Shown: in pieces, positions 1 to 64,000 of the stretch
Layout: every line of letters starts with the position of its first letter
Numbering within the stretch: position 1 is the stretch's first letter
Origin: an uncultured bacterium
GTDB taxonomy: Bacteria > Vulcanimicrobiota > JAJTBE01 > CAYNGH01
DNA length: 64,000 bases
NCBI GenBank assembly: GCA_964396845.1
Contig: CAYNGH010000003.1
Location: 2,992 to 66,991 of the forward strand
Direction: 5' to 3'
Program-made: the position numbers and the translations under genes
The notes under the pieces: generated by a model
The model's input: only the letters and a program-made list of their open reading frames with translations
Databases searched by the model: none
What the model was told of the DNA's origin: nothing

Positions 1-540
1 CGATTCAACCCGGATTCCCGTCACTGTTTCATTGAAGTGAAAGACCGCGCCAATCTCCATGGCTCTGCGGTAAAGAGCATTGATGGCCCTAAGGGGCGAA
101 ACATTGCCATCATCGGGAGAATATGTCCCCCCCCGCAGATTTTCCCGGTTGATGCCCGGCACCAGCTCCCCTACCTGATCCGGCTCAATCCAGTCGATGT
201 TGAGGCCATGCCGGCGCTGAATGACCAGAAGATCCTTCAAGTTTTTTTCCAACTCCTCTTCATAAACAGGAAAGAGATACCCCCCCTTCACCCAGCCGAC
301 ATCGTCCCCATGGGTTTCCTTCCATGTGGAAAGGATCTTCAGGCTGTGCCTGCAGACTTCGATTTTTCCCGGGTCGGAGAATGTGGCCCGGATTCCTCCG
401 ATGGCTGCTTTATTCTGACCCTGCCCCGGCGAAGGATTGCTGTCGATGACCAGCACTTTCAGTCCGTATTTTGCAAGGCCGATGGCAGCTGGAGTTCCCA
501 CACTGCCGGCTCCGATTATTATCGCATCAAAATTCTTGCC
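1..540 (-). CDS. FAD-dependent oxidoreductase (glycine/D-amino-acid oxidase family), N-terminal part; 3' end lies beyond window start
   Basis: Minus-strand translation from ATG near 540 reads MTMGKNFDAIIIGAGSVGTPAAIGLAKYGLKVLVIDS..., a classic GxGxxG FAD/NAD-binding N-terminus, and continues without a stop to position 1. The plus-strand ORF 37..642 in the track is its antisense shadow. Confidence 0.6.
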
Positions 541-740
541 CATGGTCATGCCCGGCTTTCCAAAAATTTGCCGTCCCGCGTTATCCGGCCGGGGATCTCT
601 TTTTTATCCAACGGGATTTTTCCTGCCCTTTTTCCCGTATAAGCCTTGTTTTATGATAAAGAGGATGCAGTTAGAAATAAATGGAGGTATATCCCCTTTT
701 TTTGTGGAATAAATATTTGTTGTAATGGGGGAGTGATATT

Positions 741-1565
741 ATGGCGGAGTTGAATCCTTCCGAGGCGATTAACAATAGATTTTACTGGGGAAAAATCGGG
801 GTCCCGGCAAAAATACTGCTGATAGGCCTGCTTGTTGCCCTGGCCCTGGTGGCGACTCTATGGGTCAAATGGCTGGTTCTGAAGATTATCATTTTTATTA
901 TAATTTTCTTGGGCACTGTATATGCAGTGTTAGTGCCCCTGGTCATTCTTCCCAAACGTCGGGATGAAAACCTCCTGCTTCTGAAGGAACAGCTTGGAGG
1001 CACCATCCACGAGCCGGAGTTCAGATCCCGGGGGTTCTCATCTTATGTCATATGGGCCGGCGACTACAAGGGCTATCCCGTAGAGATGGAAGAAACCTTT
1101 GAAGGCCCCTTGAAGAAGGGGGTTTACCATATCATATACCGGGTCAGGATTGAGCTTCACAAGCAGTTCGACATCCGCCGGGCCATGGCCACTGCCAAGG
1201 ATCTGAACAACCCCAACTACACCAGCCTTCTGGGAGTGAAGTTCATATTGCAGAGCCGCAACAACAAGGACATTCTGATCCAGTGGTTCACCGAGGATGA
1301 CCGCCGGCTGGCCCAGCTGGTGTCCATCTGTGATCTGATCGGCATGGGGGATCTTCAGGGCCGCTGGCTTTCCTTCGGCATCCGCACCAGCAGTATAACT
1401 CCTGTCCGGCGGGATTTTCATCCTGACCATGTGAAAGCTGTATATGACTTTCTCATCGAGGTGGGAGAACAGTTGCGGGATGCCAAGATTGTCAAATCCC
1501 AGAAACCCGAGCTGGGCATGTCCGGCATAGGAGGCCCGGGGATGGGTATCGTCCCCAGGGGATAG
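741..1565 (+). CDS. hypothetical membrane protein (two N-terminal TM helices, soluble C-terminal domain)
   Basis: 274-aa ORF with strongly hydrophobic residues 20-70 (LLIGLLVALALVATLWV..., IIIFIIIFLGTVYAVLVPLVIL); no family recognised. Confidence 0.45.
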   Translation: MAELNPSEAINNRFYWGKIGVPAKILLIGLLVALALVATLWVKWLVLKIIIFIIIFLGTVYAVLVPLVILPKRRDENLLLLKEQLGGTIHEPEFRSRGFSSYVIWAGDYKGYPVEMEETFEGPLKKGVYHIIYRVRIELHKQFDIRRAMATAKDLNNPNYTSLLGVKFILQSRNNKDILIQWFTEDDRRLAQLVSICDLIGMGDLQGRWLSFGIRTSSITPVRRDFHPDHVKAVYDFLIEVGEQLRDAKIVKSQKPELGMSGIGGPGMGIVPRG

Positions 1566-1735
1566 TTTTTTATTGCCTGATCAACAAAGGCGGACTGCCG
1601 GGTTCGTCTTTTTAGTTTTATCCCGATGTCCCCGGCATCAAATGCAAGAGGGATAATGGAAACCGCTTAGAAAAGATATAAAACCCCTGCAACTGCTCAA
1701 CAGATTTTGTTGCAGAAAACACCTGGGAGGTCAAC

Positions 1736-3259
1736 ATGCATATTGCTTTTATCAATCCCCAGGGGAATTTTGATCCTCTGGACAGTTACTGGACAGAACA
1801 CCCCGACTTCGGGGGACAGCTGGTTTATGTCAAGGAGCTGGCCCTGGCCATGGCCCAGCTGGGACATCGCTCCGACATCATCACCCGGCAGATTATCGAT
1901 CCTAAATGGCCTCGGTTTGAAGCATCCCAGGATACATATCCAGGATATGACCGGGTAAGAATTATCCGGATTCCCTTTGGCGGAAAAAAGTTTCTGCCGA
2001 AGGAAGAACTTTGGCCCCACATCGGCTCTGAATTTGTCCGGGGGATAATAGATTTTTACCGCAGGGAGCCGGCTTTCCCCGATGCAGTCACCGCCCATTA
2101 CGGCGACGGAGGCATCACCGGGGCACTGCTTCGAAAAAAACGGGGGATCCCTTTCACTTTCACCAGCCACTCTCTGGGTGCCCAGAAAATGGACAAGCTG
2201 AAGGCCACCCCGGAAAATATTGATTCTCTGGATGAGCGGTTTCATTTCACCAGCCGAATTTTTGCCGAGAGAATCAGCATGAATTATTCTTCCATGAACG
2301 TGGTGAGTACCGGGATGGAATGGTTTGAGCAATATGGCCATCCCGCCTATGCCGGGGCTGTTGATACCGAGGATTACAGTCGGTTCCAGGTAATCCCGCC
2401 GGGGGTGAACCTGAGCATATTCGGCCACGATGTTAAATGTCCCTGTGAAGACAAAGTGAGCCGGCATATCGAAGAGATGCTCCAGCGGGATCTGAACCCG
2501 GAAAGGCTTTCTTTGCCCCTAATTATCTGCTCCAGCCGTCTTGACGGGAAGAAGAACCATATCGGTCTGGTGAAGGCCTTTGCGGAAAACCAGAAACTCA
2601 ACCAGCTGGCAAACCTGGCCATCATTGTCCGGGGAATGAAGAATCCCCTCAAGGATCAGACCGGGGTTAATCCCGAGGAAAAGGCAATACTGGAGGAGAT
2701 TGTCAAAATAATCCATAGAGAAAACCTGTGGGGCCGTGTCACATCCTTTTCTTTGTCAGGCCAGGAAGAACTTGCCTCGGCTTACCGTTACCTGGCGAAG
2801 CGTCAATCGGTGTTTGCCCTCACTTCCCACTACGAACCCTTTGGCTTGGCTCAGCTGGAAGCCATGGCCGCGGGACTTCCCGGGGTTGCCACAAAAAACG
2901 GAGGCCCCAGCGAGAGCATGTTTGATGCCGCCCAGAACAAAGAATTCGGCGTGCTGGTGGATCCAGGGGATCCCGGGGATATCAGCCGGGGAATCCTCCG
3001 GGTGCTGGAATCCCGGGAAAGCTGGGAAAAATTCCACAATGCCGGCATCCAGAGGGTTTATAAGAAATACAACTGGAAAATCACTGCCCAGGGATATTTG
3101 AAAGTGATAGAAGAGATCGTAAAAATGGACACCGACACCAGAAACCTTCTCTCAATCCCGGATTTTTTCATCCATCCCTCCCATGAGAACAAGATAACCC
3201 TCGACCAGTTAAAAGAAGTTTATTTTAAGTCTGACCGGGAGAAAGAGGCCATAGGATGA
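1736..3259 (+). CDS. sucrose-phosphate synthase-like GT4 (GT-B) glycosyltransferase, catalytic domain only (no fused phosphatase domain)
   Basis: 507 aa. N-terminus HIAFINPQGNFDPLDSYWTEHPDFGGQLVYVKELALAMAQLGH, then HYGDGGITGALL, FTSHSLGAQKMDKL and EPFGLAQLEAMAAGLPGVATKNGGP, all characteristic of the short (~500 aa) bacterial SPS type. RBS GGGAGG precedes the ATG. The stop overlaps the next start (ATGA). Confidence 0.75.
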   Translation: MHIAFINPQGNFDPLDSYWTEHPDFGGQLVYVKELALAMAQLGHRSDIITRQIIDPKWPRFEASQDTYPGYDRVRIIRIPFGGKKFLPKEELWPHIGSEFVRGIIDFYRREPAFPDAVTAHYGDGGITGALLRKKRGIPFTFTSHSLGAQKMDKLKATPENIDSLDERFHFTSRIFAERISMNYSSMNVVSTGMEWFEQYGHPAYAGAVDTEDYSRFQVIPPGVNLSIFGHDVKCPCEDKVSRHIEEMLQRDLNPERLSLPLIICSSRLDGKKNHIGLVKAFAENQKLNQLANLAIIVRGMKNPLKDQTGVNPEEKAILEEIVKIIHRENLWGRVTSFSLSGQEELASAYRYLAKRQSVFALTSHYEPFGLAQLEAMAAGLPGVATKNGGPSESMFDAAQNKEFGVLVDPGDPGDISRGILRVLESRESWEKFHNAGIQRVYKKYNWKITAQGYLKVIEEIVKMDTDTRNLLSIPDFFIHPSHENKITLDQLKEVYFKSDREKEAIG

Positions 3260-4227
3260 TCACCTCCGGGGAACTTGATATACTGGCCATCGGTGAAATT
3301 CTGGTGGACTTCATATCCGGGGATGTTTGTGAGGATCTCTCGTCGGCTTTCACATATCATCGGTTTATCGGGGGATCTCCTGTAAATATCGCCATCAACG
3401 GCGCAAGACTGGGAGGCAGGACCGGGGTTATCGCCAGAGCCGGGACAGACTTTCTGGGAGATTATCTGGAAGGTGAACTGAAGGCCTGCGGAGTTGACAC
3501 CACCGGCCTGAGCCGGGATCCCACAGCCAATACCAGCATCATATTTGTATCCCGCACCTGTGGGACGCCCTGCTATGAAGCTTTCCGAAACAGCGACTAC
3601 CAGCTGTCCCCGGACATGATTGATGCCGATATGATCCGAAAGACCCGGCTGGTTCATTCATCGGCCTTTGCCCTGTCCCGGGAGCCCCTTCGAAGTTCCG
3701 TCTTAAAAGTGTTCCGGCTGGCCCGGGAAATGGGCTTGACTGTCAGTTTTGATCCCAATTACCGGGAGAAAATCTGGCCCGATAGACATGAAGCCATGAG
3801 GATTATTCAAGAAGCCTACAGTTATGCTGACATTACCAAGCCATCCCTGGATGATGCGGTGAACATATTCGGCCCGGGCCTTTCCCCGTCAGAGTATGCC
3901 TCCAGGTTTGCCCGGATGGGGCCCTCCACGGTGGTTCTTACCATGGGGGAAAAGGGAGCCCTCCTTTGTCGGGATGAACTTCCCACGGTGATGATTCCAG
4001 CCCGCCGGGTAGATGTTCAGGATGTCACCGGTGCCGGGGATGCTTTCTGGGCGGCTTTCCTGATGGGGCATCTTGACGGCCTTGGCGGAGAAGACGGGGT
4101 TCTCTTTGCCAGAGAGATTGTAGCTATGAAGCTGTCCCGGATTGGCCCTCTGCCCGAGTCCATTGACCGGGAGTCCCTTTATTCACAAATACCCCGGTTC
4201 AGGGAGGAAGTCAGGGCAACAATCTGA
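3256..4227 (+). CDS. PfkB-family carbohydrate kinase (fructokinase-like)
   Basis: 323 aa with ILAIGEILVDFI N-terminal motif, GGSPVNIAINGARLGG and C-terminal DVTGAGDAFWAAFL (ribokinase/PfkB signature). Start overlaps the stop of the upstream GT4 gene. Confidence 0.75.
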   Translation: MITSGELDILAIGEILVDFISGDVCEDLSSAFTYHRFIGGSPVNIAINGARLGGRTGVIARAGTDFLGDYLEGELKACGVDTTGLSRDPTANTSIIFVSRTCGTPCYEAFRNSDYQLSPDMIDADMIRKTRLVHSSAFALSREPLRSSVLKVFRLAREMGLTVSFDPNYREKIWPDRHEAMRIIQEAYSYADITKPSLDDAVNIFGPGLSPSEYASRFARMGPSTVVLTMGEKGALLCRDELPTVMIPARRVDVQDVTGAGDAFWAAFLMGHLDGLGGEDGVLFAREIVAMKLSRIGPLPESIDRESLYSQIPRFREEVRATI

Positions 4228-4253
4228 GAAACAAACAACCACAAGGAGATGCA

Positions 4254-5402
4254 GTGTTGACTGAAGTCCAGAATATCATGATTTTTGCCGGCGAGGCCTC
4301 GGGGGATCTACAGGGGGCTCTGCTGGCCAGGGAATTAAAAAAATTCAACCCCCATATCAGGTTTTCCGGGGTGGGAGGGATCCAAATGAAAAGCCAGGGG
4401 ATCGACCTGGTTTTTGATTCCACCACCTTCGGGGTCATCGGCCCCTGGGAGGGGATCCGCAATCTGCCCCGGCTGTTACGCCTCTACAGGCAATGCCGGC
4501 AGGTTTTTCTGGACACCAAGCCGGATCTGGCAATATTCATCGACACTCCCGCCTTCTGCATGCGACTGGCTAAACTGAGTCGGGAGGAGAACATAAAAGC
4601 AGTCTATTACTTTCCTCCCTCGGCCTGGTCGGGAAGCGTGAAGCGGGCAGAAGAAGTTGCGGGCCTGGTGGATTCCGTCATCACTGCCTTTCGTTTTACC
4701 GCGGACACTTATGACCGGGGAGGCATCCCTCATTTTTATACGGGGCATCCCCTGGTGGATGTTATGCAGAAATGGAAAAATGCCAACAGGGATAAAATCT
4801 TAAAAGACCTGGGCCTTGAAGACGGCCCTTCCTATGTGGCCCTGATGCCGGGAAGCCGCACTCAGGAGATAAATCATGTGCTCCCCTTGCTGGTTGAAAC
4901 TGCCGGCAGGCTCAAAGAAGAAATCCCCGGAGTTCATTTTTTAATTCCGGTGGCATCGCCACTTCTCCGGGAGAAGATCATGTCAGGAGTCGAAAACTGC
5001 AATGCTCCGGTGAGTCTATTTGATGGCCGTGCTCAGGAGATAATGGCAGTTTGCCGGCTGGTGATTATGGCCTCGGGGAGCGCATCCCTGGAGGCTTCAA
5101 TCCTGGAGGTTCCCATGATCCTCACATACCGGCTCAACCAGTTAGACTACAAGATCATCCGGGCCTTTGTAAAGCAGAAATGGGCAGGACTGCCGAATCT
5201 TATTCTTGAGCGGGAGATTGTACCTGAACTGCTTCAGGAAAAGGCCACAGTTGAAAATATATGCCAAATAGCAAAGGATCTGATCCCTGACGGACAGAAA
5301 AGACAGAAAATGATTCATGACCTCAAGGAGTTGAATAAAGCCCTGGGTGAACCGGGAGTCACAGGCCGTGTGGCAAGGCATATATGGGAGGATGTTTTAT
5401 GA
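4254..5402 (+). CDS. lpxB: lipid-A-disaccharide synthase
   Basis: 382 aa. IFAGEASGDLQGALLARELKK N-terminal motif typical of LpxB (GT19). GTG start 5 nt after AAGGAG. Confidence 0.8.
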   Translation: MLTEVQNIMIFAGEASGDLQGALLARELKKFNPHIRFSGVGGIQMKSQGIDLVFDSTTFGVIGPWEGIRNLPRLLRLYRQCRQVFLDTKPDLAIFIDTPAFCMRLAKLSREENIKAVYYFPPSAWSGSVKRAEEVAGLVDSVITAFRFTADTYDRGGIPHFYTGHPLVDVMQKWKNANRDKILKDLGLEDGPSYVALMPGSRTQEINHVLPLLVETAGRLKEEIPGVHFLIPVASPLLREKIMSGVENCNAPVSLFDGRAQEIMAVCRLVIMASGSASLEASILEVPMILTYRLNQLDYKIIRAFVKQKWAGLPNLILEREIVPELLQEKATVENICQIAKDLIPDGQKRQKMIHDLKELNKALGEPGVTGRVARHIWEDVL

Positions 5403-6649
5403 CTTCCACTCCCTCGGATATTGTCATCGTTTCCAACAGCCCCGGGGAGTTGTCATCCTGGGTAAGGGTCACCGCGAACCGGCTCAAGGAAAAAAGCCCT
5501 GATCAGCGTATCATTCTGGCGCTGGTTCCCTGTCCCTATGCATCGGGCAGGGAAATCAACGTGGCGGAGAGCTTTGATACTGTTGATATTGTTCTTTCCC
5601 CTGCTCAATTTCTCCAGTTTATATTTCTGGGCAGGCTCCCGGCAGAATATACCCCGGCGAAACAGGGAATTGTGGTTTTCCTGGGGGGTGACTATTGGCA
5701 CGCTGCAGGGCTGGCATGGAAACTCCGATACCCTGCGGTGGCTTATACAGCCCGGCCTTATGTGGGCATGCAGAAGCATTTCCGCCATATCTTCTGTCCT
5801 TATCAGTCAGTACGGGATCAGCTGGAAAAAAAGGGAGTTGACAAAGACAAACTGATGGTGGTAGGGAACCTGATGGTGGAAGGAGTCAAGCCCACCACCA
5901 GCCGGGAGGAAGGCTTCCGACGATGGGGGCTTGACCCGGAGATTCTCACCGTGGGGATATTCCCTGGAAGCCGTCTTTATCATATGCAGGATTCATTGCC
6001 GGTTTTTCTAAAAGTTGCCGAGGAGATCCACCGGGAAATCCCGAAAGTGCAGTTTATTCTGGGCCTTTCACCTTTTCTGTCCATCCAGGAACTCACTGAC
6101 TGCCTGAGGGATCCCCAGACCCCCATCCCCGGAAGTGGCGGGCAGGTATCCAACTCCGACAGAGGATGTCAGATAACCACCGCCTGCGGTGTAAAGGTTG
6201 AAGTGTTGGAATCGGATCAGTATGACACCATGAACATGTCCGATGTGGTCCTTACAATCCCCGGCACCAATACTGCAGAGGTGGCATATCTGGGACGGCC
6301 CATGGTGGTGGCGGCTTCATGGAAAGCTCGGATACCCAGGGGAGGCCTGGGATTCTTCCTCAATTCCATACCCATGGGAGGACTCCGCCGGGCCATGATC
6401 CTGAAACTGCTGGAGAAGCAACGGTTCACATCTCTTCCCAATATGATTGCCGGTGAAGCAGTGGTGCCGGAAGTGCTGGTGGAAAACAAAGCAGAAGAAA
6501 TAACAAAAGTTGCCCTGGATCTCATCCGGGACAAAGATCGCCAACAGGCCCTCTCAGAAAGGATGCGCCGGATAATGGGTGGTTCCGGGGCTGTTGACCG
6601 GATAACCGATGCCATCATCGAAATAATAAATTCCCAGGAGGCCCAATGA
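5399..6649 (+). CDS. LpxB-related (GT-B-like) glycosyltransferase, 'lipid-A-disaccharide synthase-related protein' type
   Basis: ORF-track ORF 5384..6649. The better start is ATG 5399 (GGGAGGA 6 nt upstream), which overlaps the lpxB stop as ATGA. N-terminus IVIVSNSPGELSSWVRV parallels the LpxB N-terminal sugar-binding loop. Family assignment is from memory only. Confidence 0.5.
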   Translation: MTSTPSDIVIVSNSPGELSSWVRVTANRLKEKSPDQRIILALVPCPYASGREINVAESFDTVDIVLSPAQFLQFIFLGRLPAEYTPAKQGIVVFLGGDYWHAAGLAWKLRYPAVAYTARPYVGMQKHFRHIFCPYQSVRDQLEKKGVDKDKLMVVGNLMVEGVKPTTSREEGFRRWGLDPEILTVGIFPGSRLYHMQDSLPVFLKVAEEIHREIPKVQFILGLSPFLSIQELTDCLRDPQTPIPGSGGQVSNSDRGCQITTACGVKVEVLESDQYDTMNMSDVVLTIPGTNTAEVAYLGRPMVVAASWKARIPRGGLGFFLNSIPMGGLRRAMILKLLEKQRFTSLPNMIAGEAVVPEVLVENKAEEITKVALDLIRDKDRQQALSERMRRIMGGSGAVDRITDAIIEIINSQEAQ

Positions 6650-7245
6650 GGGACTTCATCTTTAAATACAGAGGCTGGCTGTTCATACCCGCAGCCTTGA
6701 TAATGCTCTACCTGGCCAGGCCCACCCTGATTTCACTGACAATTGGCCTGGGGATCTCCTTTCTGTTAGGGGAGGGAATCCGGGTCTGGGCAGTGGGATT
6801 TACCGGCGTCACCACCAGGGATGACAAGGTGGTGGCTCCTATGCTTATCACTGCCGGGCCATACTCTCATCTTCGAAACCCCCTGTATCTGGGGAACCTG
6901 ATTTCATGGCTGGGCTTTGCCATAGCCTCGTCGGGAGATGTCCCCCTGTGGGCATCGGCAGTGGTATTCGCATCAGTGATTTTGTCTTATGCTGTCATAT
7001 ATGGGGCTATCATCCCCCTGGAAGAAAACTACCTTCGAAAAACCTTCGGAGAACCTTTTGATGAATACCTCCAGAGTGTTCCCCGGCTTCTGCCCAGTCT
7101 GAAACCCTATGACAAGCCCCAGGGAGTTTATGACCCTTCGGTCATTCTCAAGGCGGAGATGCATACCATCATTATGCTCATAGTTCTGGCAGGACTTATG
7201 GTAGCCAAGTATGCCGGGGTTATGAAATTTCCTCTGCCGTATTGA
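6646..7245 (+). CDS. isoprenylcysteine carboxyl methyltransferase (ICMT)/phospholipid methyltransferase-family membrane protein
   Basis: 199 aa, 4-5 TM helices, RNPLYLGNLISWLG motif typical of ICMT/PEMT-like methyltransferases. Start overlaps the previous stop (ATGA). Confidence 0.6.
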   Translation: MRDFIFKYRGWLFIPAALIMLYLARPTLISLTIGLGISFLLGEGIRVWAVGFTGVTTRDDKVVAPMLITAGPYSHLRNPLYLGNLISWLGFAIASSGDVPLWASAVVFASVILSYAVIYGAIIPLEENYLRKTFGEPFDEYLQSVPRLLPSLKPYDKPQGVYDPSVILKAEMHTIIMLIVLAGLMVAKYAGVMKFPLPY

Positions 7246-7247
7246 AG

Positions 7248-7287
7248 CCATAAAAAAGAACGGCTGTTGTTTGCCGTTCCTTTTGGG
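7248..7287. terminator. bidirectional rho-independent terminator between convergent ICMT-like gene and rplT
   Basis: AAAAAAGAACGGC-tgttgttt-GCCGTTCCTTTTGG: 9-bp GC-containing stem, A-run upstream and T-run downstream. Confidence 0.5.
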
Positions 7288-7325
7288 TTGATATTTCAAA
7301 CAATAGTATTCAATAGTATTTTTAT

Positions 7326-7688
7326 TTAAACCAGGGTCAGTTCTTTTTTGGCCATCTCTGCAAATCCGGAAAAGGCCTTCTGATCGTTTACCGCCATTTC
7401 CGCAAGAATCTTGCGGTTGATTTCAACTCCGGCCTTCTTCAGACCGCTCATCAGCCGGGAATAGGATATTCCGTTCTCCCTGGCTGCAGCGTTGATACGG
7501 ATAATCCAGAGGCTTCGCATATCCCGCTTGCGGTTACGGCGATCCCTGTATGCATAGGCGAGGGAATGGAGCAGTTGCTCCCGGGCCTGCTTGTTGCGAC
7601 GGCTTCGGGTTCCCCGGTAGCCTTTTGTGGCTTTCATCAGTTTGTTGGTTTTTTTACGGTGCATTATGCCGCGCTTTACTCTTGGCAT
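7326..7688 (-). CDS. rplT: 50S ribosomal protein L20
   Basis: MPRVKRGIMHRKKTNKLMKATKGYRGTRSRRNKQAREQ... is a textbook L20 N-terminus; 120 aa. Confidence 0.95.
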   Translation of the reverse strand: MPRVKRGIMHRKKTNKLMKATKGYRGTRSRRNKQAREQLLHSLAYAYRDRRNRKRDMRSLWIIRINAAARENGISYSRLMSGLKKAGVEINRKILAEMAVNDQKAFSGFAEMAKKELTLV

Positions 7689-7733
7689 GGTGTAACCTCC
7701 TCGGATATATAGAAAAATACAGTAAAAAAGCTG

Positions 7734-7937
7734 TTACATATAGGGGATCGCCGGCTTAATCCTCTTCTCGTCGCTGGGATGAGTGAGGGTTGATTTACGG
7801 TAACCGCGAACCTGCTTGTTGGATTTATTGCTTCTTATGTGGGTACATCCGCTGAAGGCCTTGTTGCGCAACAGACGGCCACTGCCTGTGACTTTCACCC
7901 TCTTGGCGATTGCCTTTTTGGTTTTAATTTTGGGCAT
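7734..7937 (-). CDS. rpmI: 50S ribosomal protein L35
   Basis: Internal start gives MPKIKTKKAIAKRVKVTGSGRLLRNKAFSG... (L35 signature), ~67 aa. The longer track ORF (start 7988) adds a non-conserved N-extension. Confidence 0.9.
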   Translation of the reverse strand: MPKIKTKKAIAKRVKVTGSGRLLRNKAFSGCTHIRSNKSNKQVRGYRKSTLTHPSDEKRIKPAIPYM

Positions 7938-7965
7938 GTCACTCCTTCTCCTTTCGTGAAATAGC

Positions 7966-8496
7966 TTAATTGGTGGCCTTTGGAGCAAGGATCATGGTCA
8001 TGTTGCGTCCCTCTAATTTGGGACTCCTCTCAACAGTTCCATCCTCGCCAATCTCCTCGGCCAGAGTTTTTAACATCTCAAATCCCTTGTTGCGATAAAC
8101 CATCTCCCTGCCCCGGAACATCAAGGTAACTTTTACCTTGTCCCCTGACTTGAGAAACTTTATTGCTCTACGCTTTTTTGTTTCATAGTCATGAACGTCG
8201 ATCTTGGGGCGAATCTTGACTTCCTTGACAGTCACCGTGGTTCTTTTCTGTTTCGCTTCCTTCTCCCGTTTGCTTTGTTCGTAACGATGCTTGCCATAGT
8301 CCATAATCTTGCAAACAGGGGGTTTGGAATTTGGATTTATCTCCACCAGGTCAAGCTCTGCAGTTTTTGCCATATCCATAGCTTCTCTGAGAGTAATGAC
8401 CCCCACCTGATTACCGTCATCCCCAATCAGACGAACCTCCCGGGCCCGAATCTGTCTGTTTACCCTTAACTTCCTGCTTCTGGTTATATGAGCCAC
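7966..8496 (-). CDS. infC: translation initiation factor IF-3
   Basis: IRAREVRLIGDDGNQVGVITLREAMDMAKTAELDLVEI... and C-terminal domain motifs. Classic infC-rpmI-rplT order. The track start is GTG; infC genes often use non-ATG starts. Confidence 0.9.
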   Translation of the reverse strand: MAHITRSRKLRVNRQIRAREVRLIGDDGNQVGVITLREAMDMAKTAELDLVEINPNSKPPVCKIMDYGKHRYEQSKREKEAKQKRTTVTVKEVKIRPKIDVHDYETKKRRAIKFLKSGDKVKVTLMFRGREMVYRNKGFEMLKTLAEEIGEDGTVERSPKLEGRNMTMILAPKATN

Positions 8497-8760
8497 CGCC
8501 CTTTCCTGAAATAAACAAAGCGGTCTTCACACCGCTTCAACAACAAACTAATGTCATCAACCCTTCAGCCAGGTCTTCCGGTGGAGTCATCATCACCAAG
8601 ACTCCTGCCCGCCAACAGGGTGAGAAGCGGTCGCTTCTGCTTTTTTGCCCATCTGGGCTTCAATAGTCTTAAACAATATATCAGAACCACAAGCGGTTGT
8701 CAACCACCCCGAAACAAAAAAAACCATAAAATACAGCATGCAGAGAAAAATTAAAAAAAA

Positions 8761-9057
8761 TTAATAATCCGATGTCATAATCCCTGTGGAATTATATTTA
8801 TAACTGCCGTTGCCCTTGCCATTGGAACCGGTATAGTCCACCTTGAGATCCTCGAAATACCTCCGGGTTGAACTGCCCACCAGTATCTTGATTCCATAAC
8901 TCATGTAAAGAATATCATCGTTGTTTACCGAATCGGTAAAATCGATTGCGTAATCAACCTTATTGTCATCTTCCACAATAACCTTAAGGCGGATATATCT
9001 GCTGTTGTCTTTCTTCTGCCTGATGTTTTCTGCAGCCCGTCGGGTAAGGGATACCAT
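8761..9057 (-). CDS. IscA/HesB-fold small protein lacking all three cluster-ligating cysteines
   Basis: From internal ATG (MVSLTRRAAENIRQ...). The pattern S-L-T-x-x-A-A, RLKV, DYAIDF, GIKILV, DLKVDY aligns position-by-position with the E. coli IscA core (ITLSDSAAARV.., LRLGV, MAYVLEF, GVKVVVD, QLDFV), but CSG and CGCG are replaced by DDNK and STGIM. Immediately downstream of the radical-SAM gene on the same strand. Confidence 0.4.
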   Translation of the reverse strand: MVSLTRRAAENIRQKKDNSRYIRLKVIVEDDNKVDYAIDFTDSVNNDDILYMSYGIKILVGSSTRRYFEDLKVDYTGSNGKGNGSYKYNSTGIMTSDY

Positions 9058-9138
9058 AAAGATTATCACATCCTTCCAGAGCAATCTCAACAAATAAACA
9101 ACATGGTGAACACTTCCAGTTTTTTTATTTCCCTTGGA

Positions 9139-10227
9139 TTATGGTTTTCTCTTCTCGGAATTTTTTTTACCCAATAAAACCCTCAACTGAATACCGGCCA
9201 TCTCAAAAAATGCTGAAACATCAGTGAAAATTTGCGCCGTATCTACCCAGCAGGGACGAAAACAATCCCGGCAGTTTTCCCGGATCACTGCAACACCGGC
9301 ATCTTTACAGTGGCTTCTGAACTTCTCTACAAAATCATCATCGGCAACAAACCCCTCCACCCCGGCCCAACCCCGGTGACGATGGCAAATGGAAAAACCC
9401 CCGTCAGGCCCTACAGAAAAATACAACCCTCCCGCAAGGCATTTCCATTCAACCCTCTTCCCTGACAGAAGCTCCCCCGCCTTCTTTAAATATACACTGG
9501 AATTGAACAACGGCGCACCCCGGGACTTTTTTTCCCTAAGTCCCCAAAAAATCTCCTCCACCCGGCCTTTCTGCTCATCAGACAAATGATATGAAGTCAG
9601 GCTCTTGCTGTCAACAAGACAGGCCCCCCCCATATTCTGCGCCTCCAGGGGAATCAAAGACAAATAAAAGCCCACACTTCCGGCATAATCGAGAATATCA
9701 TCCAGCTCATCAAGGTTATGCCGGGACACCACAGTGTTAATCAAACCCAAACCTCCGACCCTCTTCAACCGGGATGAAAGGTGAGATATGGAAGACTTTA
9801 CCTTCTCAAGAACACCCTTTGTCCCGGCAACCTCATCCAGCCGGCGGGAATCAAGGCTGTCCAGAGATACGGAAAACCCCCTGCAACCCGCATCAATCAC
9901 CCGGTCCAGAAGTCCATGATCCTCAATAACCCCGTTGGTGAGAACCCTCACCGACATCCCCCGCCGGGCAAAAGACTCCACCGCCTGGGCCAGATCATCC
10001 CGCACCAGAGGCTCACCGCCACCCACAGAAACCGCCTGCACACCCAACCGCCTCAGGTTTTCCGCCATTCTGTCAATCTGGGCCAGGGTCATGTCACCGG
10101 CAGAATCCCCAGTCTTCCAAATACCGCACATACCACACCGCAAATTACAGCGATGGGTTATTCCAAAATGAACATAAACGGGACAATCCCCGGTTATTAA
10201 TGCCCTGCCGATTACAAAGGGATTCAT
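9139..10227 (-). CDS. radical SAM enzyme with Cys-rich C-terminal SPASM/twitch-like auxiliary-cluster region
   Basis: 362 aa. CNLRCGMC (CxxxCxxC) at residues 27-34, GGGEPL glycine-rich SAM motif. C-terminal cysteines C-x18-C (CLAGGLYFSVGPDGGFSIC) and C-x2-C-x3-C (CRDCFRPC) are consistent with a partial SPASM or twitch domain. Confidence 0.8.
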   Translation of the reverse strand: MNPFVIGRALITGDCPVYVHFGITHRCNLRCGMCGIWKTGDSAGDMTLAQIDRMAENLRRLGVQAVSVGGGEPLVRDDLAQAVESFARRGMSVRVLTNGVIEDHGLLDRVIDAGCRGFSVSLDSLDSRRLDEVAGTKGVLEKVKSSISHLSSRLKRVGGLGLINTVVSRHNLDELDDILDYAGSVGFYLSLIPLEAQNMGGACLVDSKSLTSYHLSDEQKGRVEEIFWGLREKKSRGAPLFNSSVYLKKAGELLSGKRVEWKCLAGGLYFSVGPDGGFSICHRHRGWAGVEGFVADDDFVEKFRSHCKDAGVAVIRENCRDCFRPCWVDTAQIFTDVSAFFEMAGIQLRVLLGKKNSEKRKP

Positions 10228-10322
10228 AATCCAATTTTATCACAAATTTAACTTTGCAGGGTGATATTCTGGAGTATTTTTTTGTTAACCAGACAATTAA
10301 GCCCTCGAGGACAAAACATGAA

Positions 10323-11051
10323 ATGAACCTGCAACCGGTCCAGCGGATTAAAAACCGCATCAGCACCATCGAAAGCCGAATTCGAAGCCTCTCCGGAGGT
10401 AACTTTGCCGGGGATTCATTTGGCAGTTCCCTGAAAACAGTCAGCGCAAATTCAACATCCCGCCCGGCACTATCTATTCCCACCGCCACAACCACCAAAA
10501 CAACAACAGAAACATCCCCTTCACCCAAGCCCGATAACACCGCCACACCAACACTGAAAACCCGGCACAGCCAAACTCCCATTGAACAAAACCCGGACCT
10601 GCACAAATGGAAAGTCCTGGCCACAGTCATGGAAAGCAGTGAGATTGACGAATCCATCAAAGCCGCCACCATGACAGCCCTGAAATCCCAGAGAACAACA
10701 CCGCCCACAGATCCCCTCAAGGAAACCCTGAAAACAAACCCGGAAAAAATCGTCGAATTTGACGGATTCACCATGCAAGCCCAAACCGCCGTCAAATTCC
10801 GACAACTCAAAACCCTCATAAATAAAAGATTCCCCAACCGGGAAATCCACGTGACATCCACCATGGGAGGAAGACATATCTCACCGGCACACCCCCAGGG
10901 CAGAGCCATCGACTTTGTGGTGGATCACCTCACTATACCCGAATCGATAGAAGTTGAAAAAATGGCCACAAAATGTGGATTCCACGCCTTCAATGAGTAT
11001 ATCCACGATAGCCCCTATAAAACAGGACCACATATGCACGTGGAGTTGTGA
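10323..11051 (+). CDS. peptidase M15 (VanY/L-Ala-D-Glu peptidase-like) domain protein with conserved N-terminal helix motif and Thr/Pro-rich linker
   Basis: C-terminal SPAHPQGRAIDFVVD (H-x-x-G-x-A-x-D) and EYIHD...HMHVE (E-x-x-H, HxH) match M15 zinc-peptidase motifs. Middle region is low-complexity T/P/S-rich. Track ORF begins at TTG 10254; ATG 10323 (MNLQPVQRIKNRISTIESRIRSL) is my preferred start. Confidence 0.5.
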   Translation: MNLQPVQRIKNRISTIESRIRSLSGGNFAGDSFGSSLKTVSANSTSRPALSIPTATTTKTTTETSPSPKPDNTATPTLKTRHSQTPIEQNPDLHKWKVLATVMESSEIDESIKAATMTALKSQRTTPPTDPLKETLKTNPEKIVEFDGFTMQAQTAVKFRQLKTLINKRFPNREIHVTSTMGGRHISPAHPQGRAIDFVVDHLTIPESIEVEKMATKCGFHAFNEYIHDSPYKTGPHMHVEL

Positions 11052-11095
11052 AAAGCACGATAGATGGACTACAAAAAAGCGGTGTGATGCAAGAT

Positions 11096-11142
11096 TTGGT
11101 TTGTGTTGGTTTGGTTTGGTTTGGTTTGGTTTGGTTTGGTTT
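11096..11142. repeat. pentanucleotide microsatellite (TGGTT)n, ~9 units
   Basis: Direct reading: gtgttggtttggtttggtttggtttggtttggtttggttttttc, in the 3' intergenic region after the M15-like gene. Confidence 0.9.
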
Positions 11143-11195
11143 TTTCGGGGGAACCTTTTTCGAGAAAAAGGCTTCCCCCGAACCCCCTCCAAAAA

Positions 11196-11248
11196 GCTTT
11201 AAATCACAGTAATCACCGCATTTTTAATGCCTGGTGATTACTGTAAAT
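11196..11248 (+). terminator. rho-independent terminator
   Basis: ACAGTAATCACC-gcatttttaatgcct-GGTGATTACTGT followed by AAATTTTTT; perfect 12-bp stem. Confidence 0.6.
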
Positions 11249-11268
11249 TTTTTGTGTAAAGAGTCGCC

Positions 11269-11463
11269 TTATTTCTTTTTTTCACTGCTTCCATTGTTTC
11301 CTTGGTTTTGTGGGTTCTGGTTTGCACTGTCACTTTTTGTCTGAATATCAGGTTTCACAGGTAAATCACTTCTACGAGGCGGTTTGTGTATCGAGTTTTT
11401 GGGAATATAGAAATTATCAGATTTAAGCACTTTTCCATTATTGCTGGGCTCATTTTTACACAT
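11269..11463 (-). CDS. hypothetical small basic Asn/Gln/Lys-rich protein (AT-rich islet)
   Basis: 64-aa ORF 14 bp upstream of... correction: it lies 14 bp beyond the stop of the 178-aa membrane-protein ORF on the same strand, inside a ~1-kb low-GC segment. No family recognised; could be non-coding. Confidence 0.3.
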   Translation of the reverse strand: MCKNEPSNNGKVLKSDNFYIPKNSIHKPPRRSDLPVKPDIQTKSDSANQNPQNQGNNGSSEKKK

Positions 11464-11477
11464 TGCCTTACTCCTTT

Positions 11478-12014
11478 CTATGTAATAGAATATATCAACA
11501 AAACAGATCCAACAATTAAGAATAAAATAGAATATGATTCAAAGATTATAATCCACTCTGTCATCCAAGAAGAACTATTATCATTATCTTTGGAATTTAA
11601 CTGTTCTTCTTCTTTGTCCTTGTTTTGCAGTTGTTTTTTCATCATTTCATAATCTTTATCAAGCTTGTCCAACATCTCTTCACAGGCTTGTTTACTAAAT
11701 TTTAATGATAATAGGGCAGACAGTAAACTAAAACCCAAAACAATCAAAAGACTAACAGCGTGATAAATACTTTTTGACTCAGTTATTGTTTTTGATAATG
11801 AAATAGAAAATCCAAATGCACCAGCGGCAAGGGTCACCATAGAGGTGTGAAATCGAAGACTGAGTTCCAATGCACTTTTGTTAAAGTATTCGTACTTTAT
11901 CCTATGATCCTGGTAGCGTAGAAATGCCTCCTGATAATCGTTGTTGTTATCATTGTTATTAACTAAGACAAACTGAGGTCTTTTCTTTTTCCTTCTTGGA
12001 TATAATCCATTCAA
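11478..12014 (-). CDS. hypothetical membrane protein: Asn-rich N-terminus, two central TM helices, coiled-coil, C-terminal TM helix
   Basis: 178 aa. TM segments MVTLAAGAFGFSISL, AVSLLIVLGFSLLSALLSL and WIIIFESYSILFLIVGSVLLIYSI; KQLQNKDKEEEQLNSKD coiled-coil region. Located in the AT-rich islet. Confidence 0.45.
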   Translation of the reverse strand: MNGLYPRRKKKRPQFVLVNNNDNNNDYQEAFLRYQDHRIKYEYFNKSALELSLRFHTSMVTLAAGAFGFSISLSKTITESKSIYHAVSLLIVLGFSLLSALLSLKFSKQACEEMLDKLDKDYEMMKKQLQNKDKEEEQLNSKDNDNSSSWMTEWIIIFESYSILFLIVGSVLLIYSIT

Positions 12015-12285
12015 CTAACTCACCTCACCTTTTAACTGATTTTATCTTTTTATTGATCTACAACATATTATAATTATTCAACCCAATTTTTGTTTCCCTT
12101 CTTTTAAATTTCATTCAGTCTTCTCAAGACTGGATGAAATTGACATAAAGTTTTTTGGAGGGGTTTGGGGATACTTTTTTTCAAAAAAGTTTCCCCAATA
12201 AAACATAAAAGAATAAAACATAAAAGAATAAATAGAAAACAATAATCTATATCTTAATCAATAATCAAGCTGTCGGGCGGTCAGG

Positions 12286-12987
12286 TTACGAGGCGATTTC
12301 CAGTTCCACGGTTTTTCTTGCTCTATGTTCCAGTGTTCCGGAGATGTTGAGTTCTACGGTTTCTATGGCTTTGCGGTTGAGTTCTTCATCGAGGCAGGAG
12401 CCGGTTCTCATGGGTTGTGTGTAGTAGTTTTCCCCGGCCAGCATTTGGTTTTTGATGGATGCTATGTCCAGGGTATCATTGACGGGGGGATAGATTGTGG
12501 TGCGGAATTCATATTCCATCCCTGATTCCCGGCCAGCCTCCCGGATCAGGGCCATAGAGCGGATGCAGTTGCCTTCGATGCCGGGGGTGCCGGTAACTTT
12601 CTCATAGTTTCGCCAGCCGGCTTTCACATCCATTGCCACGTAATCCACAAGTCCTTGTTGCAGGAGGGTTTTGAGGGTCATGGGGTTTGAGCCGTTGGTG
12701 TCCAGTTTAATTTCCAGTCCCATCTCTTTTATCTTCCGGCAAAATTCCACCAGTCCCTGATGGATGGTAGGTTCGCCTCCGGTTATAACCACGCCGTCCA
12801 GGAAAAATTTTCGTCTTTCAATGTGATCCAGCACTTGTTGCGGGGTCAGGTTGTTCCCACCTTCCCGGATAAGTTCCGGGTTATGACAGTATGGACACCG
12901 GAAGTTGCATCCCTTTGTGAATATCATTACCGCTACTCTTCCGGGAAAGTCCAGCAGGGTCAGTTTTTGAATTCCGCCGATTATCAT
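12286..12987 (-). CDS. nrdG: anaerobic ribonucleoside-triphosphate reductase activating protein (radical SAM)
   Basis: LTLLDFPGRVAVMIFTKGCNFRCPYCHNPEL is the canonical NrdG N-terminus; 233 aa; immediately downstream of nrdD. Confidence 0.85.
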   Translation of the reverse strand: MIIGGIQKLTLLDFPGRVAVMIFTKGCNFRCPYCHNPELIREGGNNLTPQQVLDHIERRKFFLDGVVITGGEPTIHQGLVEFCRKIKEMGLEIKLDTNGSNPMTLKTLLQQGLVDYVAMDVKAGWRNYEKVTGTPGIEGNCIRSMALIREAGRESGMEYEFRTTIYPPVNDTLDIASIKNQMLAGENYYTQPMRTGSCLDEELNRKAIETVELNISGTLEHRARKTVELEIAS

Positions 12988-13033
12988 TGCTCTATGACCT
13001 TTTCTTTATATAATGTTTTGGGTTGGGTTGGGA

Positions 13034-15100
13034 TTATGTTCCCACCGAGAAAACTTTTCTCTCCTGGTATTCTTTCTGCTTGCCTTTGTTCCATTGACGC
13101 ACAGGGCGGTGATACCCCATCACCCGTGACCAAACTTCGCATTCGTCGTTGCAATGGGGGCATTTGTGATATTCTCCCGGCAGGTAACCGTGGGCAGGAC
13201 AGATGCTGAAGGTGGGAGTGACGGTAAAATATGGCAGGCGGAAATTGTTGGACACCTTCTTTACAAGGCTCCGGCAGGATTTCCAGTTACTTATTCTTTC
13301 CCCCAGGAATATATGGAATACTGTCCCCCCGGTGTATAGAGTCTGCAATGCGTTCTGATGCTCCAGGGCGCTGATGGGATCGTCGGTGTAGCTTACGGGA
13401 AGCTGAGTTGAGTTGGTATAATATGGTGAATCTGCAGATCCTGCCTGACGGATGCCGGGGTAACGCTTCTTGTCTTCCCGGGCAAACCGGTATGTGGCCC
13501 CTTCTGCGGGGGTGGCCTCCAGATTGAACAGGTTTCCTGTTTCCTCCTGATAGTCAGCTATCCGATCCCGCATGAATACCAGCACTTCTTTGGCGAATTC
13601 CTCCCCGGCAGGTGAGGCAATATCAGAACCCAGCAGGTTCAGACAAGCTTCATTGCCACCGTTGAGGCCGATGGTGGAGAAATGATTCCGCAGGCTGTAA
13701 AGATAACGTTTGGTGAAGGGGAGGAGTCCCTTTTCATAGTTGTCGGTGATGACTTTCCGCTTGATTTCAAGGGAAGATTTTGCCAGATCCATCAGCCTGC
13801 CAAGACCGCGGAAGAATTCTTCCTTGTCGGTGGAAACATATCCCAGCCGGGCCAGGTTGATGGTGACCACTCCCACAGAACCAGTCATTTCCGAGGAGCC
13901 GAACAACCCTCCGCCCCGGGATCGAAGTTCCCGCAGATCCAATTGAAGGCGACAGCACATACTGCGGACATCGGAAGGGTTCAGGGGGGAATTGATAAAG
14001 TTCTGGAAATACGGGGTTCCGTACTTGGCGGTCATCTCGAAGAGCTTCCGGGCATTTTCGCTGTCCCAGTCAAAATCAGGAGTTATGTTGTATGTGGGGA
14101 TGGGGAAGGTGAAAATCCGTCCCTTGGAATCCCCCTCGGTCATAACCTCGATGAATGCCCTGTTGATGAGATCCATCTCCTCCTGAAGCTCGCCGTAGGT
14201 AAAATTCAGGGTCTGGCCACCGATAACCGGGGTCTTGTCCCGGAGATCCACCGGGCATACCCAGTCAAAAGTCACATTGGTGAAGGGCGTCTGAGTTCCC
14301 CATCGGGAAGGGACATTGAGATTAAAAACAAACTGCTGGATGCACTGCTTGACCCGGGGGTAATCCAGCTCCTCCAGCCGGACAAAGGGTGCCAGAAATG
14401 TATCCACCGATGAGAATGCCTGAGCCCCTGCCCATTCGTTCTGAAGAGTTCCCAGGAAGTTCACCATCTGAGCCACTGCAGTTTCCAGATGCTTAGGAGG
14501 CTTGGATTCCACTTTGCCGGGGACTCCGTTGAAGCCTTCCTGCAGGAGTTGCCTCAGGCTCCAGCCGGCGCAGTATCCTGAGAACATATCCAGGTCGTGA
14601 ATGTGCATATCGCCGTTGGTGTGGGCTTCCCGTATTTCCTCGGGATACACATAATTAAGCCAGTAATTGGCGATAATCTTCCCCGCGGTATTTAGAATCA
14701 TCCCCCCCAGGGAATAATCCTGATTGGCGTTAGCCTTGACCCGCCAGTCACTGCGAGAGAGGTATTCATCAATAGTCTTGCTGACCTCCACGGCAACACT
14801 GTTTGCCTGGCGGACACTGGCCCGCTTTTCCCGGTACACTATATAAGCCCGGGCAGTCTTGTAGTATTCAGCGGAGATAAGGGTCATCTCCACCAGATCC
14901 TGTATCTGCTCTACAGTAATTTCCTTGATAAACCTCCGGGAGTTTATGATGCACTGGCAGACCCTGTCGGTTATATCGCCGGAGGTTCGGCCGTTAAATT
15001 CTCTGGTAACTGATGCCGCCTTGGTTATGGCTTTTTCTATTCTCTCTTTTTCAAAAGGGATCCGGTCCCCGTTTCTTTTTACTACCATTGGTAAACTCAT
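13034..15100 (-). CDS. nrdD: anaerobic ribonucleoside-triphosphate reductase (class III)
   Basis: 688 aa. ATP-cone-like N-terminus (VVKRNGDRIPFEKERIEKAI), and a C-terminal Zn-ribbon CPHCNDEC...C plus glycyl-radical region (RVMGYHRPV) as in NrdD. Confidence 0.9.
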   Translation of the reverse strand: MSLPMVVKRNGDRIPFEKERIEKAITKAASVTREFNGRTSGDITDRVCQCIINSRRFIKEITVEQIQDLVEMTLISAEYYKTARAYIVYREKRASVRQANSVAVEVSKTIDEYLSRSDWRVKANANQDYSLGGMILNTAGKIIANYWLNYVYPEEIREAHTNGDMHIHDLDMFSGYCAGWSLRQLLQEGFNGVPGKVESKPPKHLETAVAQMVNFLGTLQNEWAGAQAFSSVDTFLAPFVRLEELDYPRVKQCIQQFVFNLNVPSRWGTQTPFTNVTFDWVCPVDLRDKTPVIGGQTLNFTYGELQEEMDLINRAFIEVMTEGDSKGRIFTFPIPTYNITPDFDWDSENARKLFEMTAKYGTPYFQNFINSPLNPSDVRSMCCRLQLDLRELRSRGGGLFGSSEMTGSVGVVTINLARLGYVSTDKEEFFRGLGRLMDLAKSSLEIKRKVITDNYEKGLLPFTKRYLYSLRNHFSTIGLNGGNEACLNLLGSDIASPAGEEFAKEVLVFMRDRIADYQEETGNLFNLEATPAEGATYRFAREDKKRYPGIRQAGSADSPYYTNSTQLPVSYTDDPISALEHQNALQTLYTGGTVFHIFLGERISNWKSCRSLVKKVSNNFRLPYFTVTPTFSICPAHGYLPGEYHKCPHCNDECEVWSRVMGYHRPVRQWNKGKQKEYQERKVFSVGT

Positions 15101-15796
15101 TGTATCCTCCCAAACAGATAGTCACTTGTCGATTAAAAACTCTGTCCTTGACAGACCAAAAAGGCATCACTTAACCAGGGCATACAGCAATTAAAGCTGA
15201 AAAAACATCCCGTCTTTGCGTTCTCCCTCGCCTTTGATTACAGCCGGCTCCCGGGGTTTTGAGGTTTCAATCCCTAAAAATCCCTTATTGAATCCGGCAG
15301 ATGCATTTTGTAACCAATTTGTTAATTTTAATTCTATATTTTGGCGTGTCGGACTTTCCTGATTGAATAACTATTTGGATAAAACATCTGTCATCACCTT
15401 CTTATTTTTGTATTGAATATAAAAAAATTTTTGTTGAATTAAATTAAAAACCACCCCTGCCTACATGGGTACATACATAGAAATGATGAATAGGGATCAT
15501 AAACCGATGAACTTGATGATTCTGCACAGAAAAAGGAATAATAATATTGAAGACCCCGGGGATGTTTCCCGATGATGACAGGGTGTATCCGGAAGTGCGA
15601 TTATAAAAAATATGTGAATTTATATCTATTTTTGTATTTTAATATTAGTTTCGCCAGAAGTATTGATGATGGCTGCAAAATAATTTATTTTGATATTTGC
15701 TTTTTATGGGGATAACTAAACAAACCTTGATATGGCAGGCTTTTTGCTGTCTTTTATTATAAAAATCGAATAAAAACAAAGAAAAACATAATGTTA

Positions 15797-15836
15797 TAAT
15801 AAAAAAACCCTGTTTTTTTAAAAACAGGGCAGGAGT
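15797..15836 (-). terminator. rho-independent terminator after the dehydrogenase gene (symmetrical, possibly bidirectional)
   Basis: AAAAAAACCCTGTTTTT-tt-AAAAACAGGGCAGG: 10-bp stem flanked by A-run and T-run. Confidence 0.55.
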
Positions 15837-15864
15837 TTTCTGATAAGCGACAATACAATTCGCA

Positions 15865-16782
15865 TCAATATTTCACCAGGATTCTCAGGGGACGGCGGGA
15901 TTCATTTTTTATCCTGTCAAACAAACCAGGCAATTCATCCGTGGAAACCTCTTCTGTAAACATAGTTTCTAATAATTGTTCATAGCCTTCCACATTGTCA
16001 AAAAACCACCGGGCATAAACATGACTGTCAGGATCAAAGCTGGTGGAGAAAAGCTGAAGGTCCCGGCGGTAAAACTCTCTGCTGAGAACCAGTTCTTCAG
16101 GCACTGTATCGGCAATAACAGATATACTCCCCCCGGGAAGCATCCTGGACTGGATCCTCTGGAAGGATTCATTGCTGTTGGAACACTCAAAGGCCACAGG
16201 ATAAAGGCCTCCTACATCCACAGACTCTTCCGGGGTGACAGCAAAGCGGGCTCCCAGTCCCCGGGCCAGCTCACGGCGTTCATCCACCGGCTCTATCACA
16301 TCCACATATTCCTTGCCGGAAGCCTTCAGGACAAACAGAGTAAAAAGTCCCCTCATACCTGCTCCGGAAATAAGAACCGGTTTCCTGGGCCTCGGATTGA
16401 CCTTTCGTATGCCTCCCACCACCTGGGAAGATATGCCAGACAAAAGAGCAATGCGATGGCTCACGCCTTCGGGCACCACGATAACCTGATCCTGATCTGT
16501 TAGGCCCTCTTCCCGGTGGCCATAAAAAGCCAGCACCTGATCTCCCGGTTTTATCCTTTTTACATCAGGGCCACAACGGGTCACCCTGCCCAGGACCTCC
16601 CAGCCCATGAAACGGGGATAATCTCCGGGAACCTGCCCGGTGAATATGGGAAGCTGGGATCCCGCATCCACGGCGCTGTATTCAGTTTTAATCAGCACCT
16701 GCCCGCCTTCTGGAGCAGGCAGTTCAATCTCTTCCCAGGACAGCCTGCCCTGGCTTATTAATTGCAAGGCCCTGATTTTCAT
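15865..16782 (-). CDS. medium-chain (zinc-type/MDR) alcohol dehydrogenase-like oxidoreductase
   Basis: From internal start MKIRALQLISQGRLSWEEIELPAPEGGQVLIKTEYSAV...; later VLISGAGMRGLFTLFVLKASG Rossmann motif. The track ORF extends 32 codons further upstream without support. Confidence 0.7.
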   Translation of the reverse strand: MKIRALQLISQGRLSWEEIELPAPEGGQVLIKTEYSAVDAGSQLPIFTGQVPGDYPRFMGWEVLGRVTRCGPDVKRIKPGDQVLAFYGHREEGLTDQDQVIVVPEGVSHRIALLSGISSQVVGGIRKVNPRPRKPVLISGAGMRGLFTLFVLKASGKEYVDVIEPVDERRELARGLGARFAVTPEESVDVGGLYPVAFECSNSNESFQRIQSRMLPGGSISVIADTVPEELVLSREFYRRDLQLFSTSFDPDSHVYARWFFDNVEGYEQLLETMFTEEVSTDELPGLFDRIKNESRRPLRILVKY

Positions 16783-16974
16783 TTTGATTCCCCCCATCTG
16801 AAATGGGAAATACCAGTTGGGACGGCAATGATCCAATAGCCCACGGCTTCCGGCCCTGGCGGGCATCGGCCTGGCCATGTCATTTCCTTTCCCTCCAGAA
16901 AAATATTATCGCTGTGAAACAGTCAGCCTGAATAATCGGAACTGTTTAATCAGACATTAAATTCTCAAGACTCC

Positions 16975-17649
16975 TCAGGTCAGAGGATCGATTCCACCCC
17001 GCATAAGATTCTTTAGAAACTTCACCTTGTTGAGGCTGTTGATGACCAGCTCAAGGATTTTTCTGGAAATATCCTCAACATCCTGGCTCCCGTCGAGAAC
17101 TCGGAATCTGTCGGGTTCTTCCCGGGATATAAAATGGTAACCTTCCCGCACACGGTGGAAAAAGTCCAGGGTTTCCTTTTCGATACGGTCTGCGGGTTTT
17201 TCCAGCTCCTGGATCCGGTTATAAACCCTGGTGAGTCCCTGGGCCGGGTCCAGATCCAGAAAAATAGTCATATTGGGCCGTACATTCCAGGAAGCCCGAG
17301 AGCTGGTTTCCCGCACCAGATTTTCCGGAAGCCCCCTGCCAAAACACTGGTATGCAAGGGTGGCATCAGAAAAACGGTCGCAGATGACAATCTTGCCCTC
17401 CTCCAGAGAGGGGCGGATCAACCGATCCACATGCTGGGCCCTGGCGGCGCATATCAGAAACAGCTCCGTCAGGGGAGTCATATCATCATAGGAAAGATCT
17501 GTGAAGATTGTTTTAATTGCATTGCCTATGCCGGTTCCTCCCGGTTCTGATGTCAGGACGCAGGGATAGCCCTGCCGGGTAAGCTCGTCAAAGAGGACCC
17601 TGGCCTGGGTAGTCTTGCCGGCTCCCTCAAGCCCCTCAAAGGTGATCAT
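16975..17649 (-). CDS. tmk: thymidylate kinase
   Basis: MITFEGLEGAGKTTQ P-loop and DRF/DRY motif (ICDRFSDATLAYQ) typical of dTMP kinase. Start chosen at MITFEG. Confidence 0.85.
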   Translation of the reverse strand: MITFEGLEGAGKTTQARVLFDELTRQGYPCVLTSEPGGTGIGNAIKTIFTDLSYDDMTPLTELFLICAARAQHVDRLIRPSLEEGKIVICDRFSDATLAYQCFGRGLPENLVRETSSRASWNVRPNMTIFLDLDPAQGLTRVYNRIQELEKPADRIEKETLDFFHRVREGYHFISREEPDRFRVLDGSQDVEDISRKILELVINSLNKVKFLKNLMRGGIDPLT

Positions 17650-17731
17650 ATGTCCTTTCATTAAAATCCTCCAATTTTTGACTGTCAAGGGGGTTATTCA
17701 CCGCAGATGCACTCAATGCCTTCTGAATGCC

Positions 17732-19387
17732 TTAATCCTTGTAAACTCTCACCCGGCGGAAAGGCTCCTGCCCCAGGCTTGAGGATCGCAGGCTGTAGCT
17801 GTTGACAAGCTGGTGCTGAAGCCTCCTCAGATATGAGTTCTGGGGCATTAAATCCACAGAGTTAGAAGAACGGATGACTTCCATTACAGCCTTCTCTGCG
17901 TCCTTCAATGCGGCGTTTTCCATATTCAGTTTTTCCTGCTGGGATTCGGACAGCTCCCCATAAATTGGCTCGCCGGGGCTGTCCTTCACCTGGAAATGTT
18001 CCTTCAGAAATTTCTGAATCTGAGTGACAGTATTGCTCCGGATGGCATGAACCGGGGTTCTGCCCGCGGATTCCCGAATCTTTTTCAATCCCTTGTGCTC
18101 CTGACTCTTGATGGTCAGGACCATATCGGCATCCTCAATCCGGCGAACCACTGCCACTTTCAGCCCCAGAGCCTCTACCGCCTTTTCAATTCTGTTCCGA
18201 CTGACAGCATAGGGGAAAATCCTCACAGCACGGCCTCTGCCGGTCACAGGAGCTCTGGGAGGCGGAAGCTGGCTGTAATAATCATCTGCGGGAGAACTGT
18301 CGGACTCCCGGTTGTTGTTCTCCCGACGGGATCCTTTTTTGAAGCCGTTTCCATCGGAATTCCCCGTCAAGGCACGGCTCTGAACAACACGGTATCCTCC
18401 CGATTCGTCGTCCCTCTCCCGAATCTCCGGGGTGGGGCTTCCTCCCCTTAGCAGAATATCAATCACCTGATCAACATCCTCGTGGATGGCCAGACGGTCT
18501 TTTTCCTGTATCTCAATCACCACATCAAAGGTGGGCGGAGCTTTCCTCTCCAGCACTGTTTTCTGGGTATGTCTGCGCCGGGCCTCTTCATCGGACAGGG
18601 TCACCGCCTGAATGCCTCCCACCAGGTCTGAAAGAGTGGGATTCATAAGAAGATTGGGCAGGGCATTGCCATGAGCCGTGGCAATCAGCTGAACTCCCCG
18701 TTCCGCGATGGTCCTGGCAGCGTAGGCTTCCTGTTCGGTGCCGATCTCATCCACCACGATGACTTCCGGCATATGGTTCTGGACAGCCTCGATCATGACT
18801 TCATGTTGCAGGTCATGATGGGGTACCTGCATTCGCCGGGCCAGGCCGATCCCCGGATGGGGAATATCCCCGTCACCGGCAATCTCATTAGATGTATCAA
18901 CAATAACAACACGTTTTTTAAAATCGTCCGCCAGAACCCTGGCCATTTCCCGAAGCATTGTGGTTTTGCCTACTCCCGGCCTCCCCAGCAGTAAAATGGA
19001 ACGATCTGTATCCACCAGGTCGCTGATGAGGGAGATGGTGCCGTAAACAGCTCTCCCCACCCGCAGGGTCAACCCGATGACATCATTGGTGCGGTTTTTG
19101 ATGGCAGAGATGCGGTGGAGGGTTCGGGGGATGCCGGCCCGGTTATCAGCGCCGAACTTGCCAACCCTTTCCACCACATGATTAATATCCTCAAGATTGA
19201 TAAATTCATCTCTCAGGTAAGTAAAATGGTCTTCAAAACGGGCTTCAGGCCTCCTGCCCAGGTCCATCACCACCTCAATGAGATCCTGCACACCCCGGAG
19301 TTTCTGCAGCGCTCCGGCCACGTCTTCCGGCAGTATGGTAAGAAGCTCGTCAAGGTTGTCAGTAATACGAATTTCACCTTTTGTCAA
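17732..19387 (-). CDS. AAA-type ATPase with C-terminal R3H nucleic-acid-binding domain (Ycf45/SpoIIIAA-like)
   Basis: LLLGRPGVGKTTMLREMARVL Walker A, VIVVDEIGT Walker B, C-terminal R3H-like segment (VRRIEDADMVLTIKSQEHKGLKKIRESAGRT). Confidence 0.7.
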   Translation of the reverse strand: MTKGEIRITDNLDELLTILPEDVAGALQKLRGVQDLIEVVMDLGRRPEARFEDHFTYLRDEFINLEDINHVVERVGKFGADNRAGIPRTLHRISAIKNRTNDVIGLTLRVGRAVYGTISLISDLVDTDRSILLLGRPGVGKTTMLREMARVLADDFKKRVVIVDTSNEIAGDGDIPHPGIGLARRMQVPHHDLQHEVMIEAVQNHMPEVIVVDEIGTEQEAYAARTIAERGVQLIATAHGNALPNLLMNPTLSDLVGGIQAVTLSDEEARRRHTQKTVLERKAPPTFDVVIEIQEKDRLAIHEDVDQVIDILLRGGSPTPEIRERDDESGGYRVVQSRALTGNSDGNGFKKGSRRENNNRESDSSPADDYYSQLPPPRAPVTGRGRAVRIFPYAVSRNRIEKAVEALGLKVAVVRRIEDADMVLTIKSQEHKGLKKIRESAGRTPVHAIRSNTVTQIQKFLKEHFQVKDSPGEPIYGELSESQQEKLNMENAALKDAEKAVMEVIRSSNSVDLMPQNSYLRRLQHQLVNSYSLRSSSLGQEPFRRVRVYKD

Positions 19388-19476
19388 TTATGTATTCAAA
19401 CCTCCTGATCCATTAATTAGAAAAATCTACATTATAATTTATCATTCTCTCCGGTTAACCTTTTGCCGGAGAAAAT

Positions 19477-21006
19477 TTACCTGAATCTTTTCACCACTCG
19501 GATAAACTCAAGGCTCGGGTCTATGGCTCCCTGAATATGAACCCCCGCGTCCATTTCGACGCGGATATAATCAATAATCTCCCGGGTTATCTCATCGCCG
19601 GGACGCAGAATCGGAATCCCCGGCGGATAAGGGGTTATCATCTCAGAGCAGATCCTTCCCTGGGCTTTTTCCAGGGCAATGGTTTCAAAATCCGCCACAT
19701 AAGCATCCCTGGGTGTCATCAATTGACGGGACCAGTCGGGAAGCTCCATGGGCCGGTTCTTTCGTTTGTAAAACAGGCGGATCCGGGACAGAGAGTGATC
19801 CTCCCGGGGCCAGCTGTCGATTTCTCGGAAAGCCTGAATTATCCTGTTCACATCATCCTTGTGGTTGCCGATGGTTATAAGGGCCAAACAGTTAAAGAGA
19901 TCCGACATCTCAAACTGTATATTATAACGTTTCCGCAGTATCGCCTCCACCTCATACCCGGTAAGATCCAACTCCCGGGCAGTGACAGTCAGCTTGGTTC
20001 CGTCGAACCCGTGAACTCCCGGCCTGCCCACAAGTTCGTATCCATAAGCGTGGATGCCGGGAATCCGGTTCAACTCCTGCCGGGCATTTTCCGCCAGCTG
20101 GAGGGTTCTGTCCAGTAGCTCCCGTCCGTGAACCGCCATATTCATACGGGCTGCATCCAGAGAAGCCACCAGAAGACATGAAGGACTGGTGGAGAGAAAC
20201 AGCCGGATTGCCGACTGAAGCCGTCCCACATCTATCCTGTCCCCTTTGACATGAATCATGGATGCCTGGGCCATACTCCCAGTCAGCTTGTGGGTGCTGT
20301 TGACCACCAGGTCCGCTCCCGCACTCAGAGCCGACTGGGGCAACTGTGGATGAAAAGGGAAATGAGGCCCCCAGGCTTCGTCCACCAGAATCGGCTTGCC
20401 ATGAGAGTGGGCGATATCCACCATCTTATGGATATCACAGGCAGCTCCGTAATATGTGGGGGACAGGATAAACACCGCTCTGGTGTCGGGGTGTTCCTTC
20501 AGGGTTTTCTCAAGGGTTTCCGGAGTGACAGTGTGATCCACCTGCATTTCATAGTCATATTCCGGTTCCATATATACAGGACAGGCTCCCGACAGGATCA
20601 AAGCGCCCGTGGCGGAACGGTGAACATTGCGGGGAAGCAGGATTTTTTCTCCCGGGTTGACCGCAGCCATAATCATTGCCAGATTCCCCGAAGAGGAACC
20701 ATTAATCAAAAAAAATGTCCGGTCAGCGCCATATGCCTCCGCGGCGAGGCTCTGAGCTTCTTCCACCACCGACATAGGCTGGTGTATGTCGTCAAGACCC
20801 ATAACCTGGCTCACATCCGAGGCCAGACCATACTTCTTGACAAAATCACGGAACCGGGGCAGAGCACCCTTTCCCTGCTGATGACCGGGAACATGAAAAG
20901 TCGTCACCCCCGAGTCGATATACTTCTCCAGGGCGTCGAAATATGGGGTTCGGGACTGATCGTGAGCTGATGAAGACGCATCTGTTTCATCAAGATTCAG
21001 GGGCAT
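19477..21006 (-). CDS. PLP-dependent Orn/Lys/Arg decarboxylase (fold type I; Bacillus SpeA-like)
   Basis: ~509 aa from MPLNLDETD. FHVPGHQQGKG, ILVDEAWGPHF and STHKLTGSMAQAS (PLP-lysine region) match the OKR_DC_1 family. The longer track ORF N-extension is Cys-rich and unsupported. Confidence 0.8.
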   Translation of the reverse strand: MPLNLDETDASSSAHDQSRTPYFDALEKYIDSGVTTFHVPGHQQGKGALPRFRDFVKKYGLASDVSQVMGLDDIHQPMSVVEEAQSLAAEAYGADRTFFLINGSSSGNLAMIMAAVNPGEKILLPRNVHRSATGALILSGACPVYMEPEYDYEMQVDHTVTPETLEKTLKEHPDTRAVFILSPTYYGAACDIHKMVDIAHSHGKPILVDEAWGPHFPFHPQLPQSALSAGADLVVNSTHKLTGSMAQASMIHVKGDRIDVGRLQSAIRLFLSTSPSCLLVASLDAARMNMAVHGRELLDRTLQLAENARQELNRIPGIHAYGYELVGRPGVHGFDGTKLTVTARELDLTGYEVEAILRKRYNIQFEMSDLFNCLALITIGNHKDDVNRIIQAFREIDSWPREDHSLSRIRLFYKRKNRPMELPDWSRQLMTPRDAYVADFETIALEKAQGRICSEMITPYPPGIPILRPGDEITREIIDYIRVEMDAGVHIQGAIDPSLEFIRVVKRFR

Positions 21007-21187
21007 TATCAAGGAACATCCCTCCTGTGGACACGCCGGCAAAAGGCAACAGTACTCGTCAACCGGCCTTGGCCGTTGCTTTTTAAAGCAGTGTATATCC
21101 ATATGAATCCTTTGTCAAGAAGATAGCAAAAAGAAGGAACAAAAAAGGCCGTCTGCGGGACGGCCCAGAAATATATTGAAGTACAAA

Positions 21188-21826
21188 TTATCCTTTTAAA
21201 CGCCTGGCACCGCAAAATTTCTCGGCATAATAGCCCTGATCCATACGGTCAACAACCACTGGCTTTGCCGCGGTGGGACGATGGACAAATTTTCCGTCGC
21301 CAAGATAAATCCCCACGTGGGTATAGTCGGTAGGCAGGTAGGTGTATCCAAAATATACAATGTCGCCGGGCTTTAAATCTTTCTTTTCTACTTTTTTACC
21401 CTGCTTCTGAAGCTCCCAGCAGTTGACCTCGTGCTTGAAATCGGGAGGAGCGATGCCGGAGTCCTTCACCATCTGGCTTACAAAGTCGGCGCAACGCTCC
21501 CGCTGGCCTGGCTTGAATTCCTTGCCGTCCATCTTGGCTGCATAATCCGCCAGCCTCTGTCCCGCCTGGGATGCGGTAATCCCGCCGATGCCCAGGGCAG
21601 CACTTCCACCGGCCCTGGAAAGAAGGGCCTGAAGACTGTCGGGTGTATTCAGGCCGTTGACCCCCATAGCACCAAGGTTGTTCTGGTTTCCCATGGCCAT
21701 CTTCAGGCTGGAATTGAACTGCATGTGGTTAACCTGAAGGGCCTGGGGCGAGGATACCTGGTTAATTCTCTGCTTGATGGAATTAATCCGGCTCATTACC
21801 CTCTGGATTGCATGAAACTGGGACAT
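21188..21826 (-). CDS. NlpC/P60-family peptidoglycan hydrolase with conserved N-terminal helix motif
   Basis: C-terminal catalytic triad context CADFVSQM ... GDIVYF ... HVGIYLGDGKFVH. N-terminus MSQFHAIQRVMSRINSIKQRINQV. Strong RBS GGGAGGAAG. Confidence 0.7.
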   Translation of the reverse strand: MSQFHAIQRVMSRINSIKQRINQVSSPQALQVNHMQFNSSLKMAMGNQNNLGAMGVNGLNTPDSLQALLSRAGGSAALGIGGITASQAGQRLADYAAKMDGKEFKPGQRERCADFVSQMVKDSGIAPPDFKHEVNCWELQKQGKKVEKKDLKPGDIVYFGYTYLPTDYTHVGIYLGDGKFVHRPTAAKPVVVDRMDQGYYAEKFCGARRLKG

Positions 21827-22008
21827 TTAGCTTCCTCCCGACACAAGAATGTAAAAACAGATGGTGGCGACATCTCCACTTCTATTATTACATTTTTAGA
21901 GGATAAATGAAAGGGGGTTTTGTTAAAATCTTGTTACAAAAGTGTAAAAATTTTTGCACAATTGCAGACATGAAGCCGACATCTATTAATTTTTGTTAAC
22001 AAATCCCA

Positions 22009-22392
22009 TTAATCCTGTTTTCTAAAATAAAGAGGGCGTTCCTCCACCAGTCTGCTGTCGAGGAAAATCTGCAGATGATAAGTGCCCGGCTCAGTGAAGA
22101 CCAGCTGGTTTACATCGGTGGTTACATAGGCGGTTTCAGTTTCTTCTTCCAGGGTAAAATACTGCTCCTGGGACTGAGTAACAATAAGAGAATGGGTGGG
22201 GTTTAAAAGTTTGAGCTGTTGGACATGAAACCCGGTTCCATTGGACCAGGCGCACATGACAGAAAAATGGGGATAAGAGAAGGGATACCGGGATGAAGAA
22301 AGCTCGCTGAAAACCCCGTAACAAACCAGTTTGTTGTCGGGCAGGGGTATCACCGAGTCACAGAATATCACATTTGTCAGGGCCAGTTCCAT
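22009..22392 (-). CDS. hypothetical protein
   Basis: 127-aa ORF, no recognisable motif; compact spacing with neighbours. Confidence 0.4.
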   Translation of the reverse strand: MELALTNVIFCDSVIPLPDNKLVCYGVFSELSSSRYPFSYPHFSVMCAWSNGTGFHVQQLKLLNPTHSLIVTQSQEQYFTLEEETETAYVTTDVNQLVFTEPGTYHLQIFLDSRLVEERPLYFRKQD

Positions 22393-22499
22393 TTCCTTGT
22401 TTCTCCTTGATACGAACCGCTGTTTTGCAGTCCTTTTCGAGGCCAGACATACAAATCCCTTGCACAGAGAAAGGTGGTTTTGAACCGGGGAACCTCAGC

Positions 22500-23207
22500 T
22501 CAGAGGATAACTGGCACCGGATCTGTCACCTGGTTTACAAGGGTGTCAATACGGCATCGATAAGCCAAAATTTTAATCCCCTCTTCAAAGGCTTCCCGTA
22601 GAAGCCGGGCAAAGGCGGGATCTTCTTCTTCGTTGGGGGAAAAACTGACGGCATCGGAACGCTGGACAATAAACACCACTGCTCCCTGTTCTCCCTTTCG
22701 GCAGTGATCAATCAGCTCCCGCAGATGCCTGCATCCCCGGGATGTGGGAGCATCAGGGAACCGGGCTACCCCGTCAGTCACCAGGCTTACTGATTTAATC
22801 TCAGTAAAGACTCTCTTCTCTCCGGGATCCTCTAAGACAAAATCAATTCTGGACATCCCCAGTCTTTTTTCCCTGCCAGCTATTCGCCACCGGGCAAACT
22901 CAGTGATAATCCCATCGTTGAGAGCCTCTTCAAAAAGCCGGTTTGCCTTGGCCGCCTCCAGGGATACATAGCCGGAGCCGAACCGGGAAAGAACAAGGGT
23001 ATATGATGTTTTCCTGGCCTTGTTGCCCGGCGGGGCCTGGGACAGGAAAACTTCCCGATTGGGAATCAGAAGCTCCCCGAGCCTCCCGGAATTGGGAACA
23101 TGGACATACTGCTTTCTGCCGTCAACAATGACTGTTGCAGAGAAGCGGTTTTCTCTCTTTACAAATCTTGCGGGTATGAGTCTGTCGGGATATTCCAGGT
23201 CAATCAC
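22500..23207 (-). CDS. sfsA: sugar fermentation stimulation protein A homologue
   Basis: 235 aa, N-terminus LIPARFVKRENRFSATVIVDG and overall length typical of SfsA. Confidence 0.8.
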   Translation of the reverse strand: MIDLEYPDRLIPARFVKRENRFSATVIVDGRKQYVHVPNSGRLGELLIPNREVFLSQAPPGNKARKTSYTLVLSRFGSGYVSLEAAKANRLFEEALNDGIITEFARWRIAGREKRLGMSRIDFVLEDPGEKRVFTEIKSVSLVTDGVARFPDAPTSRGCRHLRELIDHCRKGEQGAVVFIVQRSDAVSFSPNEEEDPAFARLLREAFEEGIKILAYRCRIDTLVNQVTDPVPVIL

Positions 23208-23467
23208 TCCAGAACTGCAAAAGTTTTTTTGCCCTGCCGGGTAAATTCAAGGCTAATCCGGCGGTTTCACTGCAGAAGCCTCACCGACTCACATGAAGTT
23301 TTCGATGTGCTCCAGCTGAAACCTTTCCGAGTTAACCATTTCAGGGCATTTGGAGGAATTCCCAACTGAGAAGCGAAAAACTATCAGACATGGAAACAGG
23401 CAGGATTAACCTCTCCGGAGGTTAATCGTGTATTATCATATCATTGATTAAAAGAGGTGAGATTAAA

Positions 23468-23635
23468 TTGGCACGCGGAAAAGAAAAAAAACCAAGCGAC
23501 CCCAAATGCAGGGGTTGCGGAGGGCTTCTGGAAGGCCGACAGACAGTCCGGATAGCCGGTAACAAGTGGCACGTGGAGTGCGCCCAGAAAGCCGGTAAAA
23601 AAATCCCCAGGGAATACCAGCAGCAGGCCTCATAA
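23468..23635 (+). CDS. small zinc-ribbon protein (putative)
   Basis: TTG start 7 nt after AGAGGTGA; ~55 aa with CRGCGG ... HVEC (4-Cys/His knuckle). Directly upstream of the EF-G paralogue. Confidence 0.3.
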   Translation: MARGKEKKPSDPKCRGCGGLLEGRQTVRIAGNKWHVECAQKAGKKIPREYQQQAS

Positions 23636-23744
23636 AAAAGAATATCAGAACCAACCGCCCGCAAAGCCCCTGGCTCCGACTCTGTCGGAATGCTGACGCG
23701 GCAGTGGGCGGTATTACTACCAATTATTTGACAGGAGGATTTCA

Positions 23745-25823
23745 GTGAAGAAATACAGTGTTGACAAGATCAGGAATGTGGGGTTTTTTGGTCATGGGGG
23801 AACCGGCAAGACCACCATGTGCGAAGGAATGCTATTCGACACAAAAACCATTGACAGATTCGGGAAAATCAACGAGGGAAACACAACCTCGGACTTTGAT
23901 CCCGATGAAATAAAACGGGGAATGTCCATATTCACCAGTGTTATTCCCGTGGAATATAACGGTTGCAAACTCAATATCCTTGACACTCCCGGCTTTTTGG
24001 ACTTTGCCGCCCAGATTCAAAGCAGTTTGAGGGTCGTTGAGTCCGGGGTGTTTTTTATGTCGGCTCAGGCCGGGGTGGAAGTCGGCCTGGAGAGAGCATG
24101 GAAAATGTCAAAGGATCTCAGAATGGGGCGAATGTTTTTCATCAATGCCCTGGACAAGGAAAATGCCGATTTTGACAAGGCTCTGGCATCCATAGAAGAG
24201 ATCCTTCCCGTGGATGGAAGCGTTGTCCCAATCCAGATACCCATGGGTAAATCCCCCAACGTGACGGGAATAATCGATCTGGTGGAGATGTGTTCATATA
24301 CCTTTGACAACGGCAATGCCGTAAAGGGCGAGATTCCTGCCGGTGAAAAGGATCGGGCCGACAGCTTCCGGGAAAAACTGGCAGAAGCCGCCGCGGGCAC
24401 CGATGAAAAGATGATCGAAAAATACTTCGAAGGAGAACTCACCCAGGAGGATATCGCCACGGGACTTTCCACAGGCATCAGAAACGGCAGTATTCTGCCG
24501 GTTATGTGCGGTTCAGCCTATAATAATATTGGAGTAACCACCCTCATGGATGCCCTGGTGAACTTTGCGCCGGCTCCCAACGAAATGGGGCCGACAAAGG
24601 CAGAAAACGCCGACGGAGAACAAGTGGAGATAAATCCCTCCCAGGAGGATCCCATGTCGGCGCTGATATTTAAAACCACCACAGATCCTTATGTGGGGCG
24701 GTTGTCGGTAATGCGGGTCTTCTCGGGAATCCTCAAGCCGGATGCAGTTTATTACAACTCCAATCGGGAAACCGAGGAAAAAATCAGCAGCCTTATGATC
24801 TTCCGGGGAAAGAATCATGAAACCCTGGAAGAAGCTGTAGCGGGGGATATTGTCACCGTGGCCAAACTGACGGTAACAGTCACCGGCGACACCTTGTGTT
24901 CCGATGAAAGGATAGTAAAATTTCCCCCCATCAACTTCCAGGAACCCCTCATGTCCATGGCTGTCTTCCCCAAGAGCAAAGGCGACGAGGATAAGCTGTC
25001 CGGAGGCCTCAACAAGCTCATGGAAGAGGACCCCACCTTTAATGTTTACCGGGATCCCGTCACCAGGGAAACCATCATCTCGGGAATCGGAGATCTTCAG
25101 CTGACAATCCTCATGGACCGGCTTAAGAGAAAATTTGGTGTTGACGTGGATCTGAAAAGCCCCAAGGTTCCTTACAAGGAAACCATCAAAGGAACCACCA
25201 AGGTTGAGAACAAATACAAAAAACAGACCGGAGGCCGGGGTCAGTATGGTCATGTGTGTCTTGAGATCGGCCCCATCAACCCCGAGGAGGGATTTGTCTT
25301 TGAAGACAAGATTGTCGGGGGAGTTGTGCCCAAGAATTACATCCCTGCGGTGGAAAAGGGAGTCCGCAAGGCCATGACCGAAGGAGTGCTGGCAGGCTAT
25401 CCCGTAGTGGGTGTCCGGACAGCCCTGTATTTTGGATCTTATCACACCGTTGACTCATCAGATATGGCTTTCCAGATAGCCGGCTCAATGGCCTTCAAAA
25501 AAGGCGCTCCCAACTGCAAGCCGGTCCTGCTGGAACCCATATACGACATCGAAGTTATTGTCCCCGAATCATTCATGGGAGATGTCATCGGAGATCTCAA
25601 CAGCCGGCGGGGCAGAATCATGGGTATGGATCCCATGAGTGATGGAAACCAGTCCATCAAGGCCCAGGCTCCCCTGGCAGAGATTCAGAGGTACTCCATA
25701 GACCTTCGTTCCCTGACCCAGGGCCGAGGTATTTTCCATATGAAGTTCAACCGTTACGAAGAAGTCCCCGCCCAGGTGGCAGAACCGATTATTGAAGCGT
25801 CAAGAAAAGAAGAGGAAGAATAA
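23745..25823 (+). CDS. elongation factor G-family GTPase paralogue with divergent G1 and G4 motifs
   Basis: 692 aa, five-domain EF-G layout, DTPG and domain-IV GGRGQYGHV present. The P-loop reads GHGGTGKTT (canonical AHIDAGKTT) and G4 reads NALD (canonical NKMD). Not adjacent to rpsL/rpsG/tuf. Confidence 0.85.
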   Translation: MKKYSVDKIRNVGFFGHGGTGKTTMCEGMLFDTKTIDRFGKINEGNTTSDFDPDEIKRGMSIFTSVIPVEYNGCKLNILDTPGFLDFAAQIQSSLRVVESGVFFMSAQAGVEVGLERAWKMSKDLRMGRMFFINALDKENADFDKALASIEEILPVDGSVVPIQIPMGKSPNVTGIIDLVEMCSYTFDNGNAVKGEIPAGEKDRADSFREKLAEAAAGTDEKMIEKYFEGELTQEDIATGLSTGIRNGSILPVMCGSAYNNIGVTTLMDALVNFAPAPNEMGPTKAENADGEQVEINPSQEDPMSALIFKTTTDPYVGRLSVMRVFSGILKPDAVYYNSNRETEEKISSLMIFRGKNHETLEEAVAGDIVTVAKLTVTVTGDTLCSDERIVKFPPINFQEPLMSMAVFPKSKGDEDKLSGGLNKLMEEDPTFNVYRDPVTRETIISGIGDLQLTILMDRLKRKFGVDVDLKSPKVPYKETIKGTTKVENKYKKQTGGRGQYGHVCLEIGPINPEEGFVFEDKIVGGVVPKNYIPAVEKGVRKAMTEGVLAGYPVVGVRTALYFGSYHTVDSSDMAFQIAGSMAFKKGAPNCKPVLLEPIYDIEVIVPESFMGDVIGDLNSRRGRIMGMDPMSDGNQSIKAQAPLAEIQRYSIDLRSLTQGRGIFHMKFNRYEEVPAQVAEPIIEASRKEEEE

Positions 25824-25853
25824 TTCTTTGGAATATTTTAAGGGGGTTACATA

Positions 25854-27416
25854 ATGAAAAAATGGAAAATCCTGATGTTGCTTGTCTTATGCGTCTTTAT
25901 GGCGGCAGCCTTTATACCTGGTTGTACCGGCGGAGTTGAATACAGGTATCAGAGTGACGATCCTGCTCCACCGCCACCGCCTCCGCCACCGCCTCCGGGG
26001 CCCACAGGGACTCCAACTTTTGAAACCGGCAAGGATCTGGTGGAGTTTGTCACCGGCAGGACGAATATTTTTAATATTTCTCTTTGGGGCAGTGACAATA
26101 TCTATCCCTATGCCAATTCCAGCGCTGGTACATATACCGGGCAGGATGTTTACTGGGTTGAGAGTGTTGGAAACCCCAACGGCAGAGTTGCTGTTCTGTC
26201 CAACAGCCGGGTGGGCGATGACGTGGTAACCGGCTTGAATGTACCCCAGGCCTTTGCTCTTCACCGCAGGAACGGTACAAACTACCTGTTTGTTGCCGAA
26301 AGTGGTGGCGGTTCCGGCGGTTCTCTTTATAGATATGACCTGAGTACCAATCCTCCCACTGCTACCACCCTGGCTTCAGGACTCCAGGGAGAAGTTTATT
26401 ACATGGCTCTGGACAATCCTGAATCATTGGATCCTTGGCTCTATTATGCCGTGGATGCCGGGGGAACCAGTTCTGTCCTGGCCCGGGTTGTTTCCCATTC
26501 CACAAACCCGGTCCCCCAGGTCATATCAACCAGCCTGAGCAATGTCCATCATGTCTATGTTTATTCTCAATTCATTCCCCAGGGGGCCGTGGATCCTGAC
26601 ACCGGCGATGATGTGTCGGTTCAGCCCAATGCCAGTGACTTTGTCTTTGTGACCGAGGACCTGGGAACACCCAACGGAAAAGTGCTGATGTTCAATGTTT
26701 CCAACTGGAACGGCACTGCCCCGCTGACTCCCGTTGAGATAAATTCCGGCAACGGGCAGAATCGTCCAGCCAAGATCACCTTTGTGCCGGATATCAAGGA
26801 ATACCTTGTTAATGGTGAATCCCGGTATGGCCACACAGACAATACCGGAGGCACAATCTTCTGGACCAACTATGCATCCAATACCGGCGAGGTATGGGGC
26901 GCAAGGCTGGAGATTAACGGCTCGGGAACAAATATGGAAGTAACTGATGGCCCCAAGAAAATCGCAGAATCCCTCCGCATGTCTTATGACATAATCGGTC
27001 CCGATGATTTCCGCTATCTTTTCACCACCTTCAATGGCAACACTCCAACCCATGTCAGCGGAAACAAATATGATGTGTGGGCGGACTATGTGGCAAACGG
27101 CAACGAGTTATTCAACCGTCTTTATGTTTCCCGCAATGAAGCCAGAGGCGACGGTGGCAATTACTATGTGATTGACCTGAATGCCTACAACGATTCACCT
27201 CTTACGCCAGGCAACGGTGTGAGCAATTTCATAACAGAGAATGCTCAGTTCCCCTTGAATGGAAAGATGCAGGTTTATCTGTATGATCCTGATGATGGTT
27301 CGATTCCCCAGGCATATCGGATGGACTTGTTCTTCACCGGTATGGAGAGGGATACCGGATCCAACAACACATATATTTATATATTCAAAAACAAGTTCAG
27401 CCCTCCGGGGTCATAA
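25854..27416 (+). CDS. secreted lipoprotein with poly-proline linker and beta-rich (propeller-like) body
   Basis: Signal peptide MKKWKILMLLVLCVFMAAAFIPGC, then PAPPPPPPPPPPGPTGTP; rest rich in G/N/T/Y/V as in beta-propellers. 520 aa. Confidence 0.6.
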   Translation: MKKWKILMLLVLCVFMAAAFIPGCTGGVEYRYQSDDPAPPPPPPPPPPGPTGTPTFETGKDLVEFVTGRTNIFNISLWGSDNIYPYANSSAGTYTGQDVYWVESVGNPNGRVAVLSNSRVGDDVVTGLNVPQAFALHRRNGTNYLFVAESGGGSGGSLYRYDLSTNPPTATTLASGLQGEVYYMALDNPESLDPWLYYAVDAGGTSSVLARVVSHSTNPVPQVISTSLSNVHHVYVYSQFIPQGAVDPDTGDDVSVQPNASDFVFVTEDLGTPNGKVLMFNVSNWNGTAPLTPVEINSGNGQNRPAKITFVPDIKEYLVNGESRYGHTDNTGGTIFWTNYASNTGEVWGARLEINGSGTNMEVTDGPKKIAESLRMSYDIIGPDDFRYLFTTFNGNTPTHVSGNKYDVWADYVANGNELFNRLYVSRNEARGDGGNYYVIDLNAYNDSPLTPGNGVSNFITENAQFPLNGKMQVYLYDPDDGSIPQAYRMDLFFTGMERDTGSNNTYIYIFKNKFSPPGS

Positions 27417-27442
27417 GATCCTGTTTCAAAGACAGTATTATC

Positions 27443-27478
27443 GGGGTGCCCTGTGGGGTGCCCCTTTTGTTTTGTCCA
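27443..27478 (+). terminator. rho-independent terminator
   Basis: GGGGUGCCC-ugug-GGGUGCCCC (9-bp stem with two G-U pairs) followed by TTTTGTTTTG. Confidence 0.5.
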
Positions 27479-27622
27479 CATGTTAACATATTATTAACAT
27501 GCGAAGAGGTTAAGTTGTATCTCATGTAATGCTGATGATTGCTGGTTTTTCGAGGCTATGTATATTGGATGCCTACAGCATGGCTTTTCTTGAGAAATGC
27601 AGACAATTAGGATATAATAAAT

Positions 27623-28831
27623 TTGAGGGAGTATCGGGCCAGTTATTCGATTTTTTTCTGCGGGGGCTTTTATTTGAATATCAACGACATCAACAAGATA
27701 CCATTGTTGCCTGCCAAAGCGGGCAAGGATGCTCCCAAGCCTGCCGGCAAAACCAAGGACCTTGAGCCTGCCCATGAAGTGGTGCAGGATATTTATGACA
27801 ACTCCCTGCCGGTGAGTGTCACCACCAGAAACAACAAAGTCACTCCCCTGATGAACAGCAATGATATTTTTGATCAAACCCAGGAGATGATAAAGTCTGC
27901 AAAAGAATCCATAAACATTGAGATGTATGATTTTGCCGACAAGGATCTGGCCCAGTTGCTAATTGATCAGAAAAAGAAGGGTGTTGACATCAAGGTTCTT
28001 CTGGATCCTTGCCGGGCCGAGGGTGATTCAATGAGTGAGGCCAGGGAGGAAGTTGTCAATATGCTTTCCACCAACGGCATCCCTGTTCTGACTTACACCA
28101 ACGATCGGGGGACCAACTCAACGGATCACTGCAAGCTTATGATTGTTGATAACAAGGCAGTTCTGCTGGGGGGCATGAACTGGAATCCTCTCTCAAGAAG
28201 AAATCACGACACCATGGTAAAAATCGAGGGGACCGCTGCGAACTATTATAATTATCATTTTGCCGAAGGATGGAACATTACCGGTGGCACTGTCAAGGAG
28301 GACCCATATATTCCCCAGAGGGTTTCCTTCAGGGACAAAAAAGGAGGAGGAAAAGCCCTGGTGAAGGGTATTCGCACCAGCCAGGGAGATACCACCGCCA
28401 AAACTGCCATCCTGGATGCCATTAACTCTGCCAAAGAATCGGTCTTTGTGGAGATGTATGTTCTCTCAGACAAAAACACCATCGACGCTTTGGTTAATGC
28501 TCATAATGACGGCCTTGATGTCAGGGTGATTCTGGATCCCAACCACGCAAACACCAACTGGAGCCCCAACGATGCCACCTTTAAAACCCTCAAGGACGCA
28601 GGAGTTCCTGTCCGCTGGTACAAGGTGGATCCCGGACAGCGGGCTCATGGCAAATGGGCGGTGGTTGACCGTGAATCGGTGATTGTTGGCTCCCCTAACT
28701 GGAGTGCCAGAGGTTTTCACCACAACCGTGAAATAGGCGCCATAATCAAAGACGATGAAACATCCGATGTTTTTTCCCAGCAGTTTTTCTATGACTGGCG
28801 CTACAAAGCTTCCGAGGAATATCCCCTGTAG
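27623..28831 (+). CDS. phospholipase D-superfamily protein with two HKD motifs
   Basis: HCKLMIVDNKAVLLGGMNW and HGKWAVVDRESVIVGSPNWSARG are two HxK(x)4D(x)6G(S/G)xN motifs in one chain. True start may be further downstream than the track start. Confidence 0.75.
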   Translation: MREYRASYSIFFCGGFYLNINDINKIPLLPAKAGKDAPKPAGKTKDLEPAHEVVQDIYDNSLPVSVTTRNNKVTPLMNSNDIFDQTQEMIKSAKESINIEMYDFADKDLAQLLIDQKKKGVDIKVLLDPCRAEGDSMSEAREEVVNMLSTNGIPVLTYTNDRGTNSTDHCKLMIVDNKAVLLGGMNWNPLSRRNHDTMVKIEGTAANYYNYHFAEGWNITGGTVKEDPYIPQRVSFRDKKGGGKALVKGIRTSQGDTTAKTAILDAINSAKESVFVEMYVLSDKNTIDALVNAHNDGLDVRVILDPNHANTNWSPNDATFKTLKDAGVPVRWYKVDPGQRAHGKWAVVDRESVIVGSPNWSARGFHHNREIGAIIKDDETSDVFSQQFFYDWRYKASEEYPL

Positions 28832-28930
28832 TTTTTTCCTCCTTGCATCCTTATCAAAAAACCCTTCTTGCATGACATCAAGAGAGGTTTTTTTGTTTCT
28901 TTGAAGGATATTATTTCTGACTTATAAATA

Positions 28931-29878
28931 ATGGATGTGAAGGAGGGGGATTTCATGGAAAACTGGGTGGATATAAGGGATGCCGCCATAGCTTTAAATG
29001 TCAGCCCTGACACCTTGAGAAAAAGGATCAAGCGGGGGGACATGGAAGGCCGTAAGGTTCCCTGCCACAATGGATTCAAATGGCAGGTCAAACTGGATGA
29101 TCCTGGCAATGCCGATGACAACGACAGCTTTGCTGATTTTGAGTCTTCCCGGACAAATCCCCCAGACCCCCATGATCACCTGAGTTCCGGCAATGAACCT
29201 GCAAGTGACTCCCGCCGGGCCTTTTCCGGCCAGGTTGTGCAGGTTGAGAGTACTCTTCCGGGTAAATCAGAACAGCTTTATGAACAGATAATCAGTGAAA
29301 AGGACAAAAGGCTGTCGGAACAGCTCCATCATACATCCATTCTTGAACAGCTCCTTTCTGACTTCCAGGGTAGAATCCGGCTTCTGGAGTCAGACAACCG
29401 GGAAATATCTCAGCAAATCCTGCAGTTGCCGGCTCCGCCGGAGGAAGTGGGAAAAAGACTTCAGGAGAAAGAAAGTCAGCTTGTTCAACTGAAAGAAGAG
29501 GTGGAAAAAAAGGAAACAGTTGTTCAAACCCTGGCTCGTCAGCTCAAGCAGGAAAGGGATGAATCCCAGAAACTGCAACTGGAGATTGAAGAACTGCGTA
29601 GAGAAATCGAAAAATTTAAGTCAGAAAATGCAGAAAAAGACAAGGAAATCGACCAGCTTCAACAGCAGTTTGACCGGCTGGAAGTGGAACAGTCATATGA
29701 AAGACAGAAAACAGATGACCTGAGGCAGGAAAGAAAACGTCTGGAAAAAGCCCTCTCAGAAATTTGGAAGGAAAAGGATCACCTGGCAGAAGTTCTTTCC
29801 CGGCGCAATCGGGAATTGGAAAAGACCCAAAAGGAACTGGAAGAGATAAAACGTCCCTGGTGGCAGAAGTATTTCTGA
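28931..29878 (+). CDS. HTH (excisionase/MerR-like) DNA-binding domain protein with long C-terminal coiled coil
   Basis: NWVDIRDAAIALNVSPDTLRKRIKRGDMEG resembles HTH_17/excisionase-type helix-turn-helix. Residues ~120-315 are heptad-rich E/K/Q/L coiled coil. Confidence 0.5.
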   Translation: MDVKEGDFMENWVDIRDAAIALNVSPDTLRKRIKRGDMEGRKVPCHNGFKWQVKLDDPGNADDNDSFADFESSRTNPPDPHDHLSSGNEPASDSRRAFSGQVVQVESTLPGKSEQLYEQIISEKDKRLSEQLHHTSILEQLLSDFQGRIRLLESDNREISQQILQLPAPPEEVGKRLQEKESQLVQLKEEVEKKETVVQTLARQLKQERDESQKLQLEIEELRREIEKFKSENAEKDKEIDQLQQQFDRLEVEQSYERQKTDDLRQERKRLEKALSEIWKEKDHLAEVLSRRNRELEKTQKELEEIKRPWWQKYF

Positions 29879-29885
29879 GTAACCC

Positions 29886-31043
29886 CTATTCCTGGGTTGC
29901 CTCGGAATCCTCAATCCATACTGGATGCCCGGCCCGATCAATGAGTTTTGTTTCCTTTTCTCCGCCGACTATCCACAATTCTGATCTTTTGATGTTGGAA
30001 AACCTTAACCGGAGCTTTTCATATACAAAATATTTCCCACAGGGAGAAAAATTGTGGCTGAGGTTATTCTCCAGCAGAACCCGTCGGCCAATATCCTTGG
30101 TAAGCTTTGTTGAAGTGGCATCGCTGGTGTTGACGAAGTATAAATCCCCTTCCCCCAGGGGATCATTATTTCTCTGAGGCACAAAAACAATATGCCTGGT
30201 GTCTTCTTTGTTTGATGCGACCCGGAGAAACAGCTTCTTTCCATCTATCACATCTTCCTGTTCCCGGCGTTCCGGGTCATAAAGCTTCAAACCACCCGCC
30301 TCGTCCTCATCGGAAAGGTTTTTAAAATACAAGATCGAAGGATAACCGAATGCAATGACTGTGACATCGTCAAAGGGAAGGTTGAAAATCTGGCGGGCCC
30401 GGCTTACCAGCTCAAACCCGTAAATCTTGTCATTTATGAAATACATAACTGCCGGGCTGTTTTTATCCCATCCCAGCACCTGGCTGACCCGGCCATGAAA
30501 AACATAAACCCCTTTTTCTCCTGGTTCCCCTCCCCAGACTTCTGACTTCTTATCCGGGTCCTCAGGGTTATAGTCAGAATAAACCCAGAAATCGCCTTGA
30601 TGCGATAACACCGGGGTTTCATGATATAACCCCAGGTCCTTGATTAATCCTTCTTCGTCGTTAATCAGAAAAATCTTCTGGCTTCCATCATCAAGGAACT
30701 TGCGAAAGAAAAAACCCCGGGATTTTGTTTTCCAGTCCATCAGGAATATCCCGTCATCATCCTGGCCCTGATAAAGAAGAGAAACTGTATGTTCAGGGCC
30801 TGATACCAGAAAAATCTGGTTGTCCCTGACAAAGGCCAGGCGGGTACCATCAGGAGAAGGCAGAACCGGGCCTCTGGCATCGGGGACAATCACCTTGTTT
30901 CCCCGGCCATCAGGTTGTATTGAACAGAGGGCGCCATCCTTCTCGTAAAGGATTCTCCCGGGCATGTCACTGCAGAATCCCCGAGAAAGGGTGAAAGACA
31001 CCATAATAAGAATCAAGAATAAGCAAATCGGGCTCCTTTTCAC
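29886..31043 (-). CDS. secreted WD40-like/PD40 (TolB-like) beta-propeller protein
   Basis: Signal peptide, repeated SPDGTRLAF / DG-x-x-I-x-F motifs typical of PD40 repeats. Confidence 0.55.
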   Translation of the reverse strand: MKRSPICLFLILIMVSFTLSRGFCSDMPGRILYEKDGALCSIQPDGRGNKVIVPDARGPVLPSPDGTRLAFVRDNQIFLVSGPEHTVSLLYQGQDDDGIFLMDWKTKSRGFFFRKFLDDGSQKIFLINDEEGLIKDLGLYHETPVLSHQGDFWVYSDYNPEDPDKKSEVWGGEPGEKGVYVFHGRVSQVLGWDKNSPAVMYFINDKIYGFELVSRARQIFNLPFDDVTVIAFGYPSILYFKNLSDEDEAGGLKLYDPERREQEDVIDGKKLFLRVASNKEDTRHIVFVPQRNNDPLGEGDLYFVNTSDATSTKLTKDIGRRVLLENNLSHNFSPCGKYFVYEKLRLRFSNIKRSELWIVGGEKETKLIDRAGHPVWIEDSEATQE

Positions 31044-31175
31044 TGTTGCACACCTCCAAGCCCATAATTAATGACCCTGGCAAAAACTCCTCCCGGCATT
31101 TCAGATAAGAGTCGCCAGGAGATTTAATAAATTGCCGGAAGCAAAAAACCAGATCCCACAGGAAAAATGACAGCC

Positions 31176-32060
31176 TCAAGCCGGGAAGAACTTCTCCTTA
31201 AAGAAGGAATCCACATAAATCCACGGGGACTCGTTAAGACCAAACAAAAAATGCCCCCCCATCTTCTCTCCCCCGGGGGATAAAAGCATGGCCTTTCCCT
31301 GACACCGGTTCACTCTTTCCAGCAACAAGGCAGAATGATGACTGGGGACAATTTCATCAGAAAGGCCATGAATCAGAAGCAGGGGCATGTCAAGATTGCC
31401 GGCCCTTTCCAGAACCGACAGGTAACGATAGTTTTCCAGGGTCGCCCTGTCCCGGCGGCGGGGCCATCCCAGTTGATCCCTGGCTTTTTCAAGGCCAGCC
31501 CTGGTCAGAGGGCCTATGTTTATTCCCCTTGAAACCTGCAAACCCCAGAACCGCAGGAGCAGAGCCACATCCACAAAGGCAGAGAAAGCCACCACACAGC
31601 AAGGATTGACATGACGGCCCTCATCGGAGGCACACCGCAAAGACAGGTATCCCCCATGGGAAGGCCCCATAAGGCAAATCCTCTCGGAATGAACCGCGGG
31701 ATGATCCCGAAGGATCCGGTAAAATTCAAAGATCCACGGAAATGCTGATGGATCCCCCGGAAAATCAGAAACAAAATCTGCAAAAAGAACCGGGTAACGA
31801 CGGCATAAATATTTTCTTACCAACTTGACATCCATCATTCCTGCAGGAGTAGCCATGGAAGGCCTCCTGTCCGGCTCACGGGAATCACCTGAGAGGCCCG
31901 GGCCTCCATGAATCATCAGAATCCCCGGCGCCGGCTTGTCAACATGGCGGGGAATCGTCAATATCCCCCTGACAGAAACCCCATGAAGCTCAGCAATGAC
32001 TGGTTCCGCAGAAAAACCACCGTACATGAGGCTCTCTGGATAATAAGTTTTCTGATTCAA
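31176..32060 (-). CDS. alpha/beta-hydrolase (S9 peptidase/dienelactone-hydrolase-like)
   Basis: GILMIHGGPG, nucleophile elbow MGPSHGG, and C-terminal LLLIHGLSDEIVP (Asp/His region). Confidence 0.65.
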   Translation of the reverse strand: MNQKTYYPESLMYGGFSAEPVIAELHGVSVRGILTIPRHVDKPAPGILMIHGGPGLSGDSREPDRRPSMATPAGMMDVKLVRKYLCRRYPVLFADFVSDFPGDPSAFPWIFEFYRILRDHPAVHSERICLMGPSHGGYLSLRCASDEGRHVNPCCVVAFSAFVDVALLLRFWGLQVSRGINIGPLTRAGLEKARDQLGWPRRRDRATLENYRYLSVLERAGNLDMPLLLIHGLSDEIVPSHHSALLLERVNRCQGKAMLLSPGGEKMGGHFLFGLNESPWIYVDSFFKEKFFPA

Positions 32061-32623
32061 CGGATCTTTGATTTTTCTTTTTTCTCCTCTATCTCTTTTT
32101 TTATCTCGTCAAAACGACGATCCACTTCATCTTCATCAATTATGCTGTCGCCACCGTCAGCGTCGCTGTCATCAGACCACTCCCCGGAATCAAAAGGAGT
32201 AAAGCGTGAATTGACTTGAAAATATCCCAGCCGGGGACCTTCCCGAAAAAAAATGGCCCTGGTCCATAATTCCTGACGCATGGAAACCAGAATCTGCTCC
32301 GATGCTCCACCTCCCGACTCCTCAAACCGGAGGCTGTATTCCCCAGGCTCCAGCTTTGCACTCAGCTCCAGAGGACTCTCTGGAGAAACCGTGGAATTCT
32401 GAGCCAGAACCTTTCCATTCAGTGTCACTGTCACCTGCAGAGGTGTTTGTTCCTCCCATTTTTCTATGGTTTTTTCGCCCATAACCCGGGAAGATATTCC
32501 ACCATTGACAACCCTGATGTTAATATTTACAGGTTTTTCCCTGGGAGCGCATCCCCACAGGAAAACCAACAGGATCATAACTGGCAATATACCCCGGCCA
32601 AAAACCCTCGACAGAATTTTCAT
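32057..32623 (-). CDS. hypothetical lipoprotein with acidic C-terminus
   Basis: Lipobox LVFLWGC; 4-bp overlap with the upstream hydrolase gene suggests co-transcription. Confidence 0.5.
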   Translation of the reverse strand: MKILSRVFGRGILPVMILLVFLWGCAPREKPVNINIRVVNGGISSRVMGEKTIEKWEEQTPLQVTVTLNGKVLAQNSTVSPESPLELSAKLEPGEYSLRFEESGGGASEQILVSMRQELWTRAIFFREGPRLGYFQVNSRFTPFDSGEWSDDSDADGGDSIIDEDEVDRRFDEIKKEIEEKKEKSKIR

Positions 32624-32745
32624 GATTTTCCACCCCCGTCAATATTAATAAGACCACTGCCCCTGTTAATGACTAATCTCAGGCAGGAAAAAACTGTTTT
32701 TGTTGAATTGACATTATTATCACTTAAAACCCGGCAAGGTCAACC

Positions 32746-33204
32746 TTGAAGGTGGCGAAAATTTCCTTCAACAAAGAGGGGTTCATGACAAAACAGAAAA
32801 AATTAGGTTCAGTTTCCAACCTTCCCAAGGGAAAGAAGAAACCTTTCTGGGACAGGATATGGGACTACAAGCCATACATGATCGTGGGGATCATCATCAT
32901 CCTGCTGATAATCATTTATTTTGCCATCCTCAAAAACATTGACCGCAACCCCGAAATCAACCCCACACCCACAGTGTCCCAGGAGAAAGCCCCGGATACC
33001 GGCACCCTTGAAGTTATCACCGAGCCTTCAGGGGCAAGAATCCAATTCAAAAATAAATTTCAAATGGCACCAACCACTTTTGAAAATATTCCCGAGGGTG
33101 AACATATTATAATCCTGAGCATGCCTGGCTACAGAACCGTAGAAAAAACCGTAACCATCGAAAAAGACTCCACAACCACCTTTGAATACCAGATGGAAAG
33201 GTAA
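32746..33204 (+). CDS. PEGA-domain membrane-anchored protein
   Basis: TM helix MIVGIIIILLIIIYFAIL, then a beta-sandwich region with NIPEGEH (PEGA motif). Confidence 0.6.
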   Translation: MKVAKISFNKEGFMTKQKKLGSVSNLPKGKKKPFWDRIWDYKPYMIVGIIIILLIIIYFAILKNIDRNPEINPTPTVSQEKAPDTGTLEVITEPSGARIQFKNKFQMAPTTFENIPEGEHIIILSMPGYRTVEKTVTIEKDSTTTFEYQMER

Positions 33205-33537
33205 TCCGGGGAGTTCTACGGAACCCCGGAGTGCCTGGTGATAAAAAGATCCTCCACCGGCTTTTTTTGATTTTTCTAAACAACAAAACTCCCCGAACCA
33301 ACATTATCCCGGCAGGAACTGGTTTCCCCAGGGGGAGAAATATAACTCTTTGCCAAAATGAATACCTGACTGTTATGGGTAATCAAAAAACAGCATACCA
33401 AACCTGTAAGGCAAAATTCAATGTATTCCAGGCAGAGAGAATGATTCCTGATTATTTTAAAAAACATGTAACAGCTGGCCCGAACTGTTGTCTAATTTGT
33501 TTGGGCAGCTTCAGAAAGACCATACGGGGAGAATGGT

Positions 33538-34395
33538 ATGGAAAAAAATGAAGCGGGAAGGACTGCTTCCGGGTGGTCCTTCCCTCTGGAGCCCATGTCC
33601 CTGGGTGAAATCATCGACAACACCCTGTATGTGTTCCGGCACAGATGGAAGGACTATCTGATGATATCCCTCATCTATGCCACACCTATGATGGTGTTGT
33701 TTTTTATATCTTTTTCCCTGGGCCTCTCTGGAAAAAGATATGACTCCCCTGATGTGATTTTTTTCAACCTGACATCCAGCGCTGTTGGGTGGCTTCTTTA
33801 TATGTTGCTTTCGGTAATGATTATCCGGATAACCCAGGGAATTGTCGAAGGAAAGGATTGGGATTTCAAGGAAGGTTTCAGGTTTCTCAGAAAAACCTTC
33901 ATACCTTATGCTTTGACGATTTTTTTAAACGGCGTAGCGATAACCGGACTGGCCATAATTGCTCTGGGAGTGACCCTGCCTGCATTTTTCCTGACCCGGG
34001 AAGGCGGTCTTTCTGGAAGATTTTTATTTCTGATATATGTCATGGTAATTCTTGTCGGCTTCATGTATGCCCTGTCGATGCTTCTTCTGGTTTCCAGCGC
34101 GGCCCTCATTGAAGGAAACTTCTACGGTTCAGCCATATCCCGTTCCATAAAATTATTTAACACCAGCTGGGAAACCCGCTGGAAAATCATGACCCTGCCG
34201 GGGCTGACTCAACTGCTGATTATCATCCTTACGGCTTTCATTCCCATAATCGGATACTTTTTTATGATGCTCCTGACCCCAATACCAATAATCGCCCTGA
34301 CACTGGTATATTACGATGTGCGGATCAGAACCGAAGGACTGGATCTGGAAATTGAAGCCGACAGAATCCTGGAGAGCGAAGGGAAGTTATCATAA
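33538..34395 (+). CDS. polytopic membrane protein, unknown function
   Basis: 285 aa with ~6 hydrophobic helices; no catalytic motif seen. Confidence 0.5.
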   Translation: MEKNEAGRTASGWSFPLEPMSLGEIIDNTLYVFRHRWKDYLMISLIYATPMMVLFFISFSLGLSGKRYDSPDVIFFNLTSSAVGWLLYMLLSVMIIRITQGIVEGKDWDFKEGFRFLRKTFIPYALTIFLNGVAITGLAIIALGVTLPAFFLTREGGLSGRFLFLIYVMVILVGFMYALSMLLLVSSAALIEGNFYGSAISRSIKLFNTSWETRWKIMTLPGLTQLLIIILTAFIPIIGYFFMMLLTPIPIIALTLVYYDVRIRTEGLDLEIEADRILESEGKLS

Positions 34396-34406
34396 GGCAG
34401 ATCAGA

Positions 34407-35336
34407 TCAGGGTTCGATATCCTCGGGAACATAAGCCCTGTTGGCGCTGATATAGTTTTCGATTCCCCGGGTTGTTTCCGAGGGGGGATGATATTTCACA
34501 TAATAGATAAAATACCTCACCGCATTTTCATGATCCTGTTCCCGGCGGTAAATGCTACCGATAACATAATAAGGTTTCGGATCCCTGGGACTCAGGCTGA
34601 TGGAATAACGCAACACTTCCTTGGCTTTGTCGGTCTGACCCACCACCTCCAGGAGGCTTCCGCCATGGAGCAGAATCACGGATTTAATCCTGGCGGGGAC
34701 TGTCCCCGGCTTGTCGGCTTTCCAGATTATCTCGAAAAATCCGATGAGAAACAGAATTAATACCGACAGAGAAACAAACATATAAATATAATGAAGGCCG
34801 GTTTTTTTCTTTTTTTCCACTCCCCCAAGAGATTCCAGCGAAATTATTGCGTCCTTGAACTGGTCAGAAAACAGGTTCGCCTCTTGGATGTTGGACATCT
34901 CAAAGTTGGCTCCCTTTACCCTGGCATCATAGAAGGTGGCCTCCAGCAGGTTGGAATTTTCAAAGTGGCAACCGGTGCAGTCGGCGTTGGTAAAATCCGC
35001 TTCCACCAGACATGCTCCCTGGAACACGGATCCAATAAGGCTGGCGTTTCGAAAGCTGGCGCCGGTCATATTGGCCCGGTTGAACAAAGAACCCTGGAGC
35101 TTGGCCTTTTCCATATTGGCGTTGACAAAACGGGCCATTCGGGCCGTGCCCTTGATAAAAACCGCCTCTCGAAGATCAGCCCCGGAGAGATCAGTGCCGT
35201 CGAGGTTCGCCTTGAAAAGATTATAACCCTTCAGGTCAGCTCCCGAAAGGTCCGGCTTAATCTTGTAGTTGGCCGATCTCCAGTCATTCCAGTGATGAAT
35301 GGAGGAGATCAGTATATCATAATGTTCCTGGTTCAT
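34407..35336 (-). CDS. pentapeptide-repeat protein with TM helix and C-terminal TPR-like region
   Basis: Consecutive A(D/N)LxGA(D/N)L-type pentapeptide repeats (SGADLKGYNLFKANLDGTDLSGADLREA...), one TM helix (IYMFVSLSVLILFLIGFF), C-terminal helical repeat. Confidence 0.65.
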   Translation of the reverse strand: MNQEHYDILISSIHHWNDWRSANYKIKPDLSGADLKGYNLFKANLDGTDLSGADLREAVFIKGTARMARFVNANMEKAKLQGSLFNRANMTGASFRNASLIGSVFQGACLVEADFTNADCTGCHFENSNLLEATFYDARVKGANFEMSNIQEANLFSDQFKDAIISLESLGGVEKKKKTGLHYIYMFVSLSVLILFLIGFFEIIWKADKPGTVPARIKSVILLHGGSLLEVVGQTDKAKEVLRYSISLSPRDPKPYYVIGSIYRREQDHENAVRYFIYYVKYHPPSETTRGIENYISANRAYVPEDIEP

Positions 35337-35462
35337 TTTCCTGCCTGGAGGTAAAAATCATGCCGGGAAGTAATTTAACTATTTCCCATTTGCCCTGATT
35401 TCCCTCCATTTTTGTCCAGTGTTAACAAACTGTTAACACCTTGTCGGTTGTGAAGGGGAAAC

Positions 35463-36116
35463 ATGGTTGTTATAATAAAGTTGAGGGAGGAAACTCCCTC
35501 AATATCAGCTTTCTGGAGTGCACGCATCTTGGATAACTCAATCAAACATTCAACTATATCACTGCCCGCCTCAACCAACAGACACACTGTCAAGGCGGGA
35601 AAGTCCGGCGAATCCAATCCTTCCCATTCCCTTCCCCGGGATTTGGTGCAGGTGGACGGCGGTGAACCGAAGCAGAAGCTCACAGGTTTTGCCAGGGTGA
35701 AAAACTTCATCAACAGTGTCACTCCTGACATCACCATTGCCGCAACCGGCACTACCCTCATGTCCTTTGGCCTCAGCGGGCTTTCAGTGGCGTCCAAAAG
35801 CTCCATAGGTCGGCTGGCAGCCAGCTTCAGCCCCATGGCGGGCAAGATTCTGGGACTGGTCAGCGGGCCCACCGCATCGGTGGTTCCTTATGTCGCCGGG
35901 GTGGCGGCAGGACTCAACATGCTCAAGGGCGCCCGTCAGCTGTTCATGGGCAAGGGAATCCACGATAAAATCAACGGGGTTCTGGATGTGGGGCTTTCTG
36001 TGGCATGCACTGCCAGCATGATGCCTCCCCTGGTTCCAGCAGGCCTGGTGGCCACCGGGGTCATCGGCACGGCAAGAATCATCAGCGGGCTTATGAAAAA
36101 ATCCCAAAAGGCCTGA
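35463..36116 (+). CDS. hypothetical Gly/Ala-rich protein (possible membrane-associated)
   Basis: RBS GAAGGGGAAAC before ATG. C-terminal half GLVSGPTASVVPYVAGVAAGLNML ... GLVATGVIGTARI is glycine-zipper-like. Competes with antisense ORF 35375..35872. Confidence 0.35.
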   Translation: MVVIIKLREETPSISAFWSARILDNSIKHSTISLPASTNRHTVKAGKSGESNPSHSLPRDLVQVDGGEPKQKLTGFARVKNFINSVTPDITIAATGTTLMSFGLSGLSVASKSSIGRLAASFSPMAGKILGLVSGPTASVVPYVAGVAAGLNMLKGARQLFMGKGIHDKINGVLDVGLSVACTASMMPPLVPAGLVATGVIGTARIISGLMKKSQKA

Positions 36117-36131
36117 TATTACCCAGGAGCG

Positions 36132-37514
36132 TCAGTCATCATGGGGATCTTCTGGATCGTTTCTGTTTTCTGAATCTGTGTCGGTTTTTGATTTTCCCAT
36201 CAGAATTATGTCATCTCCCTTTCCTTTGTCGTCCTGATGATTGGGGCCGGAGCTGTAGAGAAGAACACCATCGCCGGACTTTTCATATCCAAAGGAGCCT
36301 TCACTGTCATAAGGATCTGCTGGAATCTCCGACAAGTATCCCGGTGTTAATTGCGAGAGTTTATCCGGATACGAACCATAATCCCGGCGGTATTTATGCA
36401 GAGCTGTCATAATCATCAGTCCGTTGTAATATGTCTGCCGGTTATATGCCGTATGACACAGCCCCTCAAGATAACGGCAGGCCAGGGCTTCATAAATCGA
36501 CAGCTTCCCGGGTTTCATGGATTTAACCGTATCGGGAAAGGCCACAGGATCCTTCCGGTATTCTTCCAGCACCTTGATCATCAACCCCCGGCTCACCTTT
36601 CTCTCTCTTTCCAGCAAAAAGGCAGCGGTATTTAGCTGGGGAGATTTTATCACCTGATCCATCATCATCTCGTTGGCATAAAAATGATAATCGAGCTGAT
36701 ATTCCATCGGCTCCGGGGCAATCCGCCACAGATTTGCCGACACAAAATCAACAACTTCCCCCGGCAAATCATCCCGGTTCATCAGGGCCGCCAGTTTTTC
36801 CCATGCCATCATTCCATAGCTTTTCTGAGCTATCCCCACAAGCCCGGAAAAACTCCCCCGATAATTCTCGTAAAGCCGGATGCTCTCCATATAACGCCGG
36901 GCCGCGCCCAAATACTGTTCCGACGATGACTCCATCATCCCGGAAATAAGCAGAAAATATCCCAGGGCCTGTATTTTCAGTTCATTTTCCACATTTGAAG
37001 AAGGATTTCCAGGATTTACAGGATCAAAATCAAAACCCGCCGGGACATTAAAAAATCCCAAAGCCATGAATCCCCTGGCAGAAAGCTCCAGGGATTCGGT
37101 GTTGTTTTCGAAAAACTCCTTCAGCTGTTTTTTTTGCTCCGGCCCGGGGCCTTTGGTGGCAATTTCTGTCAGCCGGGTTATTTTCTGGCTGTGATTCTCA
37201 GAACCTGCCGGCGATGAGTCCCCCTTCTGTTCAAGAGAGGAAAAATCCATTTTGACCGCGGCTTCCTGATAATATTTCCAGCCGTTGTTTTCATCTTCGA
37301 TTCTGGATTTCTCCGCCAGCCGGCTTTCTACCCGTTCTACCGCCTGCCTGGCTTCAATGGAATAATCCGGGACTCTCCACACGGCGAAATAAAAGACAAC
37401 ACCGCCGATAATCAAAAGTAACGCTCCCAGGGCCAGAAATAGACAGCATCCGGAAGCAAATCCCTTGCGGGAAAGGGGAAGGGTTTTCATCTTCTGCCTC
37501 GTTTCAAGGTTCAT
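36132..37514 (-). CDS. hypothetical N-terminally membrane-anchored protein
   Basis: 460 aa; TM helix CCLFLALGALLLIIGGVVFYFAVW; C-terminus LLYSSGPNHQDDKGKGDDIIL resembles the C-terminal motif of type II secretion pseudopilins, but there is no prepilin leader. Confidence 0.5.
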   Translation of the reverse strand: MNLETRQKMKTLPLSRKGFASGCCLFLALGALLLIIGGVVFYFAVWRVPDYSIEARQAVERVESRLAEKSRIEDENNGWKYYQEAAVKMDFSSLEQKGDSSPAGSENHSQKITRLTEIATKGPGPEQKKQLKEFFENNTESLELSARGFMALGFFNVPAGFDFDPVNPGNPSSNVENELKIQALGYFLLISGMMESSSEQYLGAARRYMESIRLYENYRGSFSGLVGIAQKSYGMMAWEKLAALMNRDDLPGEVVDFVSANLWRIAPEPMEYQLDYHFYANEMMMDQVIKSPQLNTAAFLLERERKVSRGLMIKVLEEYRKDPVAFPDTVKSMKPGKLSIYEALACRYLEGLCHTAYNRQTYYNGLMIMTALHKYRRDYGSYPDKLSQLTPGYLSEIPADPYDSEGSFGYEKSGDGVLLYSSGPNHQDDKGKGDDIILMGKSKTDTDSENRNDPEDPHDD

Positions 37515-37530
37515 GACAGGGACACAGAGT

Positions 37531-38163
37531 TTATATCTCCGCCATCCCTTCGGTCATATCCATTCCCGCCGGACACATTCTTTCCTTTTTTCTTTCCAGG
37601 TGCCGGCGATATAAACGGTATGCCACATACAGGCCGATAAGCACCACAAAGGCCGCCAGTATTGGCAGCAGAAACGACAGGGCCACCCCTGCCACGGCTC
37701 CGGCATCCTCGGCAAAGGACAGGAATGGATTGCCGGCCCCGGCGGAAAGGCTTGTGGAAGCCAGCCTCAAAGCTGCTTTTCGAACGTGAACCAGCTCCGA
37801 GAGAGAACCCCCGGCAATAATACCCAGAACCACCGCCAGGAGAGGGTCCATTTTTATGATGACCGTGGAGAAAAGAAGAGTGCCTGCCACGGGCTTGATA
37901 AAAAAACCAGCAGAATCAAGAAAATTATCCACCATGGGGATTTTATCCCCCATTATCTCAACCGCAGTTGCCACACCAAATACTATCATGGCCGGGTTTG
38001 ACCCGATCCACTGAAAGTTTTCAGCAACATTTATATATCCGGACCGGGCCAGGAGCGACAAAACCAGGAGAGGCAGAAAAGCCCGCAACCCGGCACAGGC
38101 CGCCAGGGAAACTCCAAGACACACCTGAACCCCCACCGACAACCACAATGATGCATCACTCAT
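37531..38163 (-). CDS. DUF4126-like polytopic membrane protein
   Basis: From MSDASLWLSVGVQVCLG...; 5 hydrophobic helices, ~210 aa. The track ORF's first 31 codons have no RBS support. Confidence 0.5.
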   Translation of the reverse strand: MSDASLWLSVGVQVCLGVSLAACAGLRAFLPLLVLSLLARSGYINVAENFQWIGSNPAMIVFGVATAVEIMGDKIPMVDNFLDSAGFFIKPVAGTLLFSTVIIKMDPLLAVVLGIIAGGSLSELVHVRKAALRLASTSLSAGAGNPFLSFAEDAGAVAGVALSFLLPILAAFVVLIGLYVAYRLYRRHLERKKERMCPAGMDMTEGMAEI

Positions 38164-38389
38164 AAATCTTCTCCAACAGTTATTGACATATCTATTATAC
38201 AATAACCTGACACAGCCTTTCAACACCCGGCAAAGGGAATTACCCGGGCCGGCCAATAATTAATGTTGTTTTTTCTCCGATAGAAGGAATCTGTGAAAAT
38301 CCTCTCAAAAAGGGTCATATAAAATCTAATCCGAAGTAAACAGATTGAACGGCAATTTGCTTAATTTTGCCATACAATGGAGGCAATGA

Positions 38390-39937
38390 ATGAGTCTTGA
38401 ATCAAAACTCCTGGAGTTGAGCAAGCTTCGGGACAAGGCAAAGCTGGGAGGCGGCACTAAAAGAATCGACGCCCAGCATGCCAAGGGAAAGCTGACCGCC
38501 AGGGAGAGGATTGACCTTCTGCTGGATGCCGACAGCTTTGAAGAGTTTGACATGTTTGTCAAACACCGTTGCAGTGATTTCGGCCTGGGGGATAAAAAAA
38601 TCCCCTCCGACGGCGTAATCACAGGCTATGGAACCGTTGACAGCAGGCCGGTGTTTGTGTTTTCCCAGGACTTCACAGTGTTTGGAGGCTCCCTGTCCAA
38701 GACCTTTGCAGAAAAAATCTGCAAGGTGATGGATATGGCGGCAAAAATGGGAGCGCCCCTGATCGGCCTCAACGATTCGGGAGGTGCTCGAATCCAGGAA
38801 GGAGTTGACAGCCTGGCAGGCTATGCGGATATTTTCCTTCGAAATGTCCTCTACTCGGGAGTTGTCCCCCAGATCAGCGCCATTCTTGGCCCCTGCGCAG
38901 GAGGCGCCGTCTATTCACCGGCCATCACCGACTTTACCATTATGACCCGGGAAAACAGCTACATGTTTGTCACCGGCCCAAAGGTAGTCAAGACTGTCAC
39001 CGGCGAAGATGTTACCAACGAAGAGTTAGGCGGCCCCATGGTTCACTGCTCCCGCTCCGGTGTGTCCCATTTTCTGGCGGAAACCGAGGAAGAAGCTATC
39101 CTGCTCATCCGCAAGCTCCTTTCGTATATTCCTCAGAACAACCTTGAAGACCCCCCCACCATGACATGTGAAGACCCGGTGAACCGGGCCGATGACAATT
39201 TGAACCAGATTGTCCCCGACAACCCCAACAAACCCTATGACATGAAAGAAATCATCGAAGCGGTGGTTGATTCCAGAGAGTTTCTGGAGATTCACCGGCT
39301 GTGGGCTCCCAACATCATTGTGGGGTTTGGCCGGTTCAACGGCAAATCCGTGGGGATCGTGGCCAACCAGCCCAAGAACCTGGCCGGAGTTCTGGACAAC
39401 CAGTCATCCATCAAGGCTGCCCGGTTTGTCCGCTTCTGTGACGCCTTCAGTATCCCCGTGGTCACCTTTGTGGATGTCCCCGGGTTCATGCCGGGCACGG
39501 TCCAGGAGTATGGCGGAATCATCCGCAACGGGGCAAAGCTGTTATATGCCTATGCCGAGTGCACCATCCCCAAGATCACCGTCATCACCCGGAAGGCATA
39601 CGGAGGTGCCTATGATGTGATGTCCTCCAAGCATATCCGGGGCGATCTCAACTATGCCTGGCCTTCGGCAGAGATTGCAGTGATGGGGCCCAAGGGAGCA
39701 GTGGAGATAATCTTCCGCAACGAACTCAAGGGGGAGGATCGGGAAGAAAAGGCCTCACAATTGGAAGCAGAATATCGAAGCAAGTTTGCCAACCCCTATG
39801 TGGCTGCGGAGAGGGGCTTTGTGGATGATGTCATCGAACCCCGGCAGACCCGGTTTCGCATCATCAAGGGGCTGGAAATGCTGGCTGCCAAGAAGGACAG
39901 CAATCCCGCCAAAAAACACGGAAATATTCCCCTTTAG
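38390..39937 (+). CDS. mmdA: methylmalonyl-CoA decarboxylase alpha subunit / propionyl-CoA carboxylase beta-type carboxyltransferase
   Basis: 515 aa, full-length match in layout to the 12S carboxyltransferase family ([28 protein letters not shown]). Confidence 0.85.
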
Positions 39938-39943
39938 GGAGGC

Positions 39944-40378
39944 ATGATGGACACTCTCACAATGTTTATAAATACCGCAGGAGATCCGGCAGTCCAGACA
40001 AAAACCATCGGCGGATTGGATGCGATTTCTAAAAACCACGGCGACAAGCTGACCTTGCTGGGGATGGTGGTGGTTTTCTCAGGGCTGGTGATATTAACCC
40101 TGGTCCTGTATTCCCTCCCCGGTGTGATCAAATATATCCGCAACATCCATGAATCCATTTTTTCCCCGGAAAAAGCCCGGAAACAGACTCCCGACACAAA
40201 TGAACAACCTCATATCACCGGTGAAGAAGCCGCGGCCATCTGTACAGCAATACTGTTGTATCACCGGATGCACATGGCGGATCGACGACAGAAGCTTACA
40301 ATGCGTTCCGAGCTGAAAATGCTTTCACCCTGGGCCCTTGCGGGCAAAATTCAAAGAACCGGGCGCACCCTGAAATAA
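39944..40378 (+). CDS. OadG-like small membrane subunit of Na+-translocating decarboxylase
   Basis: 144 aa, single TM helix (LLGMVVVFSGLVILTLVLYSL), positioned between carboxyltransferase and biotin-carrier genes as in mmdADCB/oadGAB operons. Confidence 0.55.
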   Translation: MMDTLTMFINTAGDPAVQTKTIGGLDAISKNHGDKLTLLGMVVVFSGLVILTLVLYSLPGVIKYIRNIHESIFSPEKARKQTPDTNEQPHITGEEAAAICTAILLYHRMHMADRRQKLTMRSELKMLSPWALAGKIQRTGRTLK

Positions 40379-40400
40379 CGGGCCCCGCCAGGAGGATAAA

Positions 40401-40832
40401 ATGTATGAATACCAGTTTGTAATAAACGGAAACCAATATAATGTCAAGATTAATGATATTACCGAAACCCAGGCCAAGATTGATGTCAACGGCACTTTTT
40501 ACAATGTTGACATAGCACAGCTCTTTGAAGCCAAAACTCCGAAGCTGGTCCGCAAGGAAGTGGTGGAATCTTCCATCGTCCGCCAGCCCCTCACCGACAA
40601 ACCCGGCAAGGACCTGTCCCTGGGGATTGTCCGGGCGCCACTGCCGGGGGTTATCATCAAAATAATGGTCAAACCCGGCGACAAGGTAAAATCGGGACAG
40701 ACCATATTAAAAATGGAAGCCATGAAGATGGAAAACGACATATCATCGCCCCTGGACGGCGAAGTGAAGGATATATTCGTCAAGGAAGGGGAAAGCGTTC
40801 TGGAGGGCGCAGAACTGGCCAAGATAGAATAG
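40401..40832 (+). CDS. biotin carboxyl carrier subunit (biotinyl domain)
   Basis: C-terminal EAMKMEN biotinylation motif. Confidence 0.8.
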   Translation: MYEYQFVINGNQYNVKINDITETQAKIDVNGTFYNVDIAQLFEAKTPKLVRKEVVESSIVRQPLTDKPGKDLSLGIVRAPLPGVIIKIMVKPGDKVKSGQTILKMEAMKMENDISSPLDGEVKDIFVKEGESVLEGAELAKIE

Positions 40833-40844
40833 GAGATACTGCAA

Positions 40845-41981
40845 GTGGAAATCATCACAAATTTTTTAAGATCCACAGGTTTTTACCTTGCCACATACAG
40901 GCATATCATTATGATCATAATCGGGCTGATTTTCATATATCTTGCCATTGCCAAGGATTATGAACCTCTCCTGCTGGTTCCCATCGGTTTTGGAATCCTC
41001 ATCGGGAACATCCCTTTCATGGCCGGGCAGAAATTAGGAATCTATGAAGCAGGAAGCGTCATGAACTATCTCTACTTCGGGGTCCTTCAGGGAATATATC
41101 CGCCCCTGATATTTCTGGGCATCGGGGCCATGACTGATTTTTCATCCCTGATATCCAACCCGAAATTACTGCTTCTGGGAGCAGCGGCCCAGGTGGGGAT
41201 ATTCATGACTCTGGCAGGTGCTCTGTTTCTGGGCTTCTCTCCGGCAGAGGCAGCATCCATCGGCATCATCGGAGGAGCCGACGGCCCTACTGCCATATTC
41301 CTGTCTTCAAAACTTGCGGAACACCTCATCGGGCCTATTGCCATCGCAGCTTATTCATATATGGCCCTGGTCCCGGTAATACAGCCCCCCATCATGAAGC
41401 TCCTCACTTCACCCGAGGAAAGACGGATCAAGATGAAACCCCCCAGGGCCGTATCCAAGACTGAGAAGATTGTTTTCCCCATTATTGCATTCCTGGTATG
41501 CGCCTTTATTGCCCCTGCATCCATTGTCCTTCTGGGGATGCTCTTCTTCGGCAACCTCCTGAAGGAATCAGGGGTAACCGAAAGACTGGCCAACACAGCC
41601 CGGAACGCCCTGGTGGATATTGTCACCATCCTCATCGGCGTTACTGTCGGGGCCAGCACCCAGGCGGATGTGTTTTTGACCATCGATTCCATCAAGATAT
41701 TCGCCCTGGGAGCTTTGTCTTTTATCATAGCAACTGCAGGGGGGCTTATCTTTGCAAAAATCTTGAACCTCTTCCTAAAGGAAAAAATAAACCCCCTCAT
41801 CGGGGCAGCAGGGGTTTCCGCAGTGCCGGACTCTGCCCGGGTGGTGCATACCGTGGGCCTCAGGGAAGACCCCACCAACTTCCTCCTGATGCATGCCATG
41901 GGCCCCAACGTGGCTGGGGTTATCGGGTCGGCCATCGCTGCGGGAATACTCTGGTCAACCATGTCGATGCTTCTAAGATAG
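40845..41981 (+). CDS. Na+-transporting decarboxylase beta subunit (OadB/MmdB/GcdB family)
   Basis: 378 aa, ~9-10 TM helices, family-typical GIIGGADGPT segment. GTG start. Confidence 0.85.
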   Translation: MEIITNFLRSTGFYLATYRHIIMIIIGLIFIYLAIAKDYEPLLLVPIGFGILIGNIPFMAGQKLGIYEAGSVMNYLYFGVLQGIYPPLIFLGIGAMTDFSSLISNPKLLLLGAAAQVGIFMTLAGALFLGFSPAEAASIGIIGGADGPTAIFLSSKLAEHLIGPIAIAAYSYMALVPVIQPPIMKLLTSPEERRIKMKPPRAVSKTEKIVFPIIAFLVCAFIAPASIVLLGMLFFGNLLKESGVTERLANTARNALVDIVTILIGVTVGASTQADVFLTIDSIKIFALGALSFIIATAGGLIFAKILNLFLKEKINPLIGAAGVSAVPDSARVVHTVGLREDPTNFLLMHAMGPNVAGVIGSAIAAGILWSTMSMLLR

Positions 41982-41995
41982 GTGATCCGGAAATA

Positions 41996-42889
41996 TCAGC
42001 CTCTGGGCCGGTGGGTTCCTGCAGGGGCTTTGTAAAACTGGTACATCCGGGAAGAGAGATGTTCCCCCAGCACCTGATCCGACAGCTGGGACGGTTTCAT
42101 ACCGATCATCATCATAGCCAGGGTGACAATTTTTCTTTTGGTATCCGGAACCGTATCAGGAGTTGAGGTTTCCATCTCATTGACAACTTCCCGGTAAAGG
42201 TCATTTATTATTTTTTTTCTGACAGCCCGGAACATATCCCCCGCCAGGGATGGAATCCTGTTGCAGGCATCAGAATAAGACAGCCACGGGTTTTCTTCCA
42301 GCAGGTGGATAAGGTTTTCCCGGTTTTTCTCTTCCACTTTGATCTGACAGAAGACACACAGGGTCTGTCCCTTTGGCACCAGCACACCACAGGCGGGACA
42401 AGGTGATGCCCCCTGTTTTTTCATCCACCGATCATATTTATACTTTTCCCGAAGAAACCCCGCCATCAGCACCCTTGCCTTTTCATCCCGGATTTCCCCG
42501 ATGATTGCCTGGATCTTCCTTTCGTCCCCCGCGGGAAGTTTCATACTCCGGGGGTCATAGACTCCTTTTGCCTTCTTGTTTTTCTTCTCCATCAGAAGCC
42601 CCGGCCTGGGAACAAAACGGATATGCCTGATGGAGTCATCTCCCAGAAGCTCCCGGAACCTTTGGATATATTTCAGCTGAAAATGGCTGAGTTCTGTAGC
42701 CCATATGGGATCCTTCACCCCCACAAACAAGGTGTCCCCTTTTATGCGGTAAGGCCTGCTGATGGCCGCCACCTGAGGCCCGCATACCTGGCTCCAAAAC
42801 TCAAGAGCACGGTAACGATCAAAGGCCGGGGACAAATCCAGCTGAGCCTTCATGCTGGTCAGGCAGTCTTTCAGGGATACTAACTGCAA
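41996..42889 (-). CDS. DUF721 (DciA-like) protein with C-terminal Zn-ribbon
   Basis: Located directly downstream of recF (10-bp overlap), as usual for DUF721. CPACGVLVPKGQTLCVFC zinc ribbon. Confidence 0.6.
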   Translation of the reverse strand: MQLVSLKDCLTSMKAQLDLSPAFDRYRALEFWSQVCGPQVAAISRPYRIKGDTLFVGVKDPIWATELSHFQLKYIQRFRELLGDDSIRHIRFVPRPGLLMEKKNKKAKGVYDPRSMKLPAGDERKIQAIIGEIRDEKARVLMAGFLREKYKYDRWMKKQGASPCPACGVLVPKGQTLCVFCQIKVEEKNRENLIHLLEENPWLSYSDACNRIPSLAGDMFRAVRKKIINDLYREVVNEMETSTPDTVPDTKRKIVTLAMMMIGMKPSQLSDQVLGEHLSSRMYQFYKAPAGTHRPRG

Positions 42890-44001
42890 GGGGTAATCCT
42901 CCCTTCGTTTACCTGAAATATTGAAATACCATCAATCCCGTCAAAGTATCGAGGTATGCAGGTTGCGGCATATATCACCTGCCGGTTTCCTGCAAGGTGA
43001 TTGAGAAAAAGCCGAACCCTGTCCGGGTCAAATTCATTGAGGCAGTCATCCATCAGGATCACTGGTTCCCTCTGGAGTTTCCGGGATAAAACCACGGCCT
43101 CGGCAAGTTTAAGGACTGCCGCCGCGGTGCGGATCTCCCCCAGAGAGGCAAATTTCTTCAGGGGGCCGTTATAGCTGATCATTTCCAGGTCATCCCGGTG
43201 AGGCCCTGCCATGGTATGTGCCCGGCGATCCTCAAGCCTTTTCAGGGAGCCGAGAGTTTTTCGAAAACTGTCCCGGACATCCTCCTGACCGGACTTTCCC
43301 GGTTTTAATGCCGTTGAACGATAGGAAACCGCCGGGGGTTCGCCCCGGAATATCTCCCGATACAGGGATTCAAACTCCTCCCGGAGTTGTTTGATTATAT
43401 CCATTCGGCTCAACATTACCCCGGCCCCCAGGAACACCAGCCGATCCAGATAAACTTCCCCCAGCCGGGGATCCCGTTTTCCCGGAGGTATTTTCAGCCA
43501 TGCATTGCGGGCCTCTAATACTTTTTTATATTCCCGCAAATCTACAACATAAGAAGGATTTACCCGGCTGCATAAAAGATCCAGAAACCGCCGGCGCAAC
43601 TGGGGATCACCCCGGACAATGTCCAGATCGTCCACTGTGAGGAGAACCATAGGGGCAAGGCCGATAAAATCCGACAACCGGGAAACCGGGGTTTTGTTGT
43701 GCCGGATTATCTTTCGCAGGACTCCTGATGAGTGATTATCCCAAATGATTTCCAGACTGAAGGATATTTCCCCTTCGGTGAATTCCCCGGCAACCCGGGA
43801 ATACCCGGCCCCCGGCGGGAGTGCGTCTTCCTCCCGGCTTGTCCTATAGGGCCGTCCCAGTCCCAGCAGGTAGAGAGCCTCGATGCAGTTGGACTTGCCC
43901 TGGGCGTTTTTTCCCACCAACAGGTTGAACCCCGAGCCTGGCTCAAGGGTTTCCTTTTGGTAATTGCGGAAATTTTCTATGGTGAGCTTATTTACAATCA
44001 T
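42880..44001 (-). CDS. recF: DNA replication and repair protein RecF
   Basis: From MIVNKLTIENFRNYQKETLEPGSGFNLLVGKNAQGKSNCIEAL (Walker A GKNAQGKSN); C-terminal signature region present; 374 aa. Confidence 0.85.
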   Translation of the reverse strand: MIVNKLTIENFRNYQKETLEPGSGFNLLVGKNAQGKSNCIEALYLLGLGRPYRTSREEDALPPGAGYSRVAGEFTEGEISFSLEIIWDNHSSGVLRKIIRHNKTPVSRLSDFIGLAPMVLLTVDDLDIVRGDPQLRRRFLDLLCSRVNPSYVVDLREYKKVLEARNAWLKIPPGKRDPRLGEVYLDRLVFLGAGVMLSRMDIIKQLREEFESLYREIFRGEPPAVSYRSTALKPGKSGQEDVRDSFRKTLGSLKRLEDRRAHTMAGPHRDDLEMISYNGPLKKFASLGEIRTAAAVLKLAEAVVLSRKLQREPVILMDDCLNEFDPDRVRLFLNHLAGNRQVIYAATCIPRYFDGIDGISIFQVNEGRITPCS

Positions 44002-44111
44002 GGTAATATTCCGTGAAGTCCCGGAATAGCGGTTTTTGTCCTGCCCCGGATAAATCCCTTCCCTTCTCTTGAAGGTATCTGACTGCGGACTGCCAATATT
44101 CAACGGGATGA

Positions 44112-46052
44112 TTGTTATTGCAGGAGAGAAATATCCATTTGAACTATTCAAAAAAATATGACTTGATAGTGGTGGGAGCAGGTCACGCCGGAGTGGAGGC
44201 GGCTCTTGCCAGTGCCAGGATGGGTGCCAGAACTCTTTGTTGTACCATAAACATGGATACAGTGGCCCTGATGCCCTGCAATCCTTCCATCGGCGGCCCC
44301 GCCAAAGGTCAGCTCTGCCGGGAAGTGGATGCCCTGGGAGGATCCATGGGAAAGGTCATCGACGAAACCCATATACATATCAGGATGCTCAACACCGGCA
44401 AAGGGCCTGCTGTTCAGGCACTGCGGGCACAGGCGGATCGCAGGGATTATCAATACCGGTTCAAGGAGATCCTGGAAGGCACCGATAACCTGGACATGAA
44501 ACAGGAAACAGTGACGGAAATACTGGTGAAGGGGAATCAAGTCGCCGGGGTGAGGACCGCCACCGGCTGGGAATACCTGAGCCGGGCCGTTGTGGTTACC
44601 ACCGGGACATTCCTCCGGGGACTTATTCATATAGGAGGATATACCTGTCCAGGAGGCCGTTCAGGAGAACTGCCGTCAATGGAGCTTTCCCGGTGTCTTG
44701 CAGGGCTGGGCTTTGATCTGGGCCGCCTGAAGACCGGCACTGTTCCCAGGGTTGACAGCCGAACCATCGATTTTTCCAAAACCACTCCCCAGTATCCGGA
44801 TCTGCTTCCCCACCGGTTTTCCTTCGATACCATACCACAGGTGAAGCCCGACCAGGTGCCATGCCACCTGACATACACCACCACAGAAACTGTCAGGATA
44901 ATAATGGCCAACATCCACCGATCCCCTCTTCACGGGGATCACCGTACCATCGAAGGAACAGGCCCCCGATACTGTCCTTCCATCGAGGATAAACTCCTGC
45001 GGTTTCCCGGCAGAGATCGGCATCAGGTCTTTCTGGAACCCGAAGGCAGACATACCCGGGAGATTTATGTTCAGGGGCTTTCCACCAGCCTTCCCATAGA
45101 TGTTCAGGAGCTTTACATCAAAACCGTGGAGGGCATGGAAAAAGCCGAGATAATGCGTCCCGGCTACGCCATTGAATATGATTACATCCCCCCCACTCAG
45201 CTTCATCCCTGGCTGGAAACACGAAGAATAAAGGGATTGTATATGGCAGGACAGATAAACGGGACATCGGGTTACGAGGAAGCAGCTTTTCAGGGGATAA
45301 TCGCCGGAATCAACGGGGTCCTGGGTCTTGATGGGAAGGATCCCCTGATTCTCAGCCGGGATCAGGCTTACGGCGGGGTGTTGATTGACGACCTGGTGAC
45401 CCTGGGAACCCGGGAGCCTTACCGGATGTTTTCATCCCGGTGCGAATACCGCCTCACCATGCGCCAGGACAATGCCGATGAGCGGTTGACTCCTATGGGA
45501 TACCGCCTGGGGCTTATCCCCGAAGAGCGCTACCGCAGGTTCACAGAAAAGATGGATCGAATCCACCGGGAGATGGAACGGTTGGAGGGAATCCGGGTAA
45601 AGGGGAATGAAGCAGAAGAACTTTCTGAGCTGTTTGAAACCCCGGTTTCGCCGGGAGTGACATATGCGGAGCTTCTGAAACGGCCCCAGGTCAAATACCG
45701 GCAATTAAACCGCCAGGATCCATCAGCGCCGGAGATTGTTGACGGGCTTGATGTCCCCGGCGAAGGATTTATCACCAGAATTGAAGCAGAACAGGTGGAG
45801 ATTCGCATCAAATACCAGGGCTATATTGCCCGGCAACAGGAACAGATCGAAAAATTCCACCAGACAGAAGAAATCCTGATACCGCCAGATATTAACTATG
45901 AAGAGATTTCCTCCCTGCGGTGCGAGTCCCGGGAGAAACTGCAGAAGATCAAACCCCGATCCATCGGACAGGCCTCCCGCATATCAGGCATAACACCCTC
46001 GGATGTATCCATCATTCTGATGTTTCTGAAAAAAACAAGGGTATTGTTATAA
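44112..46052 (+). CDS. mnmG: tRNA uridine-5-carboxymethylaminomethyl modification enzyme MnmG (GidA)
   Basis: YDLIVVGAGHAGVEAALASARMGARTLCCTINMDTVALMPCNPSIGGPAKGQLCREVDALGG is near-invariant GidA N-terminal sequence; 646 aa. Confidence 0.9.
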   Translation: MLLQERNIHLNYSKKYDLIVVGAGHAGVEAALASARMGARTLCCTINMDTVALMPCNPSIGGPAKGQLCREVDALGGSMGKVIDETHIHIRMLNTGKGPAVQALRAQADRRDYQYRFKEILEGTDNLDMKQETVTEILVKGNQVAGVRTATGWEYLSRAVVVTTGTFLRGLIHIGGYTCPGGRSGELPSMELSRCLAGLGFDLGRLKTGTVPRVDSRTIDFSKTTPQYPDLLPHRFSFDTIPQVKPDQVPCHLTYTTTETVRIIMANIHRSPLHGDHRTIEGTGPRYCPSIEDKLLRFPGRDRHQVFLEPEGRHTREIYVQGLSTSLPIDVQELYIKTVEGMEKAEIMRPGYAIEYDYIPPTQLHPWLETRRIKGLYMAGQINGTSGYEEAAFQGIIAGINGVLGLDGKDPLILSRDQAYGGVLIDDLVTLGTREPYRMFSSRCEYRLTMRQDNADERLTPMGYRLGLIPEERYRRFTEKMDRIHREMERLEGIRVKGNEAEELSELFETPVSPGVTYAELLKRPQVKYRQLNRQDPSAPEIVDGLDVPGEGFITRIEAEQVEIRIKYQGYIARQQEQIEKFHQTEEILIPPDINYEEISSLRCESREKLQKIKPRSIGQASRISGITPSDVSIILMFLKKTRVLL

Positions 46053-46079
46053 CAGCTGATGCCGGAGATTTAACAGGCG

Positions 46080-46850
46080 TTACCGGGTAAGGCTTCCCGG
46101 CACCGGCTCATATTTATCCACCGATACGATCTCCCGGCGGGCTGTTCTGCCGCCACCGGAAAAAACCCGGCTCACCCTGACCTTGTATCCATCTGTCCCC
46201 CTGGAGGAAATCCCCATGGGATCTCCATCATCGGCAGGAACATCGGGATACCGTGGAGCTGGATAGACTTTAAGGGTTTCCACCTCCACGGATATTTTTT
46301 CTTCCAATTCCCTGGGGGATATGAACCGGACAAACAGACGCCGGTTCTGAATTTCACAAACAATTTTCACTGGAAGATCGTGAGGATTCTTAAATTTCAG
46401 ATCGATTTCGCCGGTCTTTTCCAGATATATGGCCGCATCCAACCCCGGCCCCACCGAATCTATCTTCCAGAGATGAGGAGTCCTTTCGATGATATCCATG
46501 CCCGAAAGAAGAGCAGCATTGTAAAGGGTGGATGACAGCTGGCAAAGCCCCCCGCCGGGAGTGTCCACCATTCTCCCCATGAATATGGTGGGAGCACCGC
46601 GGTAACCCCAGCTCCTGAGCCTTTCCCCGACAATCTCATTGAAGGAGAAGACCTCTCCCGGCTTCAGGATAGTGCCGTCAATCTTTGCCGTGGCAATGTA
46701 AAGGTTGTCAATCTGGGATTGAGCCCTGCCCTCCAGGGAAGTGGTAAAGCCGGCAATTTCAAACTCCCGGGTCATATTGACAGTGGCCCACAGAAACAGC
46801 CCCAGAAGAACCAGGACCACAATGAACAGGGCAATCCGCCTGCCGGTCAT
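46080..46850 (-). CDS. VanW-family protein
   Basis: N-terminal TM anchor, GGGLCQLSSTLYNAALLSG motif typical of VanW. Confidence 0.75.
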   Translation of the reverse strand: MTGRRIALFIVVLVLLGLFLWATVNMTREFEIAGFTTSLEGRAQSQIDNLYIATAKIDGTILKPGEVFSFNEIVGERLRSWGYRGAPTIFMGRMVDTPGGGLCQLSSTLYNAALLSGMDIIERTPHLWKIDSVGPGLDAAIYLEKTGEIDLKFKNPHDLPVKIVCEIQNRRLFVRFISPRELEEKISVEVETLKVYPAPRYPDVPADDGDPMGISSRGTDGYKVRVSRVFSGGGRTARREIVSVDKYEPVPGSLTR

Positions 46851-46891
46851 AAAAATCGGCTTCCCTTCAATGATACTGTCGGCGGGCCTGG

Positions 46892-47374
46892 TCAGGCAGG
46901 ATAAAGCTCCCTGATAACCTCCAGATCCCGCAGGGCGTCTTCATGCCTGGGATCCAGCTCCACAGCCCGTTCCATGAACTCCCTGGCTGTCTTGAACTGT
47001 TCCATCTCTGCATATATATAGCCCATAAGGTAGTAAATCTCCGGGTTTTTGCTGTCATACTGCATGGCATATCGAAGCTGTTCCAGGGCTTTGTCCTGCT
47101 CGCCGGTTTCGTCATACAGGTTGCCCATCATTATCCAGGCCCGGATGTTTTGAGGATCATATATCAAGGCATTCCTGCAACATTCCAGTGCCTGATCATA
47201 CTTTTCCACATTGGTGTTGATTTCTGCCAGATCCAGAAGAGCCTCGCTGTTGCGGGGGTTCAATTTGACCGCTTCGTTGAGTTCCTCAAGGGCTCCCTTC
47301 AGATCGCCCTTCTCCGCCAACTCCCTACCCCGTTCGAGGTGGATTGAAGAAGCCTTGAGATCAAGATCAGCCAT
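46892..47374 (-). CDS. TPR-repeat protein
   Basis: Four or more 34-aa TPR units (ALECCRNALIYDPQNIRAWIMMGNLYDETGEQDKALEQLRYAMQYDSKNPEIYYLMGYIYAEMEQF...). Confidence 0.6.
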   Translation of the reverse strand: MADLDLKASSIHLERGRELAEKGDLKGALEELNEAVKLNPRNSEALLDLAEINTNVEKYDQALECCRNALIYDPQNIRAWIMMGNLYDETGEQDKALEQLRYAMQYDSKNPEIYYLMGYIYAEMEQFKTAREFMERAVELDPRHEDALRDLEVIRELYPA

Positions 47375-47548
47375 TTTATCCTCCTGCCCTTTCGGGAAAA
47401 TTAATATCTCATATAATGCCCGCCACAAGACAACGAACCGACAGGATTATATTCTTCTACCCCCTGTGGGTCTATCCTGCCTGATTAACCCAGGGCATAA
47501 CTGGTTTTAAAAACTGGTTATAAATTCCATTATCACCTGATGGACTCT

Positions 47549-49453
47549 TCACTTGGCGCTGTCGCCAATGGGAATCCACATGATATATTTTACCCAGTCA
47601 GGGGCCAACTCCATTATTCTTTCACCGCCAAACATGAAAACAAATATGTCCCGCAAAAGATACCTGGCATCCTGGGGGTTCTTAGCCTTGTCGATATAAT
47701 CAAACAACCTGTACTGAACAACAAGATACTCGCCCCTTCTTTCCTTCACCAGCCCCAGAGGAGTTGCCACCAGATTGGTTTCCGGATCAGACATGACCAC
47801 GATGGGCTCTATGCTCATTTCCTTTTCCCGAACCTTCACCAGCAGAGATCGGATACCGAAGTCCGACAGCCTCCCCTCAAACTGCTGTGGGGTGAACTCC
47901 CGGAATATGTGGTGCCATTGCCGGGGAAGCCTGAAGTTCATCATATGCCGGGCGGGTTCGTATTCCTTGTAAACCGGGGTAAAGGGCATGGACATATTGC
48001 TCTGGGAGTCATGTTCAAAAAATATCACCCGGCCTCCTTCGGCTACATAGGATCGAATCAAATAATTAAAATTGCGGATTGTTTCCGCAGCCCCCGGAGC
48101 AACCACCAGCAACCTGGGCAGAGATCTCCTCCCCTGCTGAAGATTTTCAATCTCCCTGGTCAGTATTTCCTGGCTGAAAGGGATAAAGTCAATCCCTAAT
48201 TCAGATAAAACCCCGGAAATTTTTTTCCCGGCCCGTCTTCCCTCTGCTAAAATTACTGTGGTATTAAAACTGGGCCGTAGTTTCTGGAAAAGAACTATTC
48301 GAATGCCGAAGTAGCCCATCAGAAGATAAACCAGAGTCAGGATTACAGCAAGACGTGCCCTGGCGGGATCCGCCACATCAGGAACAAGATCCTGGGGGGT
48401 TTTCCCCGGAACATAGGAATCACCCTTGAAACCGGTAATCTCATCGATGGGGATATTATATCGGATATTAAACAAATCCCCCTGTATCACTGGTTTGCGG
48501 TCAATCTCAATGTGAAAGCTCTTAAATATCCATCCCCCGTCTTCAAAATGCTCAAAATTGTCATATTCCGCCCGGGCATAAAGTTTGCCCATGGGATCCA
48601 GCAGGTCTATCCGCCGGATGTAACGATTGTCGTCGTTGGACACATAAAGCTTGAAATGCCCATAATCATTGCTTTTAACATCCACGATGACTATCTGATG
48701 ATCCCCCATCATGAACCGTCCCAGAAATTCTGTCTTCCACTGGGGATCCCTGACCTTGATGTAAAAGGGAAAGACAAGATGCATGGGGTTGTCCCGGTTG
48801 AAAACAACATTGTTGTCACTGTCCACTGATTCCGCTCTGGTGTATGCGGTAATAACTCGACGGCTCTCCATCTCTTCTTCGGGGATGGGAATCTTTTTAA
48901 TGGGAATGGTCTGGCGAACCCCTAAAGATGGCCTGGGTCTTTGCCGGGGAGTCGGCTGTTCGTCTTTCTTAAGAGAAGGAACCAGCTCCACAAAATCGTT
49001 CTTTAACCTGAGCAGGTAACCATCCTGGCTGAAGAAATTAAAAAAATAGCCTCCTTCCGGGCTGGCAAAAAGCAGGATGTTAAAAACCCTGGGATGCCGG
49101 TGAAAATTGATTATCCCCACAGGCCGGGTAAACCGGATATCTTCATGGGGGGGCAGTATCCCCCTCATCAGGAAAGGATGCTTCCGCACCGTCAACAGGT
49201 CTGCTTCCATGCTCTGGATATTGTCATTGGCCTGGAAAATCTCCTGAATGATTGTATCGGGATCCTTCTCATAATCCTCATCATCAGCCAGTGCCGGAGA
49301 AACGGAAAAAAGAAAGAAGGCCAGCAGGCATATAAACACCAGAAAGCAGAAAGTCTGGAAACCCCGGGGCTTCAGTGTTGTTGATTGTCCTCTCCACAAA
49401 GGCAAAATAAAGAACACCTTTCTTCTTGCAGCTACATAAAAGCAACCCGGCAA
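47549..49453 (-). CDS. single-pass (bitopic) membrane protein, paralogue 2 of tandem pair (periplasmic N-domain / TM / cytoplasmic domain)
   Basis: 634 aa; shares with the upstream gene the blocks VILAEGRRAGKKISGVLSELGIDFIPF, GGRVIFFEH, MPFTPVY, GEYLVVQYRL. Confidence 0.55.
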   Translation of the reverse strand: MPGCFYVAARRKVFFILPLWRGQSTTLKPRGFQTFCFLVFICLLAFFLFSVSPALADDEDYEKDPDTIIQEIFQANDNIQSMEADLLTVRKHPFLMRGILPPHEDIRFTRPVGIINFHRHPRVFNILLFASPEGGYFFNFFSQDGYLLRLKNDFVELVPSLKKDEQPTPRQRPRPSLGVRQTIPIKKIPIPEEEMESRRVITAYTRAESVDSDNNVVFNRDNPMHLVFPFYIKVRDPQWKTEFLGRFMMGDHQIVIVDVKSNDYGHFKLYVSNDDNRYIRRIDLLDPMGKLYARAEYDNFEHFEDGGWIFKSFHIEIDRKPVIQGDLFNIRYNIPIDEITGFKGDSYVPGKTPQDLVPDVADPARARLAVILTLVYLLMGYFGIRIVLFQKLRPSFNTTVILAEGRRAGKKISGVLSELGIDFIPFSQEILTREIENLQQGRRSLPRLLVVAPGAAETIRNFNYLIRSYVAEGGRVIFFEHDSQSNMSMPFTPVYKEYEPARHMMNFRLPRQWHHIFREFTPQQFEGRLSDFGIRSLLVKVREKEMSIEPIVVMSDPETNLVATPLGLVKERRGEYLVVQYRLFDYIDKAKNPQDARYLLRDIFVFMFGGERIMELAPDWVKYIMWIPIGDSAK

Positions 49454-49465
49454 TTAATGCCCGGG

Positions 49466-51349
49466 TCACTTCTCCTGCTCTTCTTCATCTTCCCCGGCAT
49501 CATTTTGTTTTACAGGCTGTTTTACTCCCATCATATCCATAAGCCAGGTGGGAGCGAACAACAGATTCTTTTCTTTGCCGAATATATATTCCAGCAGATC
49601 TCTTAGCATCTTTTCCGCAGTGGCCGAGGTGAACTTCAGCTTTACAATTGCCTCCAACAGACGATACTGGATGATCATATACTCACCCTTGCCCTCCCGG
49701 ACCATGCAGATAGAAGCCGCCGTCAGATTGGTTCTCTCGTTTACCACCACCAGGATGGGATCGATTTCCAGGTTCTCTTCATGGATCTTGGCAATAAGTT
49801 CATAGGGAAGGAAAGCAGTGGTCCTCTTCTGGATCTCCTCTGCGGATGTGAGCTTCCATATCTTTTCCCAGTTGGGCATAATCACATAAGTATTGTCGGG
49901 ATCTGACCGGTCAAGGGGAACAAAGGTGGGAGTGAAAGGCATATCCTGAGCCTGCTCAACCCCATGGTCAAAGAATACCACCCGGCCACCGTCCCGGACA
50001 TAGGTCTTGAGCAGGAAGTTATATCCCTTGGACTGAGAAGACATACCCGGCGCTACAAATACAACCCTGGGTCTTTTCTTCTTTTTGAAGTCCAGCAGTT
50101 CCCTCTCCTGGGTCAGTTTCTGGGGAGTGAAGGGAGTGAAATGAATTCCCAGCTTTTCAAACACCGGGGAAATCTTCTCTTCGGCTCGGTTCCCCTCCAC
50201 AAGGATAACCTCCCGGCTGAAGGCGGGACGTTCTGCCTTGTAGAACCAGTAACGGTAACCGATGATGACCAGAACCACCAGAAGGAACAGAACCAGGAAA
50301 ATCAGCCCCACTGTCAGGAAGGGGCCTCCCCGCCATATCTGATCATTCTTGTCAACCTTGGGAGCTTCAGTAGTCTGAGGTCTTTCCCTGGGTTCATCCT
50401 GGTTGCTCAACAGGGTTTTATCATTCAGAGTCGCCCGCAACACAGGAAGCCCGTGCATGTATATATCACATACAGTATAAAGTCGGCCCCCCTTGATGAA
50501 AGAATAAAAATTCCTGTAGGTGGCTCTGGCATAGACCAGGTCATCCCGATCCAGCCTTTCCACCTGGATTACATCCCGGTTCTCATCGGCGGTTATAAAA
50601 ATCCGGGACTTGCCGTAAGTGGGGCTGTCAATCTCAACCACATAGCATTCCATGTTCATCAGGGTCCGCTTCCCCATATAACGCATTTCCTGGGTCGCCT
50701 CAAAAGGCTTGAAGGCATAAGGAAAAAGCAGGTTCAGGGGGTTTTCTCTGTTGGAAACCAGGCTTCCGTCAGGATTATGATCAAAGAGAGTCAGGTTGTA
50801 TATGTTTTCATATTCAACCCCTTCACTGTCTTTTGGAATATGCACCCCTATCTCTTCAAAGCCCGGATTAAGGCGGAACTGGTAGCCATCAGTGCTGGTA
50901 AAAGTATAGAAATATCTCCCCCGGCCCCGGTCATACATTTGAAGCTGATATCTCTTGGGTGCCCGGACATAATGGATGTATGACTTGGCGTTAAGATAAC
51001 CTACTTCATCGAAGTGAGGCAGGACATTTCTCATGAAATCCGGGTTCAACCTGTCGATGGTAAGCTCCGACTCATAGCTGACAAAGCGGGCCTTCACATC
51101 CCATATCTCCTTGATCAGCTTGCCGGCATCAATCTCTTCTTCTTCGTCGGAATCCTCGGCTTCTTCAGTAACAACCGGTGTGGCATCCGCTTCAGGTTCA
51201 TCACCGGGGGGGCCGGATCCACACGATATGGCACAGGTCAACAGAAAAACCAACAGCAACAAAACCACCGGCACAAGTAATACCAGGCGGCATCTTCTCT
51301 CCCTGTCGGGGCTGCTGCTTCCCCTGTTGCAAAATATAGTCTGTATCAT
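49466..51349 (-). CDS. single-pass (bitopic) membrane protein, paralogue 1 of tandem pair
   Basis: 627 aa; signal/lipoprotein-like N-terminus, acidic linker, ~250-aa periplasmic domain, TM (FLTVGLIFLVLFLLVVLVIIGY), cytoplasmic domain with VILVEGNRAEEKISPVFEKLGIHFTPF, GGRVVFFDHG, MPFTPTF, GEYMIIQYRL. Confidence 0.55.
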   Translation of the reverse strand: MIQTIFCNRGSSSPDRERRCRLVLLVPVVLLLLVFLLTCAISCGSGPPGDEPEADATPVVTEEAEDSDEEEEIDAGKLIKEIWDVKARFVSYESELTIDRLNPDFMRNVLPHFDEVGYLNAKSYIHYVRAPKRYQLQMYDRGRGRYFYTFTSTDGYQFRLNPGFEEIGVHIPKDSEGVEYENIYNLTLFDHNPDGSLVSNRENPLNLLFPYAFKPFEATQEMRYMGKRTLMNMECYVVEIDSPTYGKSRIFITADENRDVIQVERLDRDDLVYARATYRNFYSFIKGGRLYTVCDIYMHGLPVLRATLNDKTLLSNQDEPRERPQTTEAPKVDKNDQIWRGGPFLTVGLIFLVLFLLVVLVIIGYRYWFYKAERPAFSREVILVEGNRAEEKISPVFEKLGIHFTPFTPQKLTQERELLDFKKKKRPRVVFVAPGMSSQSKGYNFLLKTYVRDGGRVVFFDHGVEQAQDMPFTPTFVPLDRSDPDNTYVIMPNWEKIWKLTSAEEIQKRTTAFLPYELIAKIHEENLEIDPILVVVNERTNLTAASICMVREGKGEYMIIQYRLLEAIVKLKFTSATAEKMLRDLLEYIFGKEKNLLFAPTWLMDMMGVKQPVKQNDAGEDEEEQEK

Positions 51350-51490
51350 AAATTATGGCTTGATAATTTATATTTTTATTTACATCCGTTGCCTGTTTCA
51401 CCTCAACATTTCGAAAAAACTCCCCCATGTCCTCTTTGTGCCCGGAAGAATGACCACAAGACGCCAGTTTTTCTTATGCTCCCATACATT

Positions 51491-51776
51491 GGTGTTCGGT
51501 TAAGCAATATAAGCTTGTAGCTGTGCCGTCTGGATGGGGTTTCTCCCGCTGTCTTTCTCCTGCTTCAGGGAGGTTTGCTCCATGTCGCCTCACAGATTCC
51601 TTTCCCTCCGGGATACGCCGTCCCTGGCGCGCCCGGAGCATCGGACATCGTGTCCGATGAAGGAATCCTGTGGACTCCCTGTCGCACTCCCTGGGCAGGA
51701 GAATAATGCGTTTCAAAACCCCAACCCTGACTGTCTGGACATTGATGGAGCAATGATTGCAATCTTAACCGAACAC
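51491..51776 (+). mobile_element. MITE-like non-autonomous element (~286 bp) with perfect 13-bp terminal inverted repeats GTGTTCGGTTAAG / CTTAACCGAACAC
   Basis: Left end ggTGTTCGGTTAAGc at 51491-51505, right end CTTAACCGAACAC at 51764-51776. Internal hairpins include ATCGGACA-tcg-TGTCCGAT and CACAGATTCCTT/AAGGAATCCTGTG. A ~90%-identical inverted copy lies at 57130-57358. Confidence 0.55.
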
Positions 51777-51926
51777 GGATGTGCCCCCATATTGTGTTTT
51801 GTTGCCAACAGGAGTAATTTGTATTACAATATCATGGAATATTTTAAAGAAAATTCAGTATTTTCCTGTGGGTGGGATGACTCACCCCAGTGAATGCAAT
51901 ACCCGGGCAGACCCTGATTTGAGAGG

Positions 51927-53771
51927 ATGATTCTTATGAAACGAGCCAGGTGCCTTCTGGGCATATTGATATTAGTCCTGGTGATTCTTTATCTGTCAGG
52001 AAAACCCGGCCCCGACAATAAAATTACCCCGGTCCCTGACAGCAACACCATTATCAACGATTTGTCCAGGAGTGATCAATCCCTGTGGGCAAAAGGTGAA
52101 TTTGTGGTGGACTTCAAGGATCAGACCACCTGGGATGAAATCAGGAAGCTGGAAGAAGCCCTTGGGGTGAATATGGAATATGTCAGCCCCCATTCTAAAA
52201 AAGCCCGAATTATGAGAGGATATGCCGGGGATAATATTTCTGAAGTTCTGGCCCGCTTAAAATCTGACCCCAGGGTAGAATATGCCGAGCCGGATTATTA
52301 CTACCATATCTTTGACTCGGACAAAATGGCAAATCCCAACGATCCATTTTATAAATACCAGTGGAACTTTGAAAAGATCAATGTCCGGGATGCCTGGAAC
52401 ATCAGCCGGGGCGACGGGGTAACCGTTGCGGTGATTGATACCGGGGTGGCATTTCGGGATCACGGCCGGTTCCACCGCCTGGAGGACCTGGAAAACACAA
52501 GGTTTGTAAAGGGATACGACTTCATCCACAACAACAACCTGCCCCTGGATGATCATGGCCACGGAAGTCATGTGGCCGGCACAATTGCTCAGTCCACCAA
52601 CAACGGCAAGGGTGTCGCCGGGATAGCCTACAATGCCCGGATAATGCCCCTGAAGGTGCTCTCCGCCAACGGCTACGGGCGCACTTCGGACATTGCCGAT
52701 GCGGTTCGATATGCTGCAGATAACGGTGCTCAGGTGATAAACATGAGCCTCGGGGGATCCTTCCCCAGCCTTGTGTTAAAATCTGCCTGTGACTATGCCT
52801 GGAAAAAGGGAGTGGTGATAGTCTGCGCCGCGGGCAACTCCAGCACATCCCGCCCCAGCTATCCCGCAGCTTTTTCCTCGTGTTTGTCGGTTTCCGCCAC
52901 CCGCTATGATGACAAGTTAGCGCCTTATTCAAACCGAGGGCCTTTCATCGACATCGCCGCACCGGGTGGAGATACCACAGTGGATCAGAACAACGACGGC
53001 AAGCCCGACGGTATAATGCAGAACACCATAATGATAGGAAACCCGGAAAAAGAAGGATATTATATCTTCCAGGGCACTTCCATGGCTTCTCCCCACGTGG
53101 CGGGAATTGCAGCAATGCTGATTTCCGCGGGAGTCGGGAACAACCGGGAAGTGGTTTCCATCCTCAAAAAAACCGCCCGCCGGGACGGGCTTCCCTTAAA
53201 AGAAGGATACGGAGCGGGGATTGTCGATGCCCGGAAAGCCCTGATTCATGCCACAGTAAACCGGGGCTGGATGAAACTGGGGGTGGCGATTATTGTGGTG
53301 GTAGTATTGATTCTTCTGCTGGGAAGCACATCCGCCAATAAAATTATCTACTCCCCCTTGTTCTATATTTCATGGCTTTTTGGATCCACGGGTCTTTTCT
53401 TCCTGCCGGCCATAATTGCAAAGCCCTTCCCCGGAATGGAGCTGTTAACCAGAGGATTTACCCGCTGGGATTTCCTGATTTCAGGGCCTGGCCCTCACAA
53501 CCCCCTGTTTTTAAGCATTCTGGCCCCGGTGATCCTTTCAGTGCTACTGTATAAAACCCCCTGGCAGAACCTGGCGGCAGGATTCACCACTGGTGTGGCG
53601 GGTGCTATTCTGTGGGCACTGCTGTTCTCCAGAGCTGATGTGGCGTGGATTCCCGGCACCCTGATTCTGGATAAACTGTGGCTGATTATTAATTTTGCCG
53701 GGGGTTTGTTTCTGGCATATCTGGTAATCACACCGGGAGAGAAAAAACAATGCCCAGGGGAGGCTGAATAA
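51927..53771 (+). CDS. subtilisin-family (S8) serine peptidase fused to a C-terminal polytopic membrane domain
   Basis: Signal anchor, I9-like propeptide, catalytic motifs VAVIDTGV (Asp), HGHGSHVAGTIA (His), GTSMASPHVAG (Ser). Residues ~445-614 form 5-6 TM helices. Confidence 0.8.
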   Translation: MILMKRARCLLGILILVLVILYLSGKPGPDNKITPVPDSNTIINDLSRSDQSLWAKGEFVVDFKDQTTWDEIRKLEEALGVNMEYVSPHSKKARIMRGYAGDNISEVLARLKSDPRVEYAEPDYYYHIFDSDKMANPNDPFYKYQWNFEKINVRDAWNISRGDGVTVAVIDTGVAFRDHGRFHRLEDLENTRFVKGYDFIHNNNLPLDDHGHGSHVAGTIAQSTNNGKGVAGIAYNARIMPLKVLSANGYGRTSDIADAVRYAADNGAQVINMSLGGSFPSLVLKSACDYAWKKGVVIVCAAGNSSTSRPSYPAAFSSCLSVSATRYDDKLAPYSNRGPFIDIAAPGGDTTVDQNNDGKPDGIMQNTIMIGNPEKEGYYIFQGTSMASPHVAGIAAMLISAGVGNNREVVSILKKTARRDGLPLKEGYGAGIVDARKALIHATVNRGWMKLGVAIIVVVVLILLLGSTSANKIIYSPLFYISWLFGSTGLFFLPAIIAKPFPGMELLTRGFTRWDFLISGPGPHNPLFLSILAPVILSVLLYKTPWQNLAAGFTTGVAGAILWALLFSRADVAWIPGTLILDKLWLIINFAGGLFLAYLVITPGEKKQCPGEAE

Positions 53772-53989
53772 TGTTCGAAAAATCATTGAAGGGAACCGTG
53801 AAAAAACGCGAGGTTGAAGGCGGAGTCTGGGTGTTGGAAACCGAGGACAAGAAAATATACCAGCTCAAGGACGGCCCGGCGGATCTTTATCAGGACGGGG
53901 TGAAGGTTACCCTTGAAGGAAAGGTTCGAAAAGACCTGATGGGTTTCGGTATGTCCGGCCCCATTTTTGAAGTTAAAAAAGTCCGCTGA
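53771..53989 (+). CDS. small DUF5818-like beta-barrel protein
   Basis: 72 aa; pattern VEGGVWVLETEDKKIYQL..G....L..DGVKVTLEGKVRKD......G.IFEV as I recall for DUF5818. Start overlaps the S8 gene stop (translational coupling). Confidence 0.45.
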   Translation: MFEKSLKGTVKKREVEGGVWVLETEDKKIYQLKDGPADLYQDGVKVTLEGKVRKDLMGFGMSGPIFEVKKVR

Positions 53990-54056
53990 TTTTTTAGCCG
54001 GTGAACCGGCATTGCCGGGCTTTTGTTCAGCTTCCGGCGTAAGCTGACATGAGCCG

Positions 54057-55058
54057 TCAGCCTTTTGCCCCGTTTTGCAACAGCAGTTCTGCTATCTTTT
54101 CATGCCTTTCGTTAACTGCCAGCTGATAAGGAGTCTGGCCGATAAGATCCCTGGCGTTGACTTTGGCCCCTTTTTTTACAAGCATCCGGGCAATCTCCAG
54201 ATCGCCTTCCTTGGCAGCATAATGAAGAGGAGTGCGATCCACCTTGTCCCGGGTATTCACCTTTGCCCCCCGAATCATCAGCAAACGGGCAACCCCGGTT
54301 TCACCGTTGGCCGCGGCACAGTGAAGAGGAGTGCGATCCACCTTGTTCCGGGCGTTCATATCCGCATCCAGGGCCAGGAGTATCGCTGCCACTTCCTTTC
54401 CGCTGGCCATGTGCAGAGGAGTATCCCCGTTGTTGTCCCGGGCGTTCACATCGGCACCGCAGGAAATCAGCATATCTGCAGCCTCGGGGTTTCCCATCAT
54501 GGATGCCCGGTGCAAGGGATTGCATCCATCCCGATCCCTGACATTGCAGTCGGCTCCCTTATCGATGAGTTTGGCGATAACCCGGGTCAGCCCCATCAGC
54601 GCGGCAATATGCATAAGAGTACTGCCACTGTCATCAAGATCATTAATATTAAAACCCCTGGTTAAGAGATACAGGGCCACTTCCTCATGGCCTGTTCTCA
54701 AAGCCCAGCGAAGAGGAGTGTTGCCGAATTTATCCCGGCGATCAAGATTGGCCCGCTTTTCCACCAGCATCCTTGCCACCTCGGGACTGGTGGCCACATG
54801 AAGAGGCGTACGTCCGTCGGTGTCGGTGGCATCCACATCGGCACCGCCCCACAGCAAGGCTTCAGTTATGGCAGGAAATCCCGCCACCGAGGCAAGATGC
54901 AGGGGGCTATATCCCTGGGAGTCCCTCAGGTTCACCAGGCTTTCGTTTTTTAACAACAGGGTTTTTATGCGGTCAGGATTACCTCCGGTTACAATCTCTT
55001 CCCTCAGCTCCTGACTGTCGCTCCTGTTGAACATACCAAACATCAGCACACCCCCCAT
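54057..55058 (-). CDS. ankyrin-repeat protein (~9 ANK repeats)
   Basis: Repeated G-x-TPLH-x-A-x-x-G 33-aa units (GYSPLHLASVAG, GRTPLHVATS, GNTPLRWALRTGH, GSTLMHIAALMG, GCNPLHRASMMG, GDTPLHMASG, RTPLHCAAANGE, RTPLHYAAKEGD, GQTPYQLAV). Confidence 0.8.
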   Translation of the reverse strand: MGGVLMFGMFNRSDSQELREEIVTGGNPDRIKTLLLKNESLVNLRDSQGYSPLHLASVAGFPAITEALLWGGADVDATDTDGRTPLHVATSPEVARMLVEKRANLDRRDKFGNTPLRWALRTGHEEVALYLLTRGFNINDLDDSGSTLMHIAALMGLTRVIAKLIDKGADCNVRDRDGCNPLHRASMMGNPEAADMLISCGADVNARDNNGDTPLHMASGKEVAAILLALDADMNARNKVDRTPLHCAAANGETGVARLLMIRGAKVNTRDKVDRTPLHYAAKEGDLEIARMLVKKGAKVNARDLIGQTPYQLAVNERHEKIAELLLQNGAKG

Positions 55059-55089
55059 TTACCTTACTGCACAACTGCAATGCCTGCCA

Positions 55090-55773
55090 TCACATATCCA
55101 TCATCTTTCTGATGGTTGAAGGAACCTCGTCCCGGAGGGACTGATCCCCTGACAGAGCATCGCTGATATGTTTCCTGCCCATATCTTCCTTGCCTGACTC
55201 CACCAGGGATATCCCCAGAAACAGCCTGGCCCGGTTGTCGCCGGGGTCAAGCCTGAGAGCCTCTTCAAAGCATTTTTTTGCTTCCTCGAAACGATATAGC
55301 TTCACCAGGGCATAGCCTTTGTATTTATATGCCCGGATATAATCCGAATCTTTTTTGATGGCGGTGTCAAAACTCTTGATGGAATCATCATGCTGACCGG
55401 CCCGCCCCTGAGCATAACCCAGATTGAACCATATGTCCGGGGAATCAGGCAACGCTGCCAGGGCCTTGCGATAAGTCCCCAGGGCATAATTGAACTTGCC
55501 TGTATCAAGATATACATTGGATATCATAACCCAGGCATCGATGTTGGTCTTGTCGATTTCCACCGCCTTCTGAAGCAGGGGCATCCCGCTGTTGATGTCC
55601 CCTTTTTCCAGCAAGGCCGCTCCCCTCTGGACAAGATCCCTGGAACGGGTTGCAGGATCCGTGGTTTCCGGCTGGGCCTGACAGAAGCCATGAGTTGCAG
55701 TTAATGCCAGAAAGACCGTCAATATGGCAATTACCCTGATTGATGTGTTACAGATTATACTAAAATCTTTCAA
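55090..55773 (-). CDS. TPR-repeat secreted/lipoprotein
   Basis: Signal peptide VIAILTVFLALTATHGFC, then 4-5 TPR units. Confidence 0.65.
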   Translation of the reverse strand: MKDFSIICNTSIRVIAILTVFLALTATHGFCQAQPETTDPATRSRDLVQRGAALLEKGDINSGMPLLQKAVEIDKTNIDAWVMISNVYLDTGKFNYALGTYRKALAALPDSPDIWFNLGYAQGRAGQHDDSIKSFDTAIKKDSDYIRAYKYKGYALVKLYRFEEAKKCFEEALRLDPGDNRARLFLGISLVESGKEDMGRKHISDALSGDQSLRDEVPSTIRKMMDM

Positions 55774-55791
55774 TTCAAATACCTCCGGTGG

Positions 55792-56997
55792 TTATATTCT
55801 GGTAGATTCCGACCGAGCGCCGATAACTCTGCCGGGACATCCTTCCATCACACAGCCCGGCGCAACATTGCGATCCACCGATGTGCCCGGCGCAACAATC
55901 ACATTATCGCCAATCTCGATATTAGGGGATACAGCTCCGCCAATACCGATGAGAACCCCACGGCCAATTCTTACCATCCCTCCCAGGTGAGATCCCGGCG
56001 CCATGTGGGAAAACTCCCCCAGCCGGCAATCATGGCTGATGGAACAGTTCTGGGTGATAAAAGTCCCCCGGCTTATGGTACTGCGGATTGACACCAACGA
56101 ATGAGCCTCCACCACACAACCATCTTCAATAAGGGCATTTTTGGATATACAAGCCCTGGGATGAATAGCGGATATGGGCTTCAGCCCTGCATCGACAGCC
56201 CTTTGAAAAAGCTGTGCCCTCAGATGAGGCTCCCCCACCGATACAATAAAATTATTCACTCCCCGGCGGGCAATTTCTGCCAGCATATTAGTCCTGCCCA
56301 ACACCGGCAGACCGTCAATCTTTTTTCCGTCAAGGGCAGGATTATCATCCAGGTAACCTTCAATCTCCAGCTTTTCAATTTTTTCCAGAATCTCCCGGAT
56401 AACCCCGGAATACTGTCCGGCGCCGATTATGACGCACTTGCGGGGCCTGCTGGAAAAGAGAATATAGGTTTCCACATCTTCATGGGTGATGGTGTCCCCC
56501 CGGGAAGGCTTGATGTCCGCCAGGTTTATTCCCGCCTGACGCGCTCTCCGCCGTGCCCTGGGTGATGCCTTGATCCCGGGAGCTTCTGAAGAGTGCATAG
56601 GGGCATGCATCATCCGTTGAATCTCCATGGTGGCGGGGCCTGGCTCTCCCTGATCATCGGCGGCAACCGGCTCCTCCAGTTCTTTTGATTCAACTTCAGG
56701 GATTTTCTGTGCATCCTTTCGCCGGGCTATCTCGTCCAACAGCCCCCGGATATTTTCATCTTTCCCCCCGATAATCCCCACCGCCTCTGCAATGGGAACC
56801 CTGGCACCCTCTCCGGCAATGATTTTCTTGAGTATTCCCCGGTTTTCTGCTTCCACCTCGACGGAAGCCTTATCGGTTACCATCTCGAAAAGGGGATCCC
56901 CGATATCCACCGGCTGACCTTCACCCACAAACCAGTGGACAATCCTGCCCTGGGTCATGTTGGCACCAAGTTTTGGAAGGAAAATTTCATATGCCAT
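55792..56997 (-). CDS. fusion protein: lipoyl domain + E3-binding (PSBD) domain + NeuD/PglD-type left-handed beta-helix sugar N/O-acetyltransferase
   Basis: From MAYEIFLPKLGANMTQGRIVHWFVGEGQPVDIGDPLFEMVTDKASVEVE (lipoyl-lysine TDKA context). Then ASPRARRRARQAGINLADIKPSRGDTITHEDV (peripheral subunit-binding domain). Then KCVIIGAGQYSGVIREIL...LDDN (NeuD N-terminal Rossmann-like part). Then repeated hexapeptides (IGRGVLIGIGGAVSPNIEIGDNVIVAPGTSV). RBS GGAGA 7 nt upstream. Confidence 0.7.
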   Translation of the reverse strand: MAYEIFLPKLGANMTQGRIVHWFVGEGQPVDIGDPLFEMVTDKASVEVEAENRGILKKIIAGEGARVPIAEAVGIIGGKDENIRGLLDEIARRKDAQKIPEVESKELEEPVAADDQGEPGPATMEIQRMMHAPMHSSEAPGIKASPRARRRARQAGINLADIKPSRGDTITHEDVETYILFSSRPRKCVIIGAGQYSGVIREILEKIEKLEIEGYLDDNPALDGKKIDGLPVLGRTNMLAEIARRGVNNFIVSVGEPHLRAQLFQRAVDAGLKPISAIHPRACISKNALIEDGCVVEAHSLVSIRSTISRGTFITQNCSISHDCRLGEFSHMAPGSHLGGMVRIGRGVLIGIGGAVSPNIEIGDNVIVAPGTSVDRNVAPGCVMEGCPGRVIGARSESTRI

Positions 56998-57129
56998 GGC
57001 GTTTCTCCAGAATAATATAGATACCAGATAAATTTTTGATTGATGACAGTTTTCCTTTACAACAGGAGAAATATCGTAAATACAATCCAAAACAAGACTT
57101 ACGCATTTTTTATTTTCGGGGGAACCTTG

Positions 57130-57358
57130 CAGTCAGGGCTGGGGTTTCGAAAGGCATTATTCTCCTGCCCAGGGGGTGGGACAGGAAGTTCACAGGATTC
57201 CTTCATCGGACACGATGTCCGATACTCCGGGAGCGCCAGGTACGGCGTATTCCGGAGGGAAAGGAATCTGTGAGGCGACATGGAGCAAACCGCCCCAAAG
57301 CAGGAAAGACACCATCCAGACGGCACAGCTACTGAGTTATATTACTTAACCGAACACC
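57130..57358 (-). mobile_element. partial inverted copy of the MITE-like element (outer TIR intact, inner end truncated)
   Basis: Reverse complement of 57130-57358 aligns at ~90% identity to 51491-51733 with one ~14-nt indel; retains CTTAACCGAACACC at 57345-57358; lacks the second TIR. Confidence 0.55.
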
Positions 57359-57512
57359 AGTTTAATAAGCTTAAAGTGGATGTCTATGGGTTTTCCAGTG
57401 CATCGTATCAACAGAATAACATTTCATCACATTTATAAGGGGATCCGTTTTTTAATGGTGCTTATGACACCTACAAAAGAGTATAGAGGCCAGACATATC
57501 TGTCAGAAACAT

Positions 57513-59144
57513 TCAACGAACCCCGCGGGAAGAACAAAATGCATATAGGATGCCCCTGGTGGTGGCGACATAGAGAAAGCCATCGGAAACCACCGGTGAG
57601 GTGCGAATCGGCGAATCCAGGCGGTATTTCCACAGTTCTTCACCAGTTTCCAGATCCCGGCAATAAACATAGCCAGAGTTGGATCCGATAAAAATCAGCC
57701 TGTTGCCGGTAATAACCGGGGTTGAGAAAATAGAATCCACCAGCCGGATTCGAGTGTTTCTTCTGCGCCAGTTTTCTCCTCCGGCATGCATGTTAAGGGA
57801 TATGACGTGCTGAGTGCCGGTGCCAACGATTATACTCCCGAACCCTATGGAGGGGGATCCTTCCACAACTCCGTCAAGATCAACGGTGAACTGCCAAGAG
57901 TCGAAGCCTTTCTTCTCATCGACAGAATAAAACTTCCCTGAGCGATCGGGAATAAAACATTGTCCTGCCGACACCGAGGGAGTTGACACAAAACAGGATT
58001 CCACCGGCCCGTCACCGGGAAAACTCCACAATATCGTCCCATCGTTGGCATCAAGACAATAAAGCCTGCCGTTCTTACCCGGCACAAATATCTTCCAGTC
58101 ACAAAATGCCGGCCCTGGTGCAAGCCCTGTGGTTTCAACAGCCGAATCCCCGACATCCAGCTCCCTGATGAGGGTTGACCATTTAAATCCCCCCCCCTTC
58201 TCGTCAAGACAAATCACCTGCCCCGCATCACTGACCGCCACCACCCCGGCAGGACATGCCAAAAGGGGAGCAGAAATCTCCCCTAAATTTTCTTCCCGAT
58301 CCGGCGGATATGCCCACAAAGGCTTTCCTTTCATGGCCTCCTGGGCATAAATCCTGCCGTCACATGAGGCGATAAATATAACACCATTTGTTATTGCAGG
58401 TGTCGAAAGTATGTTCCCGTTAGTAGGTTTTTTCCATATAAGTTCACCACTATATTGATTTAGTGCATGTAGATGCTTATTACACGATCCGTAATATATG
58501 ATGCCATTATGAACCACAGGAGAAGCCAGAATTCTTTCTGCTTTCCTGGTGTCGGGATATGACCAACACAGCTTGAGATCCGGACTCAGCACATCAGGGG
58601 TACAGCCGGAACGGCCAGGATCTCCTTTGAACATTGGCCAGTTTCCCGGATCCAAAGGCACTTTGGCACCGCAATGAGAACAGGCCGACCCACCGGGGAC
58701 GAGATATTTCCTGCAACCATCACAGAAACGAACTCTCCGGTAACATTCAGAACAATAACGCATCTCATCTGTCAGGGGATTCTCGCAGTCAGGGTATGGA
58801 CAGAGATGTTTTACCGGAGTTTCATCTGATCGGGTAGAACCGGCAATGTCCCGGCGATAGCTGACCAGCTCGAACCCGCAGTGATTGCAGAACCGGGCCT
58901 TGCGCCCCGACAAAAGAACTTCACCGCAGTTGGGACAGTGAGCAGTTATAACCCGCACTGATTCTGTCTTGTAATTATCTCGTCGAGGATTTGGCTCCTG
59001 TGGTGGAAGATTTCTGCCGGTACGGGAACAGAACCGGGCATCGGCCCGATGCATCTTACCGCAGTAGGGGCAGGCCCTCTGAGGCCCCCTGACCCTGGAC
59101 AAATGCAACCCTCCTTTGTTAATCAGTTCTTCTGACGTTAACAT
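57513..59144 (-). CDS. multi zinc-ribbon + PQQ-like beta-propeller repeat protein
   Basis: From MLTSEELINK. Four or more C-x2-C...C-x2-C zinc-ribbon modules (CPYCGKMHRADARFC, CPNCGEVLLSGRKARFCNHCG, CSECYRRVRFCDGC, CSHCGAKV), then repeated PQQ-type blades (LWSFPGDGPVESCFVSTPSVSAGQCFI, LWKYRLDSPIRTSPVVSDGFLYVAT, etc.). Confidence 0.65.
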   Translation of the reverse strand: MLTSEELINKGGLHLSRVRGPQRACPYCGKMHRADARFCSRTGRNLPPQEPNPRRDNYKTESVRVITAHCPNCGEVLLSGRKARFCNHCGFELVSYRRDIAGSTRSDETPVKHLCPYPDCENPLTDEMRYCSECYRRVRFCDGCRKYLVPGGSACSHCGAKVPLDPGNWPMFKGDPGRSGCTPDVLSPDLKLCWSYPDTRKAERILASPVVHNGIIYYGSCNKHLHALNQYSGELIWKKPTNGNILSTPAITNGVIFIASCDGRIYAQEAMKGKPLWAYPPDREENLGEISAPLLACPAGVVAVSDAGQVICLDEKGGGFKWSTLIRELDVGDSAVETTGLAPGPAFCDWKIFVPGKNGRLYCLDANDGTILWSFPGDGPVESCFVSTPSVSAGQCFIPDRSGKFYSVDEKKGFDSWQFTVDLDGVVEGSPSIGFGSIIVGTGTQHVISLNMHAGGENWRRRNTRIRLVDSIFSTPVITGNRLIFIGSNSGYVYCRDLETGEELWKYRLDSPIRTSPVVSDGFLYVATTRGILYAFCSSRGVR

Positions 59145-59258
59145 TTTTCGAAAAAAAAAAGCATTTACCTGCACAAATAAATGCACTGGGGAAACTTCCA
59201 ATGCCACAGAGGGAAACACTCCTGCCCGGATTAACATTACAAACCAGAAAGCAGGGGT

Positions 59259-59789
59259 GTGTACAAAATGGAGATTGTCATTGTAATGGTCCAGAGCGCC
59301 GACGGAAGAATCGCAAAACATTCAAGCCATGTGTCCTTTGAATGGAACTCCCGGGAAGACAAACTCTACTTCCGGGAACTGACCCGGAATGCCCCCCTGG
59401 TAATCATGGGCCGGCGGACTTTCGAAACATTAAACAGCCCCATTCCCGGCCCCCTCAATATAATCCTCACCAGCACTCCCGACAGATATAAAGCCATACC
59501 TGGTCGCCTGGAATATATATGCGCAGACCCGGCCCGACTGGTAAAACAAATGGAACGCCGGGGATTCAGCAAGGCCCTCCTCCTGGGAGGCTCCACCACC
59601 AATACCGCCTTTCTGGAAGCTGGACTGGTGAACCGGATTAACCTTACACAGGAAGGGATTCTGTTCGGCAAAGGCCCGGGAATATGCCGGGAACTTTCAA
59701 AAGATATCAAACTCAAGGTAATTGAAGCGGCTCCATTATCCCAAGATAGTATCATAATTAAATATTCTGTGTTGAATAAACAGCAATAG
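59259..59789 (+). CDS. dihydrofolate-reductase-fold protein (RibD C-terminal domain-like)
   Basis: MEIVIVMVQSADGRIA..., LVIMGRRTFETL, ALLLGGSTTNTAFLEAGLVNRINLT are the conserved DHFR/RibD_C blocks. GTG start. Confidence 0.6.
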   Translation: MYKMEIVIVMVQSADGRIAKHSSHVSFEWNSREDKLYFRELTRNAPLVIMGRRTFETLNSPIPGPLNIILTSTPDRYKAIPGRLEYICADPARLVKQMERRGFSKALLLGGSTTNTAFLEAGLVNRINLTQEGILFGKGPGICRELSKDIKLKVIEAAPLSQDSIIIKYSVLNKQQ

Positions 59790-59980
59790 ATTAAATTTTA
59801 TCTAATTGCTTCCATTTTTAAAATGAATTTATTCACAGTATTTTAGCTAAATAGATAAAATTGGATTTTTAATTCACGGGAGAAGTATCAAATGGGTAAT
59901 AATTATTGAAAGGAATTTAATTAATTTTGTTTAATTAATTAGAACAGACTCCACCAGTCATCAGGAAAACATATTAGGAG

Positions 59981-60409
59981 GTGCAACCTGTGACATTTCG
60001 CAGAGTGGGCAGCAGTTACATGGTCCGCCTTTTCAAGGGTGAAGAGAAAATTGACACCTTAAAAGGGTTTCTGAGAAAATACGGGATAACCGCAGGAACC
60101 GTTTCAGGGATCGGGGCCACCGATGATGTGACCATCGGGTATTTTGACCCGGAGAAAAAAGAATACCAGAAAAAAACTTTTCAGGGAGATTTTGAGATTT
60201 TGAACCTGTCGGGGAATGTCACCATGCTGGATGGTGAGCCCCTGCTTCATCTTCACATACTTCTGGGGGACCGGGAATACAGGGTTTCCGGGGGGCACCT
60301 GTTTTCCGCCAATGTCAGTGTAACCTGTGAAGTTTTCGTCAAGGGACTCGACACAATAATTCATCGTGAGATGGACCCGGAAACAGGATTGAACCTGATG
60401 AAGCTGTAA
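59981..60409 (+). CDS. PPC-domain (DUF296) protein
   Basis: 142 aa; GEEKIDTLKGFLRKYGITAGTVSGIGATDDVTIGYFD ... GEPLLHLHILLGD pattern typical of PPC/DUF296 proteins. Confidence 0.6.
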   Translation: MQPVTFRRVGSSYMVRLFKGEEKIDTLKGFLRKYGITAGTVSGIGATDDVTIGYFDPEKKEYQKKTFQGDFEILNLSGNVTMLDGEPLLHLHILLGDREYRVSGGHLFSANVSVTCEVFVKGLDTIIHREMDPETGLNLMKL

Positions 60410-60673
60410 TTATTTCAATGCAGGCCCCTGTTAAGAGGAATTAGTCCCGGTTCTGTCAAAAAATCTTATGGAATCTTTTATGTGATCTTCAATTAGCCTC
60501 AACCGGTACCGATACACAAGCACCAGTCGGCACCAATCCGGGAATAACCGAAAGCCCGGCAATGAAGCATCAATGAAGCATCATGTTAAAAGGGTTTTGT
60601 TTTACAAGGGCAGAAATCATCGCAAACTGGTTTTTTTACTTTCGGTTATTTTTATTCCGGACACAGAAAGGAA

Positions 60674-62287
60674 GTGTATTCTTTGCAGAAGTTGGTCGAA
60701 AGGAGCGATTTTTCTGAAATTCGCCCGAACTTTTTACCTGCCCAGGCAATCCTTGAGGCTCAGCGGTGTCTTTACTGTTTTGACGCCCCATGCCGTGAAG
60801 GCTGTCCTGCCGGCATTGATATTCCTCATTTCATACAGGCGATCCGCACCCACAACCTGAAGCGGGCTGCCCGGATAATCAGCCGGGACAACCCTCTGGG
60901 TTCAGTATGTGGAAGGGTCTGCCCCGTGGAAAGACTGTGCGAGGAAAAATGCACTGCCAGAAAAATCAACGGAAAATCTATCCAGATATCAATGCTTCAG
61001 CGATATGCCGTGGACAACGCCGACTACCGCCACCCCACAGCTACAGGCAACGGCCGTAAAGTGGCAGTGGTAGGCTCTGGCCCGGCAGGCCTCAGCTGTG
61101 CTGTAATCCTTGCCCGCAACGGTTATGAAGTCACTGTGTTTGAGTCCAAGAGCGTCGCCGGCGGAATGGTTGCCCTGGGAGTGCCCCAGTATCGGTGTCC
61201 TCACCAGGTAACCCAGGAAGAGATTCAAAGAATCGAATCAGAAGGGGTTGAAATCCGACTGTCCACCCCGGTGAATCAGGACATATCCCAGCTTTTCCAG
61301 TTGGGATACGAAGCGGTTTTTGTAGGCGTGGGGCTGACCCGTTCATACCGGCCCGACATGCCCGGCATGGAACTATCAGGAATATATATGGGCCTGGACT
61401 TCCTCAACCGCATCGGCACCGGAGATACCCCGCCGGTGGGCAAAAGGGTCGTGGTGGTAGGCGGAGGGGATACTGCTCTGGATTGCGCCCGTTCTGCCCT
61501 GCGTTTGGGAGCAGAAGAAGCCACCATCATGTACCGCCGTTCAATGATTGAACTGCCCGCGGACTCTGAAGAGATTCATCAGGCGCTGGAAGAAGGGATC
61601 ATATTCCGCACCCTTACTAATCCCGTTGCCCTTCATGGCGATGAAAAGGGGATACTCCGGGCTGTGGAAGCTGTCAACATCAAGCTGGGATCCCCGGATG
61701 AATCGGGCCGGAGAAGCCCGGCAGAGATAAGAGGGTCCAATTTCCGCATCCCCTGCAATACAATCATTTTTGCCATCGGCACCGAGCCGTCCAATCTCTT
61801 GAAGAAACTGCTTCCTGACGTGGAGTATAAAAAAGACCGATTCCTGGTGGTTGATCCGGAAACCTGCATGACTTCCAGGGAAGGAGTGTTCGCCGGAGGA
61901 GATGTGGTGAACCAGGGAGCCACAGTGGTTGAAGCGGTAGCCGAAGGCAAAAAAGCCGCCCTTGGCATAATGGCATATCTTGAGGCAAAACCTGCAGAGG
62001 ATAAAAGGGATCTGGCGGTGGAATCCCATGACCTGCCCGAGGAATCATCCCAGGAAATTGCCGACGGGACCGAGGACCTGTCCGAGGAATCATCTCCGGA
62101 GATTGAGGATCAGGAAGAGGACATCATCCTCCAGGAGGGGGAAAGCCATGATTCTGACGAGATTGACGCCGAGGAAATAAGAGAAGAGCTGAAGGAAAAA
62201 TGGAAACAGAAACTCAGCGACAGGCAGGGCTCCACAGAAGAAGAAACAGACCCGGAGGAAGATCAGCCGGATTCTGAAGTGGAGTAA
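60674..62287 (+). CDS. preT: glutamate-synthase-small-subunit-like NAD(P)H oxidoreductase (PreT-type dihydropyrimidine dehydrogenase subunit) with ~100-aa acidic C-terminal tail
   Basis: N-terminal 2x[4Fe-4S] Cys motifs (CLYCFDAPCREGCP, CGRVCPVERLCEEKC), two dinucleotide folds (VAVVGSGPAGLSCA, VVVVGGGDTALDCA). Tail is EESSQEIADGTEDLSEESSPEIEDQEEDII.... Confidence 0.75.
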   Translation: MYSLQKLVERSDFSEIRPNFLPAQAILEAQRCLYCFDAPCREGCPAGIDIPHFIQAIRTHNLKRAARIISRDNPLGSVCGRVCPVERLCEEKCTARKINGKSIQISMLQRYAVDNADYRHPTATGNGRKVAVVGSGPAGLSCAVILARNGYEVTVFESKSVAGGMVALGVPQYRCPHQVTQEEIQRIESEGVEIRLSTPVNQDISQLFQLGYEAVFVGVGLTRSYRPDMPGMELSGIYMGLDFLNRIGTGDTPPVGKRVVVVGGGDTALDCARSALRLGAEEATIMYRRSMIELPADSEEIHQALEEGIIFRTLTNPVALHGDEKGILRAVEAVNIKLGSPDESGRRSPAEIRGSNFRIPCNTIIFAIGTEPSNLLKKLLPDVEYKKDRFLVVDPETCMTSREGVFAGGDVVNQGATVVEAVAEGKKAALGIMAYLEAKPAEDKRDLAVESHDLPEESSQEIADGTEDLSEESSPEIEDQEEDIILQEGESHDSDEIDAEEIREELKEKWKQKLSDRQGSTEEETDPEEDQPDSEVE

Positions 62288-62338
62288 CCCGCCGGCTTCA
62301 TCCATATTTCATATGACGCCGGGCACCAGTTCAAGGAT

Positions 62339-63580
62339 ATGCCCGGCACATCAGACAAGGAGGATACAATGGGAGTCGATATAGGCATAGAATATTGCGG
62401 TGTCAAATTTAAAAACCCTTTCCTGCTGGCGGCGGCTCCTCCCAGCGATAAGCCCGACATGGTCCGGCGCGCCTTCGAGGCAGGCTGGGGTGGTGCAGTC
62501 ATCAAAACCCTCTCGGTGGAAACAGAACCGGTAAGCCTGTGCTATCCCATGATGAAGGGGATTTCCCACCGGGGCCAGCCTTTGATGGGTCTGGAGAATA
62601 TTGACCTCATCTCGGAACACCACGTGGACGAGTGGCTTCCGGAGATAACAAAAATCAAGCAGGAGTTTCCCGACAACATACTTATCGCCAGTATAATGGG
62701 TTCAAAAAAAGAAGACTGGCAGGACCTGGTGACCCGCCTTGAGGATGCAGGCATCGACATGATCGAGTGCAGTTTTTCATGTCCCCATGGAATGCCCGAC
62801 CGGGGAATGGGAAGCACCGTGGGCCAGAACCCGGAGTTGACGGAACGCACTGCCCGCTGGGTCAAGGAAGCAGCCAAAAGGGTTCCGGTGATTATCAAGC
62901 TCACCCCCAATGTCACCGACATTACCGGCCCTGCAGAAGCAGTGAAAAAATCCGGAGCCGACTCGGTATGCGCCATCAACACTGTCAAGGGGCTCATCGG
63001 TTACAACCTGGATACCTGGTGTCCCTACCCCGAGGTTGACGGCAAATCCACCTACGGCGGATATTCTGGGCCTGCCATCAAACCCGTAGCATTAAAATGC
63101 GTGTCGGAGATCGTGTCAAAGGTTGGCATCCCGGTGACTGCCGTTGGGGGAATATGGGACTGGACCGACGCGGTGGAATTTTTCCTGTCCGGAGCGGAAA
63201 CAGTTCAGCTTTGCACCTCGGTAATGGCCCAGGGATACCGTATCATCGACGATCTGTGCGAGGGCCTTGCCAATTATCTTGAAGAAAAAAACCTCTCCTG
63301 CCTGCGGGATCTCATCGGCAAGGGCCTTTCCAACATCCGCAGTCACGAGTCCCTTTCCCGGGATTACAAGGTCCATTCATACATTGATCAGGATCTTTGC
63401 ATCCGGTGCGATCTTTGTCATGTGGCCTGCCGGGACGGCGGTCACCAGGCCATTGAACGCCTTGAGGATCGCAAGGTTGTAACCGATACGGAAAAATGCG
63501 TCGGTTGCGGTTTCTGCCCCGCGGTATGTCCCGTGGGCGCTCTGTCCATGATCCCGGCGGATGCTTATCCCGAATCCTGA
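62339..63580 (+). CDS. preA: dihydroorotate-dehydrogenase-like TIM-barrel subunit with C-terminal 2x[4Fe-4S] ferredoxin domain (PreA-type)
   Basis: VKFKNPFLLAAAPPS N-terminus, FMN-barrel motifs, C-terminal CIRCDLCHVAC and CVGCGFCPAVCP. Confidence 0.8.
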   Translation: MPGTSDKEDTMGVDIGIEYCGVKFKNPFLLAAAPPSDKPDMVRRAFEAGWGGAVIKTLSVETEPVSLCYPMMKGISHRGQPLMGLENIDLISEHHVDEWLPEITKIKQEFPDNILIASIMGSKKEDWQDLVTRLEDAGIDMIECSFSCPHGMPDRGMGSTVGQNPELTERTARWVKEAAKRVPVIIKLTPNVTDITGPAEAVKKSGADSVCAINTVKGLIGYNLDTWCPYPEVDGKSTYGGYSGPAIKPVALKCVSEIVSKVGIPVTAVGGIWDWTDAVEFFLSGAETVQLCTSVMAQGYRIIDDLCEGLANYLEEKNLSCLRDLIGKGLSNIRSHESLSRDYKVHSYIDQDLCIRCDLCHVACRDGGHQAIERLEDRKVVTDTEKCVGCGFCPAVCPVGALSMIPADAYPES

Positions 63581-63583
63581 TTC

Positions 63584-63632
63584 TGGTTTATTAAACCAGT
63601 TTGAACAGGGCCTTTTGAGGCCCGTTATTATC
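63584..63632 (+). terminator. possible terminator (two tandem hairpins)
   Basis: CTGGTTTA-tt-AAACCAG then GGGCC-ttttga-GGCCC followed by GTTATTAT; T-run is weak. Confidence 0.35.
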
Positions 63633-63652
63633 AATAATAAAGGGGTTGAAAA

Positions 63653-64000
63653 ATGTTTTCCAAAGCGTACGTGGAAGCACTGGAAGAAAAGTGCAAAGAG
63701 ATCAGAAAAGATATTCTGATGATGCTCCATGAGGCCAAATCGGGCCACTCGGGAGGTTCCCTCTCATCGGTGGAGGTCATGGCTGCCCTCTATTTTTACA
63801 AAATGAGGATCAATCCGGCCGATCCCAGGTGGGAAGGCAGGGATTACTTCATCTTGTCCAAGGGCCATGTCTGCCCCACCCTTTATTCGGTCATGTCCCA
63901 TGCGGGCTTCTTTCCCAGAGAGGAACTCTCCACCCTGCGGAAGATGGGTTCCCGCCTGCAGGGACACCCCCACATGCACAAGCTCCCCGGCCTTGAGAAT
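63653..64000 (+). CDS. transketolase, N-terminal subunit/section (5' part; continues beyond window)
   Basis: RBS AAAGGGG; MFSKAYVEALEEKCKEIRKDILMMLHEAKSGHSGGSLSSVEVMAALYFYKMRINPADPRWEGRDYFILSKGH is the conserved TK N-terminal thiamine-diphosphate-binding segment. Confidence 0.75.
   Translation, partial: MFSKAYVEALEEKCKEIRKDILMMLHEAKSGHSGGSLSSVEVMAALYFYKMRINPADPRWEGRDYFILSKGHVCPTLYSVMSHAGFFPREELSTLRKMGSRLQGHPHMHKLPGLEN

What the first reader, a model, noticed from the sequence alone, without database searches (positions are those of the whole stretch)
55792..56997. E2-like scaffold with its catalytic core replaced by a NeuD/PglD-type hexapeptide acetyltransferase
The ORF begins with an unmistakable lipoyl domain (lipoyl-lysine in EMVTDKASVEVE). 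It continues through a classic E3-binding peripheral-subunit-binding domain (ASPRARRRARQAGINLADIKPSRGDTITHEDV). Where a 2-oxoacid dehydrogenase E2 carries its CAT-like acyltransferase core, this protein has a NeuD/PglD/WeeI-type Rossmann-like domain plus a left-handed beta-helix (IGxxxxIG hexapeptide repeats). Established E2 variants swap the core for an alpha/beta hydrolase (the AcoC type). A swap to a sugar/amine N/O-acetyltransferase fold implies an acyl group carried on a lipoyl arm, and possibly delivered by an E1, is transferred to a non-CoA acceptor such as an amino sugar. No E1 or E3 gene lies in the window; its partners may be encoded elsewhere. The gene sits immediately downstream of the truncated MITE copy. 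It is bracketed with an S8-membrane protease, an ankyrin-repeat gene and a TPR gene.
Basis: partly seen in the sequence, partly recalled or inferred. Interest (0 to 1): 0.8.

Follow-up and report, generated by a model that had tools for sequence, protein, structure and literature searches.

The report
Lipoyl-armed NeuD-type acyltransferase, orphan copy
This gene fuses the lipoic-acid "swinging arm" and docking domain of a pyruvate-dehydrogenase E2 subunit to a sugar N-acetyltransferase; its relatives sit next to E1 decarboxylase genes inside amino-sugar pathways, which suggests a so-far undescribed way of acylating sugars without acetyl-CoA, although this copy has no such partners nearby.

Summary
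Window 55792-56997, on the minus strand, encodes a 401-aa protein with four modules: a lipoyl domain (K43 in TDKA), a disordered linker, a peripheral-subunit-binding domain (PSBD), and a complete NeuD/PglD/PerB-type acyltransferase with catalytic His322. It has no CAT-like E2 core.

The architecture is not unique. An exhaustive profile search found about 74 fusion clusters (50% identity) among the best 150 hits, from bacteria and at least one archaeal MAG. The hairpin Lys and the catalytic His are invariant across the 77-88 diverse members aligned.

In 4 of 5 sampled relatives outside the window's clade, the gene directly follows E1-alpha/E1-beta genes inside amino-sugar clusters. One is a pseudaminic-acid cluster in which no PseH gene appears.

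The window's own subfamily (15 sequences, 9 independent loci) is an orphan. It has no E1, E3 or sugar genes within 10 kb, and its only conserved partner is a TPR protein with a signal-peptide-like N-terminus. I found no NCBIfam model and no paper describing the family.

Verdict: a real, uncharacterised new variant of E2-type swinging-arm enzymes. The function of this particular copy is inferred, not shown.

The parts
55792..56997 (-). Complete gene for the 401-aa lipoyl-PSBD-NeuD/PglD-type fusion protein (stop codon included)
   Evidence: ORF and translation; GGAG RBS before the ATG at 56997; identical protein P0001 is in public collections
56758..56997 (-). Lipoyl domain, aa 1-80
   Evidence: Pfam Biotin_lipoyl 50 bits; 33-37% identical, together with the PSBD, to N-terminal halves of genuine E2 proteins; pLDDT about 86-97
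56869..56871 (-). Codon of Lys43 (TDKA), the predicted lipoyl-lysine at the beta-hairpin tip
   Evidence: Invariant in 15/15 close homologs and in 88/88 and 77/77 diverse fusions. The motif is lipoyl-type (TDKA), unlike the EAMKME biotinyl motif of this genome's own biotin carrier at 40401-40832
56578..56757 (-). Linker, aa 81-140: a helix at aa 84-97, then a disordered Pro/Ala/Glu-rich tether
   Evidence: pLDDT below 50 for aa 102-138; variable in length and gappy across the family
56449..56577 (-). Peripheral-subunit-binding domain (PSBD, E3_binding), aa 141-183
   Evidence: Pfam E3_binding 34.8 bits vs 23.7; S145, P146, A148 and A152 invariant in the subfamily; a PSBD-like segment is visible in nearly all 88 fusions
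56194..56442 (-). PglD_N-type Rossmann-like N-terminal domain of the acyltransferase, aa 186-268
   Evidence: Pfam PglD_N 51.8 bits; G192-A193-G194 and D217 conserved; fold match to PerB, PglB-ATD, PglD and VioB
55813..56193 (-). Left-handed beta-helix (hexapeptide) acyltransferase domain, aa 269-395
   Evidence: Pfam Hexapep; TIGR03570 full-length match; regular two-residue beta-strands every six residues and pLDDT 95-98
56032..56034 (-). Codon of His322 (SHDC), the predicted catalytic base
   Evidence: Aligns with the PerB histidine replaced in the H141N and H141A structures 4eaa and 4eab; invariant in all 77 diverse fusions
55090..55773 (-). Downstream TPR protein (227 aa) with a signal-peptide-like N-terminus; the conserved partner gene within one branch of the subfamily
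   Evidence: Starts 18 nt after the fusion's stop and has its own GGAGG RBS; TPR Pfam hits; full-length orthologs (41-58% identity) directly downstream of the fusion in L004, L005 and L019
54057..55058 (-). Ankyrin-repeat protein (333 aa), probably the third gene of the same transcription unit
   Evidence: 31-nt gap after the TPR gene on the same strand; Ank Pfam hits; same gene order in the syntenic locus L004. Conservation beyond L004 is not shown
57130..57364 (.). Upstream copy of a repeat of about 250 nt; its inverted partner lies at 51485-51733
   Evidence: Inverted-repeat arms 83-91% complementary; only two copies in the window; no Rfam match

Best explanation
The gene encodes a lipoylated swinging-arm acyltransferase. 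The CAT-like trimeric core of a 2-oxoacid-dehydrogenase E2 has been replaced by a NeuD/PglD/PerB-type left-handed beta-helix N-acyltransferase, a family whose solved members are trimers.

Proposed cycle:
1. A ThDP-dependent E1 (alpha/beta type) decarboxylates a 2-oxo acid and reductively acylates lipoyl-Lys43.
2. The PSBD docks that E1, and/or the E3 that later re-oxidises the dihydrolipoyl arm.
3. The tether of about 45 disordered residues lets the acyl-dihydrolipoyl arm enter the beta-helix active site in the position normally taken by the pantetheine arm of acetyl-CoA.
4. His322 deprotonates an amine acceptor, most likely a nucleotide-linked amino sugar, which takes the acyl group.

Shown here: the domain architecture, the invariance of K43 and H322, and tight E1-alpha/beta linkage within amino-sugar clusters in relatives. 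Inferred: lipoylation itself, the direction of acyl transfer, the acceptor, and trimer formation.

For the window's own subfamily, the E1 and E3 must be encoded elsewhere. They may be housekeeping enzymes, which would fit this subfamily's canonical E2-like lipoyl and PSBD modules. The acceptor is unknown.
For: - Architecture and fold.
- K43 and H322 are the only two invariant columns in an alignment of 77 diverse fusions with 29% mean column identity. The hairpin Lys is present in 88/88. Both modules are therefore under joint selection.
- About 74 of the top 150 representatives carry the fusion, and most fall in one clade of the NeuD-half tree. The fusion is therefore old and maintained.
- Gene context outside the window's clade. 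P0149: a pseudaminic-acid cluster with three epimerase/dehydratase-family genes, DegT, CTP_transf_3, a PseG equivalog, then E1-alpha, E1-beta, the fusion and NeuB. No GNAT (PseH-type) gene is listed, although two genes in the flank have no Pfam hit. P0091: CTP_transf_3, E1-alpha, E1-beta, fusion, NeuB, and DegT further on. P0078 (archaeal MAG): E1-alpha, E1-beta, fusion, DegT, GFO_IDH_MocA, UDPG_MGDP_dh, a WbpA/B/E-like set with the fusion where WbpD would be. P0210: a fused E1-alpha-beta gene, then the fusion. In P0078, P0091 and P0210 the reading frames overlap by 4-11 nt; in P0149 they abut.
- These E1 subunits score well below the PDH-equivalog cut-offs (251 vs 394 bits; 222 vs 321 bits), so they are dedicated, divergent E1s.
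- The fusions differ systematically from standalone CoA-dependent NeuD/PglD enzymes at three active-site-periphery positions while keeping the catalytic His. The loop GAGGH becomes GAGxG or GAG[EQ]YS. The equivalent of PglD Asn118 becomes D or T. A G-A pair that is 100% and 82% conserved in standalone enzymes becomes [S/T/A]-[P/V].
- Precedent for a lipoyl-borne acyl unit going to a non-CoA acceptor: QncN/QncL/QncM and SclQ1-4 (PMC6335953).
Against: - No E1, E3, lipoate ligase or sugar-pathway gene lies within about 10 kb in any of the 9 independent loci of the window's own subfamily, nor among the ORFs scanned across the 64-kb window.
- The window organism carries anaerobic ribonucleotide reductase. 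It may lack aerobic-type 2-oxoacid dehydrogenases altogether.
- No E3 gene is present even in the E1-linked loci, so re-oxidation of the arm is unexplained.
- The C-terminal region that covers CoA in standalone enzymes is retained (G386, P388 conserved in both groups), so loss of CoA binding is not demonstrated.
- The functional roles of the differential residues rest on my recollection of the PglD literature. The papers were not held.
- Only 5 contexts outside the clade were sampled.
Confidence: 0.5

Rival explanations
1. Analogous E2. The beta-helix domain does the normal E2 job, transferring the acyl group from dihydrolipoyl-Lys43 to CoA. The protein would then be a non-homologous replacement of the E2 core that produces an acyl-CoA, and a separate enzyme, or the same site in a second step, would use that acyl-CoA.
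For: Canonical lipoyl and PSBD modules are as close to genuine E2s as to other fusions (33-37% identity). The catalytic His-as-base chemistry is shared. From my own knowledge, classical CAT (E2-like fold) and XAT (hexapeptide fold) chloramphenicol acetyltransferases show that these two folds can catalyse the same thioester chemistry. CoA-covering C-terminal residues are retained. The orphan loci have no sugar genes.
Against: In the E1-linked clusters the fusion sits where the pathway's own N-acetyltransferase would be, and no other N-acyltransferase family appears in the listed flanks, although some genes there have no Pfam hit. The NeuD N-terminal domain, which binds the nucleotide-sugar in solved relatives (PerB with GDP-perosamine, VioB with a TDP-amino sugar), is fully retained with its conserved Asp217. 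It would serve no purpose in a simple E2. The G-A pair invariant in CoA users is lost.
Confidence: 0.2
2. An ordinary acetyl-CoA-dependent sugar N-acetyltransferase whose lipoyl and PSBD modules are only a tether or a sensor. They might dock the enzyme onto a 2-oxoacid dehydrogenase complex to draw on locally made acetyl-CoA, or couple its activity to the redox or acylation state of the lipoyl pool.
For: TIGR03570 is matched end to end above its cut-off, and the fold is nearly identical to PerB. The orphan subfamily has no dedicated E1. Database annotators name these proteins simply as NeuD-family acetyltransferases.
Against: A tether would not need the modified lysine, yet K43 is invariant in 88/88. 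Dedicated, divergent E1-alpha/beta genes that overlap or abut the fusion make little sense if acetyl-CoA is the donor. Active-site-periphery residues typical of CoA-dependent relatives are systematically changed.
Confidence: 0.17
3. In the orphan subfamily the acceptor is not a sugar. It could be another amine, or a protein or envelope component linked to the co-conserved TPR partner or, in other members, to the directly following T2SSE-type ATPase.
For: A TPR ortholog lies directly downstream in 4 lineages (41-58% identity). A T2SSE ATPase gene overlaps the fusion's stop in L008 and L010. No sugar genes are nearby. The subfamily has its own loop motif GAG[EQ]YS and TQNCS[VI]SHD in place of the standalone N-T-G...HD pattern.
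Against: The neighbours differ between the two branches of the subfamily, and there is no functional precedent. The TPR protein's signal-peptide-like N-terminus suggests it is exported, whereas the fusion has no signal peptide. The nucleotide-type Asp217 and Asp218 are retained.
Confidence: 0.13

Closest known systems
E2 (dihydrolipoyl acyltransferase) subunits of 2-oxoacid dehydrogenase complexes, e.g. PDH E2p (TIGR01349; PDB 8piu, 6ct0, 3duf)
   Same: An N-terminal lipoyl domain with the DKA lysine, a flexible Pro/Ala/Glu-rich linker and a PSBD, in the same order. The match covers aa 5-179, and identity to E2 N-terminal halves is 33-37%. Relatives are encoded directly after E1-alpha/beta genes, as in PDH operons.
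   Different: No CAT-like catalytic/core domain (PF00198 absent), so presumably no 24- or 60-mer core. The catalytic module has a different fold. No E3 gene is adjacent in any locus. Relatives sit in glycan clusters, not in central metabolism.
NeuD/PglD/PerB/PglB-ATD/VioB family of nucleotide-amino-sugar N-acetyltransferases (TIGR03570; PDB 4ea7, 4m98, 3bsy, 7txp)
   Same: The complete two-domain fold (target-normalised TM 0.94, rmsd 1.2 A to PerB). The catalytic His aligns with the PerB His141 that was mutated in 4eaa and 4eab. The Gly-rich loop and the Asp of the N-terminal domain are conserved. Relatives occupy the N-acetyltransferase slot of Pse- and Wbp-like clusters.
   Different: It carries an N-terminal lipoyl-PSBD extension of about 185 aa. 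It lacks the loop His (PglD His15 equivalent), the Asn (PglD Asn118 equivalent) and the G-A pair that are conserved in standalone enzymes. The presumed acyl donor is a lipoyl arm, not acetyl-CoA (inferred).
AcoC-type E2 of acetoin dehydrogenase, with a lipoyl domain on an alpha/beta-hydrolase-fold catalytic domain (NCBIfam NF011457)
   Same: A precedent for an E2 in which a lipoyl domain is joined to a non-CAT catalytic domain. The N-terminus matches NF011457 positions 3-82.
   Different: The catalytic fold is different (alpha/beta hydrolase vs beta-helix). AcoC still delivers acetyl to CoA (my own knowledge).
QncN/QncL/QncM (quinocarcin) and SclQ1-4 (scleric acid) C2-unit transfer systems
   Same: A ThDP E1-like enzyme loads a lipoyl domain, and the acyl unit is then passed to a non-CoA acceptor, an acyl carrier protein (PMC6335953). 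This is the same logic of diverting lipoyl-bound acyl groups into biosynthesis.
   Different: Those systems are described as having a lipoyl attachment domain plus an 'acyltransferase catalytic domain', which I take to be E2-type (own knowledge). The acceptor is an ACP in secondary metabolism, not an amino sugar.
Classical CAT vs hexapeptide XAT chloramphenicol acetyltransferases (my own knowledge, not tested here)
   Same: They show that the E2/CAT fold and the left-handed beta-helix fold, both trimeric with inter-subunit active sites and a His base, can substitute for each other in acyl-thioester chemistry.
   Different: An analogy only. Those enzymes use acetyl-CoA and have no lipoyl arm.

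Membership tests
2-oxoacid dehydrogenase E2 (dihydrolipoyl acyltransferase) | Lipoyl domain with a conserved lipoyl-lysine at the beta-hairpin tip | tested here: met
   Pfam Biotin_lipoyl 50 bits; K43 in TDKA, invariant. Actual lipoylation is not testable here.
2-oxoacid dehydrogenase E2 (dihydrolipoyl acyltransferase) | Peripheral-subunit-binding domain | tested here: met
   Pfam E3_binding 34.8 bits vs a 23.7 cut-off, aa 142-176
2-oxoacid dehydrogenase E2 (dihydrolipoyl acyltransferase) | CAT-like catalytic/core domain (PF00198, 2-oxoacid_dh) | tested here: not met
   No PF00198 hit at E<=1. All E2 equivalog models match only the N-terminal ~180 aa, far below their cut-offs. The C-terminal half has the PerB/PglD fold.
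2-oxoacid dehydrogenase E2 (dihydrolipoyl acyltransferase) | Encoded with cognate E1 (and usually E3) genes | tested here: not met
   None found in the 64-kb window or in 9 subfamily loci. E1-alpha/beta is adjacent in 4 more distant relatives. E3 is absent everywhere.
NeuD/PglB/VioB sugar N-acetyltransferases (TIGR03570) | PglD_N Rossmann-like domain plus a left-handed beta-helix, scoring above the family cut-off | tested here: met
   TIGR03570 176.7 bits vs 160.8, model positions 2-202 of 202; PglD_N and Hexapep above GA; target-normalised TM 0.94 to PerB
NeuD/PglB/VioB sugar N-acetyltransferases (TIGR03570) | Catalytic histidine (PglD His125 / PerB His141) | tested here: met
   H322 aligns with the PerB residue mutated in 4eaa and 4eab; invariant
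NeuD/PglB/VioB sugar N-acetyltransferases (TIGR03570) | Other active-site residues conserved in standalone members (loop His, Asn118 equivalent, G-A pair near the end of the helix) | tested here: not met
   Window protein has Y196, T315 and A369-P370. Standalone enzymes have H (67%), N (82%) and G-A (100%, 82%).
NeuD/PglB/VioB sugar N-acetyltransferases (TIGR03570) | Uses acetyl-CoA as the donor | not testable with these tools
   Needs biochemistry; the sequence evidence is ambiguous
NeuD/PglB/VioB sugar N-acetyltransferases (TIGR03570) | Located in a glycan or nonulosonic-acid biosynthesis cluster | tested here: not met
   No sugar-pathway genes adjoin the gene in the window or in 9 subfamily loci. 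This feature is met in the relatives P0149, P0091 and P0078.
Lipoyl-PSBD-NeuD fusion family (delineated here; no curated model exists) | Lipoyl domain, PSBD-like segment, PglD_N and LbH in one ~340-400-aa chain, with an invariant hairpin Lys and catalytic His | tested here: met
   The window subfamily nests inside the main fusion clade in the NeuD-half NJ tree (rough tree, no support values).
Lipoyl-PSBD-NeuD fusion family (delineated here; no curated model exists) | Immediately preceded by dedicated E1-alpha/E1-beta genes | tested here: not met
   0 of 9 loci in the window's subfamily, and not in P0060 either. 4 of 4 in the other sampled lineages.

The most novel reading that the evidence does not exclude
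This family would be a CoA-independent route of sugar N-acylation. A dedicated E1 turns a 2-oxo acid directly into an acyl-lipoyl arm on the transferase itself, and a PglD-type beta-helix site puts that acyl group onto a nucleotide-amino sugar. That would allow N-acyl decorations for which no acyl-CoA pool exists. The orphan subfamily in the window would be a derived version that has lost its private E1. It would plug into the cell's housekeeping E1/E3 through its canonical PSBD, tying a surface or envelope modification (or a non-sugar acceptor) directly to central 2-oxoacid flux in uncultured anaerobes.
Probability: 0.4. Interest if true: 0.85.

Novelty: new variant of a known kind. Interest (0 to 1): 0.68.

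Why it matters
In all textbook cases lipoyl swinging arms hand acyl groups to CoA, and sugar N-acetyltransferases take them from acetyl-CoA.

- **A new junction between the two systems.** A widespread, unannotated family that welds a lipoyl arm and PSBD onto a PglD/PerB-type transferase, and sits behind its own E1 genes inside pseudaminic-acid-like and diacetamido-sugar clusters, would connect these two well-studied systems directly.
- **Unexplained sugar decorations.** It could account for unusual N-acyl groups on bacterial and archaeal nonulosonic acids and O-antigens whose biosynthetic origin is unknown.
- **Parallel fold substitution.** It would add a second example, beside CAT and XAT, of the beta-helix fold replacing the CAT/E2 fold.
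- **Annotation.** These genes are currently labelled only 'NeuD family acetyltransferase' or 'biotin/lipoyl-containing protein', so pathway reconstruction misses the E1 dependence.
- **Testability.** The hypothesis can be tested directly with three or four recombinant proteins.
- **The orphan copy.** It poses a further question: which E1 serves it in an apparent anaerobe, and what is the acceptor?

Tried and rejected
- **Longer TTG-start ORF (to 57090).** Rejected. Homologs start at MAYE and an RBS precedes the ATG at 56997.
- **'Only 15 homologs, so near-unique architecture'** (word-index search). Overturned by the exhaustive profile search.
- **Loss of the lipoyl-lysine in distant members.** A simple regex suggested this. 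Proper alignment showed the Lys is present in all 88.
- **S8 protease as a functional partner.** It recurs in 4 of 8 loci, but distant copies share only 28-33% identity, so the similarity is generic and I treat the recurrence as chance.
- **Genome-contig scan.** Found only 2 GTDB species: a Vulcanimicrobiota MAG and a MAG labelled Bacillota.
- **Metagenome-contig scan.** Yielded one fragment.
- **Plasmid tblastn.** No full-length fusion.
- **First AlphaFold run with 15 sequences.** Poor for the beta-helix (pLDDT 65.7), so it was replaced by the 77-sequence run.
- **afdb50 fold search.** Unavailable.
- **Rfam on the flanking repeat.** No hit.
- **Promoter/terminator scan.** Not above chance.
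- **Literature.** Nine successful searches found no description of the fusion or of E1/lipoyl-dependent sugar acylation (bear on this directly). PMC4875605 uses 'lipoyl' loosely for fatty-acyl groups and is irrelevant. The PglD structure papers could not be read, so residue roles for PglD His15, Asn118 and Gly174-Ala175 are from memory.
Full report
**1. The observation**

The ORF at window 55792-56997 is real, but it lies on the minus strand: ATG at 56997, stop at 55792-55794, 401 aa. A GGAG ribosome-binding site precedes the ATG, and all homologs begin at the same MAYE. The longer TTG-initiated ORF reaching 57090 is therefore not the true start.

Pfam places four families above their gathering thresholds:
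- Biotin_lipoyl, aa 5-69, 50.0 bits
- E3_binding, aa 142-176, 34.8 bits
- PglD_N, aa 188-266, 51.8 bits
- Hexapep, 44.6 bits

There is no 2-oxoacid_dh catalytic domain. NCBIfam TIGR03570 (NeuD/PglB/VioB) matches aa 188-390 across the whole model at 176.7 bits, against a cut-off of 160.8. The E2 equivalog models match only the first ~180 residues.

PDB sequence search gives PglB-ATD, PerB, PglD and VioB for the C-terminal half and PDH E2 for the N-terminal half. The PerB H141N and H141A mutant structures place the catalytic histidine at His322.

An AlphaFold2 model built on 77 homologs has pLDDT 88.9 and pTM 0.71, with only aa 102-138 disordered. Its C-terminal half superposes on PerB at target-normalised TM 0.94 and rmsd 1.2 A.

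**2. How common is the architecture?**

The word-indexed search returned only 15 full-length relatives (47-100% identity) among 5.8 billion clusters, which suggested extreme rarity. The exhaustive HMM search with the family profile against 1.84 billion representatives changed that picture. I classified the best 150 hits with sub-HMMs for each module:

| Architecture | Count |
|---|---|
| LIP-PSBD-NTD-LBH | 32 |
| LIP-NTD-LBH | 35 |
| LIP-(PSBD)-LBH | 7 |

That is about 74 clusters at 50% identity, 340-395 aa long. Alignment shows a PSBD-like segment in nearly all of them, even where the sub-HMM missed it.

The sampled clusters are metagenomic and essentially unnamed; each has one to four members. 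Examples of names are 'biotin/lipoyl-containing protein [archaeon]', 'biotin/lipoyl attachment protein [Gammaproteobacteria]' and 'UDP-perosamine 4-acetyltransferase'. NCBIfam has no model specific to the fusion. No full-length copy occurs in 72,556 plasmid records.

**3. Conservation**

In the 15-member subfamily the following are invariant: K43 (TDKA); PSBD residues S145, P146, A148 and A152; the loop G192-A193-G194; D217; H322; and H331.

Across 77 diverse fusions with 29% mean column identity, the only two invariant columns are K43 and H322. The hairpin Lys is present in 88/88.

The same genome's biotin carrier protein (40401-40832) has the biotinyl motif EAMKME. The TDKA motif and the adjoining PSBD therefore point to lipoylation, not biotinylation. 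The N-terminal half is as similar to genuine E2 N-terminal halves (33-37% identity over ~180 aa) as it is to other fusions.

**4. Genomic context: the key evidence**

*Outside the window's clade*, four of five sampled loci have E1 genes directly upstream. In P0078, P0091 and P0210 the reading frames overlap by 4-11 nt; in P0149 they abut.
- **P0149** (Gammaproteobacteria MAG): three epimerase/dehydratase-family genes, DegT, CTP_transf_3, a PseG equivalog (289 bits), E1-alpha, E1-beta, the fusion, then NeuB. This is a pseudaminic-acid cluster in which no GNAT (PseH-type) gene is listed and the fusion takes that place. Two genes in the flank have no Pfam hit. PseH's normal role is described in PMC4363471.
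- **P0091**: CTP_transf_3, E1-alpha, E1-beta, the fusion, NeuB, then radical-SAM genes and DegT.
- **P0078** (archaeal MAG): E1-alpha, E1-beta, the fusion, DegT, GFO_IDH_MocA, UDPG_MGDP_dh, then glycosyltransferases. This is a WbpA/B/E-like set with the fusion where WbpD would be.
- **P0210**: a fused E1-alpha-beta gene, then the fusion.
- **P0060**: the fifth locus, and the closest outgroup of the window's subfamily in the tree together with P0058. It has no E1.

The E1 subunits score far below the PDH equivalog cut-offs, so they are divergent, dedicated enzymes of unknown 2-oxoacid specificity. No E3 gene occurs in any flank.

*Inside the window's subfamily*, none of nine independent loci (window, L001, L002, L004, L005, L007, L008, L010, L019) has E1, E3, lipoylation or sugar-pathway genes within about 10 kb. 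Nor do the ORFs of 170 aa or more scanned across the 64-kb window.

Treating loci as independent, 4/5 against 0/9 gives a Fisher p of about 0.005. This is my own arithmetic, and the loci are phylogenetically non-independent.

A rough NJ tree of the NeuD halves puts about 78 of 87 fusions in one clade. The window's subfamily, with P0058 and P0060, is nested between E1-linked lineages. The orphan state is therefore probably derived.

**5. What is conserved around the orphan gene**

The TPR gene starts 18 nt after the fusion's stop and has its own GGAGG RBS. Full-length orthologs (41-58% identity, all with a signal-peptide-like hydrophobic N-terminus) follow the fusion in L004, L005 and L019.

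In the other branch of the subfamily, a T2SSE-type ATPase gene overlaps the fusion's stop in L008 and L010 and is followed by an ACT-domain gene.

The S8 proteases at distant loci share only 28-33% identity, so their recurrence is probably chance.

An inverted pair of ~250-nt repeats (51485-51733 and 57130-57364, 83-91% complementary) brackets the S8-ankyrin-TPR-fusion block. There are only two copies in the window and no Rfam match.

**6. Active-site comparison**

I compared the fusions with 33 standalone NeuD/PglD-like proteins from the same search.

| Site (window numbering) | Standalone (n=33) | Fusions (n=87) | Window subfamily |
|---|---|---|---|
| Catalytic His, 322 | conserved | 100% H | H |
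| Gly-rich loop, 192-197 | GAGGH (H 67% at position 196) | GAGxG; H kept in only 8/87 | GAG[EQ]YS |
| PglD Asn118 equivalent, 315 | N 82% | D 56%, T 23% | T |
| G-A pair, 369-370 | G 100%, A 82% | [S/T/A]-[P/V] | [T/A]-P |

From my own recollection of the PglD literature, His15 and Asn118 contact the sugar substrate, and the last helix turns line the CoA groove. I could not verify this because the papers were not held.

The pattern is consistent with a remodelled donor and/or acceptor site. It does not prove loss of CoA binding, because C-terminal residues conserved in CoA users (G386, P388) are kept.

**7. Mechanism**

*Best-supported model (confidence about 0.5).* An E1 reductively acylates lipoyl-K43. 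The PSBD recruits E1 and/or E3. The disordered tether of about 45 residues delivers the acyl-dihydrolipoyl arm to the beta-helix active site. His322 then activates an amine acceptor, most likely a nucleotide-amino sugar.
- Shown: the architecture, the joint invariance of K43 and H322, and E1 and sugar-cluster linkage in relatives.
- Inferred: lipoylation, direct arm-to-acceptor transfer, the trimeric state, and the acceptor.
- For the window gene, E1 and E3 must act in trans and the acceptor is unknown.

*Rivals.*
- An analogous E2 that makes acyl-CoA (0.2).
- An ordinary acetyl-CoA-dependent transferase that uses the lipoyl and PSBD modules as a tether or sensor (0.17).
- A non-sugar acceptor in the orphan subfamily (0.13). 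This last overlaps with the main model on mechanism.

*Precedent.* QncN/L/M and SclQ1-4 deliver a lipoyl-bound acyl unit to a non-CoA acceptor, an ACP (PMC6335953). AcoC-type E2s show a lipoyl domain joined to a non-CAT catalytic fold (NF011457).

**8. Comparison and novelty**

The protein fails the defining E2 test because it has no PF00198 core. It passes the TIGR03570 score and fold tests for the NeuD family, but lacks several active-site residues typical of that family and, in this subfamily, the usual glycan-cluster context.

It belongs to a fusion family that is widespread in metagenomes yet has no curated model. The searches that bear on this found no paper describing it, though subscription journals are largely outside the library.

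I rate it a new variant of a known kind: an E1/lipoyl swinging-arm system with a different catalytic module and a non-CoA acceptor. Interest is 0.68. It is high for the family-level hypothesis, which is directly testable. It is tempered because this copy is an orphan whose partners and acceptor cannot be identified from the data available.

Noticed in passing
window 51485-51733 and 57130-57364: An inverted pair of ~250-nt repeats (83-91% complementary) brackets the 5.4-kb block holding the S8 protease, ankyrin, TPR and fusion genes. There are only two copies in the window and no Rfam match. It could be a MITE-like element or the ends of a mobilised or invertible segment.
   Followed up: partly
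window 38390-41981: A Na+-translocating decarboxylase operon: carboxyltransferase (38390-39937), a 144-aa membrane subunit, a biotin carrier (40401-40832, EAMKME motif) and OAD_beta (40845-41981). It served as an internal contrast to the lipoyl-type TDKA motif of the fusion.
   Followed up: partly
window 47549-49453 and 49466-51349 (minus strand): Two adjacent paralogous proteins of ~630 aa with no Pfam match. The one whose translation was inspected (49466-51349) has an N-terminal signal/TM-like segment and an internal TM segment. Fragmented homologs occur in the syntenic locus L004.
   Followed up: no
L008 2227-4562; L010 11206-13535: In two members of the subfamily, a T2SSE-type secretion ATPase gene (~590 aa) overlaps the stop codon of the fusion gene and is followed by an ACT-domain gene. 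L001 has a T2SSE gene 8 kb away. The meaning is unknown.
   Followed up: partly
proteins P0034 (318 aa) and P0217 (518 aa): Other, apparently independent fusions of a lipoyl/biotinyl domain to hexapeptide-repeat proteins that lack a PglD_N domain. P0034 is labelled COG0663 by its source.
   Followed up: no
proteins P0073, P0081, P0085, P0086, P0105, P0109; P0059: Tandem NeuD-NeuD duplications in one chain (11 of the top 150 representatives), and an 865-aa protein with four beta-helix modules.
   Followed up: no
L017 5871-7301 and 10685-12187; L016 9597-11045: B12-binding radical-SAM genes lie next to the E1/fusion/NeuB modules. This hints at further unusual tailoring (for example C-methylation) of the sugar or its acyl group.
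   Followed up: no
L014/L015 12281-19663: The closest outgroup protein, P0060, sits beside a bacterial-microcompartment locus (PTAC, BMC shell proteins, aldehyde dehydrogenase, RnfC-like, DeoC) and a molybdopterin oxidoreductase, and not beside E1 or sugar genes.
   Followed up: no
window 13034-15100, 12286-12987, 4254-6649: Anaerobic ribonucleotide reductase NrdD with a radical-SAM gene (a likely activase), and two LpxB-like genes. The source is probably an anaerobic diderm, which makes a lipoyl/E1-dependent enzyme there more surprising.
   Followed up: no
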